Source: Methanobacteriota archaeon (GTDB taxonomy: Archaea > Thermoplasmatota > E2 > DHVEG-1). From it: a stretch of 64,000 nucleotides of DNA. The first letter of the stretch is position 1; every line of letters begins with the position of its first letter. Of the stretch, positions 1 through 64,000 are shown piece after piece. Location: positions 2,580-66,579 of the forward strand of contig CAIRCU010000006.1 of assembly GCA_903877165.1 (NCBI GenBank), written 5' to 3'. Under the pieces are notes generated by a model. The model made no database searches. It was not told the DNA's origin and saw only the letters and a list, made by a program, of their open reading frames with translations. The translations under genes were made by a program, and so were the position numbers.

Positions 1-1
1 C

Positions 2-334
2 CAGAACGGCTTCGGCATCTACCTCGTAAGCTCCACAGCCAACACGATCTCCTCCTGCACCTTCACAAGCAGCCCCTCCTACCTCACCAACGCGAACAGC
101 ACCGAATTCACCGGCTGCAGCATCGATGCCCTCAGCCTTCGAAACCACTCCTCCGCCCTCCTCAGACAATGCACGAACATCACCGCATCACACGTCTCCA
201 CCTCCAATTCAACCCTCACGTTCGAACCCCCTGTAGCCTCCCAGACGCTCTCACCCCAGCCCGCGAGCGGACACGCCGTCGCCAGTATCTGGGATCACCT
301 CGCCGCCCTCCTGCGAAGCATCCTTCATTTCTAA
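2..334 (+). CDS. 3' end of a larger secreted/surface protein with parallel beta-helix-like repeats (partial, continues upstream of window)
   Basis: Frame 2 is open from the window edge to TAA at 332-334. Translation QNGFGIYLVSSTANTISSCTFTSSPSYLTNANSTEFTGCSI... shows Ser/Thr/Asn-rich repeats typical of right-handed beta-helix (PbH1) surface proteins. There is no start codon in the window. Confidence 0.4.
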   Translation, partial: QNGFGIYLVSSTANTISSCTFTSSPSYLTNANSTEFTGCSIDALSLRNHSSALLRQCTNITASHVSTSNSTLTFEPPVASQTLSPQPASGHAVASIWDHLAALLRSILHF

Positions 335-396
335 ACAGACATCATCCGTGGACCTAACCACTCTTTGTAATCGTACCATTAAATACCGGCGGCCTC

Positions 397-996
397 ATGT
401 CACCTTTGAGTATGAAGGAGACGCTCCTGGTCGTCGAACACTGCGAGAAAGGTCTCTCCGAATGGCTCACGCTTGAGTACCGGCATGCGGCCAACATCTG
501 GCCACGCCACACCCTCTTCACCAACGTCAAATCTCCTGCGACCGCCGCAAAACTGCGCGCCTACGGGGAAGTGACCCGTGAAAAGGCTAACGACCACCTC
601 GCCGGACACCGCTGCCTCATCCTCGACCCCAAAGCAGCCGCGCCCCTCACCCCGCACGATTTCACCGGCCTCTATGCCGTCATCATCGGTGGCATCCTGG
701 GCTACAAGACCCCGCGAGGCAGGACCAAGGCACTCATCAGCGACCATTCATCGTTCGAGACCAGGCATATCGGATCCATCCAGCTGACGATCGATGGCGC
801 CGCGTTCGTCGCCAAGGCAATCGCACTCGGCATGAAACTTGAGGACATCGAGATCGCGTACGAAGTCGAAATCACCCACAACCCGGTGCACAGCACGGTT
901 CTTCCCTTCGGCTACCCAGTAATCGACGGAAAACCGATCATCACGCCAGGACTCATCGAGTACCTGACCAGGGATGAAGAAACGAAGAAGACTTAG
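397..996 (+). CDS. conserved hypothetical protein (199 aa), function unknown
   Basis: Clean ORF with no low-complexity bias. Its end overlaps the convergent csp gene by 4 nt. I cannot place it in a family from sequence alone. Confidence 0.5.
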   Translation: MSPLSMKETLLVVEHCEKGLSEWLTLEYRHAANIWPRHTLFTNVKSPATAAKLRAYGEVTREKANDHLAGHRCLILDPKAAAPLTPHDFTGLYAVIIGGILGYKTPRGRTKALISDHSSFETRHIGSIQLTIDGAAFVAKAIALGMKLEDIEIAYEVEITHNPVHSTVLPFGYPVIDGKPIITPGLIEYLTRDEETKKT

Positions 997-1232
997 CTTT
1001 CTTGCACGGCGAGACTCATGGCGACCGGCCCGCGCTTCGACTCAGACACGCGGTATATCACCTTGTCGCCCTTCTGCAGATAAATCGTCCAGAACGGCAG
1101 CTCGGACTTATGTACGAACACCCGCTGACCATCGTCACCACGGATGAACCCAAAGCCCTTCCGCACGTCATAGAACGACACGATGCCCTGCATCGTCATC
1201 TGTTCATCATTTGCTTGTTGTGAAATATTCAT
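993..1232 (-). CDS. csp: cold-shock protein (CspA family, S1-like cold-shock DNA-binding domain)
   Basis: MQGIVSFYDVRKGFGFIRGDDGQRVFVHKSEL matches the CSD RNP-1 and RNP-2 motifs (KGFGFI ... VFVH). The true start may be the internal MQGIV. Confidence 0.85.
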   Translation of the reverse strand: MNISQQANDEQMTMQGIVSFYDVRKGFGFIRGDDGQRVFVHKSELPFWTIYLQKGDKVIYRVSESKRGPVAMSLAVQES

Positions 1233-1375
1233 AGATTGTCCTTCTGAACCGGAAAAAGAATGTCAGTTTTTTTACCAAAAGTCTTGGAAAAAACTCCTTA
1301 CTTCTGTTTCTAACGGTTACGGGTCCCCAGTAGCATGCACCCCTTTAAATAGTTTTCTTCCCGTACCCCACGACT

Positions 1376-1855
1376 GTGCCAGCCACACCACAGACTCCAA
1401 CCGTCAGACACGCGACACCAGACGACCTCCCCAGCATCATCGCCCTCGAAAACAAATGTTTCCCCGGCCCCATCGCCTACACCCCACGACAGCTCTGCTA
1501 CCTCCTCACCACAGCCAACAGCGCCGTCCTCGTCGAAACCCTCCACAACCGTCTCCGCGGCTTCATCATCATCCTCTACCGCCGCGGCTCCACCACCGCC
1601 GGCATCGAGACCATCGACGTCGACCCAGACGCCCAACGCAATGGCATCGCACGCCGACTCCTCACCGCCGCAGAAGACGACATGCACGCCCACCATATCG
1701 CCCGCGTCAGACTCGAAGTCTCAACCCAAAACACACCGGCCATCGGCCTCTACCAACACGCCGGATACAACACCACAGAGTTCCTCCACAACTACTACAC
1801 CTACAAGCATCACGGCTCACGCGACGCGTTCCGCATGACCAAAGACCTCTCATGA
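1376..1855 (+). CDS. GNAT family N-acetyltransferase (RimI-like)
   Basis: ATPDDLPSIIALENKCF, the RNGIARRLL acetyl-CoA binding motif and the Y...GY tail identify it. It is likely leaderless; a TTTAAATA box sits at 1345-1352. Confidence 0.8.
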   Translation: MPATPQTPTVRHATPDDLPSIIALENKCFPGPIAYTPRQLCYLLTTANSAVLVETLHNRLRGFIIILYRRGSTTAGIETIDVDPDAQRNGIARRLLTAAEDDMHAHHIARVRLEVSTQNTPAIGLYQHAGYNTTEFLHNYYTYKHHGSRDAFRMTKDLS

Positions 1856-3276
1856 CGAGGCACCACGCAGGACACCCACTCCCCGTCCTGTAACCCGCAA
1901 TACCCTTTTGTGTACTCCTCCATGATCGACAGCAGACTGTCACGGAACTGCGCAGGGACGTACTCCATGCTGCACGACGGACCGTTGTGGATTCGCTCCA
2001 CATGATCGACGCTGCGCACCTCAGGCCCAGCACCCCCCTGCATCAGGAAAAACGACTGCTCCTTCTCATCCTTATCCAGCTTCAGGTTCGACGTCTTCAC
2101 CCGGGCAGGGAACCCTTCCACCGCCTGCTTCGTGTACCGAATCAGCTGCGGATCGATCTTATTGGCGAGCAAGAACAACAGGATTCCCATGCACTTCGAG
2201 CACGTCCCGCAGGGGATGACCTCCTCGCCTTCGATATGGCAAGAGTGGCATGACCGCTGGTTCCTCGCAAGATCAGGGTACCGCGAGAACAAGATCCGCT
2301 CCACGATCAACCCCGTGATGGGCCGCACCGCCGACCACTGCACCATCCCAGGCATCCGCCGTTGGTACCACAGGTTCATCCGACGATCGAAGCTCACATC
2401 CTGGTCATAGATGCCATAATAATCAACCAGCCCCTTGAACGACGGCGTCATCCGCAGATCATCAAACTCGCTGCCAATCAGGAGGTTACCGATCCTCCGC
2501 TGCGCGAACAGCGGCATGAGCGCGAACACATAGTACGGGAAGATGCACATGCGGACGGGGTACACATCCGCCCTGATCTGCCGGTGGTCTTTCCGAATAA
2601 AGGGCAAGTGATCCAGCATGAACAGATAGAAACGATCCACGTTCGTCCACACCCGTCCCGTGTTCGGCTCGGTCTGCTCATGGTACCGATACGCGGTCAT
2701 CGCGGTTCGCCAATGCCCGCCGCTCTCATTCACATACAGCGGATGCACATCCACGCCAAGCTCCTTGAGCATCCCGTACGTGGTAAGACTTTCCTTCCCG
2801 CCGCTTGAGAGAATCCCACAGCGCAATGCATCGAAGTCTTTCTGTAGAGGGGCATCCGTCGCAATCGAATCAGGGATGAAGGTCGATTTCGGCTTCGCGG
2901 CCGCCGCCGTCGCATCCTCTTCAGCGATCTGGTACCCGGGCAGCAGGTACGGCGCCGACGGCTTGACGAGCTCATGGATATACGTCTCACCGCAAAACAC
3001 CGCGTTGAGATCATTGAGGAGGCCGAGGTCCGCGGAGCTGACCGGGAACCGCAGGGTGAACCGCTCAGTGAACAACCCGTAGTTCAGCAACGGCATGCAG
3101 AACGCGAGCCGGAGAAACGGTAGAAACTCAGAGGAGATCGGATCTTGGTACTGCAGGGACAGGTCGAACGAGAACTGCTGCTTGTGCCGCGTCGTTAGGG
3201 TCACGGTCGTCGTCGCCGTAGTCTTATCAATGACGGGCTCTGAAAGGCTGATGTCTTTGAAGCAGACGAAATCCAT
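1810..3276 (-). CDS. PP-loop (N-type ATP pyrophosphatase) superfamily protein with an unknown ~150-aa N-domain and C-terminal Cys cluster
   Basis: The SGG-K-ES motif (ILSSGGKESL) is a variant of the PP-loop SGGxDS. The C-terminal region carries CHSCH...CGTCSKC (CxxC...CxxCxxC), as in QueC/TtuA-like zinc or Fe-S sites. The ATG at 3276 is coupled to the stop of the upstream DUF1611 gene. Confidence 0.55.
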   Translation of the reverse strand: MDFVCFKDISLSEPVIDKTTATTTVTLTTRHKQQFSFDLSLQYQDPISSEFLPFLRLAFCMPLLNYGLFTERFTLRFPVSSADLGLLNDLNAVFCGETYIHELVKPSAPYLLPGYQIAEEDATAAAAKPKSTFIPDSIATDAPLQKDFDALRCGILSSGGKESLTTYGMLKELGVDVHPLYVNESGGHWRTAMTAYRYHEQTEPNTGRVWTNVDRFYLFMLDHLPFIRKDHRQIRADVYPVRMCIFPYYVFALMPLFAQRRIGNLLIGSEFDDLRMTPSFKGLVDYYGIYDQDVSFDRRMNLWYQRRMPGMVQWSAVRPITGLIVERILFSRYPDLARNQRSCHSCHIEGEEVIPCGTCSKCMGILLFLLANKIDPQLIRYTKQAVEGFPARVKTSNLKLDKDEKEQSFFLMQGGAGPEVRSVDHVERIHNGPSCSMEYVPAQFRDSLLSIMEEYTKGYCGLQDGEWVSCVVPRHERSLVMRNASREP

Positions 3277-3278
3277 AG

Positions 3279-4334
3279 TTAGGTCACCTTTTCCGTTAAC
3301 GGTTCGATCGCGTCGATGATGCCGGCGACGCCATCGGTGAGCGGGTCGACGACAGGGACATGAAACAGATTAGCATAGCGTTGGATGACTGCAGGCATTT
3401 GGGCCGGTGAGAGATGCTCATGGTTCAAACCGATCCCAAGCAATGGTTTTTCCGTTAAAAGCTCAGCGATGGTGACGACGCGTTTGGGATCCGGCATGGG
3501 ATAGCCTGGGAAGCCGTCGAGATGCGGCCGGCCCGGGGCATCCATGAGCAGAAACCCATGGACGCGACCAGCAGCGAGGATTTCGAAACCGCCGGGGAAA
3601 AAGGGATGGACGAGGCTGCCCTGCCCTTCGATGACGATGAACTGCGGATGGTCGTCCCTCCAGCTGTCGATGATGGCGCCTTCGATACCGCCGGAGACGA
3701 AGTCGTTGATGAGGGCGTCGAGGACGACGCCATGACGCCAGCCCTGCATCCAGCCGGTCTGCCCCGTGAAAATCATGTCCGCGCTGTACCCGCGTTTCCG
3801 AAGCTCGTTGACCAAAACGACGGCCATGGTGCGTTTACCAATCGCGGAGTCCGTGCCAAGCAAGGCGATGCGCACCGACGGGATGTTGATTATTTCCCCG
3901 GTGTAGAACCGCTTGTGGTCCCGGTAGATTTTCCGTACATCGGTGATGGTGCAGCCGTGTTTGTTAGCGAGAGCGACGCAGCGCGGCTTGTCCGAAATGA
4001 ACTCGTGCAGACCGGAGACGACGTTGAGGCCATGACCAAGGGCCCATTCGACCGCGCCCTCGTACCCCGATGGGAGGACGCCGCCTTCGGAGACCGCGCC
4101 GACGATGAAGGTCTCCGGCTTGGTTCGCATGACTGCAGTCTCAAGTGAAGGAAAGACGGGAATGCCGCTGGGTTTTCCATCCAGGATCTGTCCGGCGTCG
4201 CCGCCAGGCAGCGTGGAGTCAACGACGCCGACGATGCTGTAGCGTTGGCAGTAGCGGACGAGGCCATGAGCGGTCTTGCCGTCGGTCGCGGTAAAGAGCC
4301 GGTCAGCGTACACGATAGCGCGTGGTAAGGTCAT
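3279..4334 (-). CDS. DUF1611 (COG3367, DgcN-like) domain protein
   Basis: 351 aa with an N-terminal Rossmann-like domain and a C-terminal P-loop-like GTDSAIGKRT motif, the usual DUF1611 architecture. It lies between the PLP-enzyme and PP-loop genes on the same strand. Confidence 0.6.
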   Translation of the reverse strand: MTLPRAIVYADRLFTATDGKTAHGLVRYCQRYSIVGVVDSTLPGGDAGQILDGKPSGIPVFPSLETAVMRTKPETFIVGAVSEGGVLPSGYEGAVEWALGHGLNVVSGLHEFISDKPRCVALANKHGCTITDVRKIYRDHKRFYTGEIINIPSVRIALLGTDSAIGKRTMAVVLVNELRKRGYSADMIFTGQTGWMQGWRHGVVLDALINDFVSGGIEGAIIDSWRDDHPQFIVIEGQGSLVHPFFPGGFEILAAGRVHGFLLMDAPGRPHLDGFPGYPMPDPKRVVTIAELLTEKPLLGIGLNHEHLSPAQMPAVIQRYANLFHVPVVDPLTDGVAGIIDAIEPLTEKVT

Positions 4335-4382
4335 ACGAAGATCACGTTCGATGGTCCTGGAAAAGTCCTCACGCTGTTGGTG

Positions 4383-5399
4383 TTAGCGGAATTTCCTCCC
4401 CGTGAGAACAAGGACGTAATCGGAGTTGAGGACGCGGTGCTGTTTGAATCTGATGAGTGCTTCGATGGGGCTGGTGGAGGCGGGAAGCACGTTGAGGCCT
4501 TCGAAGTCTCTGAGGATCCTATGGTACTTCATCATGGAGGCGTCACTGGCGTAGTCCGCCCAGCCATTGCTGTCGTAGATCGCGCTGAGGGCGTCGTCGC
4601 CGTCGTACGAATGGTAGCTGATGAGCGGCTCGTTAATCGTAGTCTCATGGAGCTCCTCAGGGCGGAGGTCCTCGGTCTTGGAGGCACCGGTCTTGAAGCT
4701 GCGCACGATCGGGTTGCCACCTGGAGTGGAGGCGCCGACGAGGTAAGGAATGTGGTCAATGATGCCCTGGTCGAGCAGGTGTTTGAAGCCGTGGTAGATG
4801 CCGACGAGGGTAGTGCCGTTGCCGACCGGGGCAGCGACCGCGGTGGGGCAGCGGCCGAGCTGCGCGTAGATCTCAGTCGCGATGCTCATGTAGCCGCGCC
4901 AACCTTCGTTGCCGTTGCCTGGATTCGCGTCGTAGTAGTGCTCGGTCTTGGCGAGCCTTCGGCTGGCTTCGACCGCGTCTTCGTACTTATCGTAATCGCT
5001 GAGGATCTCTGCGCCGAGTGAGTGGAGCGTTTCGCGGCGATGCGGCGTCATGGTGTATTTCTCTGGGATGAGGATTTTTGCTTTGAGGCCGACTAGGTTG
5101 GCGAAGTACGCGAGTGAGACGCCGTAGTTACCGCACGTACCCACGGTGACGGTATCGTACCCCTCACGCATCGCCTTGTGCACGTGGTACTGAGAAATGC
5201 GGTCCTTCTGCGTCCCAGTGGGATTGCTGCCTTCGAACTTCAGGTAGATGTTCCCAAAACCCAGGAGCGACTCAAGGTTTCGCGCGTGAGTAAATAATGT
5301 TCCCCCAACCACCTTGGTGGGTGGCGGCTCCTCATCTTTTTGGAGGCCCAACACATCCATTTTTTGTAAACTCCCATGTCCTTTGACGATTTGGGACAA
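4383..5399 (-). CDS. PLP-dependent fold-type II enzyme (threonine synthase / Trp-synthase-beta-like)
   Basis: YLKFEGSNPTGTQKDR matches the threonine-synthase PLP-lysine motif (F/LEGxNPTGSFKDR). A glycine-rich loop (GTCGNYG) is present. At 338 aa it is shorter than canonical ThrC. Confidence 0.65.
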   Translation of the reverse strand: MSQIVKGHGSLQKMDVLGLQKDEEPPPTKVVGGTLFTHARNLESLLGFGNIYLKFEGSNPTGTQKDRISQYHVHKAMREGYDTVTVGTCGNYGVSLAYFANLVGLKAKILIPEKYTMTPHRRETLHSLGAEILSDYDKYEDAVEASRRLAKTEHYYDANPGNGNEGWRGYMSIATEIYAQLGRCPTAVAAPVGNGTTLVGIYHGFKHLLDQGIIDHIPYLVGASTPGGNPIVRSFKTGASKTEDLRPEELHETTINEPLISYHSYDGDDALSAIYDSNGWADYASDASMMKYHRILRDFEGLNVLPASTSPIEALIRFKQHRVLNSDYVLVLTGRKFR

Positions 5400-5571
5400 G
5401 ACCCTATATGTGAAACGAGTTCTTAAATTTTTACGTAACGACGCTGTTCGAAAAAATTTTTTTTGCGCGTTTGGAAAATTTCGTGAGGCTCACTTTGTTT
5501 TCTTCGTCGCAACGACTGAGCGTGTTTTCTGCACCGCGGCGTGTGTTTTTTTGTGAGCTGTTTTCCCTAGG

Positions 5572-5583
5572 TTTTATATAGCG
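5572..5583 (+). promoter_or_regulatory. TATA-box-like element (TTTTATATAG) upstream of the small zinc-ribbon gene
   Basis: AT-rich box in GC-rich DNA, about 50 nt upstream of the ATG at 5634. The same intergenic region probably also holds the promoter for the divergent PLP-enzyme operon. Confidence 0.3.
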
Positions 5584-5633
5584 CCATGTCATTGCCAGGC
5601 GTAGGATCACCTCTACGAACTAGGAGCACTACT

Positions 5634-5765
5634 ATGCCGCATTACTGCAGTATTTGTGGAGATGAGTTAGAGCCTGAAGAAGAGCAAGAGGGTATCTGCG
5701 AGAGCTGCAAGCTTTCTCAAGGCGTGGAACCCGGCACGGATGATGTGGAAACCGAATCCCATTGA
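5634..5765 (+). CDS. small acidic zinc-ribbon protein (43 aa, CxxC...CxxC)
   Basis: Manual translation gives MPHYCSICGDELEPEEEQEGICESCKLSQGVEPGTDDVETESH. Two CxxC pairs are present. An upstream TATA box, a downstream hairpin and a T8 run flank it. It is too short for the ORF track. Confidence 0.45.
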   Translation: MPHYCSICGDELEPEEEQEGICESCKLSQGVEPGTDDVETESH

Positions 5766-5826
5766 CGTCCTCACGTCGGACGTAAGGGTCACGTGCACGC
5801 TACGGCCTTGCTCCGCGCTTTTTTTT
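5765..5826 (+). terminator. hairpin (ACGTCC-n7-GGACGT) followed by a T8 run
   Basis: Inverted repeat at 5765-5783 and oligo-T at 5819-5826. Oligo-T tracts are the usual archaeal termination signal. Confidence 0.3.
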
Positions 5827-5920
5827 CAATGGTCTCGGACCCGCTTTTTCTTCCTCATGGATATTATTAAATAGTCTTCGGGCGTTGACGAAACCAGTAA
5901 TCTACTAGGAGAAAACCTGT

Positions 5921-6154
5921 ATGGCCATTGGCTTTGTCTTAATTCATGTCGCGCCCGCGCATGAGCACGAGGTCTACAACAAGCTAACAAAACTGCCGCA
6001 GATCATCGAGCTGCATCCGCTGTTCGGTGAGTACGATCTCATCGCGAAGATCGAGGCGAAGGATTTCGAGGAACTCGGGACGATCATCGTCAACAAGATC
6101 CGCTCGATTACCGGCGTGCTTGACACCAAGACCTTGACCGGACTGACGTTCTAA
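5921..6154 (+). CDS. stand-alone Lrp/AsnC ligand-binding (RAM) domain protein
   Basis: 77 aa. VLIHVAPAHEHEVYNKL...YDLIAKIEAKDFEEL matches the AsnC C-terminal regulatory domain. No HTH is present. Confidence 0.7.
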   Translation: MAIGFVLIHVAPAHEHEVYNKLTKLPQIIELHPLFGEYDLIAKIEAKDFEELGTIIVNKIRSITGVLDTKTLTGLTF

Positions 6155-6681
6155 GGTCTTCGTTTCGCATCAGGGTGTTGGTACATCCGGTACGCGGTCC
6201 GCTTGTCCGGCAGCACCAGCCCGTTGTGCAGGTCGCCGATGTACGAGGAGAGCGTCGGCTGCGGGTGCCGCGACGGTTTTTCCATACGCAGGATCAGCAG
6301 CTGCCCGATGCGCATCCCTGCCTTCAGCGTGAACGCCGTGTCCGAGGCGTTGAAGATCTCCAGCGTCAGATTCCCATCGGAGCCCGGCGAGATCAACATG
6401 CTGCCCATGTGCGAGGTGATGCCGAACCGCGCGAGCGTCGTGGACCCGTCGTACAACCCCGCATGGTCGTTCGGCATGGTGACGTGTTCGAGGGTAGAGC
6501 TGAGGATGAGTGCCTTTGGCTCCAGGATGTAACTGTCTTGGGTCTGGATGACTCCCGCGGGTTTGGCGAACTGATTCGAGAGGTGCAGACGCAGCGAGGC
6601 CGACTTCAGGATTGGCTCCGGGGTGACCTTCAGTTTCTTCTGACTAAGGAGTTCAGCAATCGATTGATCAGAAAGCAGCAT
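6151..6681 (-). CDS. dcd: dCTP deaminase
   Basis: MLLSDQSI...LRLHLSN...PNDHAGLYDGSTTLARFGI matches the dCTP deaminase/dUTPase fold. I set the start at the internal Met (MLLSD), typical for Dcd. The ORF extends to 6702. Confidence 0.8.
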   Translation of the reverse strand: MLLSDQSIAELLSQKKLKVTPEPILKSASLRLHLSNQFAKPAGVIQTQDSYILEPKALILSSTLEHVTMPNDHAGLYDGSTTLARFGITSHMGSMLISPGSDGNLTLEIFNASDTAFTLKAGMRIGQLLILRMEKPSRHPQPTLSSYIGDLHNGLVLPDKRTAYRMYQHPDAKRRP

Positions 6682-6746
6682 AGGCCCTCGCAGGCACAAC
6701 AAGCCGGCGTCGTATTTAAGGATTGGTGACGACCGTTTGAGGCACT

Positions 6747-6756
6747 ATTATATATG
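6747..6756 (+). promoter_or_regulatory. TATA-box-like element (ATTATATATG)
   Basis: About 50 nt upstream of the ATG at 6806. Confidence 0.25.
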
Positions 6757-6805
6757 TACAATGGGATTCACGCACGCCCCATGGTAAAGGGAGTCGTGAG
6801 AACCT

Positions 6806-7708
6806 ATGGCCTACTGTACACGCTGCGGGGTGCAGAACCCCGAGGATGCACACTACTGCAGTAAATGCGGATCCCTGCTGGCCGGGTCCAGCGTAGACCT
6901 CGAGCGGCACATCCATCATTTCTCCCAGGAAGTCGAGGAGTTGGGCCGGCGGCTTGACCGCTCAATCCAGAACAGGGAGCGGCGTCACGAGTCATGGTAC
7001 GACCGCACGTTCGGCGTCTTCGGGCCACTCATCAGCAGCGTCATCGGCCTGCTAGTCCTCCTGCTCGTCATCCAGGCGCTCATCACGGTGAGCGGCCAGG
7101 GTGTATGGCCCATGCGGGTCGCCAACTTCCTTAAGAACTACATCGGGGTCCTATTCGTACTCATGCTGATTGGGGGATACGTCTCGTATCTCTCCCGGAA
7201 GTACCGTCCGTTCCGCTGGGTCGCGCCGCTCATCGGCGGCATCATCTTCTACATCATGCTGTGGCTAGTGAGCATTATCCTCTCAGCTCTCAGCGTGGAC
7301 CTCGCGAACCAGACGCTTCAGACCATCTCCAATCAGTTCACGGTTCTCGCCTTGCCGCTGACGTTCCTCATCGTCGGCTTAGGGTACATCGGATTGTTCT
7401 TCTCACTATCACGACATGACGACCATCCGCTGCCTCCCACACCGCCATCACCGACGCCCGCACCGTCGGCAGCCCCGGTTCAACCACCCATGCCAGCGCC
7501 CGTTGCGCCGCCCGCGCGCCTCTATCGCTCGGGGCGGGAGCGGATTCTCGGCGGGGTCTGCGGCGGCATCGCCGAGTACCTCAACATCGACCCGGTCATC
7601 ATCCGCGTGGTGTTCGTCATCGGCATGGTCCTCTCCTTCGGCGTCCTCGTCCTCGGGTACTTCCTACTGTGGATCCTCGTGCCGCGCAACCCCAGTCATC
7701 CATGGTGA
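6806..7708 (+). CDS. membrane protein with N-terminal zinc ribbon and C-terminal PspC domain
   Basis: The N-terminus CTRCGVQNPEDAHYCSKCG is a zinc ribbon. Four TM helices and a Pro-rich linker follow. The C-terminus LYRSGRERILGGVCGGIAEYLNIDPVIIRVVFVI is the PspC signature. Confidence 0.75.
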   Translation: MAYCTRCGVQNPEDAHYCSKCGSLLAGSSVDLERHIHHFSQEVEELGRRLDRSIQNRERRHESWYDRTFGVFGPLISSVIGLLVLLLVIQALITVSGQGVWPMRVANFLKNYIGVLFVLMLIGGYVSYLSRKYRPFRWVAPLIGGIIFYIMLWLVSIILSALSVDLANQTLQTISNQFTVLALPLTFLIVGLGYIGLFFSLSRHDDHPLPPTPPSPTPAPSAAPVQPPMPAPVAPPARLYRSGRERILGGVCGGIAEYLNIDPVIIRVVFVIGMVLSFGVLVLGYFLLWILVPRNPSHPW

Positions 7709-7767
7709 CCAGGAAAAGAAAGCAGCCCTGAAGCACCATCCCCCCTTTTTTGTTCCTCCTTGTGTGA

Positions 7768-7838
7768 CAGCCCCGGGCGGATTTGAACCGCCGACGTTGG
7801 CTCCAAAGGCCAAAATGTTGCCACTACACCACGGGGCT
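7768..7838 (-). tRNA. tRNA-Gln (anticodon UUG), archaeal-type
   Basis: Manual fold gives acceptor AGCCCCG/CGGGGCU, D-arm GTGT-AGTGGCA-ACAT, anticodon stem TTGGC/GCCAA with loop CTTTGGA (anticodon TTG), and T-arm GGCGG-TTCAAAT-CCGCC. There is no encoded CCA. The discriminator is G73. Confidence 0.85.
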
Positions 7839-7870
7839 ATAGACCTACCCGGTAACAGAGCCATGGCATT

Positions 7871-9559
7871 TTAAGGTTTAGGACCCGCCGCGCTCTGAAT
7901 CTTCCCCCATGTGTCCCGCAGTTCCGTCGTGCGGTTCAAGACGAGATGGCCGGGGGTCGTGTCAGTGTCGACGCAGAAGTACCCGAGGCGTTCGAACTGG
8001 AAGCGATCTAGCGGCTTGCAGGTCTTGACCGCTGGCTCGACCTTACACTGCTGCAGGATCTCCAGGGATTGGGGGTTCAGGAGCGTCTTATAGTCGGCGC
8101 CCTTCTGATCCAGGGGATCGCGTACCGTGAACAGCTTGTTGTACAATCGGACTTCAGCGTCCACGGCGTCCGATGCGGACACCCAGTGGATCGTTGACTT
8201 CACCTTCCGGCCGTCCGGGGCGTACCCGCCCTTGGTCGCCGGGTCGTACGTGCAGCGCAGCTCCACGACCTTTCCATCGCGTTTGACGACATCCCGGCAG
8301 GTGATGAAATACGCGTAGCGCAGCCGTACCTCGCGGCCCAGGGCGAGACGGTAGAACTTCGGCGGCGGCTGCTCCATGAAGTCGTCCTGTTCGATGTACA
8401 GGGTCTTGGAGAACGGGATCCGCCGCGAGCCCATGCCCGGGTCCTCAGGGTTGTTGACGGCGTCGACCTCCTCCTTGGTCTCCGGGTAGTTCTCAATCGT
8501 CACTTTCAATGGCCTTAGGACGCCCATGTACCGCGGCGCGGTCTTGTTGAGATCCTCGCGGATGCAGTACTCGAGGAACTCGAAGTCCACGATGCTGTTG
8601 ACCTTGGCGACACCGATGCGCTTGGCGAACGTCCGGATCCCTGAGGGTGAGTACCCGCGTCTGCGCATCCCGGAGATCGTCGGAAGCCTTGGGTCGTCCC
8701 AGCCTTTGACGAGGCCGTCATTCACGAGTTGCAGTAGCAGCCGTTTGCTCATCACCGTGAAGGTGAGGTTAAGGCGGGCGAACTCGATTTGCTGCGGGTG
8801 GTACACGCCGAGGGCGTCCAGGAACCAGTCGTACAGCGGACGGTGGTTCTCGAACTCAAGTGTGCAGATCGAATGCGTGATGTGCTCGATGGAGTCCTCG
8901 AGGCCGTGCGCCCAGTCGTACATTGGGTAAATACACCATTTATCCCCTGTGTTGTGATGGGTGGCGCGCAGGATGCGGTACATCACCGGGTCGCGCATGT
9001 TGAGGTTCGGGTGGTTCATGTCGATCTTTGCGCGCAGGACCTTGGAGCCGTCCGGGAACTCCCCGGCCTTCATGCGGCGGAACAACGAAAGGTTCTCGTC
9101 GATGGAGCGGTCGCGGTACGGGCTCTTCGTCCCTGGATTGGTGAGGGTGCCACGCAGCTCCGCGATCTGGTCCGCGGTGAGGTCGTCGACGTACGCCTTG
9201 CCTTTCTTGACAAGGTCTTCTGCGTACGTGTACATCTGGTCGAAATAGTCGGAGGCATAGAACAATCTGTCCTGCCAGTCGAAGCCGAGCCATTTGACGT
9301 CCGTGATGATGGACTGGACGTACTCCTCTTCTTCTTTGGCTGGGTTGGTGTCGTCGAAGCGCAGGTTGCATTTGCCGTTGTACTGCTCGGCGATGCCGAA
9401 GTTCAGGCAGATGGATTTCGCATGGCCGATGTGCAGGTAGCCGTTTGGCTCCGGTGGGAACCGGGTATGTACGCGTCCCTGGTACTTGTTGGACGCGAGG
9501 TCCGCGTCGATGATCTCTCGGATGAAGTCCTTGCTTGCCTGCGGCTCGGCCATCTTCAC
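7871..9559 (-). CDS. glnS: glutaminyl-tRNA synthetase, bacterial-type
   Basis: Full-length collinear similarity to E. coli GlnRS, including [27 protein letters not shown] (HIGH), [14 protein letters not shown] (KMSKS), WCIYPMYD and the C-terminal anticodon-binding beta-barrels (HWVSA...FQFERLGYF). Confidence 0.9.
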
Positions 9560-9584
9560 ATCTCCCTTTTCTTGTGGTGATGAA

Positions 9585-9656
9585 GCAGCCCCGAGCGGAT
9601 TCGAACCGCTGACAAGAGATCCAGAGTCTCCTATGTTAACCGCTACACCACGGGGC
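9585..9656 (-). tRNA. tRNA-Gln (anticodon CUG), archaeal-type
   Basis: Manual fold gives acceptor AGCCCCG/CGGGGCU, D-arm GTGT-AGCGGTTA-ACAT, anticodon stem GGAGA/TCTCT with loop CTCTGGA (anticodon CTG), and T-arm AGCGG-TTCGAAT-CCGCT. The discriminator is G73 and there is no encoded CCA. Confidence 0.85.
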
Positions 9657-9789
9657 TATGCGACTTGGGTGAAACAGAGAGCAGATAAAAAAAGGTAGCT
9701 ATAATACTTTTCAGGGCGTCCCGGCGCGATAGACGGGTGGGAGAAGCCCGTGTTGAGGACGGGGGACGCGAAAGGAGAGGCAGTGCGGT

Positions 9790-10059
9790 TTATCCTTTGG
9801 TGAACAGGATGTTGCCGGAGGGGGTCATGGCCTGGAGGGATTCGTTGTTCTCGATGTAGAGGGTCAGGTGCTGTCCCTGAATCTCGCAGCCCAACAGGAC
9901 GTAGTCCGTGGCGTCCACTGGGTAGAGCAGGATGTTGGGGATGAGGGTCCCTTGGGTGGTTTCCCCTGAGTCGAGGCTCAGTTCAACCGTGGCCTGGGTC
10001 TGAGTGATGCTTGCGTTCAGGGTCTGCGTCCAGTTGCCGTTGATGTCGAAGGTGTCCAT
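9790..10059 (-). CDS. C-terminal portion of a secreted protein; same frame as 10108-10731, separated by a single TAA (possible pseudogene or read-through)
   Basis: Same reading frame as the upstream ORF. The 16 codons between them encode KIPVAYTYPDLTGNWT, continuing a GNWT motif that recurs right after the Met (DINGNWT). Confidence 0.4.
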   Translation of the reverse strand: MDTFDINGNWTQTLNASITQTQATVELSLDSGETTQGTLIPNILLYPVDATDYVLLGCEIQGQHLTLYIENNESLQAMTPSGNILFTKG

Positions 10060-10107
10060 GGTCCAGTTTCCGGTGAGGTCCGGGTACGTGTATGCGACCG
10101 GGATTTT

Positions 10108-10731
10108 TTAGAACGTGACGTTGACGTCGTCGAGGTAGTACGTGCGGCTCGTCTCCCAGGTGCCCCAGACGCCGATGCTTATGTAGAGCGTGCCGGTGGC
10201 ACTTGAGGTCGCGACGAAGTCGTAGGATTTCGGGAACCAGATGAGGTTGGTGGTGTTCACGCCGTTCCCGGTCTCATCTTGGTAGATGAGTCCTGCTGAG
10301 GCTGGGGGTTCGGCGGTGACGCTGGTGATGATGCGGAAGAGGTTCATGCCGTAGTCCGAGGTGCCGAACTGGTAGGAGACCGAGATGTAGTACTGGGATG
10401 TTGGGTCGACGTGGAAGGCGCGTTGGATCCAGATCTTGCCTGCATCGTTGAGGTTGTCCAGCTGGAGTTGGAGGCTGGTGGTGCCGTCCATTGCTTGGGT
10501 GGTGGTCCGGTTGATCCACCAGTGGACTGGCGGGTCGAGAAGGTCGGTGCCGTTCGCGGTCCAGTTGTCCATGGATGTTTCGAAGGATGATCTGGTGGAA
10601 TTGACGTGCGGCTGCGAGGGAGGTGGGTGTTGGGTCGCAGGGGTGCTGGTGTAGATGATGGCGATGCCGATGGCGGTCAGGGAGAAGACGATGAGGCAGA
10701 TGATGAGAATAGCTTTAGTCGCAAGGCGCAT
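10108..10731 (-). CDS. secreted/membrane-anchored protein, N-terminal portion (signal-anchor), unknown function
   Basis: It has an N-terminal hydrophobic helix (AILIICLIVFSLTAIGIAIIY) and a Ser/Thr/Asn-rich extracellular domain. It ends at a TAA and continues in frame into 9790-10059. Confidence 0.5.
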   Translation of the reverse strand: MRLATKAILIICLIVFSLTAIGIAIIYTSTPATQHPPPSQPHVNSTRSSFETSMDNWTANGTDLLDPPVHWWINRTTTQAMDGTTSLQLQLDNLNDAGKIWIQRAFHVDPTSQYYISVSYQFGTSDYGMNLFRIITSVTAEPPASAGLIYQDETGNGVNTTNLIWFPKSYDFVATSSATGTLYISIGVWGTWETSRTYYLDDVNVTF

Positions 10732-10812
10732 AGGAGTCTCCTGCGGGTCTGCGTAAGGTGTTCCGCGCTTTTTACCCTTGTGGAAAATGTTGGGGATTCA
10801 CCGAACCACGAT

Positions 10813-11262
10813 TTATGGGAACAGGCGGTAGACTGTCACGTTATCCCAAATGCTTTGTCCATCCTGAAAAGTGACTCTCACCCCTAACGTTGGAGCATGC
10901 CCAAAGATCGGTACTGGGATTGGATTCACAGGCCAGCCGAAAGGCGGTGCAGTCTGAATGCTCCCTTGTCCGTCATAGTAGACCATAATGAGCACAATAC
11001 CATCACCGCCGCTGATAGAGATTCCCATTGGTATCTCACGCTTGAAACGGTAATGCAGGAAAAGTGGAACGGAGTAGTTCGCGATCTTATGGTCGTTCCA
11101 ATACAGCCCGTTCTCTGGGGTATTGTGGAATGCGATTGGATCCTGCATGACGGTGGATGTCTTGTACGAAGGAACCGTTCCAGCGACCGTCAGCGGGGCG
11201 ATGAGACAAAGACAGACGATGACGAGTCCGACACTCTTTCCCCCATTCCGTTTCCCCGGCAT
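10813..11262 (-). CDS. small secreted protein (signal-anchor), unknown function
   Basis: 149 aa. An N-terminal basic stretch is followed by a hydrophobic helix (VGLVIVCLCLIAPLTVAG). Confidence 0.45.
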   Translation of the reverse strand: MPGKRNGGKSVGLVIVCLCLIAPLTVAGTVPSYKTSTVMQDPIAFHNTPENGLYWNDHKIANYSVPLFLHYRFKREIPMGISISGGDGIVLIMVYYDGQGSIQTAPPFGWPVNPIPVPIFGHAPTLGVRVTFQDGQSIWDNVTVYRLFP

Positions 11263-11440
11263 ACAAATCGCTCCTTAAGTAGTAAGAATACAACGATGTC
11301 TACTTATTTTTTTCGTAAATGCTATTTAAAGACGAGTTCGGTTTTATTAGAGAAGGAAGTAGCCGTTGCGGCTTTCCTGTGTGTTTCGTCATGGTCTCTT
11401 TGGTTTTTTCGAGGCAAAAAATATATAGGATGGCAGATAT

Positions 11441-13063
11441 TTGTTACACCGGGTTCGTATGAGAGGAGTAGCAATCCTGGTTGTCTGCATCGTCCTAATG
11501 CAAGGGATGCTGGTTATCGCGGGTGAAAACTCGGGACAAACGGGGATGTCGCGGGAAGAGATGCTGAAGTATCAGTCTTCTTGGGAAGTGAGTGGTTCTG
11601 GCAAAGCTCTCACATCCAACGCCATAAGTGAGATCCCTTCGATGCAGAGTGCGTCCCCATTATCGTTCACGGAGGGCCCTATGGATTCGCCCTGGCCAAT
11701 GCTGAGCCATGACAGTGTTCATTCCGGTAGAAGTCAATACAGCACGAAAAACGTTTCTGGGGCAGAACTATGGCAGGTTCATGGGGACTCTTCAGGGGAA
11801 GTATGGAGTTCAGCAGTGATTGATAAAAATGGCACCATTTACTTTGGTACACTTGGTTCCGATTCAGGTTTGTATGCCTTGTATCCGAACGGGACAAGAA
11901 TATGGAGATACCATGCACATGACTTGATTTGGTGCACACCTGCTCTTGCGGAAGATGGCACCATTTATTTCGGCACCTGGGGCTCCTATTTCACTGCTGT
12001 GAAACCAAATGGACAAGAGAAATGGTTATACCCTGCAGGGATGTGTTACTCTCCCGCAATCGCAAAGGATGGCACAATCTATTTTGGTACAGACAGTCGC
12101 TTTGTGTACGCCTTGAACCCAAATGGGACGCTGAAATGGCGGTATCTGACCGGGTATATCGTCTTGGGATGCCCCGCTCTGGGAAGCGATGGCACAATCT
12201 ATATTGGCTCCGGTGACTACAACCTCTACGCCCTCAACCCCAACGGCACTCTCCGCTGGCTTTTCCACACCGGCGGCTACATCAAAGGATCCGCCTCCAT
12301 CGCACCAGATGGCACAATATACGTGCCAAGCTTCGATGGCTACTTGTACGCAGTAAACCCGAATGGGACATTGCGATGGAAGGCATCTACCGGCGGGAGC
12401 GTTGCTGGCGCCGGGGTCGCCCTAGCCGCTGATGGAACAATCTACATCGGTACCGATCAGCTCCGGGCATTCTATCCCAATGGCACCCTGAAATGGTGTA
12501 CCAACGTACAAGGATATGTCTCTGCCACAGTCCCTGCGGTCTCCGGTGATGGCACGATTTTCGTAACCGGTGGAAGTAACCTGGTCGCCGTGAACCCGGA
12601 TGGAACGGTGAAATGGCGCTCCACGATTTCTAACGAGCAGTGCCATTCATCACCCTGCATTGGTCCAAACGACCGGGTCTACGTCGGCTCCATTTATCGA
12701 GACTATGGGTATCTCCATGCGTTTGGGCCCGGTGAGCCGAAGAAAATCGAGATTCTCCAGCCGCAGCTAGGGCATCTCTACATCTTTGACAATGACCATG
12801 GACGGACACTCTTTAACCGTACTGTCATCATCGGAGCGGTCACCATCAAGGTGAACGTCTACAGTCCGGACGAGATCATCAACGTCTCATTCTATATCGA
12901 TGACTTCCATGCTTCCGTCACCAGCCCTCCGTATGAATGGAGAATGGACCAGAGGTACGGAAAAAAACCGCTGATGAAAGGCTCCATTACCGTGGTTGGG
13001 TACTACAAGGGTGGACCATCCTGGACCGAGTCGATGCCCGTGGTCTACTTCCATCTCCTTTAA
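11441..13063 (+). CDS. secreted PQQ-like beta-propeller repeat protein
   Basis: It has a signal peptide and about 8 tandem 40-aa repeats of the form DGTIYFGT...LYALNPNGTLKW(R), the PQQ-repeat/beta-propeller pattern. Confidence 0.75.
   Translation: MLHRVRMRGVAILVVCIVLMQGMLVIAGENSGQTGMSREEMLKYQSSWEVSGSGKALTSNAISEIPSMQSASPLSFTEGPMDSPWPMLSHDSVHSGRSQYSTKNVSGAELWQVHGDSSGEVWSSAVIDKNGTIYFGTLGSDSGLYALYPNGTRIWRYHAHDLIWCTPALAEDGTIYFGTWGSYFTAVKPNGQEKWLYPAGMCYSPAIAKDGTIYFGTDSRFVYALNPNGTLKWRYLTGYIVLGCPALGSDGTIYIGSGDYNLYALNPNGTLRWLFHTGGYIKGSASIAPDGTIYVPSFDGYLYAVNPNGTLRWKASTGGSVAGAGVALAADGTIYIGTDQLRAFYPNGTLKWCTNVQGYVSATVPAVSGDGTIFVTGGSNLVAVNPDGTVKWRSTISNEQCHSSPCIGPNDRVYVGSIYRDYGYLHAFGPGEPKKIEILQPQLGHLYIFDNDHGRTLFNRTVIIGAVTIKVNVYSPDEIINVSFYIDDFHASVTSPPYEWRMDQRYGKKPLMKGSITVVGYYKGGPSWTESMPVVYFHLL
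11880..12620 (+). repeat. intragenic tandem ~120-nt repeats encoding PQQ-type blades
   Basis: Recurring gatggcac(a/c)at(t/c)ta... and ccaaatgggac(a/g)ctgaaatgg units lie inside the propeller gene. Confidence 0.5.
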
Positions 13064-13126
13064 AATACGGTATCCCCTTGGAAAGCAACAGTTAAAACAT
13101 CCTTCTGATATCCAAGCCTTAGTCTT

Positions 13127-13534
13127 ATGCACGAATGGGCACTTGCCGAATCCATCCTTGCCGCCGCAGAGAAAACCGCGACACAAGAACACCTTAAAAC
13201 CATCAAGGAACTCACCATCAACCTCGGTGAACTGCAGCAGATCGACCGTGGCATCCTGCGCTTCGCCCTCAAAGCACTTGCCGACGAACACCCAAGCTTC
13301 ACGAAAGCGAAATTCGTTTTCAAGACCGAAAAAAGCCAGTTCACCTGCAACGTCTGCGCCCACACCTGGGATTACAAGGACCTGAAAAAAACCCTCGGCG
13401 CAACCGAGGCAGAGGCCGTCCATTTCATCCCCGAGGCCGCGCTCGCGTACGTCCGCTGCGTCCGCTGCGGCAGCCCGGACTTCCAGATCACCAAAGGCCG
13501 CGGCGTCACCCTCGCTACCGTGAAAGGAACCTGA
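13127..13534 (+). CDS. hypA: hydrogenase nickel-incorporation protein HypA
   Basis: MHEWALAESI at the N-terminus, and CxxC...CxxC (CNVCAH...CVRCGSPDFQITKGRGV) with HFIPE. It is nearly collinear with Thermococcus HypA, which is about 139 aa. Confidence 0.8.
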   Translation: MHEWALAESILAAAEKTATQEHLKTIKELTINLGELQQIDRGILRFALKALADEHPSFTKAKFVFKTEKSQFTCNVCAHTWDYKDLKKTLGATEAEAVHFIPEAALAYVRCVRCGSPDFQITKGRGVTLATVKGT

Positions 13535-13538
13535 GAGC

Positions 13539-14285
13539 ATGGATCCCCGACCCTCCATCATCGCCACCCGGTTCGCCCGCATCAAGACCGTGATCGCGGT
13601 CGCCAGCGGCAAAGGCGGCGTCGGTAAAAGTATGATAGCCGCCACACTCGCACTTTCTCTCGCAAAAAACCACCGCGTCGGCCTCTTCGACCTCGACGTC
13701 TATGGACCCTCAGCCCACCTCATCCTCGGAGCTTCTGACCTCCAACCCACGGAGGACAAAGGCCTCGTCCCACCCCGCATCAGCAACGTCTCTTTCATGA
13801 GCCCTGTGTTCTTCACCCAAGGGAGAGCCTCTCCGCTGCGCGGCTCTGACGTCACCAACATGATCCTCGAACTCCTCGCCATCACCCAATGGAGGAAACT
13901 GGACTATCTCATCCTGGATATGCCCCCGGGCATCGGCGACGAGACCCTGGACGTCATCCGCTTCGTCCCCAACTGTACCTTCCTCGTCGTCACCACGCCC
14001 TCCAAGGTCGCGATGGGCGCGGTCGACAAACTCCTCGACATCCTGCAGGAACTCCACCGCCCCATCATCGGAATCCTAGAGAACATGGCAACCGAACCCT
14101 CACCTATCAAAGACGACATCACGAAGCGCAGTCTGCGCTACCTCGGCAGCCTCCCCTACGACCCGTCCCTTGAGGCCGCACTCGGACACCCAGAAAAGAT
14201 ACTGACAACACCTTTCGGACAATCCCTTCGCCGCCTCCTCCCAGCAATCGAACGCTACGAGACCGCGGCTTCCTCAAACAAGTAA
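13539..14285 (+). CDS. Mrp/MinD-family P-loop ATPase lacking the Fe-S CxxC motif; probable HypB-type Ni-insertion partner of HypA
   Basis: IAVASGKGGVGKS is a deviant Walker A, and the fold is ParA/Mrp. No CPxC follows the ENMA segment. It is tightly linked to hypA (4 nt gap), as with the Mrp/MinD-type HypB of Thermococcus kodakarensis. Confidence 0.6.
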   Translation: MDPRPSIIATRFARIKTVIAVASGKGGVGKSMIAATLALSLAKNHRVGLFDLDVYGPSAHLILGASDLQPTEDKGLVPPRISNVSFMSPVFFTQGRASPLRGSDVTNMILELLAITQWRKLDYLILDMPPGIGDETLDVIRFVPNCTFLVVTTPSKVAMGAVDKLLDILQELHRPIIGILENMATEPSPIKDDITKRSLRYLGSLPYDPSLEAALGHPEKILTTPFGQSLRRLLPAIERYETAASSNK

Positions 14286-15526
14286 GTACGGGCCTCACCC
14301 ACCGTGAACAACGACCCGGTCACGCAAATCAAATCCTGCTCCCCCGCGACACTCATCGCTGTCCCCAGCGCCTCTGGAACCGTCGCGCAGACAAGGACAT
14401 CTTGTTTCTCCGCAAGCGACCGCGCCAGCTCCAGCAGCTCCTGCGGTTGACACGCCCGCGGGTTCGACGACCTCGTCAACACCACCGTGGACGCCACCGG
14501 CATGATGATCTCCAGCATCCGCCGGACATCCTTATCATGACAGATCCCCACCACTAATACGATATTCATCTCCGGGAAATCCTGATCCAGCGTCTCCCGC
14601 AGCATCGCCATCCCATGCGGATTATGCGCCCCATCCAGCACGATTAGCGGCTCATCCGAGACGACCTCCATCCTCCCCGGGTTGAACGCCTCAGTAATCC
14701 CCTCAGTAATCGCCTGATCCGAAATGAACACACCCTGCACCTGCAGCTGCTCAAGAGCAGCAAGCGCCACAGCGACATTCTGCCCCTGGTACACCCCAAG
14801 CATCCCGGTACTCACGGTATATTCCCGCAGCTCCCCCTGTACCCGGAACTCCTGCGACGACTGAGAACGACTCGTCCGCCTCCACTTCTTGTCATCGACC
14901 ACGACCACCGTTGACCCAAGCTTCGTAGCGGCATCCTTGATGACAGCAAGCGCACTGCCAGAAGCAGCGGTCACCACAGGCACGCTAGCCTTGATAATCC
15001 CCGCCTTCTCAGCGGCGATCTTCTCCTCCGTCTTCCCAAGGATCTCCGTATGCTCCAGCGCAATATTCGTAATCACCGACACAAGAGGAATGATGACATT
15101 CGTGGCGTCGAACCGGCCGCCAAGGCCGACCTCCACCACCGCGTACTCCACTTTCTTCTCCTTGAAATACAGGAACGCCAGCGCCGTCGTGATCTCAAAG
15201 AACGTCGGCGGCTCCCCCTCAGCAATCATCTGTTCAACCACAGGCCGGACTCTGGCCACGTACCGGTCGATGTCCTCACCGCTGATCGGCACATCATCGA
15301 TTACGATGCGTTCCGAGAACCACTGCAGATGTGGAGAGATATACACCCCGACATGGTACCCCGCGGCCTCAAGCACGCTCGCGACGTACTGGCAGACCGA
15401 ACCTTTCCCGTTCGTCCCCGCGACATGCACGCACCGCAGGCCCTTCTGCGGGTCTCCCAGGCGCTGCAACAGGAGCGACACGCGTTCCAACCCGAACTTC
15501 CAGCCGTACTTATCAAAGCTGTACAA
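14255..15526 (-). CDS. folC: folylpolyglutamate synthase / dihydrofolate synthase
   Basis: GLERVSLLLQRLGDPQ...HVAGTNGKGSV (P-loop) and the Mur-ligase fold identify it. The start is uncertain: no ATG/GTG lies near the expected N-terminus, so I set a TTG at 15526. The ORF-track ATG at 15736 would overlap all of purN's 3' end. Confidence 0.7.
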   Translation of the reverse strand: MYSFDKYGWKFGLERVSLLLQRLGDPQKGLRCVHVAGTNGKGSVCQYVASVLEAAGYHVGVYISPHLQWFSERIVIDDVPISGEDIDRYVARVRPVVEQMIAEGEPPTFFEITTALAFLYFKEKKVEYAVVEVGLGGRFDATNVIIPLVSVITNIALEHTEILGKTEEKIAAEKAGIIKASVPVVTAASGSALAVIKDAATKLGSTVVVVDDKKWRRTSRSQSSQEFRVQGELREYTVSTGMLGVYQGQNVAVALAALEQLQVQGVFISDQAITEGITEAFNPGRMEVVSDEPLIVLDGAHNPHGMAMLRETLDQDFPEMNIVLVVGICHDKDVRRMLEIIMPVASTVVLTRSSNPRACQPQELLELARSLAEKQDVLVCATVPEALGTAMSVAGEQDLICVTGSLFTVGEARTYLFEEAAVS

Positions 15527-15548
15527 CCACTGGATCCCAGGCGAATTC

Positions 15549-16220
15549 TCAGTAGCCGTCAGAGTACAGCACCTCAGGATAACACTCGTACTTCGTCTTC
15601 CAGGAATCCCCGGGCAGGATCCGGACGTACCGACCCTCGATAACCAGACGACCCTGCACGAACAACTCGATCGTCCGAGGCAGAACCTGATGCTCCACCT
15701 CAAGGATCCGCTGCGCCAAAGTATCCCTGGTATCACCAGGTAGTACCTTCACCGCGGCCTGCAGGATGATCGGGCCATGATCCATCTCCTCATCCATGAA
15801 ATGCGTCGTGCACCCGGTGATCTTCACGCCGTACTGCAGCGCATCCCCTGGCCCGTTCACCCCTTTGAACGATGGAAGCAGCGCAGGATGGATGTTGATC
15901 AGGCGGCCTTTCCATTTCCGGACGAACTCCGGGGTCAGGACCCGCATGTACCCTGCGCCGACCACCAAGCCCACCTGATGCTGCTCCAAAATGGAGTCAA
16001 TCTGCGACTCATGCATCACCCGATTCTTCCCGACGCACTCGATGCAGTACCAGGGGATGTGGTGCCGCTCCGCGCGCTTCAACGCCTGCGCCTCCGCCCG
16101 GTCACTGATCACGACCGCGACGGTAGCGTTGATCCGCCCATGTTCTGAGGCGTCGATGATGCTTTGCAGATCGGTCCCAGACCCGGATGCGAGCACCGCG
16201 ACTCGAAGACTCTTCCCCAT
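15549..16220 (-). CDS. purN: phosphoribosylglycinamide formyltransferase
   Basis: LRVAVLASGSGTDLQSII, NIHPALLP and the HFMDEEMDHGPII motif are present. I chose the internal Met (MGKSL) as the start. Confidence 0.85.
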   Translation of the reverse strand: MGKSLRVAVLASGSGTDLQSIIDASEHGRINATVAVVISDRAEAQALKRAERHHIPWYCIECVGKNRVMHESQIDSILEQHQVGLVVGAGYMRVLTPEFVRKWKGRLINIHPALLPSFKGVNGPGDALQYGVKITGCTTHFMDEEMDHGPIILQAAVKVLPGDTRDTLAQRILEVEHQVLPRTIELFVQGRLVIEGRYVRILPGDSWKTKYECYPEVLYSDGY

Positions 16221-16285
16221 ATATTCCCTCTGTGTTCTTTTGCACCGAACCATCTACGATGTTTTCAATGTTCCGGCTCCATTTT

Positions 16286-17392
16286 TTAGAGGTGGGAGAG
16301 TATGTCCTGGATGGATTCCCAGGGGGCATCGGTCTTGAACCCGGTGGGAGTGAAATGCGTACGCGAGGCGAAAAACCCCTCAAGTCGCAGTACCTCCAGG
16401 AAATGATTCAACGGAGGCATGGAGCGCTTCAGCCTCGACGTGATATCCTCGACGGTGTAGAAGAACGGAGGTGCCTCGACTTCATCCTCAAGGAGAGAAA
16501 GCAGCTTCCAGAGCTGATGCTTGGAGCCCAGAGGCTTTGAGAACACAAGGGATCTGACCTCCTGCACGACTTTCGCCTGTAGCAGCGGCCCCATCCACAA
16601 CGGACCCACAGGATGCTGTGACGAGATGGCTAAGGGGATGTCCGATGCTGGGATCGTCAGGAGATGCCCCATAGATGCATTGGCGGCGTGCTTCCCGTTG
16701 TCGACTTTCACGTAGACCCGGAAGTAATGGTCGGTCGTATAACAGAGGAGCGGAAGGATGCCTTTGTCGTACTTCCCCGCCTCACGCGCAAGTACTCCGA
16801 TGAGGATGCGCAGGCCGACCTCGTGCATGCAGGGACCATGGAGCGGCCAGGCGGCGTACCGCCGGTGGCAGACCTCGGGGAAGACGCCGCAGAGCGGTGC
16901 GGTGTCCGTCGCAGTACACGCAAGCAGTCCCCCGGGGCTGATGCTGCGCATCGCCGAATCCACGAAGGAGATGGGTGAGCCGAAGGGGTCGATGTCGATG
17001 GAGTGGAACCGCTCCCTGGCGAGCAGGATGTTGAGGTCAGCGTTGCTCGCGATGGCGTTCTTGAGGCTGTTGCGCTGGATGTTCTCCTGGATGAGGTCGA
17101 AGGCGGACTCTTTGCTGTCGTTAATCGTGACCTGCGTGTCTCCATCGAGTTCCTTGGCGAGCCGCAGGCCGCGGATGCCGGAGGCGGCGAGCCCGTCGCA
17201 GATCCTGGTCGGTTTCTGCCGACTGGTAAGAAACCATTGGTTGACGAGGACGGAGAGGTCGCGGCTGAGTTCCATAGAAGGGTTGTAGAAAGGCTCTTTG
17301 GTCCGCGTGGCTGGTCCGCGTTTCGTGGTCTTGGGTGCTGTGACGAGAACCTGGGTTTGGCCTTCAGTGATGGAAAAACGAGCCTGGGTCAT
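16286..17392 (-). CDS. trm1: tRNA (guanine26-N2)-dimethyltransferase Trm1
   Basis: FYNPSMELSRDLSVLV, IDIDPFGSP and the C-terminal Cys residues are typical of archaeal Trm1. Confidence 0.85.
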   Translation of the reverse strand: MTQARFSITEGQTQVLVTAPKTTKRGPATRTKEPFYNPSMELSRDLSVLVNQWFLTSRQKPTRICDGLAASGIRGLRLAKELDGDTQVTINDSKESAFDLIQENIQRNSLKNAIASNADLNILLARERFHSIDIDPFGSPISFVDSAMRSISPGGLLACTATDTAPLCGVFPEVCHRRYAAWPLHGPCMHEVGLRILIGVLAREAGKYDKGILPLLCYTTDHYFRVYVKVDNGKHAANASMGHLLTIPASDIPLAISSQHPVGPLWMGPLLQAKVVQEVRSLVFSKPLGSKHQLWKLLSLLEDEVEAPPFFYTVEDITSRLKRSMPPLNHFLEVLRLEGFFASRTHFTPTGFKTDAPWESIQDILSHL

Positions 17393-17400
17393 AATCGTGT

Positions 17401-17961
17401 TTAGTAGAGTGGGGGCAGCTTCTCCGCCATGATCTTTTCGATTTTATAGGGGAGAAGGTTGCGGTTGACTGGGGTGACTTCGAGGATGCGGATGTCGTCG
17501 CGGCGTCTGATATCTTGCAGGAGTGGGGTCCTGGATTTCTTGTGCAGGGTGACCAGGATGGGTTTGTCGGAGTCCAGGGCTTCGATGACGACTTCGCAGA
17601 AGCGTTCGGAGAGCATTTCCATTTTACCGATTTCGTCGATGACGATGATGTCGATGGCTTCTTCGTTGACGGCGCGCTCTATCGCGTGGACGCCGACGCG
17701 TTCGAGGGAGAAGAGGTCGACGCCGTATTTGCCGACCTTGTCCTTGCATTCCATGTCGAGTTTCGCAAAGACTGCTTTTTCCTTGGTCATCCAGTCTGCG
17801 ACATAGAAGCCGACGCGTTTCTTCTTCTCAACGATCGGCTCGGATATCATCCCTTCGACGGTATACCCGCTCTTCTCGATCTTCTCGATGATCTTGATGA
17901 GCGTCTCGGTCTTTCCGACGCTGGGCATCCCGGTGATACCGATCTTCGGGATATCGTCCAT
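17401..17961 (-). CDS. nucleoside-triphosphatase THEP1 family (COG1618)
   Basis: IGITGMPSVGKTE is a Walker A, and IVIDEIGKME is Walker B-like. The size is about 186 aa. Confidence 0.75.
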   Translation of the reverse strand: MDDIPKIGITGMPSVGKTETLIKIIEKIEKSGYTVEGMISEPIVEKKKRVGFYVADWMTKEKAVFAKLDMECKDKVGKYGVDLFSLERVGVHAIERAVNEEAIDIIVIDEIGKMEMLSERFCEVVIEALDSDKPILVTLHKKSRTPLLQDIRRRDDIRILEVTPVNRNLLPYKIEKIMAEKLPPLY

Positions 17962-18023
17962 AGTTCGTATAGGTAATGCGATTGGAATTTAGAAAGCTTT
18001 GGTATATGAAATAATCGGCGGTG

Positions 18024-18707
18024 TCACGCCTTTTTTTTCCTTGCGAGGAACGGCCCGGCGAGGATGTACACCAGGATCATTACCAGGAGTAGAAGGGGGC
18101 CAGCGATCCTCAGGAGGATTACGAGCGCGAGTGCGGTGATGATTACGAGGCTTGCCACTACAGTTGAGCGGTTCCCCAGTTTTGGAAAAAGGAGTGACGA
18201 GATTTTCATCAGACCGAGGAGAACGAGCACAGCGACGATGACGAGCGGCGGGAACCACGTGGTCCCCAACATCCCGAGAGATATGACGATGATGGTGCTC
18301 GCCGATGCTGGCAGGCCGACGAACACCTCTTTTTCTTTCAGGAGGTGGAACGATGAGAGCCGTGTCGCGGAGCAGAACAGAAAGAACAGCATCCCTGCGA
18401 GGAGGAGAGCGAAGACTACAGGATTCAGCGACGTCGCGGTGTACACCCCGTAGAGGAATACCAGGGGGGCGATCGTCAGGGAAGTCAAGTCCGCCATCGC
18501 CTCCAAGTAGTCGCCGACCTGTCCGCTGCCGAACCTGCGGGCGACGACGCCGTCCAGACCATCCGCAAGCAACGCCAGCAGAATCAACACAAACGCAAGG
18601 GGGAACTGCCCGGAGAACACCGCGAGGACAGCGAGCAGCCCGAAGCAGGCATTGAGAATCGAGAGCAAGTCTGCGGCAGTCAGGAATCTAAGCATGGATG
18701 TCGGCAA
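18024..18707 (-). CDS. pssA: CDP-alcohol phosphatidyltransferase; archaetidylserine synthase-like
   Basis: DGLDGVVARRFGSGQVGDYLEAMADL carries the D-G-x2-A-R-x8-G-x3-D-x3-D motif. It is a polytopic membrane protein overlapping psd by 20 nt. Confidence 0.8.
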   Translation of the reverse strand: MPTSMLRFLTAADLLSILNACFGLLAVLAVFSGQFPLAFVLILLALLADGLDGVVARRFGSGQVGDYLEAMADLTSLTIAPLVFLYGVYTATSLNPVVFALLLAGMLFFLFCSATRLSSFHLLKEKEVFVGLPASASTIIVISLGMLGTTWFPPLVIVAVLVLLGLMKISSLLFPKLGNRSTVVASLVIITALALVILLRIAGPLLLLVMILVYILAGPFLARKKKA

Positions 18708-19335
18708 GGGTATCCTCTCCTGCTTTCACTTTATCACGGAGTTTCACGGCAAGCGTGGAGACGGCAGCCTTGGGAAGATACACGTCCACGCGCGAACCCA
18801 GACGGATCAACCCGATGCGATCCCCTTTCTTCACTCGGTCGCCTTCCTTGATGTAGGGGATGATGCGTCGGGCGACGGTCCCCGCGATCTGCATGACTTT
18901 CACGCGGCCAACCGAAGAGTCGAAAAGTAGTGTCACGCGCTCGTTACGTTCGGAGTCCTTGGAGAACGCGGGGAGATGGCTTCCGTTTGTATGCTCCAGG
19001 CGGACGACGGTGCCGTCGACCGGGCTTCGATTCACATGCACGTTGTGGATGTTCAGGAAGGTCTTGACCCAGATGCAGGATCCCACATCCGGGTCGTCCA
19101 CAGGGGAGATGCCGGTGATGATGCCGTCAGCGACCGCGACGATTCCGGATCCGATGGTTCGCTCGGGATCACGGAAGAATACCACGAGGAGAACCAAGCC
19201 TATGATTCCAAGGAAGGTGAGGATGAGAAACCCGAAGCGTAGAAGCCCCTGGAGAACCATGCTGGCAGCGACGCAGGCGACCGTGACTAGCCCGACGCCC
19301 ACGATCCATGCAAGACCGCCACGCGCGATCCTCAT
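18688..19335 (-). CDS. psd: phosphatidylserine (archaetidylserine) decarboxylase proenzyme
   Basis: An N-terminal TM is present. The LGSRVD segment (GS cleavage-site region) and the overall size fit the small archaeal-type PSD. Its start overlaps the upstream membrane gene by 4 nt. Confidence 0.75.
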   Translation of the reverse strand: MRIARGGLAWIVGVGLVTVACVAASMVLQGLLRFGFLILTFLGIIGLVLLVVFFRDPERTIGSGIVAVADGIITGISPVDDPDVGSCIWVKTFLNIHNVHVNRSPVDGTVVRLEHTNGSHLPAFSKDSERNERVTLLFDSSVGRVKVMQIAGTVARRIIPYIKEGDRVKKGDRIGLIRLGSRVDVYLPKAAVSTLAVKLRDKVKAGEDTLADIHA

Positions 19336-20261
19336 GTGTGTTTCCCTCTAAAGATATGTTCAAGGGGGCCGTTGCGTTTCGGCAGTGAAATCGCATCCAT
19401 GATTTCATCGTATAACTCCGGGACAATCTTGAACGTGAGGAACAGCAGCGCGATGAGCGCAAGTAAGGAGCCGACCTTGCCGATGACGTTGTGCGCCATC
19501 TCAAAGGAGACGATACTGTCTCCGGTGAGTATCACGACTCCGGCGTTCCGCACCAGGTTCAGAAGGTAGACGGGGACGACTGTGGCAAGCAACGCGATGG
19601 CCCTGCGTTTCAGAGGGATCTTCGGCAGGGCGCCAAGCATTCCGACGAACAGCAGCAGGGACTGGATTGCTGTACAGGCGAAGATGATCCGGATGGGGAC
19701 GTCATTGTACAGAATGTTGGGCCCGTTCTGTACGGCACCGACCCCAAACAGATGGAGCAGCCAGACGGTCTGTCCGGCGACGGCCACGATGAGGCCGTCT
19801 CGGGCGCTGGGCAGCAGGATTTCAAGCGAGAAGTAGATAATGCCCGCTAGGAACGTCGCTCCTGCGATCCATTTCAGGGCGGAGGGGTGTTCATCGCGCT
19901 CTTTGGAGAGCCATTCGTGGTACGCCAGGTAGACGAGGACGTAGATGCCGACGACGCAGAGGGCGGCATTGAAAATATCGCCTCCTTCGGAGAAGTACAG
20001 CAGATTCGGATAGGTGGACCAAAACAGGGCGAAGAGCACCCAGCCGGTCATCTTCAGCTGGCTTCCGCGCTGCTTCTGACTGTCGAGTGTGCCGGCGCCG
20101 AGCAACAGCAGGCTGCTGAAGAGCGGGACTGCGATAACCCATTGGTAGGAGGGCTGCGGGTACGGGAAGAGGAAGAAGTTGACGAGGAGCATGGCTGACG
20201 GTCCGCCGAGGAACCACGCCAGAATCCGAAGATCCTTCCCAGATGTCTGTGATAGCGGCAT
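19332..20261 (-). CDS. artA: polytopic membrane protein, probable archaeosortase/exosortase family (ArtA-like)
   Basis: It has about 8 TM helices, a conserved Cys196 (IIFACTAIQ) and Arg238 42 residues later within NLVRNAGVVILTGD, as expected for the exosortase/archaeosortase Cys...Arg active site. It is translationally coupled to psd-pssA, the known genomic partners of artA. Confidence 0.5.
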   Translation of the reverse strand: MPLSQTSGKDLRILAWFLGGPSAMLLVNFFLFPYPQPSYQWVIAVPLFSSLLLLGAGTLDSQKQRGSQLKMTGWVLFALFWSTYPNLLYFSEGGDIFNAALCVVGIYVLVYLAYHEWLSKERDEHPSALKWIAGATFLAGIIYFSLEILLPSARDGLIVAVAGQTVWLLHLFGVGAVQNGPNILYNDVPIRIIFACTAIQSLLLFVGMLGALPKIPLKRRAIALLATVVPVYLLNLVRNAGVVILTGDSIVSFEMAHNVIGKVGSLLALIALLFLTFKIVPELYDEIMDAISLPKRNGPLEHIFRGKHT

Positions 20262-20459
20262 TGCTTGAAGATCAAGGCTCCATATTGGGTGAACCTACAA
20301 AAACCCATTGGTATTCAAAGGAGAAAGGGAACGAAAGAAACATGCTTCAGATAGAGGAGCATCTGTAACCGCCGTTGGCTGTCGCGCGACAGACGATGCG
20401 GACTCTCATGAGGAGTACGGAAGAAAAAGAAAAAAAAGAAAAAAGAGGGGGGTGGTTGT

Positions 20460-22070
20460 TTATATTTTCACGTAGAAGAACAGTATCTTCGCGGTGTACG
20501 ACTGTGTGGCTGATACGCCTTCGTCACAGGTCGCCGAGACCGTGATGGAGATTGCCCCAAGGCCCAGGAAGAACCCGGATTTGAAGCTGAAATCTCCGCC
20601 GACGAGCAGAGCGGCTTGGGTGGCTGTCTTTGAGACGTTCACCTTGTGCAGAATGCCACCGGTGATCGCGATGTTGCAGACCAGGTTCGTCGCGTTTGCT
20701 TCCCCGTCGTTCGTGGCCTTTGCGGTCACGCCTATTCCACCGGAGACCAACGAAACGGTCAGGTGTGGCATGAGATGCGGGCTTCCCCCAGTGTCGAAGT
20801 AGATGTCATTGTCTGATCCACGGGAGTCGGTCCAGACGATGAATGGGTAGTACACGTCCGCCATGTGCCAGGCGTTCACGACCGTCCCATCCTGATCATT
20901 GATCTGGAGTGGGGCTCCCCATGTGGCTCCTCCATCGGTTGAGGTGGTGAGGAACAGGTTCCCATCTTTCATGAACAAGCAGTAGGCGCTCGAACCGGAC
21001 ATGAAGACGCGCGGGTTGACTTCATCGGAGGCGGTGTTGGCGACCACGACGTTGTGCGTCCAGGTGACACCGTTATCCGCTGTGTAGCTGCACATGAGGT
21101 CTTGGTTGCCCGCAGCATCCGATTGGTAGACCACGATAGCGTTCGTCCCGCTGGCACCGACCGCTGGTTTCACACAGTTCGCGGTGTAGGGTGTCTCCCA
21201 CATGCCCCACTGAGTCTTCCACTGTTCCATGTCGTTCTGGGCGACGGCGTCACCCCAGCGGACGTTGATGATTTGTTTGCTTACTGTGGTGTTGGTGTAT
21301 TGGAACGCGAAGAAGAACAGGGTGCTGGTGGAGGCGATGGATGAGTAGGTTGCGGGGCGTCCGTTCCAGGTGCTGTCCCAGGTGAAGGTCCATGTGTCTG
21401 CAGCGGCTCCATTGTGGGTGACTACTGCGGCCGATGGGACGCTGTAGGGTGGGTAGACGATGTCCGCGATGTAGGTGAACGCGGCGATGGTGCGGTCTGT
21501 CACGTAGGTTGCGATCCCGCCGCAGTCATGGTTGTAAACCTGCTGAGCTGAGGGCGTGAAGTACTGCCATGTCCAAGCTGTCGGATCAATGCTTGGATCT
21601 TGGCCACTGAGGAAATACTGAGTGTCTGTTCCTTGGTCGATGAAGGCGACCCATAACAACCCTGTGGAATCGACGGTTGCCACTGGAGTGGTCTGGACAC
21701 CATCAACAGGGAGATACCATGCGGCGGACCAGGTCGCCCCGTTGTCCGTTGATTCTTTCATGAGGACATTAGGGTCGATTCCGTCGTCGAGGACGTAGAA
21801 GATCCAGAGGTTCCCGCTGCCGTCTTTGACGATGGATGGAGTCATTTCATTGCCGGCATCGCCTGCGGCCAGGACGTCGGTGCCTCGTCCGAGTGGTGAG
21901 GCCGAGGTCGCTTTCTGGAATTTGACGTTGGCGATTTGCGCATTTATGTTCGCTGCGGTTGGTGTAGTCTTGACAGTAAAAGCCGTTGCGCTTGGTAAAA
22001 GGAATGCCAAGGCGATGGCTAGTACTACAACTGCCTTTAACGAGTTTCTCTTCAGATGTGTTGCGCTCAT
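20460..22070 (-). CDS. secreted BNR/Asp-box repeat protein with a conserved hydrophobic C-terminal tail
   Basis: It has a signal peptide and Asp-box motifs STDNGATW, DNGVTWTH and TSTDGGATWG. The C-terminus ...SITVSATCDEGVSATQSYTAKILFFYVKI is homologous to the tail of the next gene. Confidence 0.7.
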   Translation of the reverse strand: MSATHLKRNSLKAVVVLAIALAFLLPSATAFTVKTTPTAANINAQIANVKFQKATSASPLGRGTDVLAAGDAGNEMTPSIVKDGSGNLWIFYVLDDGIDPNVLMKESTDNGATWSAAWYLPVDGVQTTPVATVDSTGLLWVAFIDQGTDTQYFLSGQDPSIDPTAWTWQYFTPSAQQVYNHDCGGIATYVTDRTIAAFTYIADIVYPPYSVPSAAVVTHNGAAADTWTFTWDSTWNGRPATYSSIASTSTLFFFAFQYTNTTVSKQIINVRWGDAVAQNDMEQWKTQWGMWETPYTANCVKPAVGASGTNAIVVYQSDAAGNQDLMCSYTADNGVTWTHNVVVANTASDEVNPRVFMSGSSAYCLFMKDGNLFLTTSTDGGATWGAPLQINDQDGTVVNAWHMADVYYPFIVWTDSRGSDNDIYFDTGGSPHLMPHLTVSLVSGGIGVTAKATNDGEANATNLVCNIAITGGILHKVNVSKTATQAALLVGGDFSFKSGFFLGLGAISITVSATCDEGVSATQSYTAKILFFYVKI

Positions 22071-22281
22071 AAAACTTCCCCTTTCTGCTTTCTATATTTC
22101 TCTTTGCCTATATATATCTTCTTTACGGGTATATATAAGCAAAGCTAGGATTCTGCTGTCATTTACGGATCTTGTGTGTTCTTCCCTGGACGTTGTTCAT
22201 CCGGTAGTTGAAGTGAAGAAGAGAGGCACCCGGAAGGGATTCCTTCCGGGATTTCACGTGGATGAGGGGCGACGTGTGGTT

Positions 22282-23313
22282 CTATTTAACCCCTATGATC
22301 CAGAACAGGAACACGAACCCGCTGGCCGTGCCTGTCACTGCGGTGGTGTTCTCCACGCAGTTGGCAGTCACCGTAATAGAGACTTCCCCAAAGCCAAGGA
22401 CCTTTTCACTGGTGGCGGTCGCCGATGCTCCGATGAGGATCGAGGGGATGCTGCCGGGGGTTGATTTGCCTTTCAGCAGGAATCCGCCGTTCATGGCGAT
22501 GGTCCAGCTGATGTTGGTGGCGTCCCCGTTACCGGTGTTCTCAATGACTGCGGTGACTGTTCCCTTGCTGCCCGTGATGCTGCTGATTTGCAGAGATGGC
22601 TTGGGCTGCTGTTGGCTTCCTGTGGTGATGGACATGTCGTCGTAGTAGACGGGGGTGGCGCTGTTAGCCCACAGGTCGACGGCTGAGAGTTTCAGCACGC
22701 CGCTCCCATCGTTGTCGGGGGTAGCGGTCCAGTTCTTCGCAATCAGCAGGTCGCCGTCGTAGTAGAATGCGAACATGTCAGAGGTCAGGTTGACCTCGGC
22801 GCGCAGCTCGCACCATTTCCCAAGTTGAAGAGGCAACGTGGCGGCGTCATTCTCGGATTCAACGACCATGAGGTCGGAGTCGAATCTGAGTTGGACCGCA
22901 TATATGCAGTTATTGTCGCCTCCATCCCAGTAGTCGCTGAGCAGGATGAAGTAGGTTTGGCCCATGACGTTCTGGGGGATGTACTGCCAGGCGATGTACG
23001 TGAAATTCCCCGATTCAATATCGTACTCGTGGACGTTGTCGCTTGCGTTGGAGATCATGTCTGAGTGCGGGGAGCTTCTCGACTGTACGTCAGAGACGGT
23101 GCCGTGGGCGTTAGAGTCGTTGTCCCAGCCTTTCCATCCGCCGCTGCCAGCAGAGCCATCGAGGAATGTTCCGTTGGCGTAGCTATCGAAGTTATCGCTC
23201 CAAATAATAGAGGTCTGTCGTGGGATTGGCGCGCGCGTTTGGGCAGACGCGTGCGGAAGAAAACTTGCGCTTAAGAGGAGTATTACTCCCAATACTAACA
23301 ATTTTGTTTTCAT
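22282..23313 (-). CDS. secreted protein (concanavalin/jelly-roll-like), sharing a C-terminal tail with the BNR protein
   Basis: It has a signal peptide (LLVLGVILLLSASFLPHASA). Its C-terminus ...SITVTANCVENTTAVTGTASGFVFLFWIIGVK aligns with the tail of 20460-22070. Confidence 0.6.
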   Translation of the reverse strand: MKTKLLVLGVILLLSASFLPHASAQTRAPIPRQTSIIWSDNFDSYANGTFLDGSAGSGGWKGWDNDSNAHGTVSDVQSRSSPHSDMISNASDNVHEYDIESGNFTYIAWQYIPQNVMGQTYFILLSDYWDGGDNNCIYAVQLRFDSDLMVVESENDAATLPLQLGKWCELRAEVNLTSDMFAFYYDGDLLIAKNWTATPDNDGSGVLKLSAVDLWANSATPVYYDDMSITTGSQQQPKPSLQISSITGSKGTVTAVIENTGNGDATNISWTIAMNGGFLLKGKSTPGSIPSILIGASATATSEKVLGFGEVSITVTANCVENTTAVTGTASGFVFLFWIIGVK

Positions 23314-23360
23314 ATCTCATGCCTCCCTATAGCCTTTGAGTAATTCGAATGGTCTTTCTT

Positions 23361-23404
23361 CCTATTATAAGTTATGTCCAGTTCCCCTGTTGTCTTTATA
23401 AAGG
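23361..23404. promoter_or_regulatory. divergent promoter region with two TATA-like boxes (CCTATTATAAG, CTTTATAAAGG)
   Basis: AT-rich boxes sit between the minus-strand secreted-protein gene (start 23313) and thyX (start 23479). Confidence 0.25.
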
Positions 23405-23478
23405 TCGCGGGTGAGGACGGTTGTTCATCACAATCCTTTTAGTGCCATGGCTCATAGCGGGTGCGGGTGGAGTGACGC

Positions 23479-24141
23479 ATGAAGGTGACGCTCATTGGGT
23501 ACAGTCCGGAACCGGAGAAAGTCCCGGGGATGGCCGCGATGCTGACCCATTCGAAGACTACGCCGGAGGCGCTGTATGGCTTGCCGGACCAGCAGACCCG
23601 CAAGGTGCTGGAGCAGGTCATGGAGCTGGGCCATACGAGTGTGATTGAGCATACGTGTTTTACGTTCGCGATCAGCGGGGTGAGCCGGTCGTTGACGCAT
23701 CAGCTGGTCCGTCATCGGATCGCGAGCTACTCGCAGCAGAGCCAGCGGTACGTGAATCTCAGTGATCCGCAGTACGTCGTCCCGCCGACCATCACGGAGC
23801 ACGCAGAGATGGCTGCGGAGTACGAAAAAACGATGGCGTTGATTTGGAAGCAGTACAACAGTCTACTGAAGCTTGGCATCCCGGCGGAGGATGCGCGGTA
23901 CGTGCTGCCGAACGCGACGTGCACCAACATCCTTGTGACTATGAATGCGCGGGAGCTGCTGCATTTCTTCGAGCTACGCTGCTGCCTGCATGCACAATGG
24001 GAGATTCGGAAGCTTGCGGACTTGATGCTCGCGGAGGTCAAGCAGGTAGCGCCGACGATTTTTCAGCATGCGGGGCCCGCATGCGAGTCCAGCGGGGTAT
24101 GCCCGGAGCACAAGACGGACTGCCCGCGGTACCCGGGGTGA
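23479..24141 (+). CDS. thyX: FAD-dependent thymidylate synthase ThyX
   Basis: The ThyX motif RHRxxSxxxxSxR is present in HQLVRHRIASYSQQSQRY. Confidence 0.85.
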   Translation: MKVTLIGYSPEPEKVPGMAAMLTHSKTTPEALYGLPDQQTRKVLEQVMELGHTSVIEHTCFTFAISGVSRSLTHQLVRHRIASYSQQSQRYVNLSDPQYVVPPTITEHAEMAAEYEKTMALIWKQYNSLLKLGIPAEDARYVLPNATCTNILVTMNARELLHFFELRCCLHAQWEIRKLADLMLAEVKQVAPTIFQHAGPACESSGVCPEHKTDCPRYPG

Positions 24142-24147
24142 TGCCTC

Positions 24148-24819
24148 ATGCGGCCTCGGGTGATCCTGAACTGTGCGATGTCTGCGGATGGCAAGGTTGC
24201 ATTGCCCTCCCGGCGTCAGCTGCGGATCTCTTGCGATGAGGATATGGCTCGGGTCCACAAACTTCGCTCGGAATGCGACGCGGTCCTGGTAGGCGTCGAA
24301 ACGGTGCTTTCGGATAATCCGAAGTTGACGGTCAGCGAACACTATGTGCCGCATCCGCGGCAGCCGCTACGCGTGGTCTTGGATGGTTCCTGTCGGACGC
24401 CGCCGGATTCCTTGGTGGTGAACGCGGCGGCGAGAACCGTGCTGTTCACGAGACAGGAGTGCCATACGTCGTTTCCTCAGGATACGGTCGAAGTCGTCAG
24501 TGGTCCCGTGGATGCCGACGGTTTGCTTGATCTCAGTTGGGTGCTTTCCGAGTTGTCTCGGCGTGGAATACGGCAGATCCTTGTGGAGGGCGGAGGCACG
24601 GTGCTGTGGAGTTTTCTACGGCAGGGTCTTGTCGATGTTCTCTTCGTGTACGTTGGTCCCTTGGTGGTCGGGGGTGCGCAGACGCCGACGCTGGCGTCGG
24701 GTCAAGGTGTGGCCTCAGCCTCGGAAGTGGTTCGGTTAAATGTGCGGAATGTGTCGCGGCTTGGACCCGGGGTGCTGCTCGAATACCACCCTGTTAATGG
24801 GAAAAAGGATGAATCGTGA
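24148..24819 (+). CDS. RibD C-terminal-domain reductase (archaeal 2,5-diamino-6-ribosylamino-pyrimidinone 5'-phosphate reductase / DHFR-like fold)
   Basis: VILNCAMSADGKVAL...VHKLRSECDAVLVGVETVLSDNPKLTV...QILVEGGGTV is the typical RibD_C/DHFR-like Rossmann signature. The gap to thyX is 6 nt. Confidence 0.7.
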   Translation: MRPRVILNCAMSADGKVALPSRRQLRISCDEDMARVHKLRSECDAVLVGVETVLSDNPKLTVSEHYVPHPRQPLRVVLDGSCRTPPDSLVVNAAARTVLFTRQECHTSFPQDTVEVVSGPVDADGLLDLSWVLSELSRRGIRQILVEGGGTVLWSFLRQGLVDVLFVYVGPLVVGGAQTPTLASGQGVASASEVVRLNVRNVSRLGPGVLLEYHPVNGKKDES

Positions 24820-25171
24820 TTTTTGGACGTATATAGATATTAGGTGCCAGTTTTTGTGTGTTTGGCCAAAAACCCGGGGAGAACCTTTATTATTCCGCAA
24901 CGTCCTCTGTGCATGCGTGGGGAATACATGAAGACTGATAGCACCCCGGGGGGAATGACGACTGTGATGTGCGGCTTTGGAGGCCTTGTGGGATCTCTTC
25001 CCATTTGGAATGCCCAACGTTCCTTAGCCTTTTCAGGGTCGATGGCATCCCATATCTCCTCTTTCTCCTCAGATGGACGATCGCCTCCCGATCTCCATAA
25101 TCTTGTGCATGTACAAGCGTTCAAGGCTGCACAGTAGCGTCACCCCCTCCTCGGTGCTATACCTCCTCCAT

Positions 25172-27202
25172 ATGAATAGTAATTTTTATATACTCGAAGG
25201 TTCTTTGTTGGGGGTGGAGGCTAAGGGTTTCGTGCGACTGAGAATATTGGCGGTTAGTCTTCTATGCGTGTTATTGGCAAGCACTGCCTGGGGCGTCAGC
25301 TTGCCACGCACCACCGCTCCGCAAACCCTGGTCGTCCATCTCGACTTCCAAGCGCCAACCTTCGTCGCGGACGGCGACACGTATCGAATCACCATCCCGG
25401 AAGCTCCCGCCTGTCTCTTCGAACCCGGCTGGCCCGCCCTCCCAAAATACCTCCAGACCTTCACCCTGCCCTTCGGCGCCGACGTCACCAACGTCGCAAT
25501 ACACACCTCGCATACGTCCGTCCTCATCCTGTCACACCCACTCTCATCCACACCGATACCCGCGATAAGTGGTCTCCCCACGGACATCGTCAGCGAAAAC
25601 GCGTACGGGCCCATGGAGTTCTACCCGCCTCAACAAGTCCTCTACCAGACCGGAGGCGGACTCGACGCCGCAGGCAAGCACGTTACCTTCCTCACCCTCA
25701 TCGTCATCCCCGCCCAGTACCAGACCTCGACGACGGCCCTGCGCTGGGCATGCAACTGGACCATCACCCTGTCCTACACCATTCCCTCCCACAATCCGTT
25801 CCCTACCGAATCAACCACGCCACTGGTCATCATCACCCCCGCAAGGTTCACCAAGGCGCTCGAGCCGCTCGTCGCTCATAAGATTGCGCTCGGCATCCCG
25901 ACCACAGTGAAGACCCTCACCGACATCTACCGGGAATACAACGGAAGAGACAAAGCGGAACAAATCAAATTCTTTATCAAAGACGCGGTCGACCACTGGG
26001 GTACCAAATACGTCCTGCTCGTCGGCGGTATGTCCACGACGCTCTTTGGAATGCCACGGGACTCCTCAAGTCTCGGCGCGAACGACTGGTTCATCCCCGT
26101 CCGATACTCGAACCTCAAGGACTTCTACACACCCAGCGACCCCGGCTTCATCTCCGACCTCTATTACGCTGATTTGTACAACGGCAACGGGCAGTTCTGC
26201 AGTTGGGACTCCAACGGCGACGGCGTCTACGGCGGCTGGGACCAGCCGTCTCTGTCCGGCGGGACCGTCGTCCCCCTCGGTCATGGAACGGACACCCTCG
26301 ACTTCTACCCTGACGTCTGCGTCGGCCGTCTCCCCTGCCGGACGGTCGCAGAATGCCGCACCATGGTTGATAAAATCATCGCCTATGAAAGTGTCCCTGC
26401 GAGCGCCTCCTGGCTACAGCGCATCCTCGTGGCCGCAGGCGACCCGTACTACGACGCCGGCACGAACATTTATGAAGGCGAGGCGATCGGCGATGCCGTC
26501 ATCTCGGCCCTCCCAGGACTTCAATCCATGCGTCTCTACGCCTCGTTCGAGGGAAACGACTCCTCGGCAACTCCTCTGACCCGCAACATCCTTCGAGAGC
26601 TCGATGCGGGCTGCTGCTTCCTCTTGTTGGATGGTCATGGCGGGCCCGGCTGGTGGAACACCTGCTGGCCCGGGCGCTGCAACGCCACGATTCTCCTCGG
26701 TGGTCTCTCTGATGCTGATTTGTACCGGCTGCATAACGGGGGGCTGCTCCCTGTGACCGTCATCGGCGGCTGCCATTGCTGCCAGTTTAACGTTACCCTG
26801 CTGTCGACCCTCCTGGACCCCAGCAACTCCCATGCAACGTGGTCGAACGGCCATCCTCTGTTCCGCTGCCTTGGCGAGGCGCTTCTGATGAAGAAGAACG
26901 GCGGGAGCATCGCAGTGATTGGTTCCACGGGCCTTGGGTATGAGCAGTCCGGGGAGAACGGGGACCTGGATGGAGACGGGCGGAACCTGCCGGATAGCGC
27001 CGAGGCGCTCGGCGGGTACCTGGAGGTCTCGTTGTTCCAGGCGTACCAGAACGGGACCCGGACGCTTGGTATGCTGTGGACTCAGGCGATAGGGCAGTAT
27101 CTTGAGCATTACCCGGGGATGCTGAATCGCGATGATGCGAAGACCGTTGAGGAGTGGGTCGTGCTCGGCGACCCCAGCCTGCTCGTCGGCGGCCACACGT
27201 AG
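25172..27202 (+). CDS. secreted peptidase C25 (gingipain-like) family protein
   Basis: It has a signal peptide (RLRILAVSLLCVLLASTAWG), a catalytic His in LLLDGHGGPGWW and a Cys in VTVIGGCHCCQF. A GTG at 25232 is an alternative start; the ORF-track ATG at 25073 is probably too far upstream. Confidence 0.7.
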   Translation: MNSNFYILEGSLLGVEAKGFVRLRILAVSLLCVLLASTAWGVSLPRTTAPQTLVVHLDFQAPTFVADGDTYRITIPEAPACLFEPGWPALPKYLQTFTLPFGADVTNVAIHTSHTSVLILSHPLSSTPIPAISGLPTDIVSENAYGPMEFYPPQQVLYQTGGGLDAAGKHVTFLTLIVIPAQYQTSTTALRWACNWTITLSYTIPSHNPFPTESTTPLVIITPARFTKALEPLVAHKIALGIPTTVKTLTDIYREYNGRDKAEQIKFFIKDAVDHWGTKYVLLVGGMSTTLFGMPRDSSSLGANDWFIPVRYSNLKDFYTPSDPGFISDLYYADLYNGNGQFCSWDSNGDGVYGGWDQPSLSGGTVVPLGHGTDTLDFYPDVCVGRLPCRTVAECRTMVDKIIAYESVPASASWLQRILVAAGDPYYDAGTNIYEGEAIGDAVISALPGLQSMRLYASFEGNDSSATPLTRNILRELDAGCCFLLLDGHGGPGWWNTCWPGRCNATILLGGLSDADLYRLHNGGLLPVTVIGGCHCCQFNVTLLSTLLDPSNSHATWSNGHPLFRCLGEALLMKKNGGSIAVIGSTGLGYEQSGENGDLDGDGRNLPDSAEALGGYLEVSLFQAYQNGTRTLGMLWTQAIGQYLEHYPGMLNRDDAKTVEEWVVLGDPSLLVGGHT

Positions 27203-27205
27203 ACG

Positions 27206-28174
27206 TTATTCTTCTGGCATGTAGTTCATCTTGTGCAGCCGTGAGGCGTAAACGTAGCGGTACTTCTTGATGGCTTCCGGGAACTGGTTGGTGAGGTCTT
27301 TCATGATTTGGTGGAACTGCTCCAAGGTTTTGACGTGGTATTCGAGTTCGAGGTCGGAGATGCCGACGGATTTGTCGATGCGGACGAGGTGCGGGTTGGT
27401 CTTGGCGTAGTTGATGATTTTGCCGCGCTGCTTGTAGTCTTTGAGGTCGATGTCTGCTTTGAAGAACTGGTACCCAAGCTTGCCGTAGTCGATGTCCGCG
27501 CGGAAGCCTTGGATGACGCCTTGTTTGATGAGTTTCTTGAGTCGGTAATTGACGACAGCGGGCGTGGAATCCAGTTTTGTGGCGAGTTCTTTTACCGGCA
27601 TGCGGGCGTTCGGGGTGATGAGCCGTAGGAGTCGGTAGTCGAGGTCGTCGATGGTGACCTGCTCGCCGCCGCCGGTGATCTCGAACTTGGTGCGATCGGA
27701 CTTGTTCGGATCGTCGAGCAGGTAGGAATGTCGGTACGTGTAAATCTGGATGTACGCGGAGAACCATTGCTCCAGGAAGTTATCGCGGAACCTGCGCAGG
27801 GTCTCTTCCCAGAAGGCGTAGAAGTCATTGATGTTCTTGACCCACATGATGACCGCGAGGTCGAAGCGACCCTCCGCGGAGATCGTCCACCAGTTCAGCT
27901 TCTGTTTGGTAAAATGCTCGATGAGCTCCCGTTCGCGCTCCTGGGTCATGTACTGGTAGACGAGGTAGACGCGGAAGCTGATGTACCCCAGCCTGAAGGC
28001 GTCGATGACCGTGTAGAAGGTCTTGATGTACTCGTTCTCAATGAGCTTGTTTATCCTGTAAGCGACCACGGTCTTGGAGAGGCCGACCTTCTTGCCGATT
28101 TTCGCGAAGGACTGGCGCGAGTCCAGGTCGAGTTGGTAGAGAATCTCCCGGTCCTTGGAGTCGATTTTCACCAT
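27206..28174 (-). CDS. tandem-fused Lrp/AsnC family transcriptional regulator (two HTH+RAM units)
   Basis: Two consecutive HTH_AsnC modules (SRQSFAKIGKKVGLSKTVVAYRINKL and NARMPVKELATKLDSTPAVVNYRLKKL) are each followed by a RAM domain. The gene is divergent from purF. Confidence 0.8.
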   Translation of the reverse strand: MVKIDSKDREILYQLDLDSRQSFAKIGKKVGLSKTVVAYRINKLIENEYIKTFYTVIDAFRLGYISFRVYLVYQYMTQERERELIEHFTKQKLNWWTISAEGRFDLAVIMWVKNINDFYAFWEETLRRFRDNFLEQWFSAYIQIYTYRHSYLLDDPNKSDRTKFEITGGGEQVTIDDLDYRLLRLITPNARMPVKELATKLDSTPAVVNYRLKKLIKQGVIQGFRADIDYGKLGYQFFKADIDLKDYKQRGKIINYAKTNPHLVRIDKSVGISDLELEYHVKTLEQFHQIMKDLTNQFPEAIKKYRYVYASRLHKMNYMPEE

Positions 28175-28361
28175 GGCATATGTGTCATCATCCGTGTAAA
28201 ATATTAATGTTTCTATATTCGTTCAAAAAAAACAGTAAAAACTAGTCCATTTCCATGTTTCTATAAGAAAATCTCGGAGTGAGTCTGCCACCCTGCGACA
28301 CGTCACCTCCTGGTCAGGTGAACAAGCTATATATAACCTCTCTTCAATCAGGGTGCTATCA

Positions 28362-29795
28362 ATGTGTGGGATCGTAGGCATTATCGGGGGGCGACCAGTT
28401 TCTCGACTGATTTACCATAGCCTCTTCGCCATCCAGCATCGAGGGCAATCCTCCGCCGGGATGCTTACGTACGACGGCAACATTCACGTCACCAAAGACA
28501 GCGGACTCGTCCGCGACGTCTTCAACGACGAAAAGAAGATCAACAAACCCGGCAACATCGGCATCGGCCACACCAGGTACTCCACCGCAGGCATGGATGA
28601 TGAAGAGTCCCTTAAGAAGAACGCCCAACCCGAGTACCTCGTCAACCCGTTTCTCGCCGCAGTCCACAACGGCAACATCTACAACGGCTCAGACATCGCC
28701 AAGGAAACCGCCAGGATCCCACGCACCGACTGCGACATCCAATGGCTCCTGCTCCCCATGGCGGACGCCCTCTACAAAAAAGAAGTCACCCCCGAGCTCA
28801 TCATGGACTCCTGCGCCCATCTCATCACCCAGCTCAAGGGCAGCTACTCCGCCCTCTACCTCGCGGACTCCGGAGACCACCCCTACCTCTTCGCAATGAC
28901 CGACCCCCGCAAGATCCGCCCCCTCGTCCTCGGAAAATCCAACGGCATGTACTGCCTCACCTCCGAGACCAGGGTCTTCAAGCGCATCAACTTCGAATAC
29001 ATCAAGGACATCCCCGGAGGCAGCGTCATCATCATCGACGAGCACGGCACCATCTGGGAAAAACAGATCATCAAGAAACCAGAGATGCCCTGCATGTTCG
29101 AGTTCGTCTACTTCGCCAAACCGGACAGCCGCATCAAAGACCGCTCGATCCACAACGTCCGCCAGGAAATCGGCCAACGCCTCGCCGTCGAACAACCCGC
29201 GACCGCGGACATCGTCATCCCGGTCCCAGAATCCGGCAGACGCTACGCCATCGGCTACTCCCGACAATCCAGCATCCCCCTCGAAGAAGGCATCATGAAG
29301 GACAAGGACGAACGCAGCTTCATCCAACAGACCCAGGAGAACCGGGACAAGACCGTCGAAGAAGGCCTCTCCTTCCTCAGATCAGCCCTCGAAGACAAAC
29401 GCGTCGTCCTCGTCGACGACTCCATCGTCCGCGGCACCAACATCCGCAAGATCGTCAAAGGACTGCGCACCGCCGGCGCCCGCGAAGTCCACGTCAGAAT
29501 CGGCTGCCCGCCCCTCATCGCCCCCTGCTACCTCGGCATCGACATGCGCAGCCGCAAGGAATTCCTCGCACGAACACCATCCGGCGACATCAAACCCGTC
29601 GACGAGATCAGCAAGGAAATCGGCGCAGACTCACTCGGCTACATTAGCATCGAAGGACTCCGTAAAGCCATCGGCTTCGAACACTGCCGCGGCTGCATCG
29701 ACTTCCCCGCAGGATATCCTCCGGAGATGCAGCAGGACGTCCAACGCCTCTACCACCTCAACCACCAAGGCATCCGCGCCTACGAAAGCTGCTAA
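28362..29795 (+). CDS. purF: amidophosphoribosyltransferase
   Basis: The N-terminal MCGIVGI (Ntn Cys1), the PRTase motif VVLVDDSIVRGTN and the C-terminal Cys residues identify it. Confidence 0.9.
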   Translation: MCGIVGIIGGRPVSRLIYHSLFAIQHRGQSSAGMLTYDGNIHVTKDSGLVRDVFNDEKKINKPGNIGIGHTRYSTAGMDDEESLKKNAQPEYLVNPFLAAVHNGNIYNGSDIAKETARIPRTDCDIQWLLLPMADALYKKEVTPELIMDSCAHLITQLKGSYSALYLADSGDHPYLFAMTDPRKIRPLVLGKSNGMYCLTSETRVFKRINFEYIKDIPGGSVIIIDEHGTIWEKQIIKKPEMPCMFEFVYFAKPDSRIKDRSIHNVRQEIGQRLAVEQPATADIVIPVPESGRRYAIGYSRQSSIPLEEGIMKDKDERSFIQQTQENRDKTVEEGLSFLRSALEDKRVVLVDDSIVRGTNIRKIVKGLRTAGAREVHVRIGCPPLIAPCYLGIDMRSRKEFLARTPSGDIKPVDEISKEIGADSLGYISIEGLRKAIGFEHCRGCIDFPAGYPPEMQQDVQRLYHLNHQGIRAYESC

Positions 29796-29809
29796 TACCA
29801 CTCATCCCT

Positions 29810-30118
29810 ATGATCGAAATTCACATCGGCTCCACCGAAGAACGCATCATCCGTCACCTCCAACGCCACTACCCCGTCACCATCACCCAGCTCTACAAGA
29901 GCTTACACCTTTCCCCCACCACCATCAGACGCACCCTCACCAAACTCCAGCACGCCGGCGTCGTCCACATCGACCCGCTCCCCGGCCGCACCTACGTCCG
30001 CCTCCTCCGCGACGACATCCACTTCCTCAGCAACCGCCCACACCACAAACCCACGACAAAGAAACCTGCCGGCCGCCAACCAACACCTCCAGACTACGAC
30101 GACATCATGTACTCCTAA
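29810..30118 (+). CDS. small winged-helix DNA-binding protein
   Basis: 102 aa. The wHTH segment is ITQLYKSLHLSPTTIRRTLTKLQHAGVV. It lies 14 nt after purF. Confidence 0.5.
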   Translation: MIEIHIGSTEERIIRHLQRHYPVTITQLYKSLHLSPTTIRRTLTKLQHAGVVHIDPLPGRTYVRLLRDDIHFLSNRPHHKPTTKKPAGRQPTPPDYDDIMYS

Positions 30119-30180
30119 CCAAGGAAAAGGAATTATAACACTTTTACCATTCTCTACCCCAGACCAAGACTAGAAGGTGG

Positions 30181-31899
30181 ATGGAGACCATGGAGACAGC
30201 CTCAGTTCAAGTACAGGCACCTAATAGCATTTCTTCACGCCCCGCGGGCAAACCTAAGATTGCATACTTCTCCATGGAGATCGGCATCGACGAACACATC
30301 CCCACCTACAGCGGAGGCTTAGGCATCCTCGCCGGAGACACCCTCAAAGCCGCCGCCGATCTCAACGTCCCCATCGTCGCCGTCACACTCCTCTCAGAAA
30401 AAGGCTACTTCTACCAAGAAATCGACCCAGACGGCAACCAAATCGAACGCCCCTACAACTTCAACATCAACGACTTCCTCAAACCACTCCCCAGTAAAAC
30501 CGACGTCACCATCGAAGGCCGCCCCGTCAACATCCGCATCTGGTACTACCTCGTCCAAGGCATCAGCGGCTACATCGTCCCCATCTTCTTCCTCGACACC
30601 AACCTCGAAGAAAACAGCGCCTACGACCGCGAAATCACCAAATACCTCTACGGCGGCGACACCCGCTACCGCCTCGCCCAAGAAATCATCCTGGGCATCG
30701 GCGGCATCCGCGCCATCCACGCCCTCGGCTACACCACCATCGACAAATACCACATGAACGAAGGACACGCAGCACTCGGCACACTCGAACTCTACCGCAG
30801 ATACCAAGAAGTCGACAAAGTCCGCGAACAATGCGTCTTCACCACCCACACCCCCGTCGCCGCAGGACACGACCAGTTCGACCTCACCCTCGTCAAATCC
30901 ATGATCGGCGACATGCTCCCCCAGAGCCTCTACCCCGAAGTGACCTTCGAAAACCGACTCAACATGACCAGGCTCGCCCTCTTCTTCAGCCACTACGTCA
31001 ACGGCGTCGCCAAACGCCACGGCGAAGTCTCCCGTCTCATGTTCCCCGGCTACGCCATCGACTCCATCACCAACGGCGTCCACACCGCCACCTGGGTCTC
31101 CGAGCCCTTCGCCAGAGTCTTCGACAAATACATGCCCGGCTGGCGCTCCGATCCATTCCTCCTGCGCGCCGCCTTCAGCATCGACAAAAACGACATCTGG
31201 GCAGCCCATATCGAAGCCAAGAAGAAACTCGTCGACTTCGTCAACAACCGCTACAACGTCGGCATGAACTACGACCATTTCACCATCGGTTTCGCCCGCA
31301 GACAGACCGCATATAAACGCCCTGAACTCCTCATCTCCGATCCCCAGAGACTCATGAACATCGCGGAAAAAGCAGGTCCCATCCAGATTATCTACGCGGG
31401 CAAAGCCCATCCCAAAGACGGCAGCGGCAAGGAATCCATCCGCCGCATCTACAGCGTCATGAAATCCATTAAAGGCAAAGTGAAAATGACGTACATCGAC
31501 AACTACGACATGGCGATCTCCAAGCTCATGACATCAGGCGTCGACATCTGGCTCAATACCCCCCGCCGTCCCCAGGAGGCATCTGGCACCTCCGGGATGA
31601 AAGCCGCACACAACGGCGTCCCCCAGTTCAGCACCCTGGATGGCTGGTGGATTGAAGGCAGAATCGAAAACATCACAGGCTGGGCCATCGGCACCAGGAA
31701 ATCCAACGAACGAGAATCAGACGACGACGCGGACCGCGATGACCTCTACACCAAACTCGAATCCTGGATCATGCCCAAATTCTACAATGACCGGGACAAC
31801 TGGATCCGCACGATGCGCAGCTGCATCGCCATCAATGCCTCCTTCTTCAACACCAACCGGATGATCCAGCAGTACGTCCTAAACGCGTACTTCATGTAG
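30181..31899 (+). CDS. glgP: alpha-glucan (glycogen/maltodextrin) phosphorylase, short archaeal type (GT35)
   Basis: YFSMEIG and SGGLGILAGD are the hallmark N-terminal motifs, and the PLP lysine region is EASGTSGMKAAHNG. Confidence 0.85.
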   Translation: METMETASVQVQAPNSISSRPAGKPKIAYFSMEIGIDEHIPTYSGGLGILAGDTLKAAADLNVPIVAVTLLSEKGYFYQEIDPDGNQIERPYNFNINDFLKPLPSKTDVTIEGRPVNIRIWYYLVQGISGYIVPIFFLDTNLEENSAYDREITKYLYGGDTRYRLAQEIILGIGGIRAIHALGYTTIDKYHMNEGHAALGTLELYRRYQEVDKVREQCVFTTHTPVAAGHDQFDLTLVKSMIGDMLPQSLYPEVTFENRLNMTRLALFFSHYVNGVAKRHGEVSRLMFPGYAIDSITNGVHTATWVSEPFARVFDKYMPGWRSDPFLLRAAFSIDKNDIWAAHIEAKKKLVDFVNNRYNVGMNYDHFTIGFARRQTAYKRPELLISDPQRLMNIAEKAGPIQIIYAGKAHPKDGSGKESIRRIYSVMKSIKGKVKMTYIDNYDMAISKLMTSGVDIWLNTPRRPQEASGTSGMKAAHNGVPQFSTLDGWWIEGRIENITGWAIGTRKSNERESDDDADRDDLYTKLESWIMPKFYNDRDNWIRTMRSCIAINASFFNTNRMIQQYVLNAYFM

Positions 31900-33744
31900 G
31901 AGCATCTTTTCGAACGGCGGCCTCCTCCCCTCGATATCCTCGATGAGTGTCCGGAGGACTTCAGCCACACTCCACGCCTGCGTGATACATCCCTGCGGCG
32001 AAAAGGGCGGCTCCGGGTCGAACAACTCCGGGATCGTCCCATCCCATCGCTCGCCGAACACCGTAAGCATCGGCTCAAGAAAAGCCTCCCGGGCATACCG
32101 CCGGATAGCCGCCGTACGTCCATGGGTCTTCACATACGCCGTGATGAACGGGCCAAGCAGCCACGGCCACACGATGCCGTTATGATAGGCCAGGTCTTTA
32201 TTCAACGGCTCGAACAGCGATCCTTTATACTGCGTATCATCAGCCGCCAGCGTCTTGAGCCCAAACGGCGAGAGGAGATGATTCTGCACACTCTCAACGA
32301 TAGCTTCCTGCAGCGGCGCGTCCACCAATGGGAAATCCAAGGAGACTAGGAAGATCTTGTTGGGCCGTAGCGACTTGTCTTTCGTATCAATGACATCGAA
32401 CTGTTGGTCGTACTGCCGCCGGAAACTCTCTGAGACGCGTTCCGCAAGGCTGCTGTATTGGTCTTTTCGATGGATCATCGTGGCACAAATCCCCATGATT
32501 TGGAGAGCATTGTACCATAGAGCCTGGATCTCCACCGCTTTCTGATTTCGTGGGGTCGGATAGTAATCCCCTATCTTCACGTCCATCCATGTCAGCCCCG
32601 GGCCATGACAAATCAGCCCATCGCTATCCATGTGAATACCGAAGTCCGTCCCTTTGATGTAATGCTGGATGATGCTGTCTAACGTCGGCCAGATTATATG
32701 GAGGAATTCCTCATCATTCGTGTACTTGAGGTACTGGAAGACCCGGTCGACGAACCACAGCGAGGCGTCGACGGTATTATAGGCAGGGGCGGAATCGCGG
32801 TCCATAAAGACGTTGGGCACGAGTCCGTTCCTACAATACTCCGCGAGACTGAGCAAGAGCTCCCGGGTCTTCTGGTACCGTTTGGTCACCAGGGTGATTC
32901 CGGGGAGGGCGATGAGAATATCCCTTCCCCAATCGCTGAACCAGTGATACCCAGCGACGATGCTCGTACCGTCGCCTTTCTGTACGAGGAACTGGTCGGC
33001 GGCAAGCATTAACGGTCTATAGTCTTTCGGCAAAGCCGCCTGCGAAAGCATTTCATCCAATCTGAGAAGTTCTTGATACTGAACTACTGCAGGATTGCTC
33101 GGCAGGTCAGGCTCCACGGTCATACAGAGATAGTAGGATGCGGAGGCTGACAGCTGTTTTTCAAAAGACCCGAGGCGCACCGCGGCATCGACCCATGCAT
33201 CCTTGCGCTCCCTATCTATTTCGTAGTGCAACTCTTCCCATGATTCATGTGGTGAATACGAGGCGTTCTCGACCCCGATCCTCAGAGTGCGATCGCTCCT
33301 GGATGTGGTGATTGCCACCTGGCCATTGGCCACGGATTGATGAAGGGAAAACGAACGAGGGGAGAGGCAGTCGTAGAAATGACGGGCGGTGACGATCGGC
33401 TGATGATAGAGCCGGCAGGGCCGTTTCGTGTCAACGTCGTACTTGATGACGGTCGTATTCTTTCCATGCTGCATGCAGAATGTTTTTGTTACCGTGATGT
33501 CTTCGAAGTGATATGATAACGAGGGCAAGAACTCGAACGAAAACACCGGGGTCACATCTTGGAGGCGAAGAGTTTTATCGCCGTACACCAGATAGTCATA
33601 GATGTTGGAGACGAACACCCAGCGGTTGGTCGGAGGCTGCAGGCTTGCGATGAGGAGTCCGTGGAATTTACGGGTCGTCCCATGATGATGCGTAAGCGAG
33701 GCGTACCCGCCAATCCCGTTGGTTACAATCCATTCCCGCATCAC
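31879..33744 (-). CDS. glycogen debranching enzyme, archaeal type (amylo-alpha-1,6-glucosidase family)
   Basis: The N-terminus EWIVTNGIGGYAS, a length of about 620 aa and a C-terminal (alpha/alpha)6 GDE-like region support the call. Confidence 0.75.
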   Translation of the reverse strand: MMREWIVTNGIGGYASLTHHHGTTRKFHGLLIASLQPPTNRWVFVSNIYDYLVYGDKTLRLQDVTPVFSFEFLPSLSYHFEDITVTKTFCMQHGKNTTVIKYDVDTKRPCRLYHQPIVTARHFYDCLSPRSFSLHQSVANGQVAITTSRSDRTLRIGVENASYSPHESWEELHYEIDRERKDAWVDAAVRLGSFEKQLSASASYYLCMTVEPDLPSNPAVVQYQELLRLDEMLSQAALPKDYRPLMLAADQFLVQKGDGTSIVAGYHWFSDWGRDILIALPGITLVTKRYQKTRELLLSLAEYCRNGLVPNVFMDRDSAPAYNTVDASLWFVDRVFQYLKYTNDEEFLHIIWPTLDSIIQHYIKGTDFGIHMDSDGLICHGPGLTWMDVKIGDYYPTPRNQKAVEIQALWYNALQIMGICATMIHRKDQYSSLAERVSESFRRQYDQQFDVIDTKDKSLRPNKIFLVSLDFPLVDAPLQEAIVESVQNHLLSPFGLKTLAADDTQYKGSLFEPLNKDLAYHNGIVWPWLLGPFITAYVKTHGRTAAIRRYAREAFLEPMLTVFGERWDGTIPELFDPEPPFSPQGCITQAWSVAEVLRTLIEDIEGRRPPFEKMLLHEVRV

Positions 33745-33769
33745 ATAACCTGTGGTATCGCTTGGTGTC

Positions 33770-35011
33770 TTAGAGGCATTCTTGGTAGATCTCCAAGGTC
33801 CGTTTCGTTACCGTATCCCAGGTGAATTCTTTGAGGACCCGCGCCCGCCCGTACTCGCCCATGGCTTTACCCTTATCCGGGAGGCTGAGGGCCTGTTTGA
33901 TTCCCCAGGCGATATCCTCAGGGGCGTAGGGGTTGACGTGGAAGCCGCACTGCTCGTCACCGCTGGGAGTGATCTGCTCGCGCATCCCGTTGGTGCCGCG
34001 GGCGCCGACGATGACCGGTTTTGCCATGGACATGGCTTCGGTGCAGACGATGCCGAACGGCTCGTACAACGACGGTAGGACAACGATGTCGGATGCCGCA
34101 TAATGCTGGATGCGTTCTGCTTCGTTGATGAACTCTGTTCTGAAAACCACGTGCTGCGCAATGCCCAGTTGGTCTGCCATGGACCGGAGGCTTTGCTCCA
34201 TGTCACCGACTCCGAGGATTACGAGTTTGACATTTGGGAACTCGCGGATGACTGCGGGCATGGCCTGGACGAGCTTGTCCACACCTTTCACTGCCACGAG
34301 CCGGCCGATGAAAAACACCATAATCTCGTTGGGATGGATGCCGTAGCGGCGCCGCAGCGCTTCACGCTGTTCGAGGGTGATGCGCTCCGGATTGTATTTC
34401 TCAGGGTCGACGCCGTTCCAACACACCCGGATTTTTTCTTGGGGGAATCCGAGTTTGAGGAGCTCGTCGGCCATGGCGTTGCTGACGGTTATGATTCGGT
34501 CTGCGATCTGGCCGCCTTCGTATTCGATGTCCTTGATCGTATGCGAGCCGCGGCCTATGGACCGGCCGACCTCCGTGGAGTGCACGTGGAAGACCAAGGG
34601 TATTTTCAATTCTTTCTTAGAGATGATGCCGCCCATGATGCCGAGCCAGTCGTGGCCGTCGATGATGTCGAAGCTGCGGCTGTTCTTGCGGACGAGGCCG
34701 TTGGTGAGCTGCGAGGTGGACATGATGTTGTAACTGAGGACGTCTGCGAAGAACTTGAAGTACGGTCCCCATGATCTCAGCTCGTGGTCCGCGCAGAGGT
34801 AGAACGTGCTTGTCAGGTCGAGGGTCTTGGGTCGGTAGACTTCGACGCCGTGGGTTAGGTCCATCGGTGGGAAGGTGTTGTCTCGATTCAGGGAGAAGAC
34901 GGCGACGTCGTGTTTCCAGGCAGCCATCTTCATGGTGACCTCGGAGACAAACGTACCGAGTCCTCCGTAGAGTACTGGGGGGTACTCCCAGGAAAAATGT
35001 ACGATCTTCAT
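33770..35011 (-). CDS. glycosyltransferase, GT4/GT5 glycogen-synthase-like
   Basis: MKIVHFSWEYPPVLYGGLG is a glycogen-synthase-type start, and the C-terminal motif is EPFGIVCTEAMSMAKPVI. Confidence 0.7.
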   Translation of the reverse strand: MKIVHFSWEYPPVLYGGLGTFVSEVTMKMAAWKHDVAVFSLNRDNTFPPMDLTHGVEVYRPKTLDLTSTFYLCADHELRSWGPYFKFFADVLSYNIMSTSQLTNGLVRKNSRSFDIIDGHDWLGIMGGIISKKELKIPLVFHVHSTEVGRSIGRGSHTIKDIEYEGGQIADRIITVSNAMADELLKLGFPQEKIRVCWNGVDPEKYNPERITLEQREALRRRYGIHPNEIMVFFIGRLVAVKGVDKLVQAMPAVIREFPNVKLVILGVGDMEQSLRSMADQLGIAQHVVFRTEFINEAERIQHYAASDIVVLPSLYEPFGIVCTEAMSMAKPVIVGARGTNGMREQITPSGDEQCGFHVNPYAPEDIAWGIKQALSLPDKGKAMGEYGRARVLKEFTWDTVTKRTLEIYQECL

Positions 35012-35027
35012 AGGGTGGCTTCTCTCC

Positions 35028-36224
35028 TCACTTGCCGTTAACCTTTTCCTTGAGATCCTGAAGAATGTTCATGTAGTTTATGAATCCATCGTACGGGACT
35101 TCATAGGGGCTGAAGTACGCATGCACGGTGCCGTCCTCGAAGCCTTTGGTGGAAAGGTAGTAGAGGTGGTCCGAGGTCTGTAGCAGCCGCCAGACGTTGA
35201 GCAGCTCCTTGTCCTTAGGCCTCTGTTTCTTGATCATACGTCCGATGTCTTTGAGTTCGTTGAAGCAGGCGATCTGCATGTTGTTGCCCAGCCAAGTGGA
35301 GACGTTGCGGTCCTCGTCAGCCCAGGAGATCGCCCAGGGGACGTCGATGTCGCCGACCGCCTGGTACTTCTCGACGGCTTCGCTGACGGTCGCAAACTCG
35401 AGGTTGTCGTACTTGAGGACCTCGTTGGGGAGGTGTTTGAGGAATTCGAAGATGCCGGTATCCTCCCACTGGTGCTCGCCGAAGGTCTCGTAATCCATGA
35501 ACAGGTTGATGACGTCGCCGAAGGAGTTGGACATCCAGCGTGCGTACTTGTCCGCGGTGAGCGGATAGCCGCTCCAGTTCTTCGCGCCGAACCGGAAGCC
35601 GACGTCGTCGCTGAGCTTGTAGTTGCGCATCAGGACCTTGATGTTGGAGTACTGGGATTTGTACACGAAGTTAGGGGACCGCCACCCCAGGATCCGCTCC
35701 GAGCCTTCGGTGAGGATGCCCTCGTAGCCCATGTCCGCGACCTTCCCCGCGATCCTGTTGTCGTAGATCGTCTCAGTGTTGCGGAAGGATTTCGGCGAGT
35801 AGTTGAAGATTTTCTTGATCGTCTGCCGATGCTGTTTCACCTGCGCTTCGAACTCATCGAGGTCGTCGAAGAGGCTGGAGAGCGAGTGGTAGTAGGTCTC
35901 ATCTAGGAGGTCGACGGCCCCGGTCTTCACTAGGTCCTTGAAGCTGTCCAGCAGCTCCGGCAGGAACATCTGACAGTATTCGATGAAGGTGCCCGTGAGG
36001 CTGTACGAGATGCGGAACTTGCCGTCGGTCTTGCGGATGAGATCCAGTAAAAGCTTATTCGTCGGAAGGTAGCATTTCCTCGCGACTTTCTCAAAGATCT
36101 TCTGGTTGAGCTCGTGGTTGAAGTAGGTCGCGTACGGATCCTCGGTATGCCCGATGTTGAACACCGAGAACCGGCTCAGCCTCATGGGTTGGTGGACTTC
36201 GAAGTAGAACACGACGGATGGCAT
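35028..36224 (-). CDS. glycoside hydrolase family 57 protein (alpha-amylase/glucanotransferase-type)
   Basis: FYFEVHQP is the GH57 region I. MDYETFGEH carries the catalytic Glu, and a downstream Asp region is present. Confidence 0.8.
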   Translation of the reverse strand: MPSVVFYFEVHQPMRLSRFSVFNIGHTEDPYATYFNHELNQKIFEKVARKCYLPTNKLLLDLIRKTDGKFRISYSLTGTFIEYCQMFLPELLDSFKDLVKTGAVDLLDETYYHSLSSLFDDLDEFEAQVKQHRQTIKKIFNYSPKSFRNTETIYDNRIAGKVADMGYEGILTEGSERILGWRSPNFVYKSQYSNIKVLMRNYKLSDDVGFRFGAKNWSGYPLTADKYARWMSNSFGDVINLFMDYETFGEHQWEDTGIFEFLKHLPNEVLKYDNLEFATVSEAVEKYQAVGDIDVPWAISWADEDRNVSTWLGNNMQIACFNELKDIGRMIKKQRPKDKELLNVWRLLQTSDHLYYLSTKGFEDGTVHAYFSPYEVPYDGFINYMNILQDLKEKVNGK

Positions 36225-37342
36225 TACGCAAGACCCCTGTAGACCCGGAGCGTCTGATCCGCTACCCGGTCCCAGGTAAATAATTGTACTTCTCTTTTTG
36301 AACTTTGCCTCATCGTGCTATGTAGGGAGTCATACCGCAGCAGGGCGATGATTTTGTTCGCCATCTCGTCGGTATCCCAAAAATCAACCTTAAAACAGTT
36401 CTTCAGTACCTCGGAGACGCCTGCGCTGCGGGACACGATGGTCGGGGTCCCCGCCGAGATCGCCTCAAGGGCCGTAATCCCAAAAGGTTCGCTGACCGAG
36501 GGCATCACGTAGATGCTGGAGATCTTATAGATGTGCTGGACTTCCTCATCGGACAGTTTGCCGGTGAAGACCACCTTGTTGGAGATGCCCATGTCCACGG
36601 CCTGGTTGATGAGTTTGGGCATCATGTCGCCCACGCCCGCGATGACGAACTTCGCGTCCTCGTACTCCAGGACCTTCTTCGCTGCCTTTAAAAAGAACTC
36701 TGGTCCCTTCTGGATCGTCAGGCGACCTAAGAACAGAACGAGCGGTTTCTTCTCCCCTTCTTCCTCCGTGGGGTACACCGCGTTGTGGATGACCGTGATT
36801 TTCTCAGCTGGAATCCCGTATTTCTCCACGACGATCTTCTTGGTGTAGTTGCTGACCGCGATGATCCGGTCCGCCTTCTGCATGCCTTCGCGTTCCAAGT
36901 CGATGAACCACTGGTTCGGGTACAGCATACCGGCACGGTCGTACTCGGTCGAGTGAACCGTCAGGACCAGAGGGATGTGCAGCTTCTCCTTGATTTGAAC
37001 ACCGGCCTTCATCGTCAGCCAGTCGTGGACGTGCACCACGTCGTAGTTGCCTTTGACGCGGGCAGCGAGCAGGTTGTTGTACCGGTACACGAGGTCGAAG
37101 AACTTGCCGCCCAGGGCTTTGTCATCCGGACGGTCATATGGAAAGATGGCATCACCGGGCTCGCCGACCTCGATGATCTTGATGTTCTTGTTATCACTCT
37201 TCACTTTTTGCCGCAGCTTCGGCATGTAAAAGTCAATATGGACGTTTTTTTCGGCGAGGCCATGGGTCAACCCATAGCAATGGGTACCTAAACCACCAAC
37301 TTTAAAGGGCGGGTATTCCCAGCCGAGCATTGCAACTTTCAT
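36224..37342 (-). CDS. glycosyltransferase, GT4/GT5 glycogen-synthase-like (paralog of 33770-35011)
   Basis: MKVAMLGWEYPPFKVGGLG and EPFGITALEAISAGTPTIVS are present. Confidence 0.7.
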   Translation of the reverse strand: MKVAMLGWEYPPFKVGGLGTHCYGLTHGLAEKNVHIDFYMPKLRQKVKSDNKNIKIIEVGEPGDAIFPYDRPDDKALGGKFFDLVYRYNNLLAARVKGNYDVVHVHDWLTMKAGVQIKEKLHIPLVLTVHSTEYDRAGMLYPNQWFIDLEREGMQKADRIIAVSNYTKKIVVEKYGIPAEKITVIHNAVYPTEEEGEKKPLVLFLGRLTIQKGPEFFLKAAKKVLEYEDAKFVIAGVGDMMPKLINQAVDMGISNKVVFTGKLSDEEVQHIYKISSIYVMPSVSEPFGITALEAISAGTPTIVSRSAGVSEVLKNCFKVDFWDTDEMANKIIALLRYDSLHSTMRQSSKREVQLFTWDRVADQTLRVYRGLA

Positions 37343-37944
37343 TTGAACTTTTCCTCACCAGAGTGCATGGTGGATGTGAAAGTATTCTCGGAGAAAAATC
37401 CCCGAGGTTTCCTCTGCTTCACCACTGCATTTTCTGTTTTTAAGCTTGATGCGAGCGTAGAACAACATCTTCTATTTATAACTTCCTTTTTTTCACAACT
37501 CTCCTTTTCTTTCGTCTGAGAAGCTTTCCTCCATTCGATTCTAGTTTCCACTACGAACATCGTAGCTGAAGTTGATAACACTTTTAGGCATATAATTCTA
37601 TCTAAAAAACGAAGCAAAAAAGTAACGAATGAGATTCATTTTTGATGTCGCTGTCACCCAACACGCACAAAAGCAAGTGAGCGTTGGGTGCGGTGACATA
37701 CCCTGCCCCAGTGTTGCAGCAGGAGGAGCAGGGTACTGCGCATATCGCGACACGCTGTTGGATGCCGTGGTTGTCCTGTCCTTCATCTCTTGACCTTTCG
37801 TCGGTTCGATCGCACAGGGACCCTAAGCGGCATCGCCTGTCCCCTTGATTTTGCCCCTCCACTCATGTTGTCATGGAGGTCTTCGTAACCAAGGGGTAAG
37901 GAAACAATTCCAGCCTTTGTTCATTAATCTTTCGCTATGCCTTT

Positions 37945-38757
37945 TTAGCGGTAGGTGTTCATCATGTCCCGAAGCCCGGCCGCCTTGTTTCTCGCGGCCG
38001 AAGCGAAATCCTCGCCTGAGGAGGCGAACAGGATCTCGCGGGAAGAATTCACCAGGGCCATCTCCCCTTGGCTGTTAGTACCATACCTGATTGTCTTCTC
38101 GACGTCACCGCCTTGCTTTCCGACGCCAGGGATGAGAATCGGGACGTGATTTCCAAGAATCTTTCGCACGAGCCGCAGCTCCTCAGGGTACGTCGCTCCG
38201 ACGACCGCGCCACAGTTCAGATTGGTATTCCATTCGCTGATCTTCCTGGCGACGACTTGATACAGCGGCGTCGAGCCGATCTGCAGGTCTTGAAGCTCCC
38301 CGGCAGACGGGTTCGACGTCCGGCACAGAATGAAGCTGCATTTCTCCTTGTACTCAAGGAACGGGGCGATCCCGTCCTTGCCGAGGTACGCGTTCACGGT
38401 CACGGCATCCGCCTTATACATGTCAAAGAGCGCCTGCGCGTACTTCTTCGCCGTGTTCCCGATATCATTGCGCTTTCCATCCAGGATGATGAAGACGTCG
38501 TGTGGGATTGCCGCGATGGTCTGCTCAAGCACAAGGCTTCCTTCCGCCCCGAGGACTTCATAGAACGCCAGGTTGAGCTTGTAGGCGCAGACGAGGTCTT
38601 TGGTCGCCTCGATCACCGCCTTGTTGAACACCAGCACCGGATGCTTCTTGGCCTTCAGAAACCCGGGAATCTTCTCCGCGTCGGTATCCAAGCCCACGCA
38701 CAGGAGGCTGTTGTTGTGCTGGACGCTTCCGGATAACTTCTCATCCCACTTCATCAC
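37945..38757 (-). CDS. pyrF: orotidine 5'-phosphate decarboxylase
   Basis: LCVGLDTD and IILDGKRNDIGNT carry the Asp-x-Lys-x-x-Asp catalytic motif. It is a type-2 OMPDC of about 270 aa. Confidence 0.85.
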   Translation of the reverse strand: MMKWDEKLSGSVQHNNSLLCVGLDTDAEKIPGFLKAKKHPVLVFNKAVIEATKDLVCAYKLNLAFYEVLGAEGSLVLEQTIAAIPHDVFIILDGKRNDIGNTAKKYAQALFDMYKADAVTVNAYLGKDGIAPFLEYKEKCSFILCRTSNPSAGELQDLQIGSTPLYQVVARKISEWNTNLNCGAVVGATYPEELRLVRKILGNHVPILIPGVGKQGGDVEKTIRYGTNSQGEMALVNSSREILFASSGEDFASAARNKAAGLRDMMNTYR

Positions 38758-38850
38758 TCAAACCCCGCCAGCGTCAACGCGCTCCTCCTATAAAAAAACT
38801 GTTCCCCCAGGGTTAGCTATATAACAAAACACGGGTTATTCCCCTCCAGA

Positions 38851-39924
38851 ATGAAGATCATCTACGGCGTCTGCTCCTGGGGGCTTGGCCATGCGACGCG
38901 CTCCCTTCCCGTGATCCGCGCGCTGCTCAAAGAAGACCACCAGCTCACCGTCATCTCCCATGACCGTGCACTCACATTACTTCAATCCGAGCTCGGCGAC
39001 CAAGCCTGCTACGAGGACATCCAAGACTACCCCATGCTTCTCAGCGAGAATTCCAGGCAATTCCTCGCGAAATCCGCCGTGTACTGGCCGGTCTTCATCC
39101 ACCGCATCGAACAAGGACTCGCCAGCCTGCAGACCATCCTCAACAAACAACAGTACGACTGCATCATCTCCGACGGACGCTACGACATGTACAGCAAACA
39201 CATCCCCTCCCTCTTCATCAGCCATCAGATGCGCATCATGAACCCCCTCAGAATCAAGATGCTGGAACGCGGCAGCGAACGCTTCAACCTCTTCTTCTTC
39301 AACCGCTTCAGCGACATCATCGTCCCCGACACCAAAACCGACAGCCTCTCCGGCGACCTCTCCCACAACCTCAAACTCATCGACGAAGACGAGATCCACT
39401 ACGTCGGCCCGCTCTCCGACTTCCGCCGCAAAACACTCCCCAAGACCATCGACTACCTCATCTCCCTCTCCGGACCAGAGCCGCAGCGCAGCATGCTGGA
39501 AGCCAGACTCATGGCCCAGCTCGCACCACTCTCCGGAAACATCGTAGTCACCTTAGGGAAAACAGAGACCGCCACCAAGACCAAAACCCGGAACATCACT
39601 ACCTACAGCTCCGTCTCCCGGACTACACGAGAAAACCTGCTCAACAAAGCAAAACTCGTCATCGCCCGCTCCGGCTACACCACCATCATGGACCTCGCCG
39701 TCGTCGGCACCAAAGCACTCCTCATCCCCACCCCCGGCCAAATCGAGCAGGAATACCTCGCCACGTACCACCAGAGCCTCGGACAGTTCGCCACCGCAAC
39801 CCAACATGCCGTCGACCTCACCACAGACATCGGCCGCATCAAGGCCACCACCGGCATCACCAAAACGCACTCCGTGAACAAGACCGTGGAGCGCATTCTC
39901 GACATCGTGACGCAGCGTACGTGA
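38851..39924 (+). CDS. glycosyltransferase, GT1/GT28 (MurG/UDP-glycosyltransferase-like)
   Basis: The N-terminus GVCSWGLGHATRSLPV is a Gly-rich GT-B acceptor-domain motif. The C-terminal half is a GT28_C-like Rossmann domain (ARSGYTTIMDLAVVGTKALLIP). Confidence 0.6.
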   Translation: MKIIYGVCSWGLGHATRSLPVIRALLKEDHQLTVISHDRALTLLQSELGDQACYEDIQDYPMLLSENSRQFLAKSAVYWPVFIHRIEQGLASLQTILNKQQYDCIISDGRYDMYSKHIPSLFISHQMRIMNPLRIKMLERGSERFNLFFFNRFSDIIVPDTKTDSLSGDLSHNLKLIDEDEIHYVGPLSDFRRKTLPKTIDYLISLSGPEPQRSMLEARLMAQLAPLSGNIVVTLGKTETATKTKTRNITTYSSVSRTTRENLLNKAKLVIARSGYTTIMDLAVVGTKALLIPTPGQIEQEYLATYHQSLGQFATATQHAVDLTTDIGRIKATTGITKTHSVNKTVERILDIVTQRT

Positions 39925-39978
39925 CCCATTACCGGAATTGGTATAAACGGCGAGGTTCATACGGCGAACCGAGAGAGA

Positions 39979-41787
39979 GTGACAAGGATTTTTACCCCTA
40001 CCACTATTTTGAAAAAATGGTATTTTTGGCTCATTCTCGTAACATTCTTCGCCATCATTCTGCGGTCGATCCCCGCCTGGACCAATGCGGCCTGGGGCAG
40101 CGACTTCGGCATCTACTACGGCCTCACCAAGGCGTTCGTCAGCACCGGCAACCTCATCAACACGTACAACGGCTGGGGCGGCTCCTACCAGTACTTCCCC
40201 ATCCTTTACACCGTGACCGGCGTCGCTCACTGGCTCACCGGCCTTGACATCCTCGTCGTCATGCCGAAAATCGCCCCGATCTTCGGCGGACTCACGGTCG
40301 CAATCCTCTACTTCATCGTCTACGAGCTCCTCAAACGACGCGACATTGCCTTACTCTCCGCCGCCTTCCTCGCAGTTGCGCCATTCCACGTGTACCAGAC
40401 CAGCCATGCTGCGCCCCTTACCATGGGACATTTCTTCATGCTTCTCTCCCTCTACCTGTTCATTAAATACCTCAAGGACAGCCGTTATCTCCTCCCGCTC
40501 ATCCTCTCCACGATTCTGCTGATTATGTCCCATCACCTCACCACCTACTTCTACCTCATCTCCCTGTTCGGGATTGTCGTCTTCCAAAGCATCAGCACGC
40601 CCCTTCGTGAATTGAAACGTCAGATCCTCTACGTCTTAGTCTGTTCTCTCATGGCCTTCGTCTACTGGTTCACGGTCGCTATTCCCGTCTTCAATGATTA
40701 CATGGGGAAGACCAAGTTGTTCTCCCCGTTGATGCTCGTGGCCCTGTTCTATCTACTGTTCTTCGGATTGTTATTCTTCATTTCGCATGGAAAGGCTCAT
40801 GGATGGTTCTCCCGCTTTGCCATACCGCGGCTCGGTCTGGCGGAAGGACCAGTGAACAGAAAACGAGCCGCTATTTTCCTCATTGTCACGGTCTGTAGCC
40901 TTCTCGGCGCGGCCTTGTTTTTTTTCTTCATCCCGTTCCCGGTCTCTATCGTCAAAATGAATACGACGACCCTCCTCTACTCTCTCCCGATCATCGCGTT
41001 CACCGGCGTCTGCGCTCTAGGACTTGAATGCCTGCGGGAGCTGCAGAACCGGCGGATCATCCAAGGCTGGTTCTTCGCTATTTTCGCCTCATTCACGTTC
41101 GCCTTTTTCACCGGAGACACGACCTTGTTTCCGGACCGCCACATCGAATACCTCATGGTCCCCATGTGCATCATCTCCGCATACGGCCTGTACCGATTCC
41201 TCGAAGGGAAACTTCATGTCCCCTCACTTCCCGCGCTGTCGCTGCAGCACATCCCAACCCGTCAGTGGCTCATCGTCTGCATCGCCAGCTTTATCATTTG
41301 CTCCAACGGCATGGCGGTGTACCCTGTGAAGAACTCCGTAGGCGGTATCGACGAAACCATCTCCCAACCCTCACTAGCAGCCATCCAATGGGTGACTCAG
41401 AATCTTGACAGAAATCAGACTCTTGTCGCGACCGACCTGCGGCTCTCGAAGATTGCCTGGGCTGACGGCTTCAATACCACCTTTGAGGCCACGAACGAAA
41501 CCTGGACCAGCGACAACTGGTCAGGATGTCTTAGCGACCTCGAAGGCAATGAGACCCGAGGCAGAATTACCACGATTGTCATCGACGACGTGATGAAAAA
41601 CAGCGTCGTCAACCTCGCCTTATTCCGCAACGAGTACATGACCAACGCATCATACCAGAAATTCGCGGCAGAGCCCTTCCACCTCCTCTACCGAAACGAC
41701 ACCAGGACTTCGGAAGGCGAGATCGTCCACTGGGTCGAAGTGTACGCGGTGAACTGGACGTACATCGAACACTATAAGACCCGCTAG
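39979..41787 (+). CDS. GT-C superfamily membrane glycosyltransferase (PMT/ArnT-like); not AglB
   Basis: It has about 11 N-terminal TM helices with an early acidic loop (AWGSDFGIYYG) and a C-terminal soluble domain of about 200 aa. No WWDYG motif is present. Confidence 0.45.
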   Translation: MTRIFTPTTILKKWYFWLILVTFFAIILRSIPAWTNAAWGSDFGIYYGLTKAFVSTGNLINTYNGWGGSYQYFPILYTVTGVAHWLTGLDILVVMPKIAPIFGGLTVAILYFIVYELLKRRDIALLSAAFLAVAPFHVYQTSHAAPLTMGHFFMLLSLYLFIKYLKDSRYLLPLILSTILLIMSHHLTTYFYLISLFGIVVFQSISTPLRELKRQILYVLVCSLMAFVYWFTVAIPVFNDYMGKTKLFSPLMLVALFYLLFFGLLFFISHGKAHGWFSRFAIPRLGLAEGPVNRKRAAIFLIVTVCSLLGAALFFFFIPFPVSIVKMNTTTLLYSLPIIAFTGVCALGLECLRELQNRRIIQGWFFAIFASFTFAFFTGDTTLFPDRHIEYLMVPMCIISAYGLYRFLEGKLHVPSLPALSLQHIPTRQWLIVCIASFIICSNGMAVYPVKNSVGGIDETISQPSLAAIQWVTQNLDRNQTLVATDLRLSKIAWADGFNTTFEATNETWTSDNWSGCLSDLEGNETRGRITTIVIDDVMKNSVVNLALFRNEYMTNASYQKFAAEPFHLLYRNDTRTSEGEIVHWVEVYAVNWTYIEHYKTR

Positions 41788-41814
41788 CGGCTTACCCGTT
41801 GTAGGGATGCAAAA

Positions 41815-42924
41815 ATGCGAGTCGCGGAAATCACCACCTACAAGGAGGGAGGGGTGTATACCCATGTTGCAAAGCTCGCATCCCGACTCCCAGACCAGAC
41901 GCTTCTGATTACCGGGAATTCAAAGAAATCAGGGTACGAAGAAGGCGATGGCCTGCGGTTCTTCCATGTTCCCTGCCTGTTCTCTCTGCAGGAAATCTAT
42001 TTCATCAACCCTCCGGGGTCGGTTCGAAAAGTCCGTCAGGTACTAAGGGAGAACGATATCCAGCTTCTACATCTCCACGGGCCGCTGTTTTCCTTCGGCG
42101 GCGCCCTGTATCGGAAATCCTCGGTGCCTGTGGTTGTCACCACCCATTACGTGCTTGATTTCAAAGGAAACCGATTCGCCGCGGCTCTCTACACGGGAGT
42201 CATCCGCTGGATGACTCGGCGCATGGCCCGGTATGCGCAACGCGTCATTTGTGTCAACAAGGACTATGCGAAAGTGTACGCCTCATGGGGTATTGATCCT
42301 AAAAAGATCGTCTACATCCCGAACGGGATCGATACCGAGACGTTCTCGCCGGGTCCTTCGGATATAAAACAATCGCTTGATTGTCAGCAGCTCATCGTCT
42401 ACTGGGGTCGTCTCGGATATCAAAAAAATGTCTCCACTCTCATCCAGGCCTTCAAGAATGTCACCATCCCCGGCGTGAAATTAGCAGTCATCGGGAAAGG
42501 GCCGGATCTGCCGAAACTCCAGGCACTCGCTGGCACCGACGGCCGCATCGTCTTCCCTGGGTATCTCACTGAAAATGAGCTGCTCCGTTACGCTCGGGGT
42601 GCAGACCTCGCCGTGCTTCCCTCCAGAGGGGAGAGTTGGGGGCTGGTGATCGGTGAGGCGATGGGCTGCGGCCTGCCCGTGATTTCCAGCGATGTCGGCA
42701 TGGCACGGGAGCTGCTCGGAGACGACCGCGGGGTTGTGTTGAACGGTGAGGCTGTTGATGAACTCACCCAGAAAATAGAGTATCTCCTGCGTCATCCTGC
42801 TGAGTCACAGGCCATGGGCGCGCGAGCCAGGGCATTCGTCGTGGATCGATACAGTTGGACTCAAGTTGCCACGCAGGTCCGCATGCTCTACGAGGCTTGT
42901 GTTAGTGAAAGAGGTACGGGCTGA
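41815..42924 (+). CDS. glycosyltransferase family 4
   Basis: The C-terminal GT4 signature is PSRGESWGLVIGEAMGCGLPVISSDVG. Confidence 0.75.
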   Translation: MRVAEITTYKEGGVYTHVAKLASRLPDQTLLITGNSKKSGYEEGDGLRFFHVPCLFSLQEIYFINPPGSVRKVRQVLRENDIQLLHLHGPLFSFGGALYRKSSVPVVVTTHYVLDFKGNRFAAALYTGVIRWMTRRMARYAQRVICVNKDYAKVYASWGIDPKKIVYIPNGIDTETFSPGPSDIKQSLDCQQLIVYWGRLGYQKNVSTLIQAFKNVTIPGVKLAVIGKGPDLPKLQALAGTDGRIVFPGYLTENELLRYARGADLAVLPSRGESWGLVIGEAMGCGLPVISSDVGMARELLGDDRGVVLNGEAVDELTQKIEYLLRHPAESQAMGARARAFVVDRYSWTQVATQVRMLYEACVSERGTG

Positions 42925-43891
42925 GGGACGAGGCGATTGAGCGCGGCGACGCGAACACGTCCGTGGCGAAATATTGGTACCACCCGCAGTTGCGGTCGCA
43001 GGCCTGCATGGCCTTTCTCGCCGCCTGGGCTTGTGGGGTTTGGAGGAACTCCATAAAGCTGCCTTCCGTGAAGTTGTAGAGGTGTTCACCAATGGTGCGA
43101 CAGGGGTAGAACAGGCCGCCGTCTGAGTCGATGATCACTGACGATGTCGAGCACCCATGGCTGGTGTTGATGTTGTCGAGGAAGCCTTTCGGCGTGGTGA
43201 TCGTCTGCGGGTACAGTTTCTTGAGCCGGAGGATTTCGGTGCGGAACGCCGCGGGTTCCGGATAGTAATCGTCGGTGCCATCCAGGTGGCAGGCGGGCAT
43301 GATCACAGTGCGGGCGTGGGCATCATGGATGCGTTTGACTTTCTTTTCGAGGGCCGGGAGTGTTTCTTTGGTCACGACGATCTGGATGCAGATTTCTGGG
43401 CCGTACGACTGGAATTCTTCGAGGCGGTCGAAGAACTCAAGGTTCCCATGGCCTTCGTCGATGCTGATGTGCAGGTAGTCGATGTATCGGGCGTACTCCG
43501 TCATCGGTCGCTTGTCGAGGAGGTGGCCGTTCGTGGTGAAGAAGAGGTAGAAGGGTTTCGTGGAGGCGTATTTGAGGATCTCGCCGAGGTCCTTTCTGAC
43601 GAGCGGGTCGCCGCCCTCAAGGCTGAGGACGATGATGCTGGAGGCGGCGAGGTTATCCAGTACTTTGTAGACGCCGTCGGTGGGCAGGTCCGGGGTCTTC
43701 TCTTTCCAGACGTTGCAGAAGGCGCACTGCAGGCTGCAGTGATGGGTGACTTTGAAGGAGGCGTAGAAGGGATAGACGGCCTCGTGAGCCAGGGAGTTCG
43801 TCAGGGCGTACCGTACTGTCGAGAGGTACTTGGAGGGTGGCAGGGTTTTCATCGTCTGAACATTCCGTAACAGACGATGCGTCATAAGCAT
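42902..43891 (-). CDS. radical SAM protein with partial SPASM/twitch-like C-terminal Cys residues
   Basis: CSLQCAFCNVW is a CxxxCxxC motif, and GGDP is a SAM-binding glycine motif. The C-terminal Cys residues are ...C...C and CDRNC. Confidence 0.7.
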   Translation of the reverse strand: MLMTHRLLRNVQTMKTLPPSKYLSTVRYALTNSLAHEAVYPFYASFKVTHHCSLQCAFCNVWKEKTPDLPTDGVYKVLDNLAASSIIVLSLEGGDPLVRKDLGEILKYASTKPFYLFFTTNGHLLDKRPMTEYARYIDYLHISIDEGHGNLEFFDRLEEFQSYGPEICIQIVVTKETLPALEKKVKRIHDAHARTVIMPACHLDGTDDYYPEPAAFRTEILRLKKLYPQTITTPKGFLDNINTSHGCSTSSVIIDSDGGLFYPCRTIGEHLYNFTEGSFMEFLQTPQAQAARKAMQACDRNCGWYQYFATDVFASPRSIASSLSPYLFH

Positions 43892-43964
43892 TGTTGTTTG
43901 GTCGGTTTTTTAAGGAGGGGGGAGCGTCACCTTTTAATAGGGGATACGGCATTCAGCACTTCCT

Positions 43965-44132
43965 ATGCCAAAGAAAGCGGAGAAGTGCAACTCGTGCGGT
44001 AAGGGGTTGCTCGAACAGGGATCGACTACGTTCCCCTGTCCCAGCTGCGCCACCGCCATCGGACGTTGCTGCAACTGCCGTGAGCAAAGCATCGATTACA
44101 TCTGTCCGCAGTGCGGGTTTCGAGGACCCTGA
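43965..44132 (+). CDS. Zn-ribbon protein (COG2888-like), conserved upstream partner of aEF-1beta
   Basis: Manual translation gives MPKKAEKCNSCGKGLLEQGSTTFPCPSCATAIGRCCNCREQSIDYICPQCGFRGP, with four CxxC pairs. It sits immediately upstream of EF-1beta. Confidence 0.6.
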   Translation: MPKKAEKCNSCGKGLLEQGSTTFPCPSCATAIGRCCNCREQSIDYICPQCGFRGP

Positions 44133-44146
44133 CGGGGATTTTTACT

Positions 44147-44419
44147 ATGGGCGAAGTCATCGCGTTAATCCGAATGATGCCTGACGGCGTGCTCAGTGAC
44201 CAGGAGATGGACGTCATCGCTGGGGAAGTCCGGAAGGTTATCCAGAAGCCGATTCGCCTTGGGCGCGTTGAAGTCAAGGAAATCGCGTTCGGTCTTAAGG
44301 GTCTTGATGTGACCATCGTGGTCCCGGACTCCGAAGGCGGCCTGGATCCGATTGTCGAGAAACTAGGGAAGATTAAAAAAGTCGACAACGTGGAAGTCGT
44401 CGACGTCGGCAGAATCTAA
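44147..44419 (+). CDS. translation elongation factor aEF-1 beta
   Basis: MGEVIALIRMMPDG...EIAFGLKGLDVTIVVPDSEGG...VDVGRI matches aEF-1beta, which is about 90 aa. I chose the start at the internal Met. The ORF-track start is 44111. Confidence 0.8.
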   Translation: MGEVIALIRMMPDGVLSDQEMDVIAGEVRKVIQKPIRLGRVEVKEIAFGLKGLDVTIVVPDSEGGLDPIVEKLGKIKKVDNVEVVDVGRI

Positions 44420-45102
44420 CCGGCTTTATCGACCGCTATTTTCATGGGCTCCTGATAGAAGATCAGAGCCTCCTTACCGTTATCCGTCGAATAGTAGATA
44501 GGATACGCGCTGTTCGACGTGTCCCCTTCGACGAGCTCCGCGAAATGCATCTTGTTGAGGTGCCACTTGACGACATGATGGTTCATGTTCAGTGCATGGG
44601 CGATCTCCAGCAGATGCTTGCCGGGATGGTCGCTGATGAACTGCAGGATGTCCCGGGCGTTCTTGTTCCGAAGCACGGACTCGGCGATCGCCCGCTGTCG
44701 GACTTCAAGGCCGCCTTCGACGAGGTAGTACACCTTCTTGCCGCCGATAAGTCGGCTGCGCACCAGGTTCGTCTGCTCCAGTTTCCGCAGATGCCAGGCG
44801 GCGTTGCTCGGCTTCAGATCTAGCTCCCGGGCGATCTCCCGGAGATGCGAACCCGGGTACTCATCGATATAGTCATAGAGGTGCTTGCGCGTCTCCGTGT
44901 CCAAGACGTTCTCCGGCGTCACGTACTTGATGCCGCCATAGAAGAACAAGAAGCCAAAGATTACTGCCACGAGAATGATAATGACTGTGGTCGTGGCCGC
45001 TCCTGTTCCTTCCGACGGCGACGTCGATGCCAGCACGCCAGGGGCTACATTCAGCAAAAACACGACGGCTACGATGAACGCGATGCCTTCCTTGTACTGC
45101 AC
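44416..45102 (-). CDS. membrane-anchored transcriptional regulator with two ArsR-like wHTH domains
   Basis: Two N-terminal hydrophobic helices are present. The two wHTH units are HLREIARELDLKPSNAAWHLRKLEQTNLV and HLLEIAHALNMNHHVVKWHLNKMHFAELV. It is divergent from the paralog array. Confidence 0.6.
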   Translation of the reverse strand: MQYKEGIAFIVAVVFLLNVAPGVLASTSPSEGTGAATTTVIIILVAVIFGFLFFYGGIKYVTPENVLDTETRKHLYDYIDEYPGSHLREIARELDLKPSNAAWHLRKLEQTNLVRSRLIGGKKVYYLVEGGLEVRQRAIAESVLRNKNARDILQFISDHPGKHLLEIAHALNMNHHVVKWHLNKMHFAELVEGDTSNSAYPIYYSTDNGKEALIFYQEPMKIAVDKAG

Positions 45103-45357
45103 TGCTATCCCATCCTTATATTTCCTGCATCCCTACTATTAGGAAGACATCTCATCCCTCCTTAAAAAACTTCCCAGCCCATGTCCTACAGGAGGTCCAC
45201 CCAAATACGAACTTATTTAAAGAAGCTCCCTCTTTATATGTGGTGGATGCGGGAGGACAAAATGCAGGAAAAACAGCGAATTATACAAATTTTCTTCCGT
45301 TAACCTCTCACAGCCAAAGAGGACAAGAGAGTAAAATAGCCAAAGGGGAAAGGGGTT

Positions 45358-47742
45358 ATGGCTGCACGACGGAAAATGTATTCATTGATTATCCTGCTGT
45401 TGCTTCTGAGCGCGAATGCCGCGGCGATCGTCCCGGTTCTCGCTCAATCGACATCACCTGATTCTGAATCTCAACAAAGCGCAGCATCCGCAGTAAAAGA
45501 ACCATCCGTAGTCCCGTTTACCTTCACGGTCTACGGAAAAGACGGACTGCGAACGTACACCACTCAGATGCCGTTCGCTGACGCGCAAGCCATTCTCGCG
45601 TCCTGCCGCACTCTCGCCAACACTATGGTCAGCAACCCACAGGGGACGACAAATCCGGGTCTGCAAGATCAGCTCCTGACCACGCTCCTAGCGCATCATG
45701 CCATCCCACAAGAAATCAAAGACAACGTGCTCGCTGTCCTGCGTCAGACGCCCAGATTTCCCTTCAGTTCCCATGAGAGCCGACATCTCACCCAGTTCAA
45801 CTCCCAGGCAAGCGAATGGCTCTGCAGCTTCGCCTCTGCGGGGGATGGCTCCTCCCTACCGATTATCATCCTGCCGCGGTTCATCCCCTTTATCCTGACC
45901 CCGATTCCGCGTGTGATCATGCGATGGAACGCTGACTATGCGGTCACCTCCTGCGGTGCGCTGCGGTCAAGCAACGGGTTCATCGCCGAAGGCGCACAGA
46001 GCGGTATCGCCCTGGGATTCTGGGGCATCGGCTTCACCGTCCACCTTCCACCCTTCATGAACACCTACGGGTTGTTCGGATACGCGGTCTACTCCCATGT
46101 GACCTCGGACTACATCGAGTTCTACCCTCCGAACAATCCTCCGGAGATCTCCGGCAGTGACCCCGCCGACGGCCAAACGGATGTCCCTGTGGCGCTCAGC
46201 GAGCTTCGGTTCCGCCTCGCCGATGCGGACGGAGACCTCATGAGCTACAACGTAACCACCATCCCGGACATCGGCTCCGGCAGCGGTGGTCTCAAGCCTG
46301 ACGGCGTCTACTCCTTACCTGTCAGCGGATTGAAAGAACTCACGAAGTACTCGTGGACCGTCAGCGTATCAGACGGCAAGGACACCACCACTCAGACTTA
46401 TTCCTTCACGACCGAAGGCGTCTCCCCTATCGTCTCCAACCCCCGGCCCTTCGATGGGGAAAAGGAAGTCCAAACCGACCTCACCGAGCTGCGCTTCACC
46501 CTGCAAGACCCCCAGCATGACTTCATGAGCTACACCGTCCAGACCTCTCCGGACATCGGGTCCGCAAGCGCCACGAACGTCGCGGGAGGAACCTACACCG
46601 TGCCTGTCAACGGCCTGACCATCGGGACCCTCTACCATTGGTACATCAACGCCACCGACGGGACCCATTGGACTAGGATGGTCCTCAGCTTCACCTCAGG
46701 GTACCCCTCCCACTTCAACCCCTATGACTATGGATGGCAGTACCGAAAACAGATCACTATCGACCACACCAAGGTCACTGAGCCCCTCACGAACTTCACG
46801 GTCCTCATCAGCATCACGGACAGCGACCTGACGAAGGCACAAAGCGACGGAGGCGACATCCTCTTCATGGACAACACCGGTTCCGCCGTGAAGATCCACC
46901 ATGAAATCGATGTCTTCGACTCATCCACCGGCACGCTTGCCGCATGGGTCCAAGTCCCTGAGCTATCCTCCACCACTGACACGGTGTTCTACATGTACTA
47001 CGGGAACCCTACCTGCGTCGACCAAGCATACCCTCAGGAGACCTGGGATTCCTCGTACCTCGCAGTCTGGCACATGGGGGACGCAACGACTTCGACCATC
47101 ACGGACAGCACGAATAACGACAACACCGGGACGAAAGGCGTAGTCAACGGACCGACGGAGCAGGGCGGCGTGACCGGAACAAGCCAGGACTTCGACGGCA
47201 CCGACGACTACATCCAATTCACCACCCCCATCATCCCCACCGGGCCAAAGACCGTCACCGGATGGATCAAGCGGCATACCACGGCAGACTACGGTGTCGT
47301 CCTCGCGACCTCCACCGGGATTAGCAGCCTAGACCGCGGAACCGCGTGGACCATGATCCCCGGCAACGACAAAAAAATGCAGTGCTTCCTCGGCAACGAC
47401 GAGTACGGATCCCATTACATGACCGTCTACATCACGATCCCAGACCTGACGAATTGGCACTACTACGCTATGACCTACGACGGTACGACCCTGCAGATGT
47501 ACCTCGATGGGTCCTCCGATGTCTCGACGACCACCAAGGTCGGCAGCGAAACCCCGCCAGACTACAACCTCCGCATGGGCAAGACCAACCATCCTTCCTA
47601 CGTCTACCCCCTCGACGGCACCCTCGATGACATCACCATCTCGGATGTCCCCCGCAGCATCGGTTGGGTACAGACATCGTACCAGACGATGAGCGACCCC
47701 GCACACTTCTTCACTGAAGGACCGGAGGAACACGGTCCATAA
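45358..47742 (+). CDS. large secreted protein, paralog 1: novel N-domain + 2x Ig/FN3-like + DUF2341 + LamG (concanavalin-like)
   Basis: It has a signal peptide (LIILLLLLSANAAAIVPVLA). The DUF2341 signature is YGWQYRKQITIDH...NFTVLISITDSDL...DGGDILFMD...WVQVPELSS..DTVFYMYYGNP. The LamG_3-like C-terminus is LDDITISDVPRS. Confidence 0.7.
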   Translation: MAARRKMYSLIILLLLLSANAAAIVPVLAQSTSPDSESQQSAASAVKEPSVVPFTFTVYGKDGLRTYTTQMPFADAQAILASCRTLANTMVSNPQGTTNPGLQDQLLTTLLAHHAIPQEIKDNVLAVLRQTPRFPFSSHESRHLTQFNSQASEWLCSFASAGDGSSLPIIILPRFIPFILTPIPRVIMRWNADYAVTSCGALRSSNGFIAEGAQSGIALGFWGIGFTVHLPPFMNTYGLFGYAVYSHVTSDYIEFYPPNNPPEISGSDPADGQTDVPVALSELRFRLADADGDLMSYNVTTIPDIGSGSGGLKPDGVYSLPVSGLKELTKYSWTVSVSDGKDTTTQTYSFTTEGVSPIVSNPRPFDGEKEVQTDLTELRFTLQDPQHDFMSYTVQTSPDIGSASATNVAGGTYTVPVNGLTIGTLYHWYINATDGTHWTRMVLSFTSGYPSHFNPYDYGWQYRKQITIDHTKVTEPLTNFTVLISITDSDLTKAQSDGGDILFMDNTGSAVKIHHEIDVFDSSTGTLAAWVQVPELSSTTDTVFYMYYGNPTCVDQAYPQETWDSSYLAVWHMGDATTSTITDSTNNDNTGTKGVVNGPTEQGGVTGTSQDFDGTDDYIQFTTPIIPTGPKTVTGWIKRHTTADYGVVLATSTGISSLDRGTAWTMIPGNDKKMQCFLGNDEYGSHYMTVYITIPDLTNWHYYAMTYDGTTLQMYLDGSSDVSTTTKVGSETPPDYNLRMGKTNHPSYVYPLDGTLDDITISDVPRSIGWVQTSYQTMSDPAHFFTEGPEEHGP

Positions 47743-47762
47743 AAAAAATAGGAGATAGAATC

Positions 47763-50159
47763 ATGAGAAAAGAACGGTATAGTAAAATACAGCTTGTCCT
47801 CTGCATATGCCTCCTGTCGGTATTGCTCTGCGCAAGCCTAGCCCCTACCCTCGCAAGTCCGATATCCTACAACGCAACGCCACAAACGTCCAAGACGACG
47901 GTCGCAACAGAACCCCAGGCCATCCCCTTCACCGTCACGGTCTACGAAAAGACAGGGCTTCGTACCTACACGACCCAGATGAAGGAAAGCGACATCCAAG
48001 CCATCCTGCAGGAAGCATCAGCGCTGAGACTCGCTGTGCAGCACTCGCCGCAGGCAGAAGCAACCCAGCAGCTCCAAACGCAGTTTATCACCTCGTTACT
48101 TACGTATCAGGCGATACCGCAAGAAGCCAAGGACCAGGTGCTCGCCTCGCTGATGCAGCCGCCGACACTGCGCTCCCGCCACACTTCAGCTTCTCCCTTG
48201 TCCGGCACTAGCTCGGAAGGGACGGAATGGCTCTGCAACTTTGTCTCTGCTGGAGAAGGTTCCTCAGCGCCGATCATCATCCTGCCGCGGTTCATCCCCT
48301 TCATCCTCAGTCCCATCCCGCGTGTGTTCATGCGCTGGAGCGCTGACGACGCAATCACCTCCTGTGGCGCTCTACGGTCAAACAACGGGTTCGTCGCTGA
48401 AGGCGCACAGAGCGGTATCGCCCTGGGATTCTGGGGCATCGGCTTCACCGTCCACCTCCCGCCCCTCATGAACTCCTACGGTTTGTTCGGGTATGCTCTC
48501 TATGCGCATGTGACCGCTGATTACATAGAGTTCTTCCCGCCGAACAGCCCACCGGAGATCACGGGCGCTGACCCCGCCAATAATCAGCAGAACGTCCCGG
48601 TTACGCTGTCGGAACTGCGTTTCCAAATCGCTGACGCTGACCAGGATCTCATGAGTTACAACGTGACTACTTATCCGGATATCGGCTCCGGCAGTGGCGG
48701 CCTCAAATCCGATGGTGTCTACACGATTCCGATTAGCGGCCTGCAGGAACTCGCGAGCTACACCTGGCATGTCACGGTCAGTGACGGAAAGGATACAACG
48801 GATCAGACCTACAAGTTCACCACTGAAGCCGTAGCCCCGGTCATCTCAAACCCAAATCCTGCCGATGGGGAGCGCGAAGTCCCCATGGACATCCCTCAGC
48901 TTCAGTTCACCCTGAAAGACTACCAGCATGATGCCATGGACTATACTGTCGTGACGCAGCCAGATATCGGATCTGTTCAAGCCACAGGGGTCCACGATGG
49001 AACCTACACGGTCCCCGTGTCCGGTCTCACCTATGGCGTGACCTATCGATGGTTCATCAATGCGACCGACGGTACGCACTGGACCAGGAAGGTTCTTTCC
49101 TTCATCACGGGATACCCGTCGATTTTCGATCCATACGACTACGGCTGGCACTATCGCAAGCAGATCACCATCATACACGGCCAGGTCGCTGCCGACCTTC
49201 AGAACTTCCCGGTCCTCATCAGCATGACGGACCCAGATCTCGTTAGAGCACAGGCGGATGGCGCGGATTTCTTGTTCATGAGCGGACCAGGGCCCGCCAC
49301 CAAATGGCACCATGAGATTGAGACTTTCACGCACGACTCCGGCAGCCTTGTCGCCTGGGTCAACATCCCGCAGCTGTCCTCAACCCAGGACACCACCTTT
49401 TACCTGTACTATGGGAATCCGAACAGCTCTGACCAACAATATCCTGAAAAAACCTGGGATTCGTCAACCCTTGCCGTCTGGCATATGAATGACGCCACCA
49501 CATCGACTATCAAGGACAGCACGGGGCATGGTTTCACAGGCGTCAAGAAGGCGGCGTTGATGCCTTCGCAATGGTCCGGGAAGGTCGGCTATGGGCAGCT
49601 CTTCAACCTCACAGATTCAATATGGGAGTACATCGTCGTTTACGATCAAGGAGGCCTCAGCATCCCCAATGATTTCACCCTCTCTGCATGGATTCTGCCT
49701 TACACCGATGCTGGCATGAACGTCGCAGGGAAGCACCAGGAGATCCGGGCAGATTATTCGGGATATGCCATCCATTGGAACGTAGTGGGTTCTGAGACGA
49801 AGATGTCCCTGCGTTGCGATGGAGGCGGGTACGCATACCAATACATCTATGCGGACAACCAAGTTCCCAGCAATACCTGGTACTATTTGTCTGGTGAGAA
49901 GCGACTCGGGACGAACTATGTGTTCGTCGACGGCCAGCAGCAGAGCCATACCGGGACACAGTCCCTCCTCAACTCCGAGTACCCGTTCTGCATCGGTGCT
50001 TGGACGACTGACCCGAATAGCATCAACTTCAATGGCGTCATCGATGAGGTCCGCCTCTCGTCCACAGGTCGATCCCCTGCGTGGATCCAGACCGAGTATC
50101 ACACCATGAGTGATCCTGCATCGTTCTTCACGGTAGGGCCTGAGGAACATAGTCCATAA
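47763..50159 (+). CDS. large secreted protein, paralog 2 (same architecture)
   Basis: It has a signal peptide, a conserved N-domain (QSGIALGFWGIGFTVHLPP), DUF2341 (YGWHYRKQITIIHG...FYLYYGNP) and a LamG-like C-terminus (IDEVRLSSTGRSPAWIQTEY). Confidence 0.7.
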   Translation: MRKERYSKIQLVLCICLLSVLLCASLAPTLASPISYNATPQTSKTTVATEPQAIPFTVTVYEKTGLRTYTTQMKESDIQAILQEASALRLAVQHSPQAEATQQLQTQFITSLLTYQAIPQEAKDQVLASLMQPPTLRSRHTSASPLSGTSSEGTEWLCNFVSAGEGSSAPIIILPRFIPFILSPIPRVFMRWSADDAITSCGALRSNNGFVAEGAQSGIALGFWGIGFTVHLPPLMNSYGLFGYALYAHVTADYIEFFPPNSPPEITGADPANNQQNVPVTLSELRFQIADADQDLMSYNVTTYPDIGSGSGGLKSDGVYTIPISGLQELASYTWHVTVSDGKDTTDQTYKFTTEAVAPVISNPNPADGEREVPMDIPQLQFTLKDYQHDAMDYTVVTQPDIGSVQATGVHDGTYTVPVSGLTYGVTYRWFINATDGTHWTRKVLSFITGYPSIFDPYDYGWHYRKQITIIHGQVAADLQNFPVLISMTDPDLVRAQADGADFLFMSGPGPATKWHHEIETFTHDSGSLVAWVNIPQLSSTQDTTFYLYYGNPNSSDQQYPEKTWDSSTLAVWHMNDATTSTIKDSTGHGFTGVKKAALMPSQWSGKVGYGQLFNLTDSIWEYIVVYDQGGLSIPNDFTLSAWILPYTDAGMNVAGKHQEIRADYSGYAIHWNVVGSETKMSLRCDGGGYAYQYIYADNQVPSNTWYYLSGEKRLGTNYVFVDGQQQSHTGTQSLLNSEYPFCIGAWTTDPNSINFNGVIDEVRLSSTGRSPAWIQTEYHTMSDPASFFTVGPEEHSP

Positions 50160-50178
50160 GTCAAATGAAGGGAAAGAT

Positions 50179-52551
50179 ATGGGAGCGAGATCGTATCGGA
50201 AAAAATGGTCCGCCGTCTGCATCGGTCTACTGATGCTTTCAGTTTGTGCAAGCATCATCCCTGGATCCGCGGGTACTCCATCTAAGGATGTTGCCGTTCA
50301 AAGCGAAAGGACTATGGTTGCGGCAAGTCCACATACTATCCCCGTCACAGTCACCCTTTACGAAAAGACAGGGCTTCGTACCTACACGACCCAGATGAAG
50401 GAAAGCGACATCCAAGCCATCCTGCAGGAAGCCTCAGCGTTGAGACTCGCTATGCAACGCTCGCCGCAGACAGAAGCAACCCAGCAGCTCCAAACGCAGT
50501 TTATCACCTCGTTACTTACGTATCAGGCGATCCCGCAGGAAGCCAAGGACCAGGTGCTCGCCTCGCTGATGCAGCCGCCGGCCCTGCGCTCCCGCCACAC
50601 TTCAGCTTCTCCTTTGTCCGGCACTAGCTCGGAAGGGACGGAATGGCTCTGCAGCTTCGCCTCAGCCGGGGAAGGTGCATCCTTGCCGATTATCATCCTG
50701 CCGCGGTTCATTCCCTTCATCCTCAGCCCCATCCCGCGTGTGTTCATGCGCTGGAGCGCTACCGATGCGGTCACCTCCTGCGGTGCGCTGCGGTCAAACA
50801 ACGGGTTCGTCGCCATGGGTCAGCAGCAGGGCATCGCCCTGGGATTCTGGGGCATCGGCTTCACCGTCCACCTCCCGCCCCTCATGAACTCCTACGGATT
50901 GTTCGGATATGCGCTCTATTCGCATGTGACCGCCGAGTACATGGAGTACTACCCGCCGAACAGCCCACCGGAGATCATAGAGACCGATCCTGCAGATGGT
51001 CAACAAATGGTTTCTCTGTCTACCACCGACCTACGTTTCAGCATTAAGGATGTCGACGGGGATCTCATGAGCTACAACGTGACGACGTCTCCAGACATCG
51101 GTTCCGGCAGCGGCGGCCTGAAGCCAGGCGGATTATATTCTATCCCGATAAGTGGGCTGGAGAGTTTCACTCAATACACTTGGCATATCCAGGTAAGTGA
51201 CAGCAAAGATACCATTGAAAAAACCTTGACGTTTACCACAGAGCCGGTAGCACCAGTTATTTCGAATCCATCACCAGCAGATAGGGAACGTTATGTACCA
51301 ACCGACCTCCAACAGCTACAGTTCACCTTAAAGGATTTTCAAGGTGACGCGATCAACTATACTGTTGAAACCTCGCCCTTCATCGGCTCCGGAAGTGGTA
51401 CCGGTGTACACAACGGTACCTATACCGTAGCTGTCAGCGGTCTCGAAAACTCCACGACATACCGATGGTACATCAACGCGACAGATGGCACACACTGGAC
51501 ACGAACAACATTCAGATTTGATACCGGGTTCCCTGCCAACTTCGATCCCTTTGAACACGGCTGGCATTATCGGAAACAGATCACTATTGGCCACACTAAC
51601 ATCCCTCAGGATTTGGCCAATTTCCCAGTCTTAGTAAGCACCGTTGATACTGATCTTCAAGAGAAAGCACAACCAAACGGTGACGACATCCTTTTCATGA
51701 ACAATACTGGTTTCGCTACACGGTTAAACTATGAGATAGAGCAATACGACGGGTCCCTCGGAAAGCTCATCGCCTGGGTCAATATCACACAGCTTTCATC
51801 GAATGAAGACACCACGTTTTATATGTATTATGGAAATCCAACAACCCTGAGTCAACAAAATCCAGAAAAAACCTGGGATTCAAATTATGTGGCTGTATGG
51901 CATTTCGGAGAAACATCAGGAACAAATATTGCAGACAGCACGTCAAACCACTTCAACGCAACAGCGAATACCTATACCCCAGTCACGGCTGGGCGTATAG
52001 GAAACGGAAGATATTTCGATATGACAAATAGTGAAATATACGTTGGTACTCCATCAGCATTTGGTGGTATGACTTCATATACGGTCGAGTCCTGGGCAAA
52101 TCCAAAAAGCATAAGCGGGGAACATAGGATATTTGATAGGAGTGGACAAAGCAATCCAAATACTATTTTATTCTATCAGAACAATGCTTTGTCATATTTG
52201 ACTACAAATAATGTTGATTCCTCAAGTTACATAAATGCCTTTACTGTCGATAGTTGGACACATGCAGTCGGGGTATTCACGGGTTCAAGTGGGGAAAGCG
52301 CCGTCTATAAAAATGGAGTAAAAGGCATGCCAATTACGACAACACAAGCCAATCCATCTGCCGGGAATTTCACGATATACATAGGGCGAGCATGCCTAAG
52401 TTCTTCTTCATCGTATAGATGGTATGGAACCCTTGATGAACTGCGTTTCTCAAAAATAGCTAGAACCTCTGCATGGATTAGCGTTTCATACCAGAATCAA
52501 GACGATCCAACGGGGTTCATGAATATCGGACCTGAAGAACCAGGCCCCTAG
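50179..52551 (+). CDS. large secreted protein, paralog 3 (same architecture)
   Basis: It has a signal peptide, a conserved N-domain, DUF2341 (HGWHYRKQITIGHT...FYMYYGNP) and a LamG-like C-terminus (LDELRFSKIARTSAWISVSY). Confidence 0.7.
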   Translation: MGARSYRKKWSAVCIGLLMLSVCASIIPGSAGTPSKDVAVQSERTMVAASPHTIPVTVTLYEKTGLRTYTTQMKESDIQAILQEASALRLAMQRSPQTEATQQLQTQFITSLLTYQAIPQEAKDQVLASLMQPPALRSRHTSASPLSGTSSEGTEWLCSFASAGEGASLPIIILPRFIPFILSPIPRVFMRWSATDAVTSCGALRSNNGFVAMGQQQGIALGFWGIGFTVHLPPLMNSYGLFGYALYSHVTAEYMEYYPPNSPPEIIETDPADGQQMVSLSTTDLRFSIKDVDGDLMSYNVTTSPDIGSGSGGLKPGGLYSIPISGLESFTQYTWHIQVSDSKDTIEKTLTFTTEPVAPVISNPSPADRERYVPTDLQQLQFTLKDFQGDAINYTVETSPFIGSGSGTGVHNGTYTVAVSGLENSTTYRWYINATDGTHWTRTTFRFDTGFPANFDPFEHGWHYRKQITIGHTNIPQDLANFPVLVSTVDTDLQEKAQPNGDDILFMNNTGFATRLNYEIEQYDGSLGKLIAWVNITQLSSNEDTTFYMYYGNPTTLSQQNPEKTWDSNYVAVWHFGETSGTNIADSTSNHFNATANTYTPVTAGRIGNGRYFDMTNSEIYVGTPSAFGGMTSYTVESWANPKSISGEHRIFDRSGQSNPNTILFYQNNALSYLTTNNVDSSSYINAFTVDSWTHAVGVFTGSSGESAVYKNGVKGMPITTTQANPSAGNFTIYIGRACLSSSSSYRWYGTLDELRFSKIARTSAWISVSYQNQDDPTGFMNIGPEEPGP

Positions 52552-52566
52552 TTTTTTTCTTTTACA
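52552..52566 (+). terminator. oligo-T tract (TTTTTTTCTTTT) immediately after the third paralog
   Basis: A T7 run follows directly after the TAG stop. Confidence 0.25.
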
Positions 52567-52579
52567 TTGATATGCATGG

Positions 52580-52642
52580 TATCACACCATGAGCGATCCT
52601 GCATCGTTCCACACCGTAGGCCCGGAAGAACAGGGAGTCTAA
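52580..52642 (+). pseudogene. 63-bp relic of the 3' end of a fourth paralog
   Basis: It encodes YHTMSDPASFHTVGPEEQGV*, which matches the C-termini of paralogs 2 and 3 (YHTMSDPASFFTVGPEEHSP) at near-identical DNA. No upstream coding sequence remains. Confidence 0.7.
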
Positions 52643-52688
52643 CCGGTCCTACCTTACTCCTGTGAGAATAGATTCGTCCGTGAAGTCC

Positions 52689-54395
52689 TTAATTATGGGT
52701 AAGAACGCCGGTCAGAGTGGGTTTTTGGCTTTCGATGCGAACAAAACCGAACCGTTCAAACTGAACGGTCTCTCCAGGCGGGATGCCTCCAACCGCCTGC
52801 TCTGCGAACCCCTCCACCGTCCGAAGGCTCTCGGCGTTGAACGTGTCGTTAACGAAGATCGGCCCCGGAACGATAACAGTCATCCTTATGAACTGATCTG
52901 ATGTCCACTGGATCTTCGCGGTATCAGCGAGGAGCTTCTCGCCTGCGTAGCTACCGTTCACCTCGTTGTCTATATGGGTAACCCTGACGTTGAACAGGTC
53001 TTTGAGCCGGATTGTGTCTCCCACCTTGAATCGAGCTACATCCTCCTTTGGGATGTAGAAGGTGGATGATACTTTTACTTCTCGCTCTCCCATCGCGGCC
53101 GTGGGATGCAGTCGGATTCGTTTCGTCTTCAACGGGGCACCAATGACCGTGAGTTTCACCGGCTGCGGGACGAAGAAATACCGTTTGACCCGCGGGTCGA
53201 GGTACTTGCGGTTGGCGGCTTCGACCAGGCTGAAATCCACGACTGATTCGACCTTCGAAGTGCCCTGGGAGAGTACGAACAGGCGGATTGCCTCCGGGGT
53301 GATCCCCCGGTGTCGCAGCCCCCGCAGCGTCGGCAGACGTACGTCATCATACCCAGAGACGAGGCCCTGCTCGATGAGCGGCTTGATTTTCCGTTTTGAC
53401 ACCGGCATCCCCTCGATGGAGAGCCTGGCGAACTCGATGAGATGAGGCTTGCGGAGCTTGAGTTTATCGAGAATGTAGAAGTACACCTCGTCGCGCAGCT
53501 CGTATTCTTTCGTGCGGAACGGGTGCGTCACCCCGCTGATGCTGTCTTCGACTGCGCCTGCGAAATCGTACGTCGGCCACAGCCGGTACTTCGTCCCAGT
53601 GAGCGGATGCGGCGACTCGATCACCCGGAACAGCGTAGGATCACGCATGGCGGTATTGGCACTGCTCATGTCCGCCTTCAACCGTAGGATTGCGTTCTTC
53701 ACTGTCCCGTTTTGCAGTCCTTCAAACAACTCAAGGGATTCTTTCCCCCGAGACCGACACGCGCACGCAATGCCCTTGAACCTGGAATCCCGAATCACTT
53801 CCGAGGAGCACGTACAGACGTAGGCGTCCCCCTGGATGATGAGTTGTCTGGCGAGCTGATAATGAACGGGGAGATGATCGGAGGTATTGTACTCTTCATT
53901 CCAGGTTATCCCAAGCCACTGGAGGTCCTCTTTCTGCGCCTGGTAGAACTCGACCTGCGCGTTCTCCGGGTTCGTATCATCAAACCGCAGGATGAACTTC
54001 CCGTCGTACATCCTCGCGTACTCGCTGTCGATGATCGCGGCCTTCGCATGACCGATGTGCAGATAGCCGTTCGGCTCCGGAGGAAACCGTGTCACGACCT
54101 TTCCTTTCTCCGCAGCTGGGAGCGGCGGCAGTGAAAAATCCCGTTCTTTCTTCTCCTTCACAAGCAACTCTGGTGCGAGACGAGTAAGTTCGGCACGTTG
54201 CTGCTCAAGAGAGAGACTGTTGACTTCTGAGACGACCTCATGGACCACCAGGTTGATTTCCTGGGGCGTCACCGGGGTTCCTTTGAAGGCAGCGATGACC
54301 TTCCCAGCGACCGCCTTCTCGTTCGCCTTCCCGTTGAACTGCACTGAGTTCTGCAGCGCAAATTTCCGCGCCTCCTCAGGAATCGACCCAGGCAT
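52689..54395 (-). CDS. gltX: glutamyl-tRNA synthetase, archaeal/eukaryotic GlxRS type
   Basis: [21 protein letters not shown] is the HIGH motif and MPVSKRK is the KMSKS motif. The archaeal-type C-terminal anticodon-binding domain gives 568 aa. Confidence 0.85.
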   Translation of the reverse strand: MPGSIPEEARKFALQNSVQFNGKANEKAVAGKVIAAFKGTPVTPQEINLVVHEVVSEVNSLSLEQQRAELTRLAPELLVKEKKERDFSLPPLPAAEKGKVVTRFPPEPNGYLHIGHAKAAIIDSEYARMYDGKFILRFDDTNPENAQVEFYQAQKEDLQWLGITWNEEYNTSDHLPVHYQLARQLIIQGDAYVCTCSSEVIRDSRFKGIACACRSRGKESLELFEGLQNGTVKNAILRLKADMSSANTAMRDPTLFRVIESPHPLTGTKYRLWPTYDFAGAVEDSISGVTHPFRTKEYELRDEVYFYILDKLKLRKPHLIEFARLSIEGMPVSKRKIKPLIEQGLVSGYDDVRLPTLRGLRHRGITPEAIRLFVLSQGTSKVESVVDFSLVEAANRKYLDPRVKRYFFVPQPVKLTVIGAPLKTKRIRLHPTAAMGEREVKVSSTFYIPKEDVARFKVGDTIRLKDLFNVRVTHIDNEVNGSYAGEKLLADTAKIQWTSDQFIRMTVIVPGPIFVNDTFNAESLRTVEGFAEQAVGGIPPGETVQFERFGFVRIESQKPTLTGVLTHN

Positions 54396-54401
54396 CGCCC
54401 T

Positions 54402-55385
54402 CTACTTCTCCCGAAAAATCGCGTAATTGGCAAGCTCCAGTAGCAGTTGGCGAGCTGCTGAAGGCTGTATCTTCTCGAGGTTGGTTTTCGCCTCGTGGTT
54501 ATAATGAAGGGCAACCGACCGGGCGTACTCAATGGACTTCGATGTCTTGAAGACTTCAAGCACGGACTTGATTTCCTGATCCGAAGCCTTCGGATTCCCG
54601 AAGATCGCCTCAAGAACCGCCTGCTGCTCCGCGTTGCTATGTGAAAGACAGTGGACAGCAATCAAGGTTTTCTTCCCGTTTCGGATATCGTTGCCGATGT
54701 CTTTGCCCAGCACCTCGATGTTGCTGCTTATATCCAGATAGTCATCCCAGATCTGAAACGACAGGCCAAGGAACATCCCGAAGTTCGCGAGAGCATCCAC
54801 CTCATCTTGGGAGCCGCCGCCGATCCGGCCTCCGCCCTTCGCCGCGAGCTGGAACAGCACCCCGGTCTTCTTGCTGATCATATGCAGGTATTCCTTTTCG
54901 CTGACGATCTTACGATGCTCGAAGTCCATGTCGAGCTCCTGGCCTTCGCAGATATCGAGGACGCACTGTACCAAATCGACCTCGAGCTCCTTGAACATCT
55001 CAGGGTCGATTGTCAGCTCATGCATCGCTTGGAACGATTTCGCGAACAGCAAATCCCCGGCGAGAATCGCGGTTGATTCACCGAACTTTATATGAACCGT
55101 CTGAAGGCCACGTCGCACCAGGGATTTATCCATGATATCGTCGTGAACCAACGTAAAATTATGCATCAACTCAAGCGCGGCACCAAACGGCAGCGCCATC
55201 CGCTGCTCCCCGAACACGCTCTCGCAGGCCAGCATCGCGATCACGGGGCGCATCCGCTTCCCGCCGCCCAGCGGCAGATGCCGCACGGCCTCGTACAGCC
55301 TCTGCGGATCGCGCGCCGGCAGCAGATGATGCCAGTACGATTCGAAGATTGTCACCCGCTTGGTAATCTCACTCGTCAAGTCCAT
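54402..55385 (-). CDS. idsA: geranylgeranyl diphosphate synthase (short-chain polyprenyl synthase)
   Basis: FARM is LVHDDIMD, and the second Asp-rich motif is WDDYLD. Confidence 0.85.
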   Translation of the reverse strand: MDLTSEITKRVTIFESYWHHLLPARDPQRLYEAVRHLPLGGGKRMRPVIAMLACESVFGEQRMALPFGAALELMHNFTLVHDDIMDKSLVRRGLQTVHIKFGESTAILAGDLLFAKSFQAMHELTIDPEMFKELEVDLVQCVLDICEGQELDMDFEHRKIVSEKEYLHMISKKTGVLFQLAAKGGGRIGGGSQDEVDALANFGMFLGLSFQIWDDYLDISSNIEVLGKDIGNDIRNGKKTLIAVHCLSHSNAEQQAVLEAIFGNPKASDQEIKSVLEVFKTSKSIEYARSVALHYNHEAKTNLEKIQPSAARQLLLELANYAIFREK

Positions 55386-56415
55386 ACGTCACTTCCGTCG
55401 TTGACAATTTTTCAACAGAGTCGGCTCCTACTAAGAACATCACGGTCCGCAGCTCGCGGAGAATCGTTTCACATTCCAGAATCGTGGCTTTCGCATCCTT
55501 CAACGCCGGCTTCAACATCGTATGTGCTACCCCGGCTGCGCTCGCTCCGAGGATTAACGACTTGGCGGCATCCAGGCCTGTGCGCACCCCGCCGGTCGCG
55601 ATGATCGGCAGCTCCCAGTCCGTGGCTCTGCCGACCTCAAGGATGCAAGTCGGTGTCGGGACTCCCCAATCCCAGAACGTGATGCCTTCTCGGCTATGAA
55701 TCGCGTCCCCTTTAGCCTTCGCACGGTAGTACTCCACGGCGGCGAACGATGTTCCTCCTGCACCTCCGACGTCGATCGCGGCAATCTTCGTCTTCCTGAG
55801 GAGACTGGCGGCTTTGCCGCAGATCCCCGCACCGCTCTCCTTTACGATCACCGGGCGGCCGAATTCCCGTGAGAGCATGTCGATCATCTCGAGACATCCC
55901 TTCGCACGGGCCTCACCCTCGGGTTGAATGGCCTCTTGCAGGAAATTCAGGCAGACCGCGAGAACATCCGCATCAATCATCGAGACGATTTTTTCGGCAT
56001 TTGCGAGAATCTCTTTCTTCTCCCACAGCACCATCTGGGATGCCCCTATGTTGGCGATCTTCAAGGGAATGTCATACTCCGTGATGATGCTGTAGGTGTC
56101 TGCGAGTTTCTCGTTCTCCAAGGCGGCCCGCTGCGAACCGACGCCGAGCGCAACCTGATGCTCTGCGGCGGCCGCCGCCAGATGTTCGTTGATTTTTTTT
56201 CCTTCGGGATACCCGCCGGTCATCCCTGAGAGGACGAGGGGGGCACCTAGGTGTTTCCCAAGCAGCGTTGTCGAAAGATCGATATCCTGTTCGTTGATTT
56301 CTGGGAGGGCGTTGTGCATCAGCTTCACGTCATCCCAGTAGTTATGATGCATCGCGATATTTTCCCGTACCGCGATTTGGATGTGGTCCCGTTTTCGCTC
56401 CTCGGTCTGGTTCAT
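55369..56415 (-). CDS. fni: isopentenyl-diphosphate delta-isomerase, type 2 (FMN-dependent)
   Basis: It has a TIM-barrel IDI-2 pattern: an N-terminal RKRDHI segment, the glycine-rich FMN site GGTSFAAVE, and a length of 348 aa. Confidence 0.85.
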   Translation of the reverse strand: MNQTEERKRDHIQIAVRENIAMHHNYWDDVKLMHNALPEINEQDIDLSTTLLGKHLGAPLVLSGMTGGYPEGKKINEHLAAAAAEHQVALGVGSQRAALENEKLADTYSIITEYDIPLKIANIGASQMVLWEKKEILANAEKIVSMIDADVLAVCLNFLQEAIQPEGEARAKGCLEMIDMLSREFGRPVIVKESGAGICGKAASLLRKTKIAAIDVGGAGGTSFAAVEYYRAKAKGDAIHSREGITFWDWGVPTPTCILEVGRATDWELPIIATGGVRTGLDAAKSLILGASAAGVAHTMLKPALKDAKATILECETILRELRTVMFLVGADSVEKLSTTEVTYGLDE

Positions 56416-57194
56416 GGTCGTGCTCCTTGAATCTGAGTAAATCGTGATGGGTTTCCCATAAGAATATCATAGACCCGGTCTTTTACATTCCCATTCACGA
56501 GGATGACGTCAATACCGAGTTGCGCAATACGGGTGATCGTCTCGAGTTTTCCTTGCATACCTTTGGTGACGTCCGTACGCGTGTCTAATCCGGTTGAAAG
56601 ACGGGGAATATCCTTGACAGCAATCGTCTCAATAAACGTGGCCTTCGGGTCGGTTTTCGGGTTTGCTGTATACAGCCCGTCTTCGTCCATGACGAACACG
56701 ACTTTTTCTGGGTGAAACTGGGTCGCTAACGCCTGCATGAGGAGATCCCCGGAGCAGATCGAGCCGCCCAGCTGGGAATCCAAGGCGACGTCCCCGAAGG
56801 TGACCGGGATGAACCCGCGCTTCAGATAATCTGAGAACACGGTGAAATCCATGGTTTTCAACTGATGATTGTCCAATTCTAGGATAGCATGGGGCGGCAG
56901 CGACATCACCGGCAAGCCTTGGTGGATGAGGGCATCCATGACGAGGCTGTTGAGCCGTAGGACGCTTGCGTGGGTCTGGGCGAACCCCAGGATTTGCGTT
57001 GGTTCGGTGAGTCCTTCGCTGAGTCTGTGCTGCTTCGCGAGGATGTGCCCAAAGGATCCTGCCCCATGGACGAGGATGTAGTCTTTGTTGGCTTTCTTGA
57101 TTTCCCTGGCTAGGCGGTCGACGGTTTCGTGGCGAAACGTTCCTTCTTTGGCTTTATCAGTAATAATACTTCCGCCCAGCTTCACAAGAAACAT
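56412..57194 (-). CDS. isopentenyl phosphate kinase (archaeal mevalonate pathway)
   Basis: It belongs to the amino-acid-kinase family (VKLGGSIITDK...HGAGSFGH) and is about 260 aa. It is in an operon with fni and idsA. Confidence 0.8.
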   Translation of the reverse strand: MFLVKLGGSIITDKAKEGTFRHETVDRLAREIKKANKDYILVHGAGSFGHILAKQHRLSEGLTEPTQILGFAQTHASVLRLNSLVMDALIHQGLPVMSLPPHAILELDNHQLKTMDFTVFSDYLKRGFIPVTFGDVALDSQLGGSICSGDLLMQALATQFHPEKVVFVMDEDGLYTANPKTDPKATFIETIAVKDIPRLSTGLDTRTDVTKGMQGKLETITRIAQLGIDVILVNGNVKDRVYDILMGNPSRFTQIQGARP

Positions 57195-57263
57195 ATGCAG
57201 AGTGCATGGGGAATGCTATAAAAAAGGGTTTTGCTGTCTTTTCTCCACCGATTCAAGCGAATT

Positions 57264-57512
57264 CTATTCGTTTTGATGCGTTGAATAGAGATCTTTCCCT
57301 TTGTTCTGCTCATGGATCAGCCACAGAGAGATCGGCATGCCGCTCTGCGGGTTTCGCATGATTGTGTGGGACCAGGCGTTGAGTTCGTCTTCACTTTTAT
57401 GCTTGTTGCAGTCCTCGCAGATGAAGAACTTGTCGTTGAAGACGAGCCCATGTTGGTTCTCTTGGAGAAAAAACTTTGTTTTACAGATTTCACAGATTTT
57501 TTCTGCGATGAT
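57264..57512 (-). CDS. putative small zinc-ribbon protein (~82 aa) lacking a canonical start codon
   Basis: The minus-strand frame is open from TAA (57513-57515) to TAG (57264-57266). It encodes IIAEKICEICKTKFFLQENQHGLVFNDKFFICEDCNKHKSEDELNAW..., with CxxC...CxxC pairs. No in-frame ATG/GTG/TTG precedes the first Cys pair, so the start would be ATC or a frameshift is present. Confidence 0.25.
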   Translation of the reverse strand: MIAEKICEICKTKFFLQENQHGLVFNDKFFICEDCNKHKSEDELNAWSHTIMRNPQSGMPISLWLIHEQNKGKDLYSTHQNE

Positions 57513-57884
57513 TTATTCCTCCATAGTCGGCATCCACAATTACCAGGGAATCCCATTCACTGGTCTTAAACCTTTTTCTTCCGAGGTCATACGCGTCAGA
57601 GAAAAAAGAGGCGGGAAAGGAGGGATGGGATGCAATTGAGGAGAGGGCTTTGGGGTGTGCTGGATTATACCTCCTTTACCGTTCCAGCTACAAACAAAGA
57701 AATCGCTGTGTTCCTTATTAAGCTACGAACGAGGTCGCTGAAACTATTCACAACCGCGCCCCCTGGATCCTCATTCTTTCCACCGTCGCAGACGTCCAAG
57801 GGAAGGACTTCTCAAGAGTGAAACTATTCGCAGAGAATCGAGAAAAAAACGGAAGAAAAAAAGAGAAGAAAAGAGACGAGGAGT

Positions 57885-58985
57885 CTATGGGTTCTGCTCT
57901 TTGAACCTCGTCAGGAAACTGCATAGCGCCTTCGTCGACTCCAGGCTGACCGCATTATACAGGGAGGCGCGCATGCCGCCGACATCCCGGTGCCCCTTCA
58001 GACCGATGAGGCCGTTCTTCTTCGCCTCGTCGACGCATTTCGCCTCAAGTTCCGGTGTGGCAAGATTGAAGGTGACATTCATCAGCGAGCGGGAATCCTT
58101 CTCCGCGACGCCACGGTAGTACCCGTTGGACTTATCGATGATATCGTAGACGAGTTTCGCCTTCTCCCGGTTCACCTTCTCCACAGCGGGGATGCCGCCA
58201 AGGCCCTTCAGGTGCTCCAGGACCAGCTCGCAGAGGTAGATCGCGAAACACGGCGGAGTATTGTACAACGAGTCCTTCTCCGCATGCGTCTTCCACTTCA
58301 ACATCGTCGGAGTGTTCTCAGGGACTCGGCCCAGGAGGTCCTCACGGACGATGACGATGGTGACGCCCGCAGGGCCGAGGTTCTTCTGCGCCCCCGCGTA
58401 GATCACGCCGAACTTCTTCACATCCACGACCTTGTCCATGAAATCAGAGGACATGTCGCAGGCGAGCGGCACGCTGCTTGGGATGGTCGGCCAGTACTGC
58501 CATTCGATCCCGCCGATGGTCTCATTGCCGGTGATATGGCCGAACGCGGCCTTATCGCTGAACACCACGTTCTTCGGGATATAGGTGAATTTGCGGTCCT
58601 CCGAGGACGCGATGACCTTCACCTCGCCATACAGCTTCGCTTCCTTAATGGCCTTCTTGGACCAGGCGCCCGTGAAGACGTACTCCATGGGTTTGCCAGA
58701 CTGCTGGAGGTTCAGGGGAACATCGAAGAACTGGGTGGAGGCGCCGCCCTGCAGCCACAGGACCTTATAGTCCGTGGGGATGCCCATCAGCTCGCGTAAG
58801 AGGTCGGTGGCGTGCTTCTGGGTCGCGTCGTACTCCTTGGATCGATGCGAGATTTCCAGGACGGACATGCCCGTCCCTTTGTAATCGAGTAGCTCCTTCT
58901 GCGCCTTTTCCAACACCGGGAGCGGTAAGGCTGCCGGACCCGCGTTGAAGTTATGGACACGCTTCGTCATTAGAACTTCCTCCAT
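57885..58985 (-). CDS. serC: phosphoserine aminotransferase
   Basis: HNFNAGPAALP near the N-terminus and the class-V aminotransferase fold identify it. The PLP-lysine region is present. The start may be the internal MTKRV (58970). Confidence 0.85.
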   Translation of the reverse strand: MEEVLMTKRVHNFNAGPAALPLPVLEKAQKELLDYKGTGMSVLEISHRSKEYDATQKHATDLLRELMGIPTDYKVLWLQGGASTQFFDVPLNLQQSGKPMEYVFTGAWSKKAIKEAKLYGEVKVIASSEDRKFTYIPKNVVFSDKAAFGHITGNETIGGIEWQYWPTIPSSVPLACDMSSDFMDKVVDVKKFGVIYAGAQKNLGPAGVTIVIVREDLLGRVPENTPTMLKWKTHAEKDSLYNTPPCFAIYLCELVLEHLKGLGGIPAVEKVNREKAKLVYDIIDKSNGYYRGVAEKDSRSLMNVTFNLATPELEAKCVDEAKKNGLIGLKGHRDVGGMRASLYNAVSLESTKALCSFLTRFKEQNP

Positions 58986-59079
58986 TGATACCGACCCCCC
59001 TGTATGCCTCGAAGAGATTTAAAGGATTCGGAGCTAACCCTGGAGGAGACCAGGAGAAAAACCTCGAAAAACAGGCATC

Positions 59080-59874
59080 TTATGCTTGGGTGTTGCTCTC
59101 TAGGACCTTGCGGGCGAACGTCAGATACCCGGTGTGACCCAGCATGTCGAAGCTTGGGCGCGTCCCCCGTTCTCCCACGACCATCTCCCGCTGGATGTTC
59201 TCCAGCGTCGTACATTCGATGAACGGATGCAGCCTGATCTCCTTCACGGTCTGCTCGACCTGCGAGATGAGCGGCGAATAGCTGCAGAGATACCCGCCGA
59301 CCTTAAGAGCCGTCCAGGCATGCGCTACAGCCTCCCAGGGGTCCGGGATGTCCAGAACGACGGCGTCGAGCTCCCGTTCATCGATCCCCGTGGTGATGTC
59401 TTTGAGCCTCAGGGTGACGTACTTGGCAAGATCTGCCAGCTCCAGGTTCATCTTCGCGTGGTCTAAAAAATCCTGGCGGAGATCATACGAAATGACTTTT
59501 CCTGTCGGAGCGACCGCGGTGGCCAACGCCATGGTCAGCGACCCGGAGCCGATGCCGGCTTCGCAGACGGTCTGTCCCGCCTCAATGCCGCATTGCAGGA
59601 TGATGTGCGCAGCGTCACGCGGCAGGATGACCTGCGCCTTGCGTTTCAGCCCATGCATCTTATCCATGACGGACGGAACAAGAATCCAGAACAGCTTGGA
59701 GCCGATGCGGAGCTGGCTGCCGTAGGCGACGCCGACCAGCGACGCCGGGTTGAGGACGCCCACACCCGGGATCCTGTCCGTCTTGGCTGTCGTGTCTATG
59801 AGGATCTTGCGGAAGCTCTCATCGATGAGGACGACGCGGTCTCCAGGTTGCACACTGCCCGTCATGCCTTCCAC
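59080..59874 (-). CDS. trmI: tRNA (adenine57/58-N1)-methyltransferase TrmI (GCD14 family)
   Basis: VCEAGIGSGSLTMALA is the SAM-binding motif I, and VVLDIPDPWEAV is motif IV. The N-terminal beta-barrel domain is present. Confidence 0.8.
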   Translation of the reverse strand: MEGMTGSVQPGDRVVLIDESFRKILIDTTAKTDRIPGVGVLNPASLVGVAYGSQLRIGSKLFWILVPSVMDKMHGLKRKAQVILPRDAAHIILQCGIEAGQTVCEAGIGSGSLTMALATAVAPTGKVISYDLRQDFLDHAKMNLELADLAKYVTLRLKDITTGIDERELDAVVLDIPDPWEAVAHAWTALKVGGYLCSYSPLISQVEQTVKEIRLHPFIECTTLENIQREMVVGERGTRPSFDMLGHTGYLTFARKVLESNTQA

Positions 59875-60902
59875 CTCGACCAGTCGACGACGGACCCATA
59901 GGTCAGGTTCTCATAGGCGCACTGATCGCGCCATTGCTCACGGCAGGAGCAGGAAAGGGGAGTAAAGACGGATGGGTCCTGATGCAGCGAAAAATCGCTG
60001 ATCGCAGTGAGGACGTCATGGTCGCAGGAACCGCAGTTGTGCGGCCCGCGCTGGCTTCCACCGGCGACGACATCGCATTTGAGATGCCCGGAGAACAGCT
60101 GATGGCCGTGGTGAAGCGCATCCACCAGTGTCCAGAGCCATGGCGGGCGGTACTCGTCACGGTGCCAAAGGTGTTCCACGAGCGTGTGCCGCTGCACGTT
60201 CACAGGATTCAGGGAGATGATATCGGTCATGGGCGCAACGGCTCGGATGGTCTCCAGGGTATCCTCCAGCGCCTCATGCTCGGTGAGAAACGGCGGTTTC
60301 ACCAGCACGTAGGTCTTCACCGAGACCCGATGTTTTTTCAGGAGGGATGCCGCCGTCTTGTACTGGGCGAAGGAGAATCCCTTGTTGATCGCCTTATCTC
60401 GGACGACGTCGTTTGCGGTCTCCAGGCCGATGCCGATCTCGAATTGACGGGCGCCGAGGATCTCTTGGATGTGCATCAGGGTTTTTTCGGTGACGTACTC
60501 AGGACGTGATTCCACGGAGATCTTCGTCGCGTTCGTGAAGGCTGACAGCAGCGCCTTCCTCGCGGGTAGAGGGATTTCGTCTTCATCGAGGAAGCTTCCG
60601 GAGTTGAATATCTTCACGAGGGGTTCGCCGTGGTAGTCCCGCAGCGCAGTCTGGAGCTGCTGTTCGAGGTCTGCTGCTGAAACCGCGGTCCCGGCGCTGT
60701 CGTTGCCATAGCCGCACATGGTGCATCCCGAGCGTTGGGCCCAGGAGCAGCCTCTGGTGGCGAAAATAACGACGAAGGCGTCGACAACGGATCCGTCAAG
60801 GCGGTCCTTCTCTGTCCAACAGCGGACCGGCCGTGTCGTCGACACCCGCGTGTGGGATGCCTTCGAAGAAAAGGTTCTGCACAGCTCCTGAAGTTCGCTC
60901 AT
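59862..60902 (-). CDS. archaeal radical-SAM-like protein with non-canonical Cx7Cx2C motif (TIGR01210/RaSEA-like, tentative)
   Basis: FATRGCSWAQRSGCTMCGY is present. The size is about 346 aa. Its start overlaps the upstream PGF-CTERM gene by 4 nt and its end overlaps trmI by 13 nt. Confidence 0.4.
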   Translation of the reverse strand: MSELQELCRTFSSKASHTRVSTTRPVRCWTEKDRLDGSVVDAFVVIFATRGCSWAQRSGCTMCGYGNDSAGTAVSAADLEQQLQTALRDYHGEPLVKIFNSGSFLDEDEIPLPARKALLSAFTNATKISVESRPEYVTEKTLMHIQEILGARQFEIGIGLETANDVVRDKAINKGFSFAQYKTAASLLKKHRVSVKTYVLVKPPFLTEHEALEDTLETIRAVAPMTDIISLNPVNVQRHTLVEHLWHRDEYRPPWLWTLVDALHHGHQLFSGHLKCDVVAGGSQRGPHNCGSCDHDVLTAISDFSLHQDPSVFTPLSCSCREQWRDQCAYENLTYGSVVDWSRWKA

Positions 60903-62059
60903 TGCCCCTGTTTCTTCTTGCGGATCACGAGGACGACGACAGCAAGCGCGCCCAACGCGATGAGGATCTCAAATCCTGGGGTGGCACTCTGAATAACTGA
61001 TGCGGGCAGCGGGTAGTTCGGCGTTGGGTCAGTGGCAGTCCCGATGTTTTTATCGGCCCCTGTGGAAAACGGGAATGGCTGTGACGCCGTCACATTGTTG
61101 GAGTACCTCGTGGGGTTGTTGAGGAAGTAGTGGCTGACTTCGGCGTAGAGTTGCAGAGAAGTGGTGCTGTTTTGTACCCAGCCGCTCACCTCAGGGGTGG
61201 TCTCGTACCGTTCCGTGTCCGAGGCGGTGCGGCGGGTCGCGTTGATTTCCCTGCCGTCGTCCAGACGGTAGTAGACGCGGAAGTTCTCAGAGCTGATGCG
61301 GCGATCCGCTTTGATAGTAATCGTGTCGCCGCTGGTGAGATCGGTGGACCGCGAGCTGATCACGCTGAGCGCATCCGCGCTGTACGTGAAATTGCCAGTG
61401 ACCGTCGTGCGATGCCCGCTAGGGTCCGTCGCTGAGATCGTGAAGTTGTACTGCCCTAGCAGGGATGTGTTCTGGTCGTAGGTGAACTGGATCATGCCGT
61501 TCTGGAGGGTGACCGGCGGTGAGTTACTGATGCCTTGCGGGTCGGTGTACGTGAAGCTCACACTGCTGATTTGAACATTGTCAGCGACCGAAGCCACGAT
61601 CATCACGGTTCCGCCAGGGGATTGGAATCCAGGGAGGACGGCGACCTGGATCTGGGGTGACTCGCCGTCGTAGAACGGCGGGTTCACCAGCACGATGAGG
61701 ATGAGCAGCCAGGTGAAGAAATAGGTGCCGTAGGCGGTCAACCAGCCGCGGCGGCCGAAGCCGTCGAGGTCGATATGAAGTCTGCTGAAAAGGTAGCGCA
61801 GCCAGGGCATGTTGAAGACGCCGAGGAGCAGGATGAGCTCCCAGCGCAGGAAGCTGCCGGTAAGCAAGACCCAGAAGCCGACAGAGATGATTGCGATGAC
61901 GACGCCGAGGATGAAGGAGATGAAGATCGTCTTGATGTTCCGTCGTTCGCGCTGGATGTATTTCTCTTCGTCGAACGCTGGCATCTTGAAGTCTGTTTCT
62001 TGTTGTTCCGTCGGTTCTTCTTTGTACCGCTTCGCCATGAGACGCCCTGAAGCCATCAC
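60899..62059 (-). CDS. membrane/surface protein with N-terminal TM helices, Ig-like extracellular repeats and a C-terminal PGF-CTERM archaeosortase sorting signal
   Basis: The C-terminus ...SATPGFEILIALGALAVVVLVIRKKKQGQ has a PGF tripeptide, a hydrophobic helix and a basic tail. Three predicted N-terminal TM helices are present. Confidence 0.7.
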   Translation of the reverse strand: MMASGRLMAKRYKEEPTEQQETDFKMPAFDEEKYIQRERRNIKTIFISFILGVVIAIISVGFWVLLTGSFLRWELILLLGVFNMPWLRYLFSRLHIDLDGFGRRGWLTAYGTYFFTWLLILIVLVNPPFYDGESPQIQVAVLPGFQSPGGTVMIVASVADNVQISSVSFTYTDPQGISNSPPVTLQNGMIQFTYDQNTSLLGQYNFTISATDPSGHRTTVTGNFTYSADALSVISSRSTDLTSGDTITIKADRRISSENFRVYYRLDDGREINATRRTASDTERYETTPEVSGWVQNSTTSLQLYAEVSHYFLNNPTRYSNNVTASQPFPFSTGADKNIGTATDPTPNYPLPASVIQSATPGFEILIALGALAVVVLVIRKKKQGQ

Positions 62060-62107
62060 TGTTTAAAAATGTTCTTTCCCACGTCCCTTCCTGCCCAGGC
62101 AGGTTAT

Positions 62108-63610
62108 TTAGAGGAATTCGATGCCCGTAGGCAGTTTGGAGAGGTAGCGGGTGAAGCCCTTGGGCCAATGGTCCGGGTCGAGGCCTTTCTGCGCGAGGAA
62201 CGCGGCGGTCCAGCGTTCCAGCCCGATGCCGCTGCAGCCGCTCCACAGCTCACTTTTCTGCGCCTTGATGTTGAACGCCGTGATGTACTTGTCACCTAGG
62301 ATACTAAGGTTCTGGAACTCCAGCCACTCCGAGTCTTTGCGGGTGCCGCGGTACGGCATATACGCCTCGAAGTCCATGGTGCCGGTCTCCTGGGTGCCGG
62401 ATTCGCCGATCTTACCGGCCTGCTGCATGTACCAGGGGGTGACCCAGGCCTTGCGCCATTCCAGCTCGAAGATGTCGTCGAACACGTGGGTGTACCGCTC
62501 CAGGAGTTTCTCGCGTAGGTCGAGGAGCTGGTCTCGCGTCCCGATGTACACAGGTTCGATGCGATGGAACTCATCGACCCGTTCGATGCCGTGCCTGCCG
62601 CCGGATTCATAGCGGGCAGAGATAGCGGTCTTGTCGTACACGAGGACGGGCAGGGAACTCTCTGAGATGGTCTTTCCCTTGAACGACCAGTAGATCATCG
62701 GGCATTGTGCGTACGCGATGCCTGCGGCTGGTGGGCTGAGGTTCTTCTGCAGCTCGGCGACGTCGACTTCCTTGGTTATCTTCGTGAGGTCGATGAACCG
62801 CTCCCAGTCCTTTGCATCCCTGGTTTTTGGTTCGACGACATAGTAGAACTCGTACGGCATCCCTTCCATATGCCCGGTCTTCAGCCAGATGTCGAACGGC
62901 TTGATGTGCGACTCGATGACCTCTTGGAACCCGAGCGGTTGAAGCACCTCATGGATCGCGATGTATTCCATGGTCTTGAGGATCGCGGCAGCCTGCGGGC
63001 GGTAGAACCATTTCCCCTTGGTGGGGCCTTGTTTGAGCCAACCGAGTTTCTCCATCTCCTCGGTCGGGTCCTTGGTCCAGACCAGGTGTTTCTCCGGTGA
63101 GGCCCAGATGAGCTTCCAGAACTCGGCTTTCCCCTCGTAGTACTGGTTTTCGACCTTCTCTTTGACGAGGGTGATCATCCGGTCGATGTAGTTGCGCTGC
63201 AGGAACTCTTCTGTTGCGTCGGTGATGGTGAGCACCGCTGTCTTCCCGTCGATGGCGACGGAGGCGAAAGGGATAGTAACCGGTTTTTGGGGTGGGCGGT
63301 CCAGCTCGAACGTGATAGTGTATTTTGGGACGGCGATGGACCGGATGCCGAGGTGATGGGATTTGCCGAACTGCGCGCCCAGTGCGTTCTTCACCTGCAG
63401 GAGCGCGTTGTGCGGCCGCAAGCTGGTCTCTGAGGTGATTGTGAGCGTCAGGGTTTTTTCATGGGTCGTCCATTTTGTGATGGCCGCGGTCCGCGAGGGT
63501 TCTTTGGCGAGGAGGGTTGTGTTGAGCGACTCGAGGAACGCTCCCAGCTCCTTGGAAAGCCCGGTGAGGTCTGCACTGAGCGTCAGGACGGCATGCAATT
63601 CGAATCTCAT
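62108..63610 (-). CDS. serS: seryl-tRNA synthetase, atypical methanogen-type
   Basis: It is collinear with Methanosarcina barkeri methanogen-type SerRS, for example AEFWKLIWASP..GWLKQGP...YEFYYV, the zinc-site region AYAQCPMIYW, and motif 3 ELWSGCSGIGLERWTAAFLAQKGLDP. Confidence 0.85.
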   Translation of the reverse strand: MRFELHAVLTLSADLTGLSKELGAFLESLNTTLLAKEPSRTAAITKWTTHEKTLTLTITSETSLRPHNALLQVKNALGAQFGKSHHLGIRSIAVPKYTITFELDRPPQKPVTIPFASVAIDGKTAVLTITDATEEFLQRNYIDRMITLVKEKVENQYYEGKAEFWKLIWASPEKHLVWTKDPTEEMEKLGWLKQGPTKGKWFYRPQAAAILKTMEYIAIHEVLQPLGFQEVIESHIKPFDIWLKTGHMEGMPYEFYYVVEPKTRDAKDWERFIDLTKITKEVDVAELQKNLSPPAAGIAYAQCPMIYWSFKGKTISESSLPVLVYDKTAISARYESGGRHGIERVDEFHRIEPVYIGTRDQLLDLREKLLERYTHVFDDIFELEWRKAWVTPWYMQQAGKIGESGTQETGTMDFEAYMPYRGTRKDSEWLEFQNLSILGDKYITAFNIKAQKSELWSGCSGIGLERWTAAFLAQKGLDPDHWPKGFTRYLSKLPTGIEFL

Positions 63611-63767
63611 AGGATAAAAAACGTATCCCTCCCCGCTACTTAATGGTTATTCATCAGCTATTCTTTCCATAAGAACGCTTCATGAGGATTGATGCACCAC
63701 TTATTCCGTCATTGAACAATAGCATAACTGGACTGTGTTGTCTACCTCTACGAAAAAAATCTGACTC

Positions 63768-63998
63768 CTATTCTTTTTTTTTCGTGACGATGCCTTCGGC
63801 GACCGTCACGCACGCGAGATAGTCATCCAAGGTGTGCAGCAGCGACGGCACGGACGAAGCGGTGATCGTCGCCTGTAGCGTCTTGCCTTCGACTTGTGAA
63901 TGGACAAACTCCTGGTCGTCCAGCTGAACTGATTTCAGGACGTGCTGCGCCTGTGATTTCGACTCAAATTGGATGGACACGGTGCATTCGATGGTCAT
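63768..63998 (-). CDS. pcc1: KEOPS complex subunit Pcc1-like
   Basis: 76 aa. The pattern I.F.S...A..V..S...D ... LQATI.A.....L...LDDYLACVTVAE resembles archaeal Pcc1. Confidence 0.45.
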   Translation of the reverse strand: MTIECTVSIQFESKSQAQHVLKSVQLDDQEFVHSQVEGKTLQATITASSVPSLLHTLDDYLACVTVAEGIVTKKKE

Positions 63999-64000
63999 CC

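Follow-up and report, generated by a model that had tools for sequence, protein, structure and literature searches.

Large proteins with a DUF2341 domain, encoded in archaeal type IV pilus loci, have been proposed to act as tip adhesins (Makarova et al. 2016, PMC4858521), and DUF2341 proteins are also encoded in the Epd pilus loci of Methanococcus and are required for transformation (PMC4858521, PMC10133366). In bacteria, the A subunits of MotA/ExbB-type (GIT) systems carry DUF2341 appendages (PMC12505986). The window, i.e. the whole stretch of 64,000 nucleotides analysed here, contains three tandem genes, c1, c2 and c3, whose products resemble the Epd-locus proteins in being DUF2341-bearing, large, extracytoplasmic, archaeal and presumed adhesive. 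In contrast to those proteins, they come without a pilus locus or a class III signal, and they have a distinct N-terminal domain, a LamG head and a tandem arrangement in a variable slot. With the GIT A subunits they have the DUF2341 domain in common, but they are secreted multi-domain proteins and not channel subunits.

Archaea of the MBG-D/Thermoprofundales type are abundant in sediments and uncultured, and to our knowledge their cell surface is essentially undescribed. On balance, and with moderate confidence, we lean towards the view that c1, c2 and c3 form an operon of secreted surface lectin-like proteins, each with a constant stalk and a variable head, which is located in a variable slot next to a regulator that is not its dedicated controller. 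The products would be Sec-secreted cell-surface lectin-like proteins of an uncultured Thermoplasmatota archaeon (MBG-D/Thermoprofundales-like). Their constant part would consist of the conserved N-domain, one or two Ig-like spacers and DUF2341, and their variable part of the distal ConA/LamG jelly-roll head. The ligand of this head would be a glycan or glycoconjugate, carried by particles, polymers or other cells, and three very different heads may confer three specificities. For c1-c3, everything beyond secretion and a lectin-fold head is what we infer. In this family of ~230 sequence clusters, an N-domain that is conserved but unclassified is combined with interchangeable lectin heads. It offers a concrete candidate for the means by which MBG-D cells attach to particles or polymers, and expression of its parts would allow binding and structural studies.

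A previous sequence-only reading described three co-oriented genes for ~800-aa proteins, a relic and a divergent gene for a 228-aa protein (the regulator), all of which are indeed present:

44111-44419, plus strand: aEF-1beta (EF1_GNE, 57.8 bits)
44416-44419: 4-bp convergent overlap of the stop codons of the regulator and aEF-1beta genes, the same overlap being found in related loci
44416-45102, minus strand: regulator, open reading frame of 228 aa
45103-45357: divergent intergenic region of 255 nt between regulator and c1, with putative promoter elements
45126-45136, minus strand: conserved leader motif GTAGGGATGCA
45156-45175, read on the minus strand: putative regulator promoter, BRE/TATA-like CCCTCCTTAAAAAACTTCCC
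45213-45221, plus strand: second TATA-like box TTATTTAAA, probably the array promoter
45358-47742, plus strand: c1, open reading frame of 794 aa
47763-50159, plus strand: c2, open reading frame of 798 aa
50179-52551, plus strand: c3, open reading frame of 790 aa
52552-52563, plus strand: oligo-T run TTTTTTTCTTTT immediately 3' of the c3 stop codon, as read from the sequence
52580-52642, plus strand: relic of 63 bp, corresponding to the last 20 codons and the stop codon of a fourth, c2-like copy

The three genes would constitute one operon, with one upstream TATA-like box, ribosome-binding sites in the spacers and the oligo-T run after c3. Since oligo-T terminators are used in archaea, this run is likely to be the terminator of the c1-c2-c3 transcript. 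Co-transcription is something that we infer solely from the spacing, the spacers being 20 nt (c1/c2) and 19 nt (c2/c3) long. The ten flanking genes include those for OMP decarboxylase, glycosyltransferases, a radical SAM protein, aEF-1beta, GluRS, GGPPS, IDI2 and IPK. No member of the MotA/TolQ/ExbB family was present among these ten genes, nor was such a domain detected within c1-c3 with Pfam, so that an assignment to the MotA/TolQ/ExbB-associated class of DUF2341 proteins was rejected, neither fusion nor adjacency having been found. The absence of such a partner had been remarked upon before.

The proposal that c1-c3 have one architecture in common was borne out by Pfam searches and an AlphaFold model. 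In all three proteins a signal peptide is followed by the N-domain, two Ig-like modules, DUF2341 and a LamG/ConA-like head. DUF2341 (PF10102) scored above its gathering cut-off of 23.4 bits in c1 (32.3 bits), c2 (28.1 bits) and c3 (44.9 bits), and Laminin_G_3 (PF13385; cut-off 27.6 bits) was matched with 69.7, 58.5 and 58.5 bits, respectively. The full-length AlphaFold2 model of c2, built from 66 sequences as a monomer only, had a mean pLDDT of 88.9 and led to the following division:

aa 1-31: signal peptide
aa 52-140: alpha-module (beta-hairpin and helices)
aa 151-258: beta core with four long strands
aa 263-357 and 358-452: Ig-like modules
aa ~464-585: DUF2341
aa ~590-798: LamG/ConA-like head

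The two Ig-like modules were modelled as beta-sandwiches of ~95 aa with seven strands each (aa 265-354 and 360-449). The fn3 family (PF00041) scored only in c3, where its 23.2 bits were under the Pfam cut-off of 25 bits, and it matched 11 of 66 relatives at E<1e-3; on the basis of the predicted structure, an 'Ig/FN3-like' label for the two modules seems reasonable. The same architecture was found in 43-53 of the 66 family members (DUF2341 was matched in 43), and in a few of them CBM96 or disaggregatase repeats take the place of the head. No C-terminal transmembrane segment, PGF-CTERM or lipobox was recognisable as an envelope anchor in c1-c3, and the proteins could be released instead of retained.

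The N-termini of c1-c3 are hydrophobic segments with AxA-like sites, which bears on the idea that these proteins belong to a type IV pilus-like filament, as adhesins of its tip or as accessory subunits. The DUF2341 proteins of the Methanococcus Epd loci would favour such a role, as would a structural match to the lectin module of the minor pilin PilC of S. sanguinis and a weak match to the fimbrial protein TafC. We nevertheless regard it as highly improbable: the N-termini resemble class I (AxA) signal peptides and not class III pilin signals, and genes for pilin, prepilin peptidase, ATPase and platform proteins were absent from the ten flanking genes and from related loci, on which account the candidate of an Epd-type pilus-locus adhesin was dismissed. 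The TafC family (NF052521) was likewise rejected, as c2 matched it only in the LamG part and with 22.3 bits, far under the NCBIfam equivalog cut-off of 410.

The N-domain (aa ~50-262) had been reported as unrecognised, and our checks agree with this: no match was obtained in Pfam, NCBIfam or PDB sequences, and its predicted fold found no match in PDB or BFVD. At 50% identity, the family defined by this domain falls into 233 clusters (out of 1.84 billion representatives), and all the named source records seen were Thermoplasmata or Thermoplasmatota MAGs. The alignments contained 41 invariant columns among 15 sequences and 22 among 66. In the predicted model, the N-terminal beta core has four strands of ~20 residues, with one hydrophobic and one glycine-rich face; the hydropathy of the N-core is borderline, with a KD19 maximum of 1.63 in a proline-rich stretch. 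We propose, as a guess, that the N-core would hold the protein on the envelope or build oligomers. A bolder version, which we consider unlikely, would make the N-domain a new Thermoplasmatota-specific envelope-inserting or assembling module with exchangeable lectin heads, and the space between GluRS and the regulator a dedicated exchange site for such secreted-protein genes, which in several lineages have the alpha-module in common, under loose control of the regulator.

Alternatively, c1-c3 could be secreted enzymes or toxins with an active, invariant N-core that is targeted by the LamG head. The N-core is the most conserved part of the proteins, with invariant C, R, W, Q and Y and many G and P residues, LamG heads are known to target neurotoxins and glycosidases, and MBG-D archaea are thought to live by degrading extracellular polymers. 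However, no catalytic family or fold was matched, Gly, Pro and aromatic residues make up most of the invariant positions, as is typical of structural constraint, and the predicted fold is a flat, long-stranded sheet with no evident pocket, all of which makes an enzyme or toxin improbable.

With regard to the heads of the surface lectin-like proteins that we favour, a Foldseek search with the C-terminal part of c2 retrieved lectin-like jelly rolls at probability 1.0, such as 5hon (TM 0.76, rmsd 3.3). Among the matches were the trans-sialidase lectin domain and domain 4 of the GH43 protein AbnA (TM 0.76), and further matches were the Hc-N domains of tetanus and botulinum toxins and the lectin module of S. 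sanguinis PilC. The C-terminal ~200 aa of c1-c3 have the fold of ConA/LamG lectin modules, for which carbohydrate or receptor binding would be the likely role, but the identity to these modules is only 8-20% and c1-c3 carry no catalytic or toxin partner domain. LamG folds occur in enzymes and toxins too. Among c1, c2 and c3 the heads are about 23% identical. The c1 head (type 1) is 45% identical to the family representative P0205, whereas none of the family representatives comes close to the c3 head (<29%). The c2 protein is 72% identical to its orthologue in a sister lineage (locus L005), and 82% identical in the head. The c2 head type is under purifying selection and not hypermutating, because the dN between the c2 and L005 heads amounts to 0.13. 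Together, these comparisons indicate that the heads are old types, distinct since ancient times and carried by a conserved stalk, and that gene conversion has acted locally.

This gene conversion is restricted to the 5' part of the genes. The nucleotide identity of c2 and c3 was 90-97% across codons 51-150, and beyond the first ~260 codons it was 56-68%, falling to 33-38% in the LamG part. The longest exact matches measured 74, 65 and 61 nt. For c2 and c3, dS was 0.18 in aa 51-150 and 0.38 in aa 151-262; in the latter segment it was 0.48 for c1-c3 and 0.68 for c1-c2, while in all other segments the values among the copies were >0.9 or saturated. Between c2 and L005, dS was at least 0.93 in every segment. 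The tracts are as follows:

47913-48548, plus strand: gene-conversion tract covering c2 codons 51-262, recognised by low dS and long exact matches
50329-50964, plus strand: partner conversion tract in c3
about 45802-46137, plus strand: older, weaker conversion tract in c1, confined to the N-core, recognised by dS

Accordingly, the description of the three genes as homogenised paralogs stands for the 5' ~750 nt, about a quarter of each gene, but not for the remainder, where dS is saturated and the heads are anciently distinct. If the proposed anchoring or oligomer-building role of the N-part is correct, gene conversion may keep this part uniform between neighbours for that reason.

The relic downstream of c3, with the translation YHTMSDPASFHTVGPEEQGV*, was identical to the last 63 nt of c2 at 50 of 63 positions, and tblastn aligned it with 94% identity over 17 aa (E 1e-4), in full agreement with the earlier interpretation as the scar of a lost fourth copy. 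Its stop codon lies 46 nt from that of GluRS, and the single L005 copy ends at the same position (44 nt). A second tail relic, of the c1 type, is present in L005. Through deletion and recombination at its conserved ends, the array acquires and sheds copies, and the two independent tail relics record such events. Evolution by partial gene conversion and deletion is a general phenomenon in tandem surface-protein arrays, and the locus shows clearly how an archaeal surface-gene array undergoes segmental gene conversion and loses copies. As in the tandem paralog arrays of bacterial adhesin and antigen families, we find a concerted stalk, diverged distal parts, a variable copy number and relics. Unlike fast-switching cassettes, however, the heads are old and stable types, and no silent donor loci were seen.

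The array is inserted into a fixed backbone with the order IPK-IDI2-GGPPS-GluRS-slot-regulator-aEF1beta, and in 76 of 80 loci the regulator adjoins aEF-1beta. The slot was empty, with <=200 bp between GluRS and regulator, in 28 of 55 informative loci. Two of the four close relatives, L007/L017 and L020 (regulator 85-87% identical), have no array. The other two, the closest relatives and the only other places where the long-form family was found beside the regulator, have exactly one copy (L005/L018) or a copy that is truncated by the contig end (L019). Across these loci, the site holds no copy, a single copy, or three copies together with a relic. This variation speaks to the possibility that c1-c3 are structural, S-layer-type envelope subunits whose alternative heads vary the surface against viruses. 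Their large size, secretion, Ig-like modules and highly conserved, possibly self-assembling N-domain would suit such a role, as would a variable outermost module and a copy number that differs between strains. Yet one would not expect an essential lattice protein to be dispensable, and close relatives that have the backbone in common lack a copy at this site. With 233 clusters, the family is small, and scanning of the complete chromosome L002 revealed only one member; we therefore think an S-layer role improbable. The array is best read as an operon for lectins or adhesins of the cell surface, placed in a variable island of secretome genes.

The sequence-only reading had combined regulator and array into one unit, an idea that was not supported by the search of related genomes, in which the regulator was not conserved beside such arrays. 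In addition to the empty slots and the two relatives without an array, family members at five other loci had no regulator nearby. It is thus rather unlikely that the regulator senses an envelope signal and controls the divergent array or, more loosely, any secreted-protein genes in the slot. Such control would be in line with the back-to-back putative promoters within 255 nt and with the recurrence, in the slot of other lineages, of short proteins that have the N-terminal alpha-module of the array (L012/13, L008/L025, L031, L038, L056, L090). Moreover, in 15 of 17 filled slots examined, the regulator and the main open reading frames are on opposite strands, and the latter begin with a signal-peptide-like or lipoprotein-like N-terminus. 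The DNA-binding part of the regulator, however, is >95% invariant (108 homologues aligned) even though so many slots are empty, and the type of cargo may just reflect the richness in surface genes that is general to accessory islands. The regulator may still exert weak generic control over slot genes, as the occupants of filled slots are nearly always genes with signal peptides, oriented divergently from it. Current ideas are not overturned by these results; they fill in an uncharacterised family and correct an attractive but unsupported regulatory link.

Hydropathy and Pfam analyses upheld the view that the regulator is a membrane-tethered double-wHTH protein. Its hydrophobic segments are at aa ~6-25 (signal-peptide-like or transmembrane) and aa ~39-58 (transmembrane), followed by wHTH1 (aa 69-127) and wHTH2 (aa ~144-205). 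HTH_HVO_0163_N (PF24266; 58.4 bits, cut-off 31), HTH_24 (50 bits) and HTH_20 (45.9 bits, cut-off 27) each matched in two stretches, and HTH_5 scored 32.1 bits against a cut-off of 22. An identity as ArsR/SmtB metalloregulator (NF033788) was rejected at 46.4 bits, the NCBIfam cut-off being 55. ArnR of Sulfolobus is a membrane-bound archaeal one-component regulator; like such proteins and the ArsR/SmtB-like wHTH regulators, the regulator has wHTH domains and a membrane tether. It differs from them in its two tandem wHTH domains after signal-peptide-like and transmembrane segments, in having almost no ectodomain, and apparently in lacking a metal-binding or HAMP-type sensor. The exposed extracytoplasmic loop is ~10-15 aa long and variable, and neither hydropathy nor the alignment of 108 homologues revealed a sensor domain in it, which likewise argues against control of the array by an envelope signal. 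Homologues of the regulator numbered 1024, at 63-96% identity. The regulator gene belongs to the conserved core, is not specific to the array and would serve a function of its own. Being widely conserved, membrane-tethered and of the double-wHTH type, and encoded in a neighbourhood of envelope and lipid biosynthesis genes, the regulator represents a separate target.

The ~75 nt nearest to the regulator are conserved in six lineages regardless of the content of the slot. Judged by its sequence, the compact putative promoter in this region would belong to the regulator itself and be kept with or without cargo. Over its full length, the 255-nt intergenic region is 68% identical to its L005 counterpart, the second TATA-like box included.

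The tandem array described by the sequence-only reading was borne out by the ORF list and by an alignment of the fourth-copy relic. It consists of three plus-strand surface-protein genes (c1, c2 and c3) and the relic, and it lies divergent from the gene for a membrane-tethered regulator with two wHTH domains:

44416-45102, minus strand: regulator, 228 aa (ORF list)
45358-47742, plus strand: c1, 794 aa (ORF list)
47763-50159, plus strand: c2, 798 aa (ORF list)
50179-52551, plus strand: c3, 790 aa (ORF list)
52580-52642: fourth-copy relic, 63 nt, translated as YHTMSDPASFHTVGPEEQGV and a stop

No further array copies were found in the window. The c1-c2 and c2-c3 spacers measured 20 and 19 nt, with a purine-rich ribosome-binding site in each, and the c3 stop codon was directly followed by an oligo-T run, TTTTTTTCTTTT; in the mechanism that we propose, c1, c2 and c3 would be co-transcribed. 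A scan for sigma-70 promoters and intrinsic terminators, which is unsuited to archaea, gave a result not above that of shuffles and was discarded. When compared with the last 63 nt of the three genes, the relic was identical to c2 at 50 of 63 positions, to c1 at 44 and to c3 at 34, and the similarity ended sharply 5′ of this stretch.

Homogenisation, which the same reading had ascribed to the paralogs, was judged by a per-domain comparison with the single copy of L005, a sister-lineage locus, which is orthologous to c2. The amino acid identity of c2 to this orthologue was 82% in the head (the C-terminal LamG part), 78-84% in the Ig/DUF2341 part and 47% over aa 51-150. In contrast, c2 and c3 shared only 23% identity in the head, while aa 51-150 were 92% identical with a dS of 0.18. 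Over aa 151-262 the c2-c3 dS was 0.38, and that of c1 was also lowered (0.48 versus c3, 0.68 versus c2); in all other cases dS exceeded 0.9 or was saturated. The paralogs are thus homogenised in their 5′ part, but not elsewhere. The identities and the dS pattern show the paralogs to be old, c2 being older than the split from the L005 lineage. Partial gene conversion has acted on them: c3-like sequence later overwrote the 5′ part of c2 over a tract of ~640-750 nt, and an older event reached the core of all three copies. The c1 head was 45% identical to that of the family protein P0205 and the c2 head 64% identical to that of P0175, and no relative of the c3 head exceeded 29%. The heads are discrete, stable types, and a dN of 0.13 between the c2 and L005 heads indicates purifying selection.

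In the window, 46 nt separate the relic stop from the GluRS stop, and in L005 the distance between the end of the single copy and GluRS is 44 nt; the relic therefore represents the c2-like copy that originally stood last. Between the regulator and c1, all 255 nt could be aligned with the corresponding region of L005, and the alignment takes in a second TATA-like box. Downstream of this region, a second, independent relic was seen at L005:9590-9760 (minus strand), where a 39-codon remnant ending in TVGPEDHGP and a stop is followed by an inter-copy spacer. This remnant is what is left of the 3′ end of a copy at the c1 position, which the L005 lineage lost by internal deletion while its promoter was kept. 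As both remnants show, deletions ending close to the conserved tail have changed the copy number. The array states seen were none, one copy, and three copies plus relic. On an ERZ1426812 contig with an identical regulator, the gene call at the c1 position covers only 561 aa, and the 956 bp between it and the regulator are free of genes; a c1 disrupted in another strain, or an assembly error, could account for this.

The regulator had been proposed to couple an envelope signal to expression of the array. On contigs with regulator homologues, the conserved backbone reads IPK, IDI2, GGPP synthase, GluRS, the space between GluRS and the regulator (here called the slot), the regulator and aEF-1beta, followed in relatives by an additional LPG-synthase-like TM protein and then by radical SAM, GT4, a ~600-aa membrane protein without a Pfam match, GT28 and OMP decarboxylase. 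The neighbours in the window are the same. The regulator and aEF-1beta genes are convergent and overlap by 4 bp (window 44416-44419), an overlap that recurs in related loci. A metagenome scan yielded 80 more regulator loci, not all of them independent lineages; aEF-1beta adjoined the regulator in 76 of these and GluRS lay upstream in 55, with slots of at most 200 bp in 28 loci, 0.3-0.9 kb in 14 and more than 1 kb in 13. Beside the regulator, long-form members of the array family occurred solely in L005/L018 and L019, which share 85% regulator identity with the window. Two equally close relatives (L007/L017 and L020) had empty slots. The neighbours of the family members at L001-L004 and L011 were unrelated, and the regulator was not found within 10 kb of them. 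Furthermore, the regulator promoter region (a TATA-like box, GCAGGGATGCA and AGGATGGGA) was kept regardless of slot content. The sequence-only reading had itself staked the coupling on conservation of the regulator next to such arrays elsewhere, and the comparisons of slots, family loci and promoters show that the regulator is conserved independently of the array. On those terms a dedicated link is refuted, and the regulatory story, the most interesting part of the original finding, is not supported.

The regulator consists of a signal-peptide-like hydrophobic segment ending in an AxA-like site, a second segment that is a TM helix, and two wHTH domains; the stretch between the hydrophobic segments is variable and comprises just ~10-15 residues. 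A database search returned 1024 homologues, 63-96% identical and nearly all of 225-236 aa, and in an alignment of 108 homologues the cytoplasmic part was almost invariant. As an operator common to regulator and array, and hence as evidence of coupling, GCAGGGATGCA was rejected because no copy precedes c1 and most window matches lie inside coding sequence (nine occurrences of the leader motif with at most one mismatch, versus 1.5 expected). The 11-mer GTAGGGATGCA was present in the regulator leader (window 45126-45136, minus strand) and at 41801-41811 (plus strand), in the leader of the GT4 glycosyltransferase gene, 4 nt upstream of its start. Related motifs (GCAGGGATGCA) are kept 5′ of the regulator gene in other lineages. 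The conserved genes on either side of the regulator (window 38851-43891 and 54402-57194) include many with envelope and lipid functions, with IPK, IDI2 and GGPP synthase on one flank and radical SAM, GT4, the ~600-aa membrane protein and GT28 on the other. This setting, and not the array, may be where the regulator belongs.

In a survey of the ORFs of 17 filled slots, the main ORFs were opposite in strand to the regulator and started with a signal peptide in 15; the exceptions, L071 and L084, held plus-strand NosD-type-repeat-like ORFs with no evident signal peptide. The cargo included NosD/beta-helix proteins, ~210-aa proteins of unknown type and, adjoining GluRS in many lineages, a 120-aa lipoprotein-like protein with an LSGC motif. 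The gene for the latter (signal peptide ending LSGC, then FIGTW...NPM) lay directly beside GluRS in at least 14 related loci, such as L022:7775-8134, L042:9419-9778 and L059:9450-9809 (all minus strand), and was absent from the window. The slots of L012/13, L008/L025, L031, L038, L056 and L090 contained short proteins with an N-terminal alpha-module matching that of the array proteins (c2 aa 52-140). The complete ones measured about 270-305 aa (those of L031 and L056 are truncated at a contig end), and hydrophobic, TM-like C-halves replace the beta core. Secreted examples lie at L012:5679-7380, L008:5164-6950, L038:2237-3061 and L090:8926-9840 (all minus strand). The common module comprises a beta-hairpin, three helices with GLLPxGMS, and then xxFC; with the signal peptide left out of the profile, the best short protein matched at E 3e-9 and the others at 1e-4 to 1e-3 in a 1087-ORF database. 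Since filled slots mostly hold signal-peptide genes of differing kinds, the slot is a variable secretome island, a pattern compatible with accessory-gene turnover. A loose, generic effect of the regulator on the divergent promoter would fit it as well; with slots empty in close relatives, generic control by the regulator is the less likely explanation.

The array products are secreted multi-domain proteins with a lectin-fold head and a conserved stalk. DUF2341 and Laminin_G_3 scored above the Pfam cut-offs in c1, c2 and c3, and fn3 slightly under it in c3 only. NCBIfam added solely a far sub-threshold TafC match over the LamG part, and PHROGs and PADLOC searches gave nothing beyond generic LamG and wHTH matches. 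An AlphaFold2 model of c2 (mean pLDDT 88.9; 66 homologues in the alignment) contained:

aa 3-30: N-terminal helix (signal peptide)
aa about 28-49: disordered linker
aa 53-140: beta-hairpin and helices
aa 151-169, 187-203, 209-232 and 235-258: four very long strands
aa 265-354: beta-sandwich module 1
aa 360-449: beta-sandwich module 2
rest of the protein after aa 449: DUF2341 and LamG jelly rolls

The conserved C-terminal tail forms the final strand of the model (aa 789-796) and is therefore a fold element, not a sorting signal. Foldseek matched the model to lectin-like jelly rolls in the PDB, including the lectin domain of trypanosomal trans-sialidases, carbohydrate-binding domain 4 of the arabinanase AbnA (TM 0.76), the Hc-N domain of tetanus and botulinum toxins, and the lectin module of the Streptococcus sanguinis PilC pilin. 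We propose that the heads would bind glycans or surfaces with three specificities. The PilC match recalls the pilus-tip adhesin role proposed for archaeal DUF2341 proteins (PMC4858521, PMC10133366), which we consider less likely for the array proteins.

A profile of the N-domain (c2 aa ~50-262), searched against 1.84 billion representatives, returned 233 clusters at E<1e-3, of proteins typically 600-820 aa long with the domain N-terminal. On this basis the N-domain defines a real family, whose few named source records were all Thermoplasmata, Thermoplasmatales or Thermoplasmatota MAGs. Of the whole protein, the beta core is best conserved: 41 columns are invariant among 15 sequences and 22 among 66, chiefly Gly, Pro and aromatic residues. 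Its strand GFWGIGFTV alternates glycines and hydrophobic residues, and its hydropathy is borderline at most for a membrane helix. The N-core would retain the protein or drive oligomerisation. That the proteins are enzymes or toxins whose N-core is catalytic is less likely, as is a role as envelope lattice subunits. Both the N-domain and its pairing with exchangeable heads, in a family confined to one lineage, are new and unsurprising for uncultured archaea; as kinds, DUF2341-LamG surface proteins and the concerted evolution of tandem arrays are already known.

Against PDB sequences, the sole profile match, 3jqh (E 5e-4), was dismissed as a coiled-coil artefact in a helical neck. No claim is made for stand-alone short N-domain proteins: most matches of ~250-280 aa end abruptly, apparently cut by contig ends, and the candidate P0006 at L011 is a full-length gene with many stops and frameshifts (L011:10001-12430, plus strand, on a 271-kb contig), either a pseudogene or an error-prone assembly. 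At an unrelated locus of another Thermoplasmatota MAG (L003:4546-7321, plus strand), at least two family copies occur in tandem, with one Ig module apiece and, for the complete copy, a length of 687 aa; the tandem layout is therefore not unique to the window.
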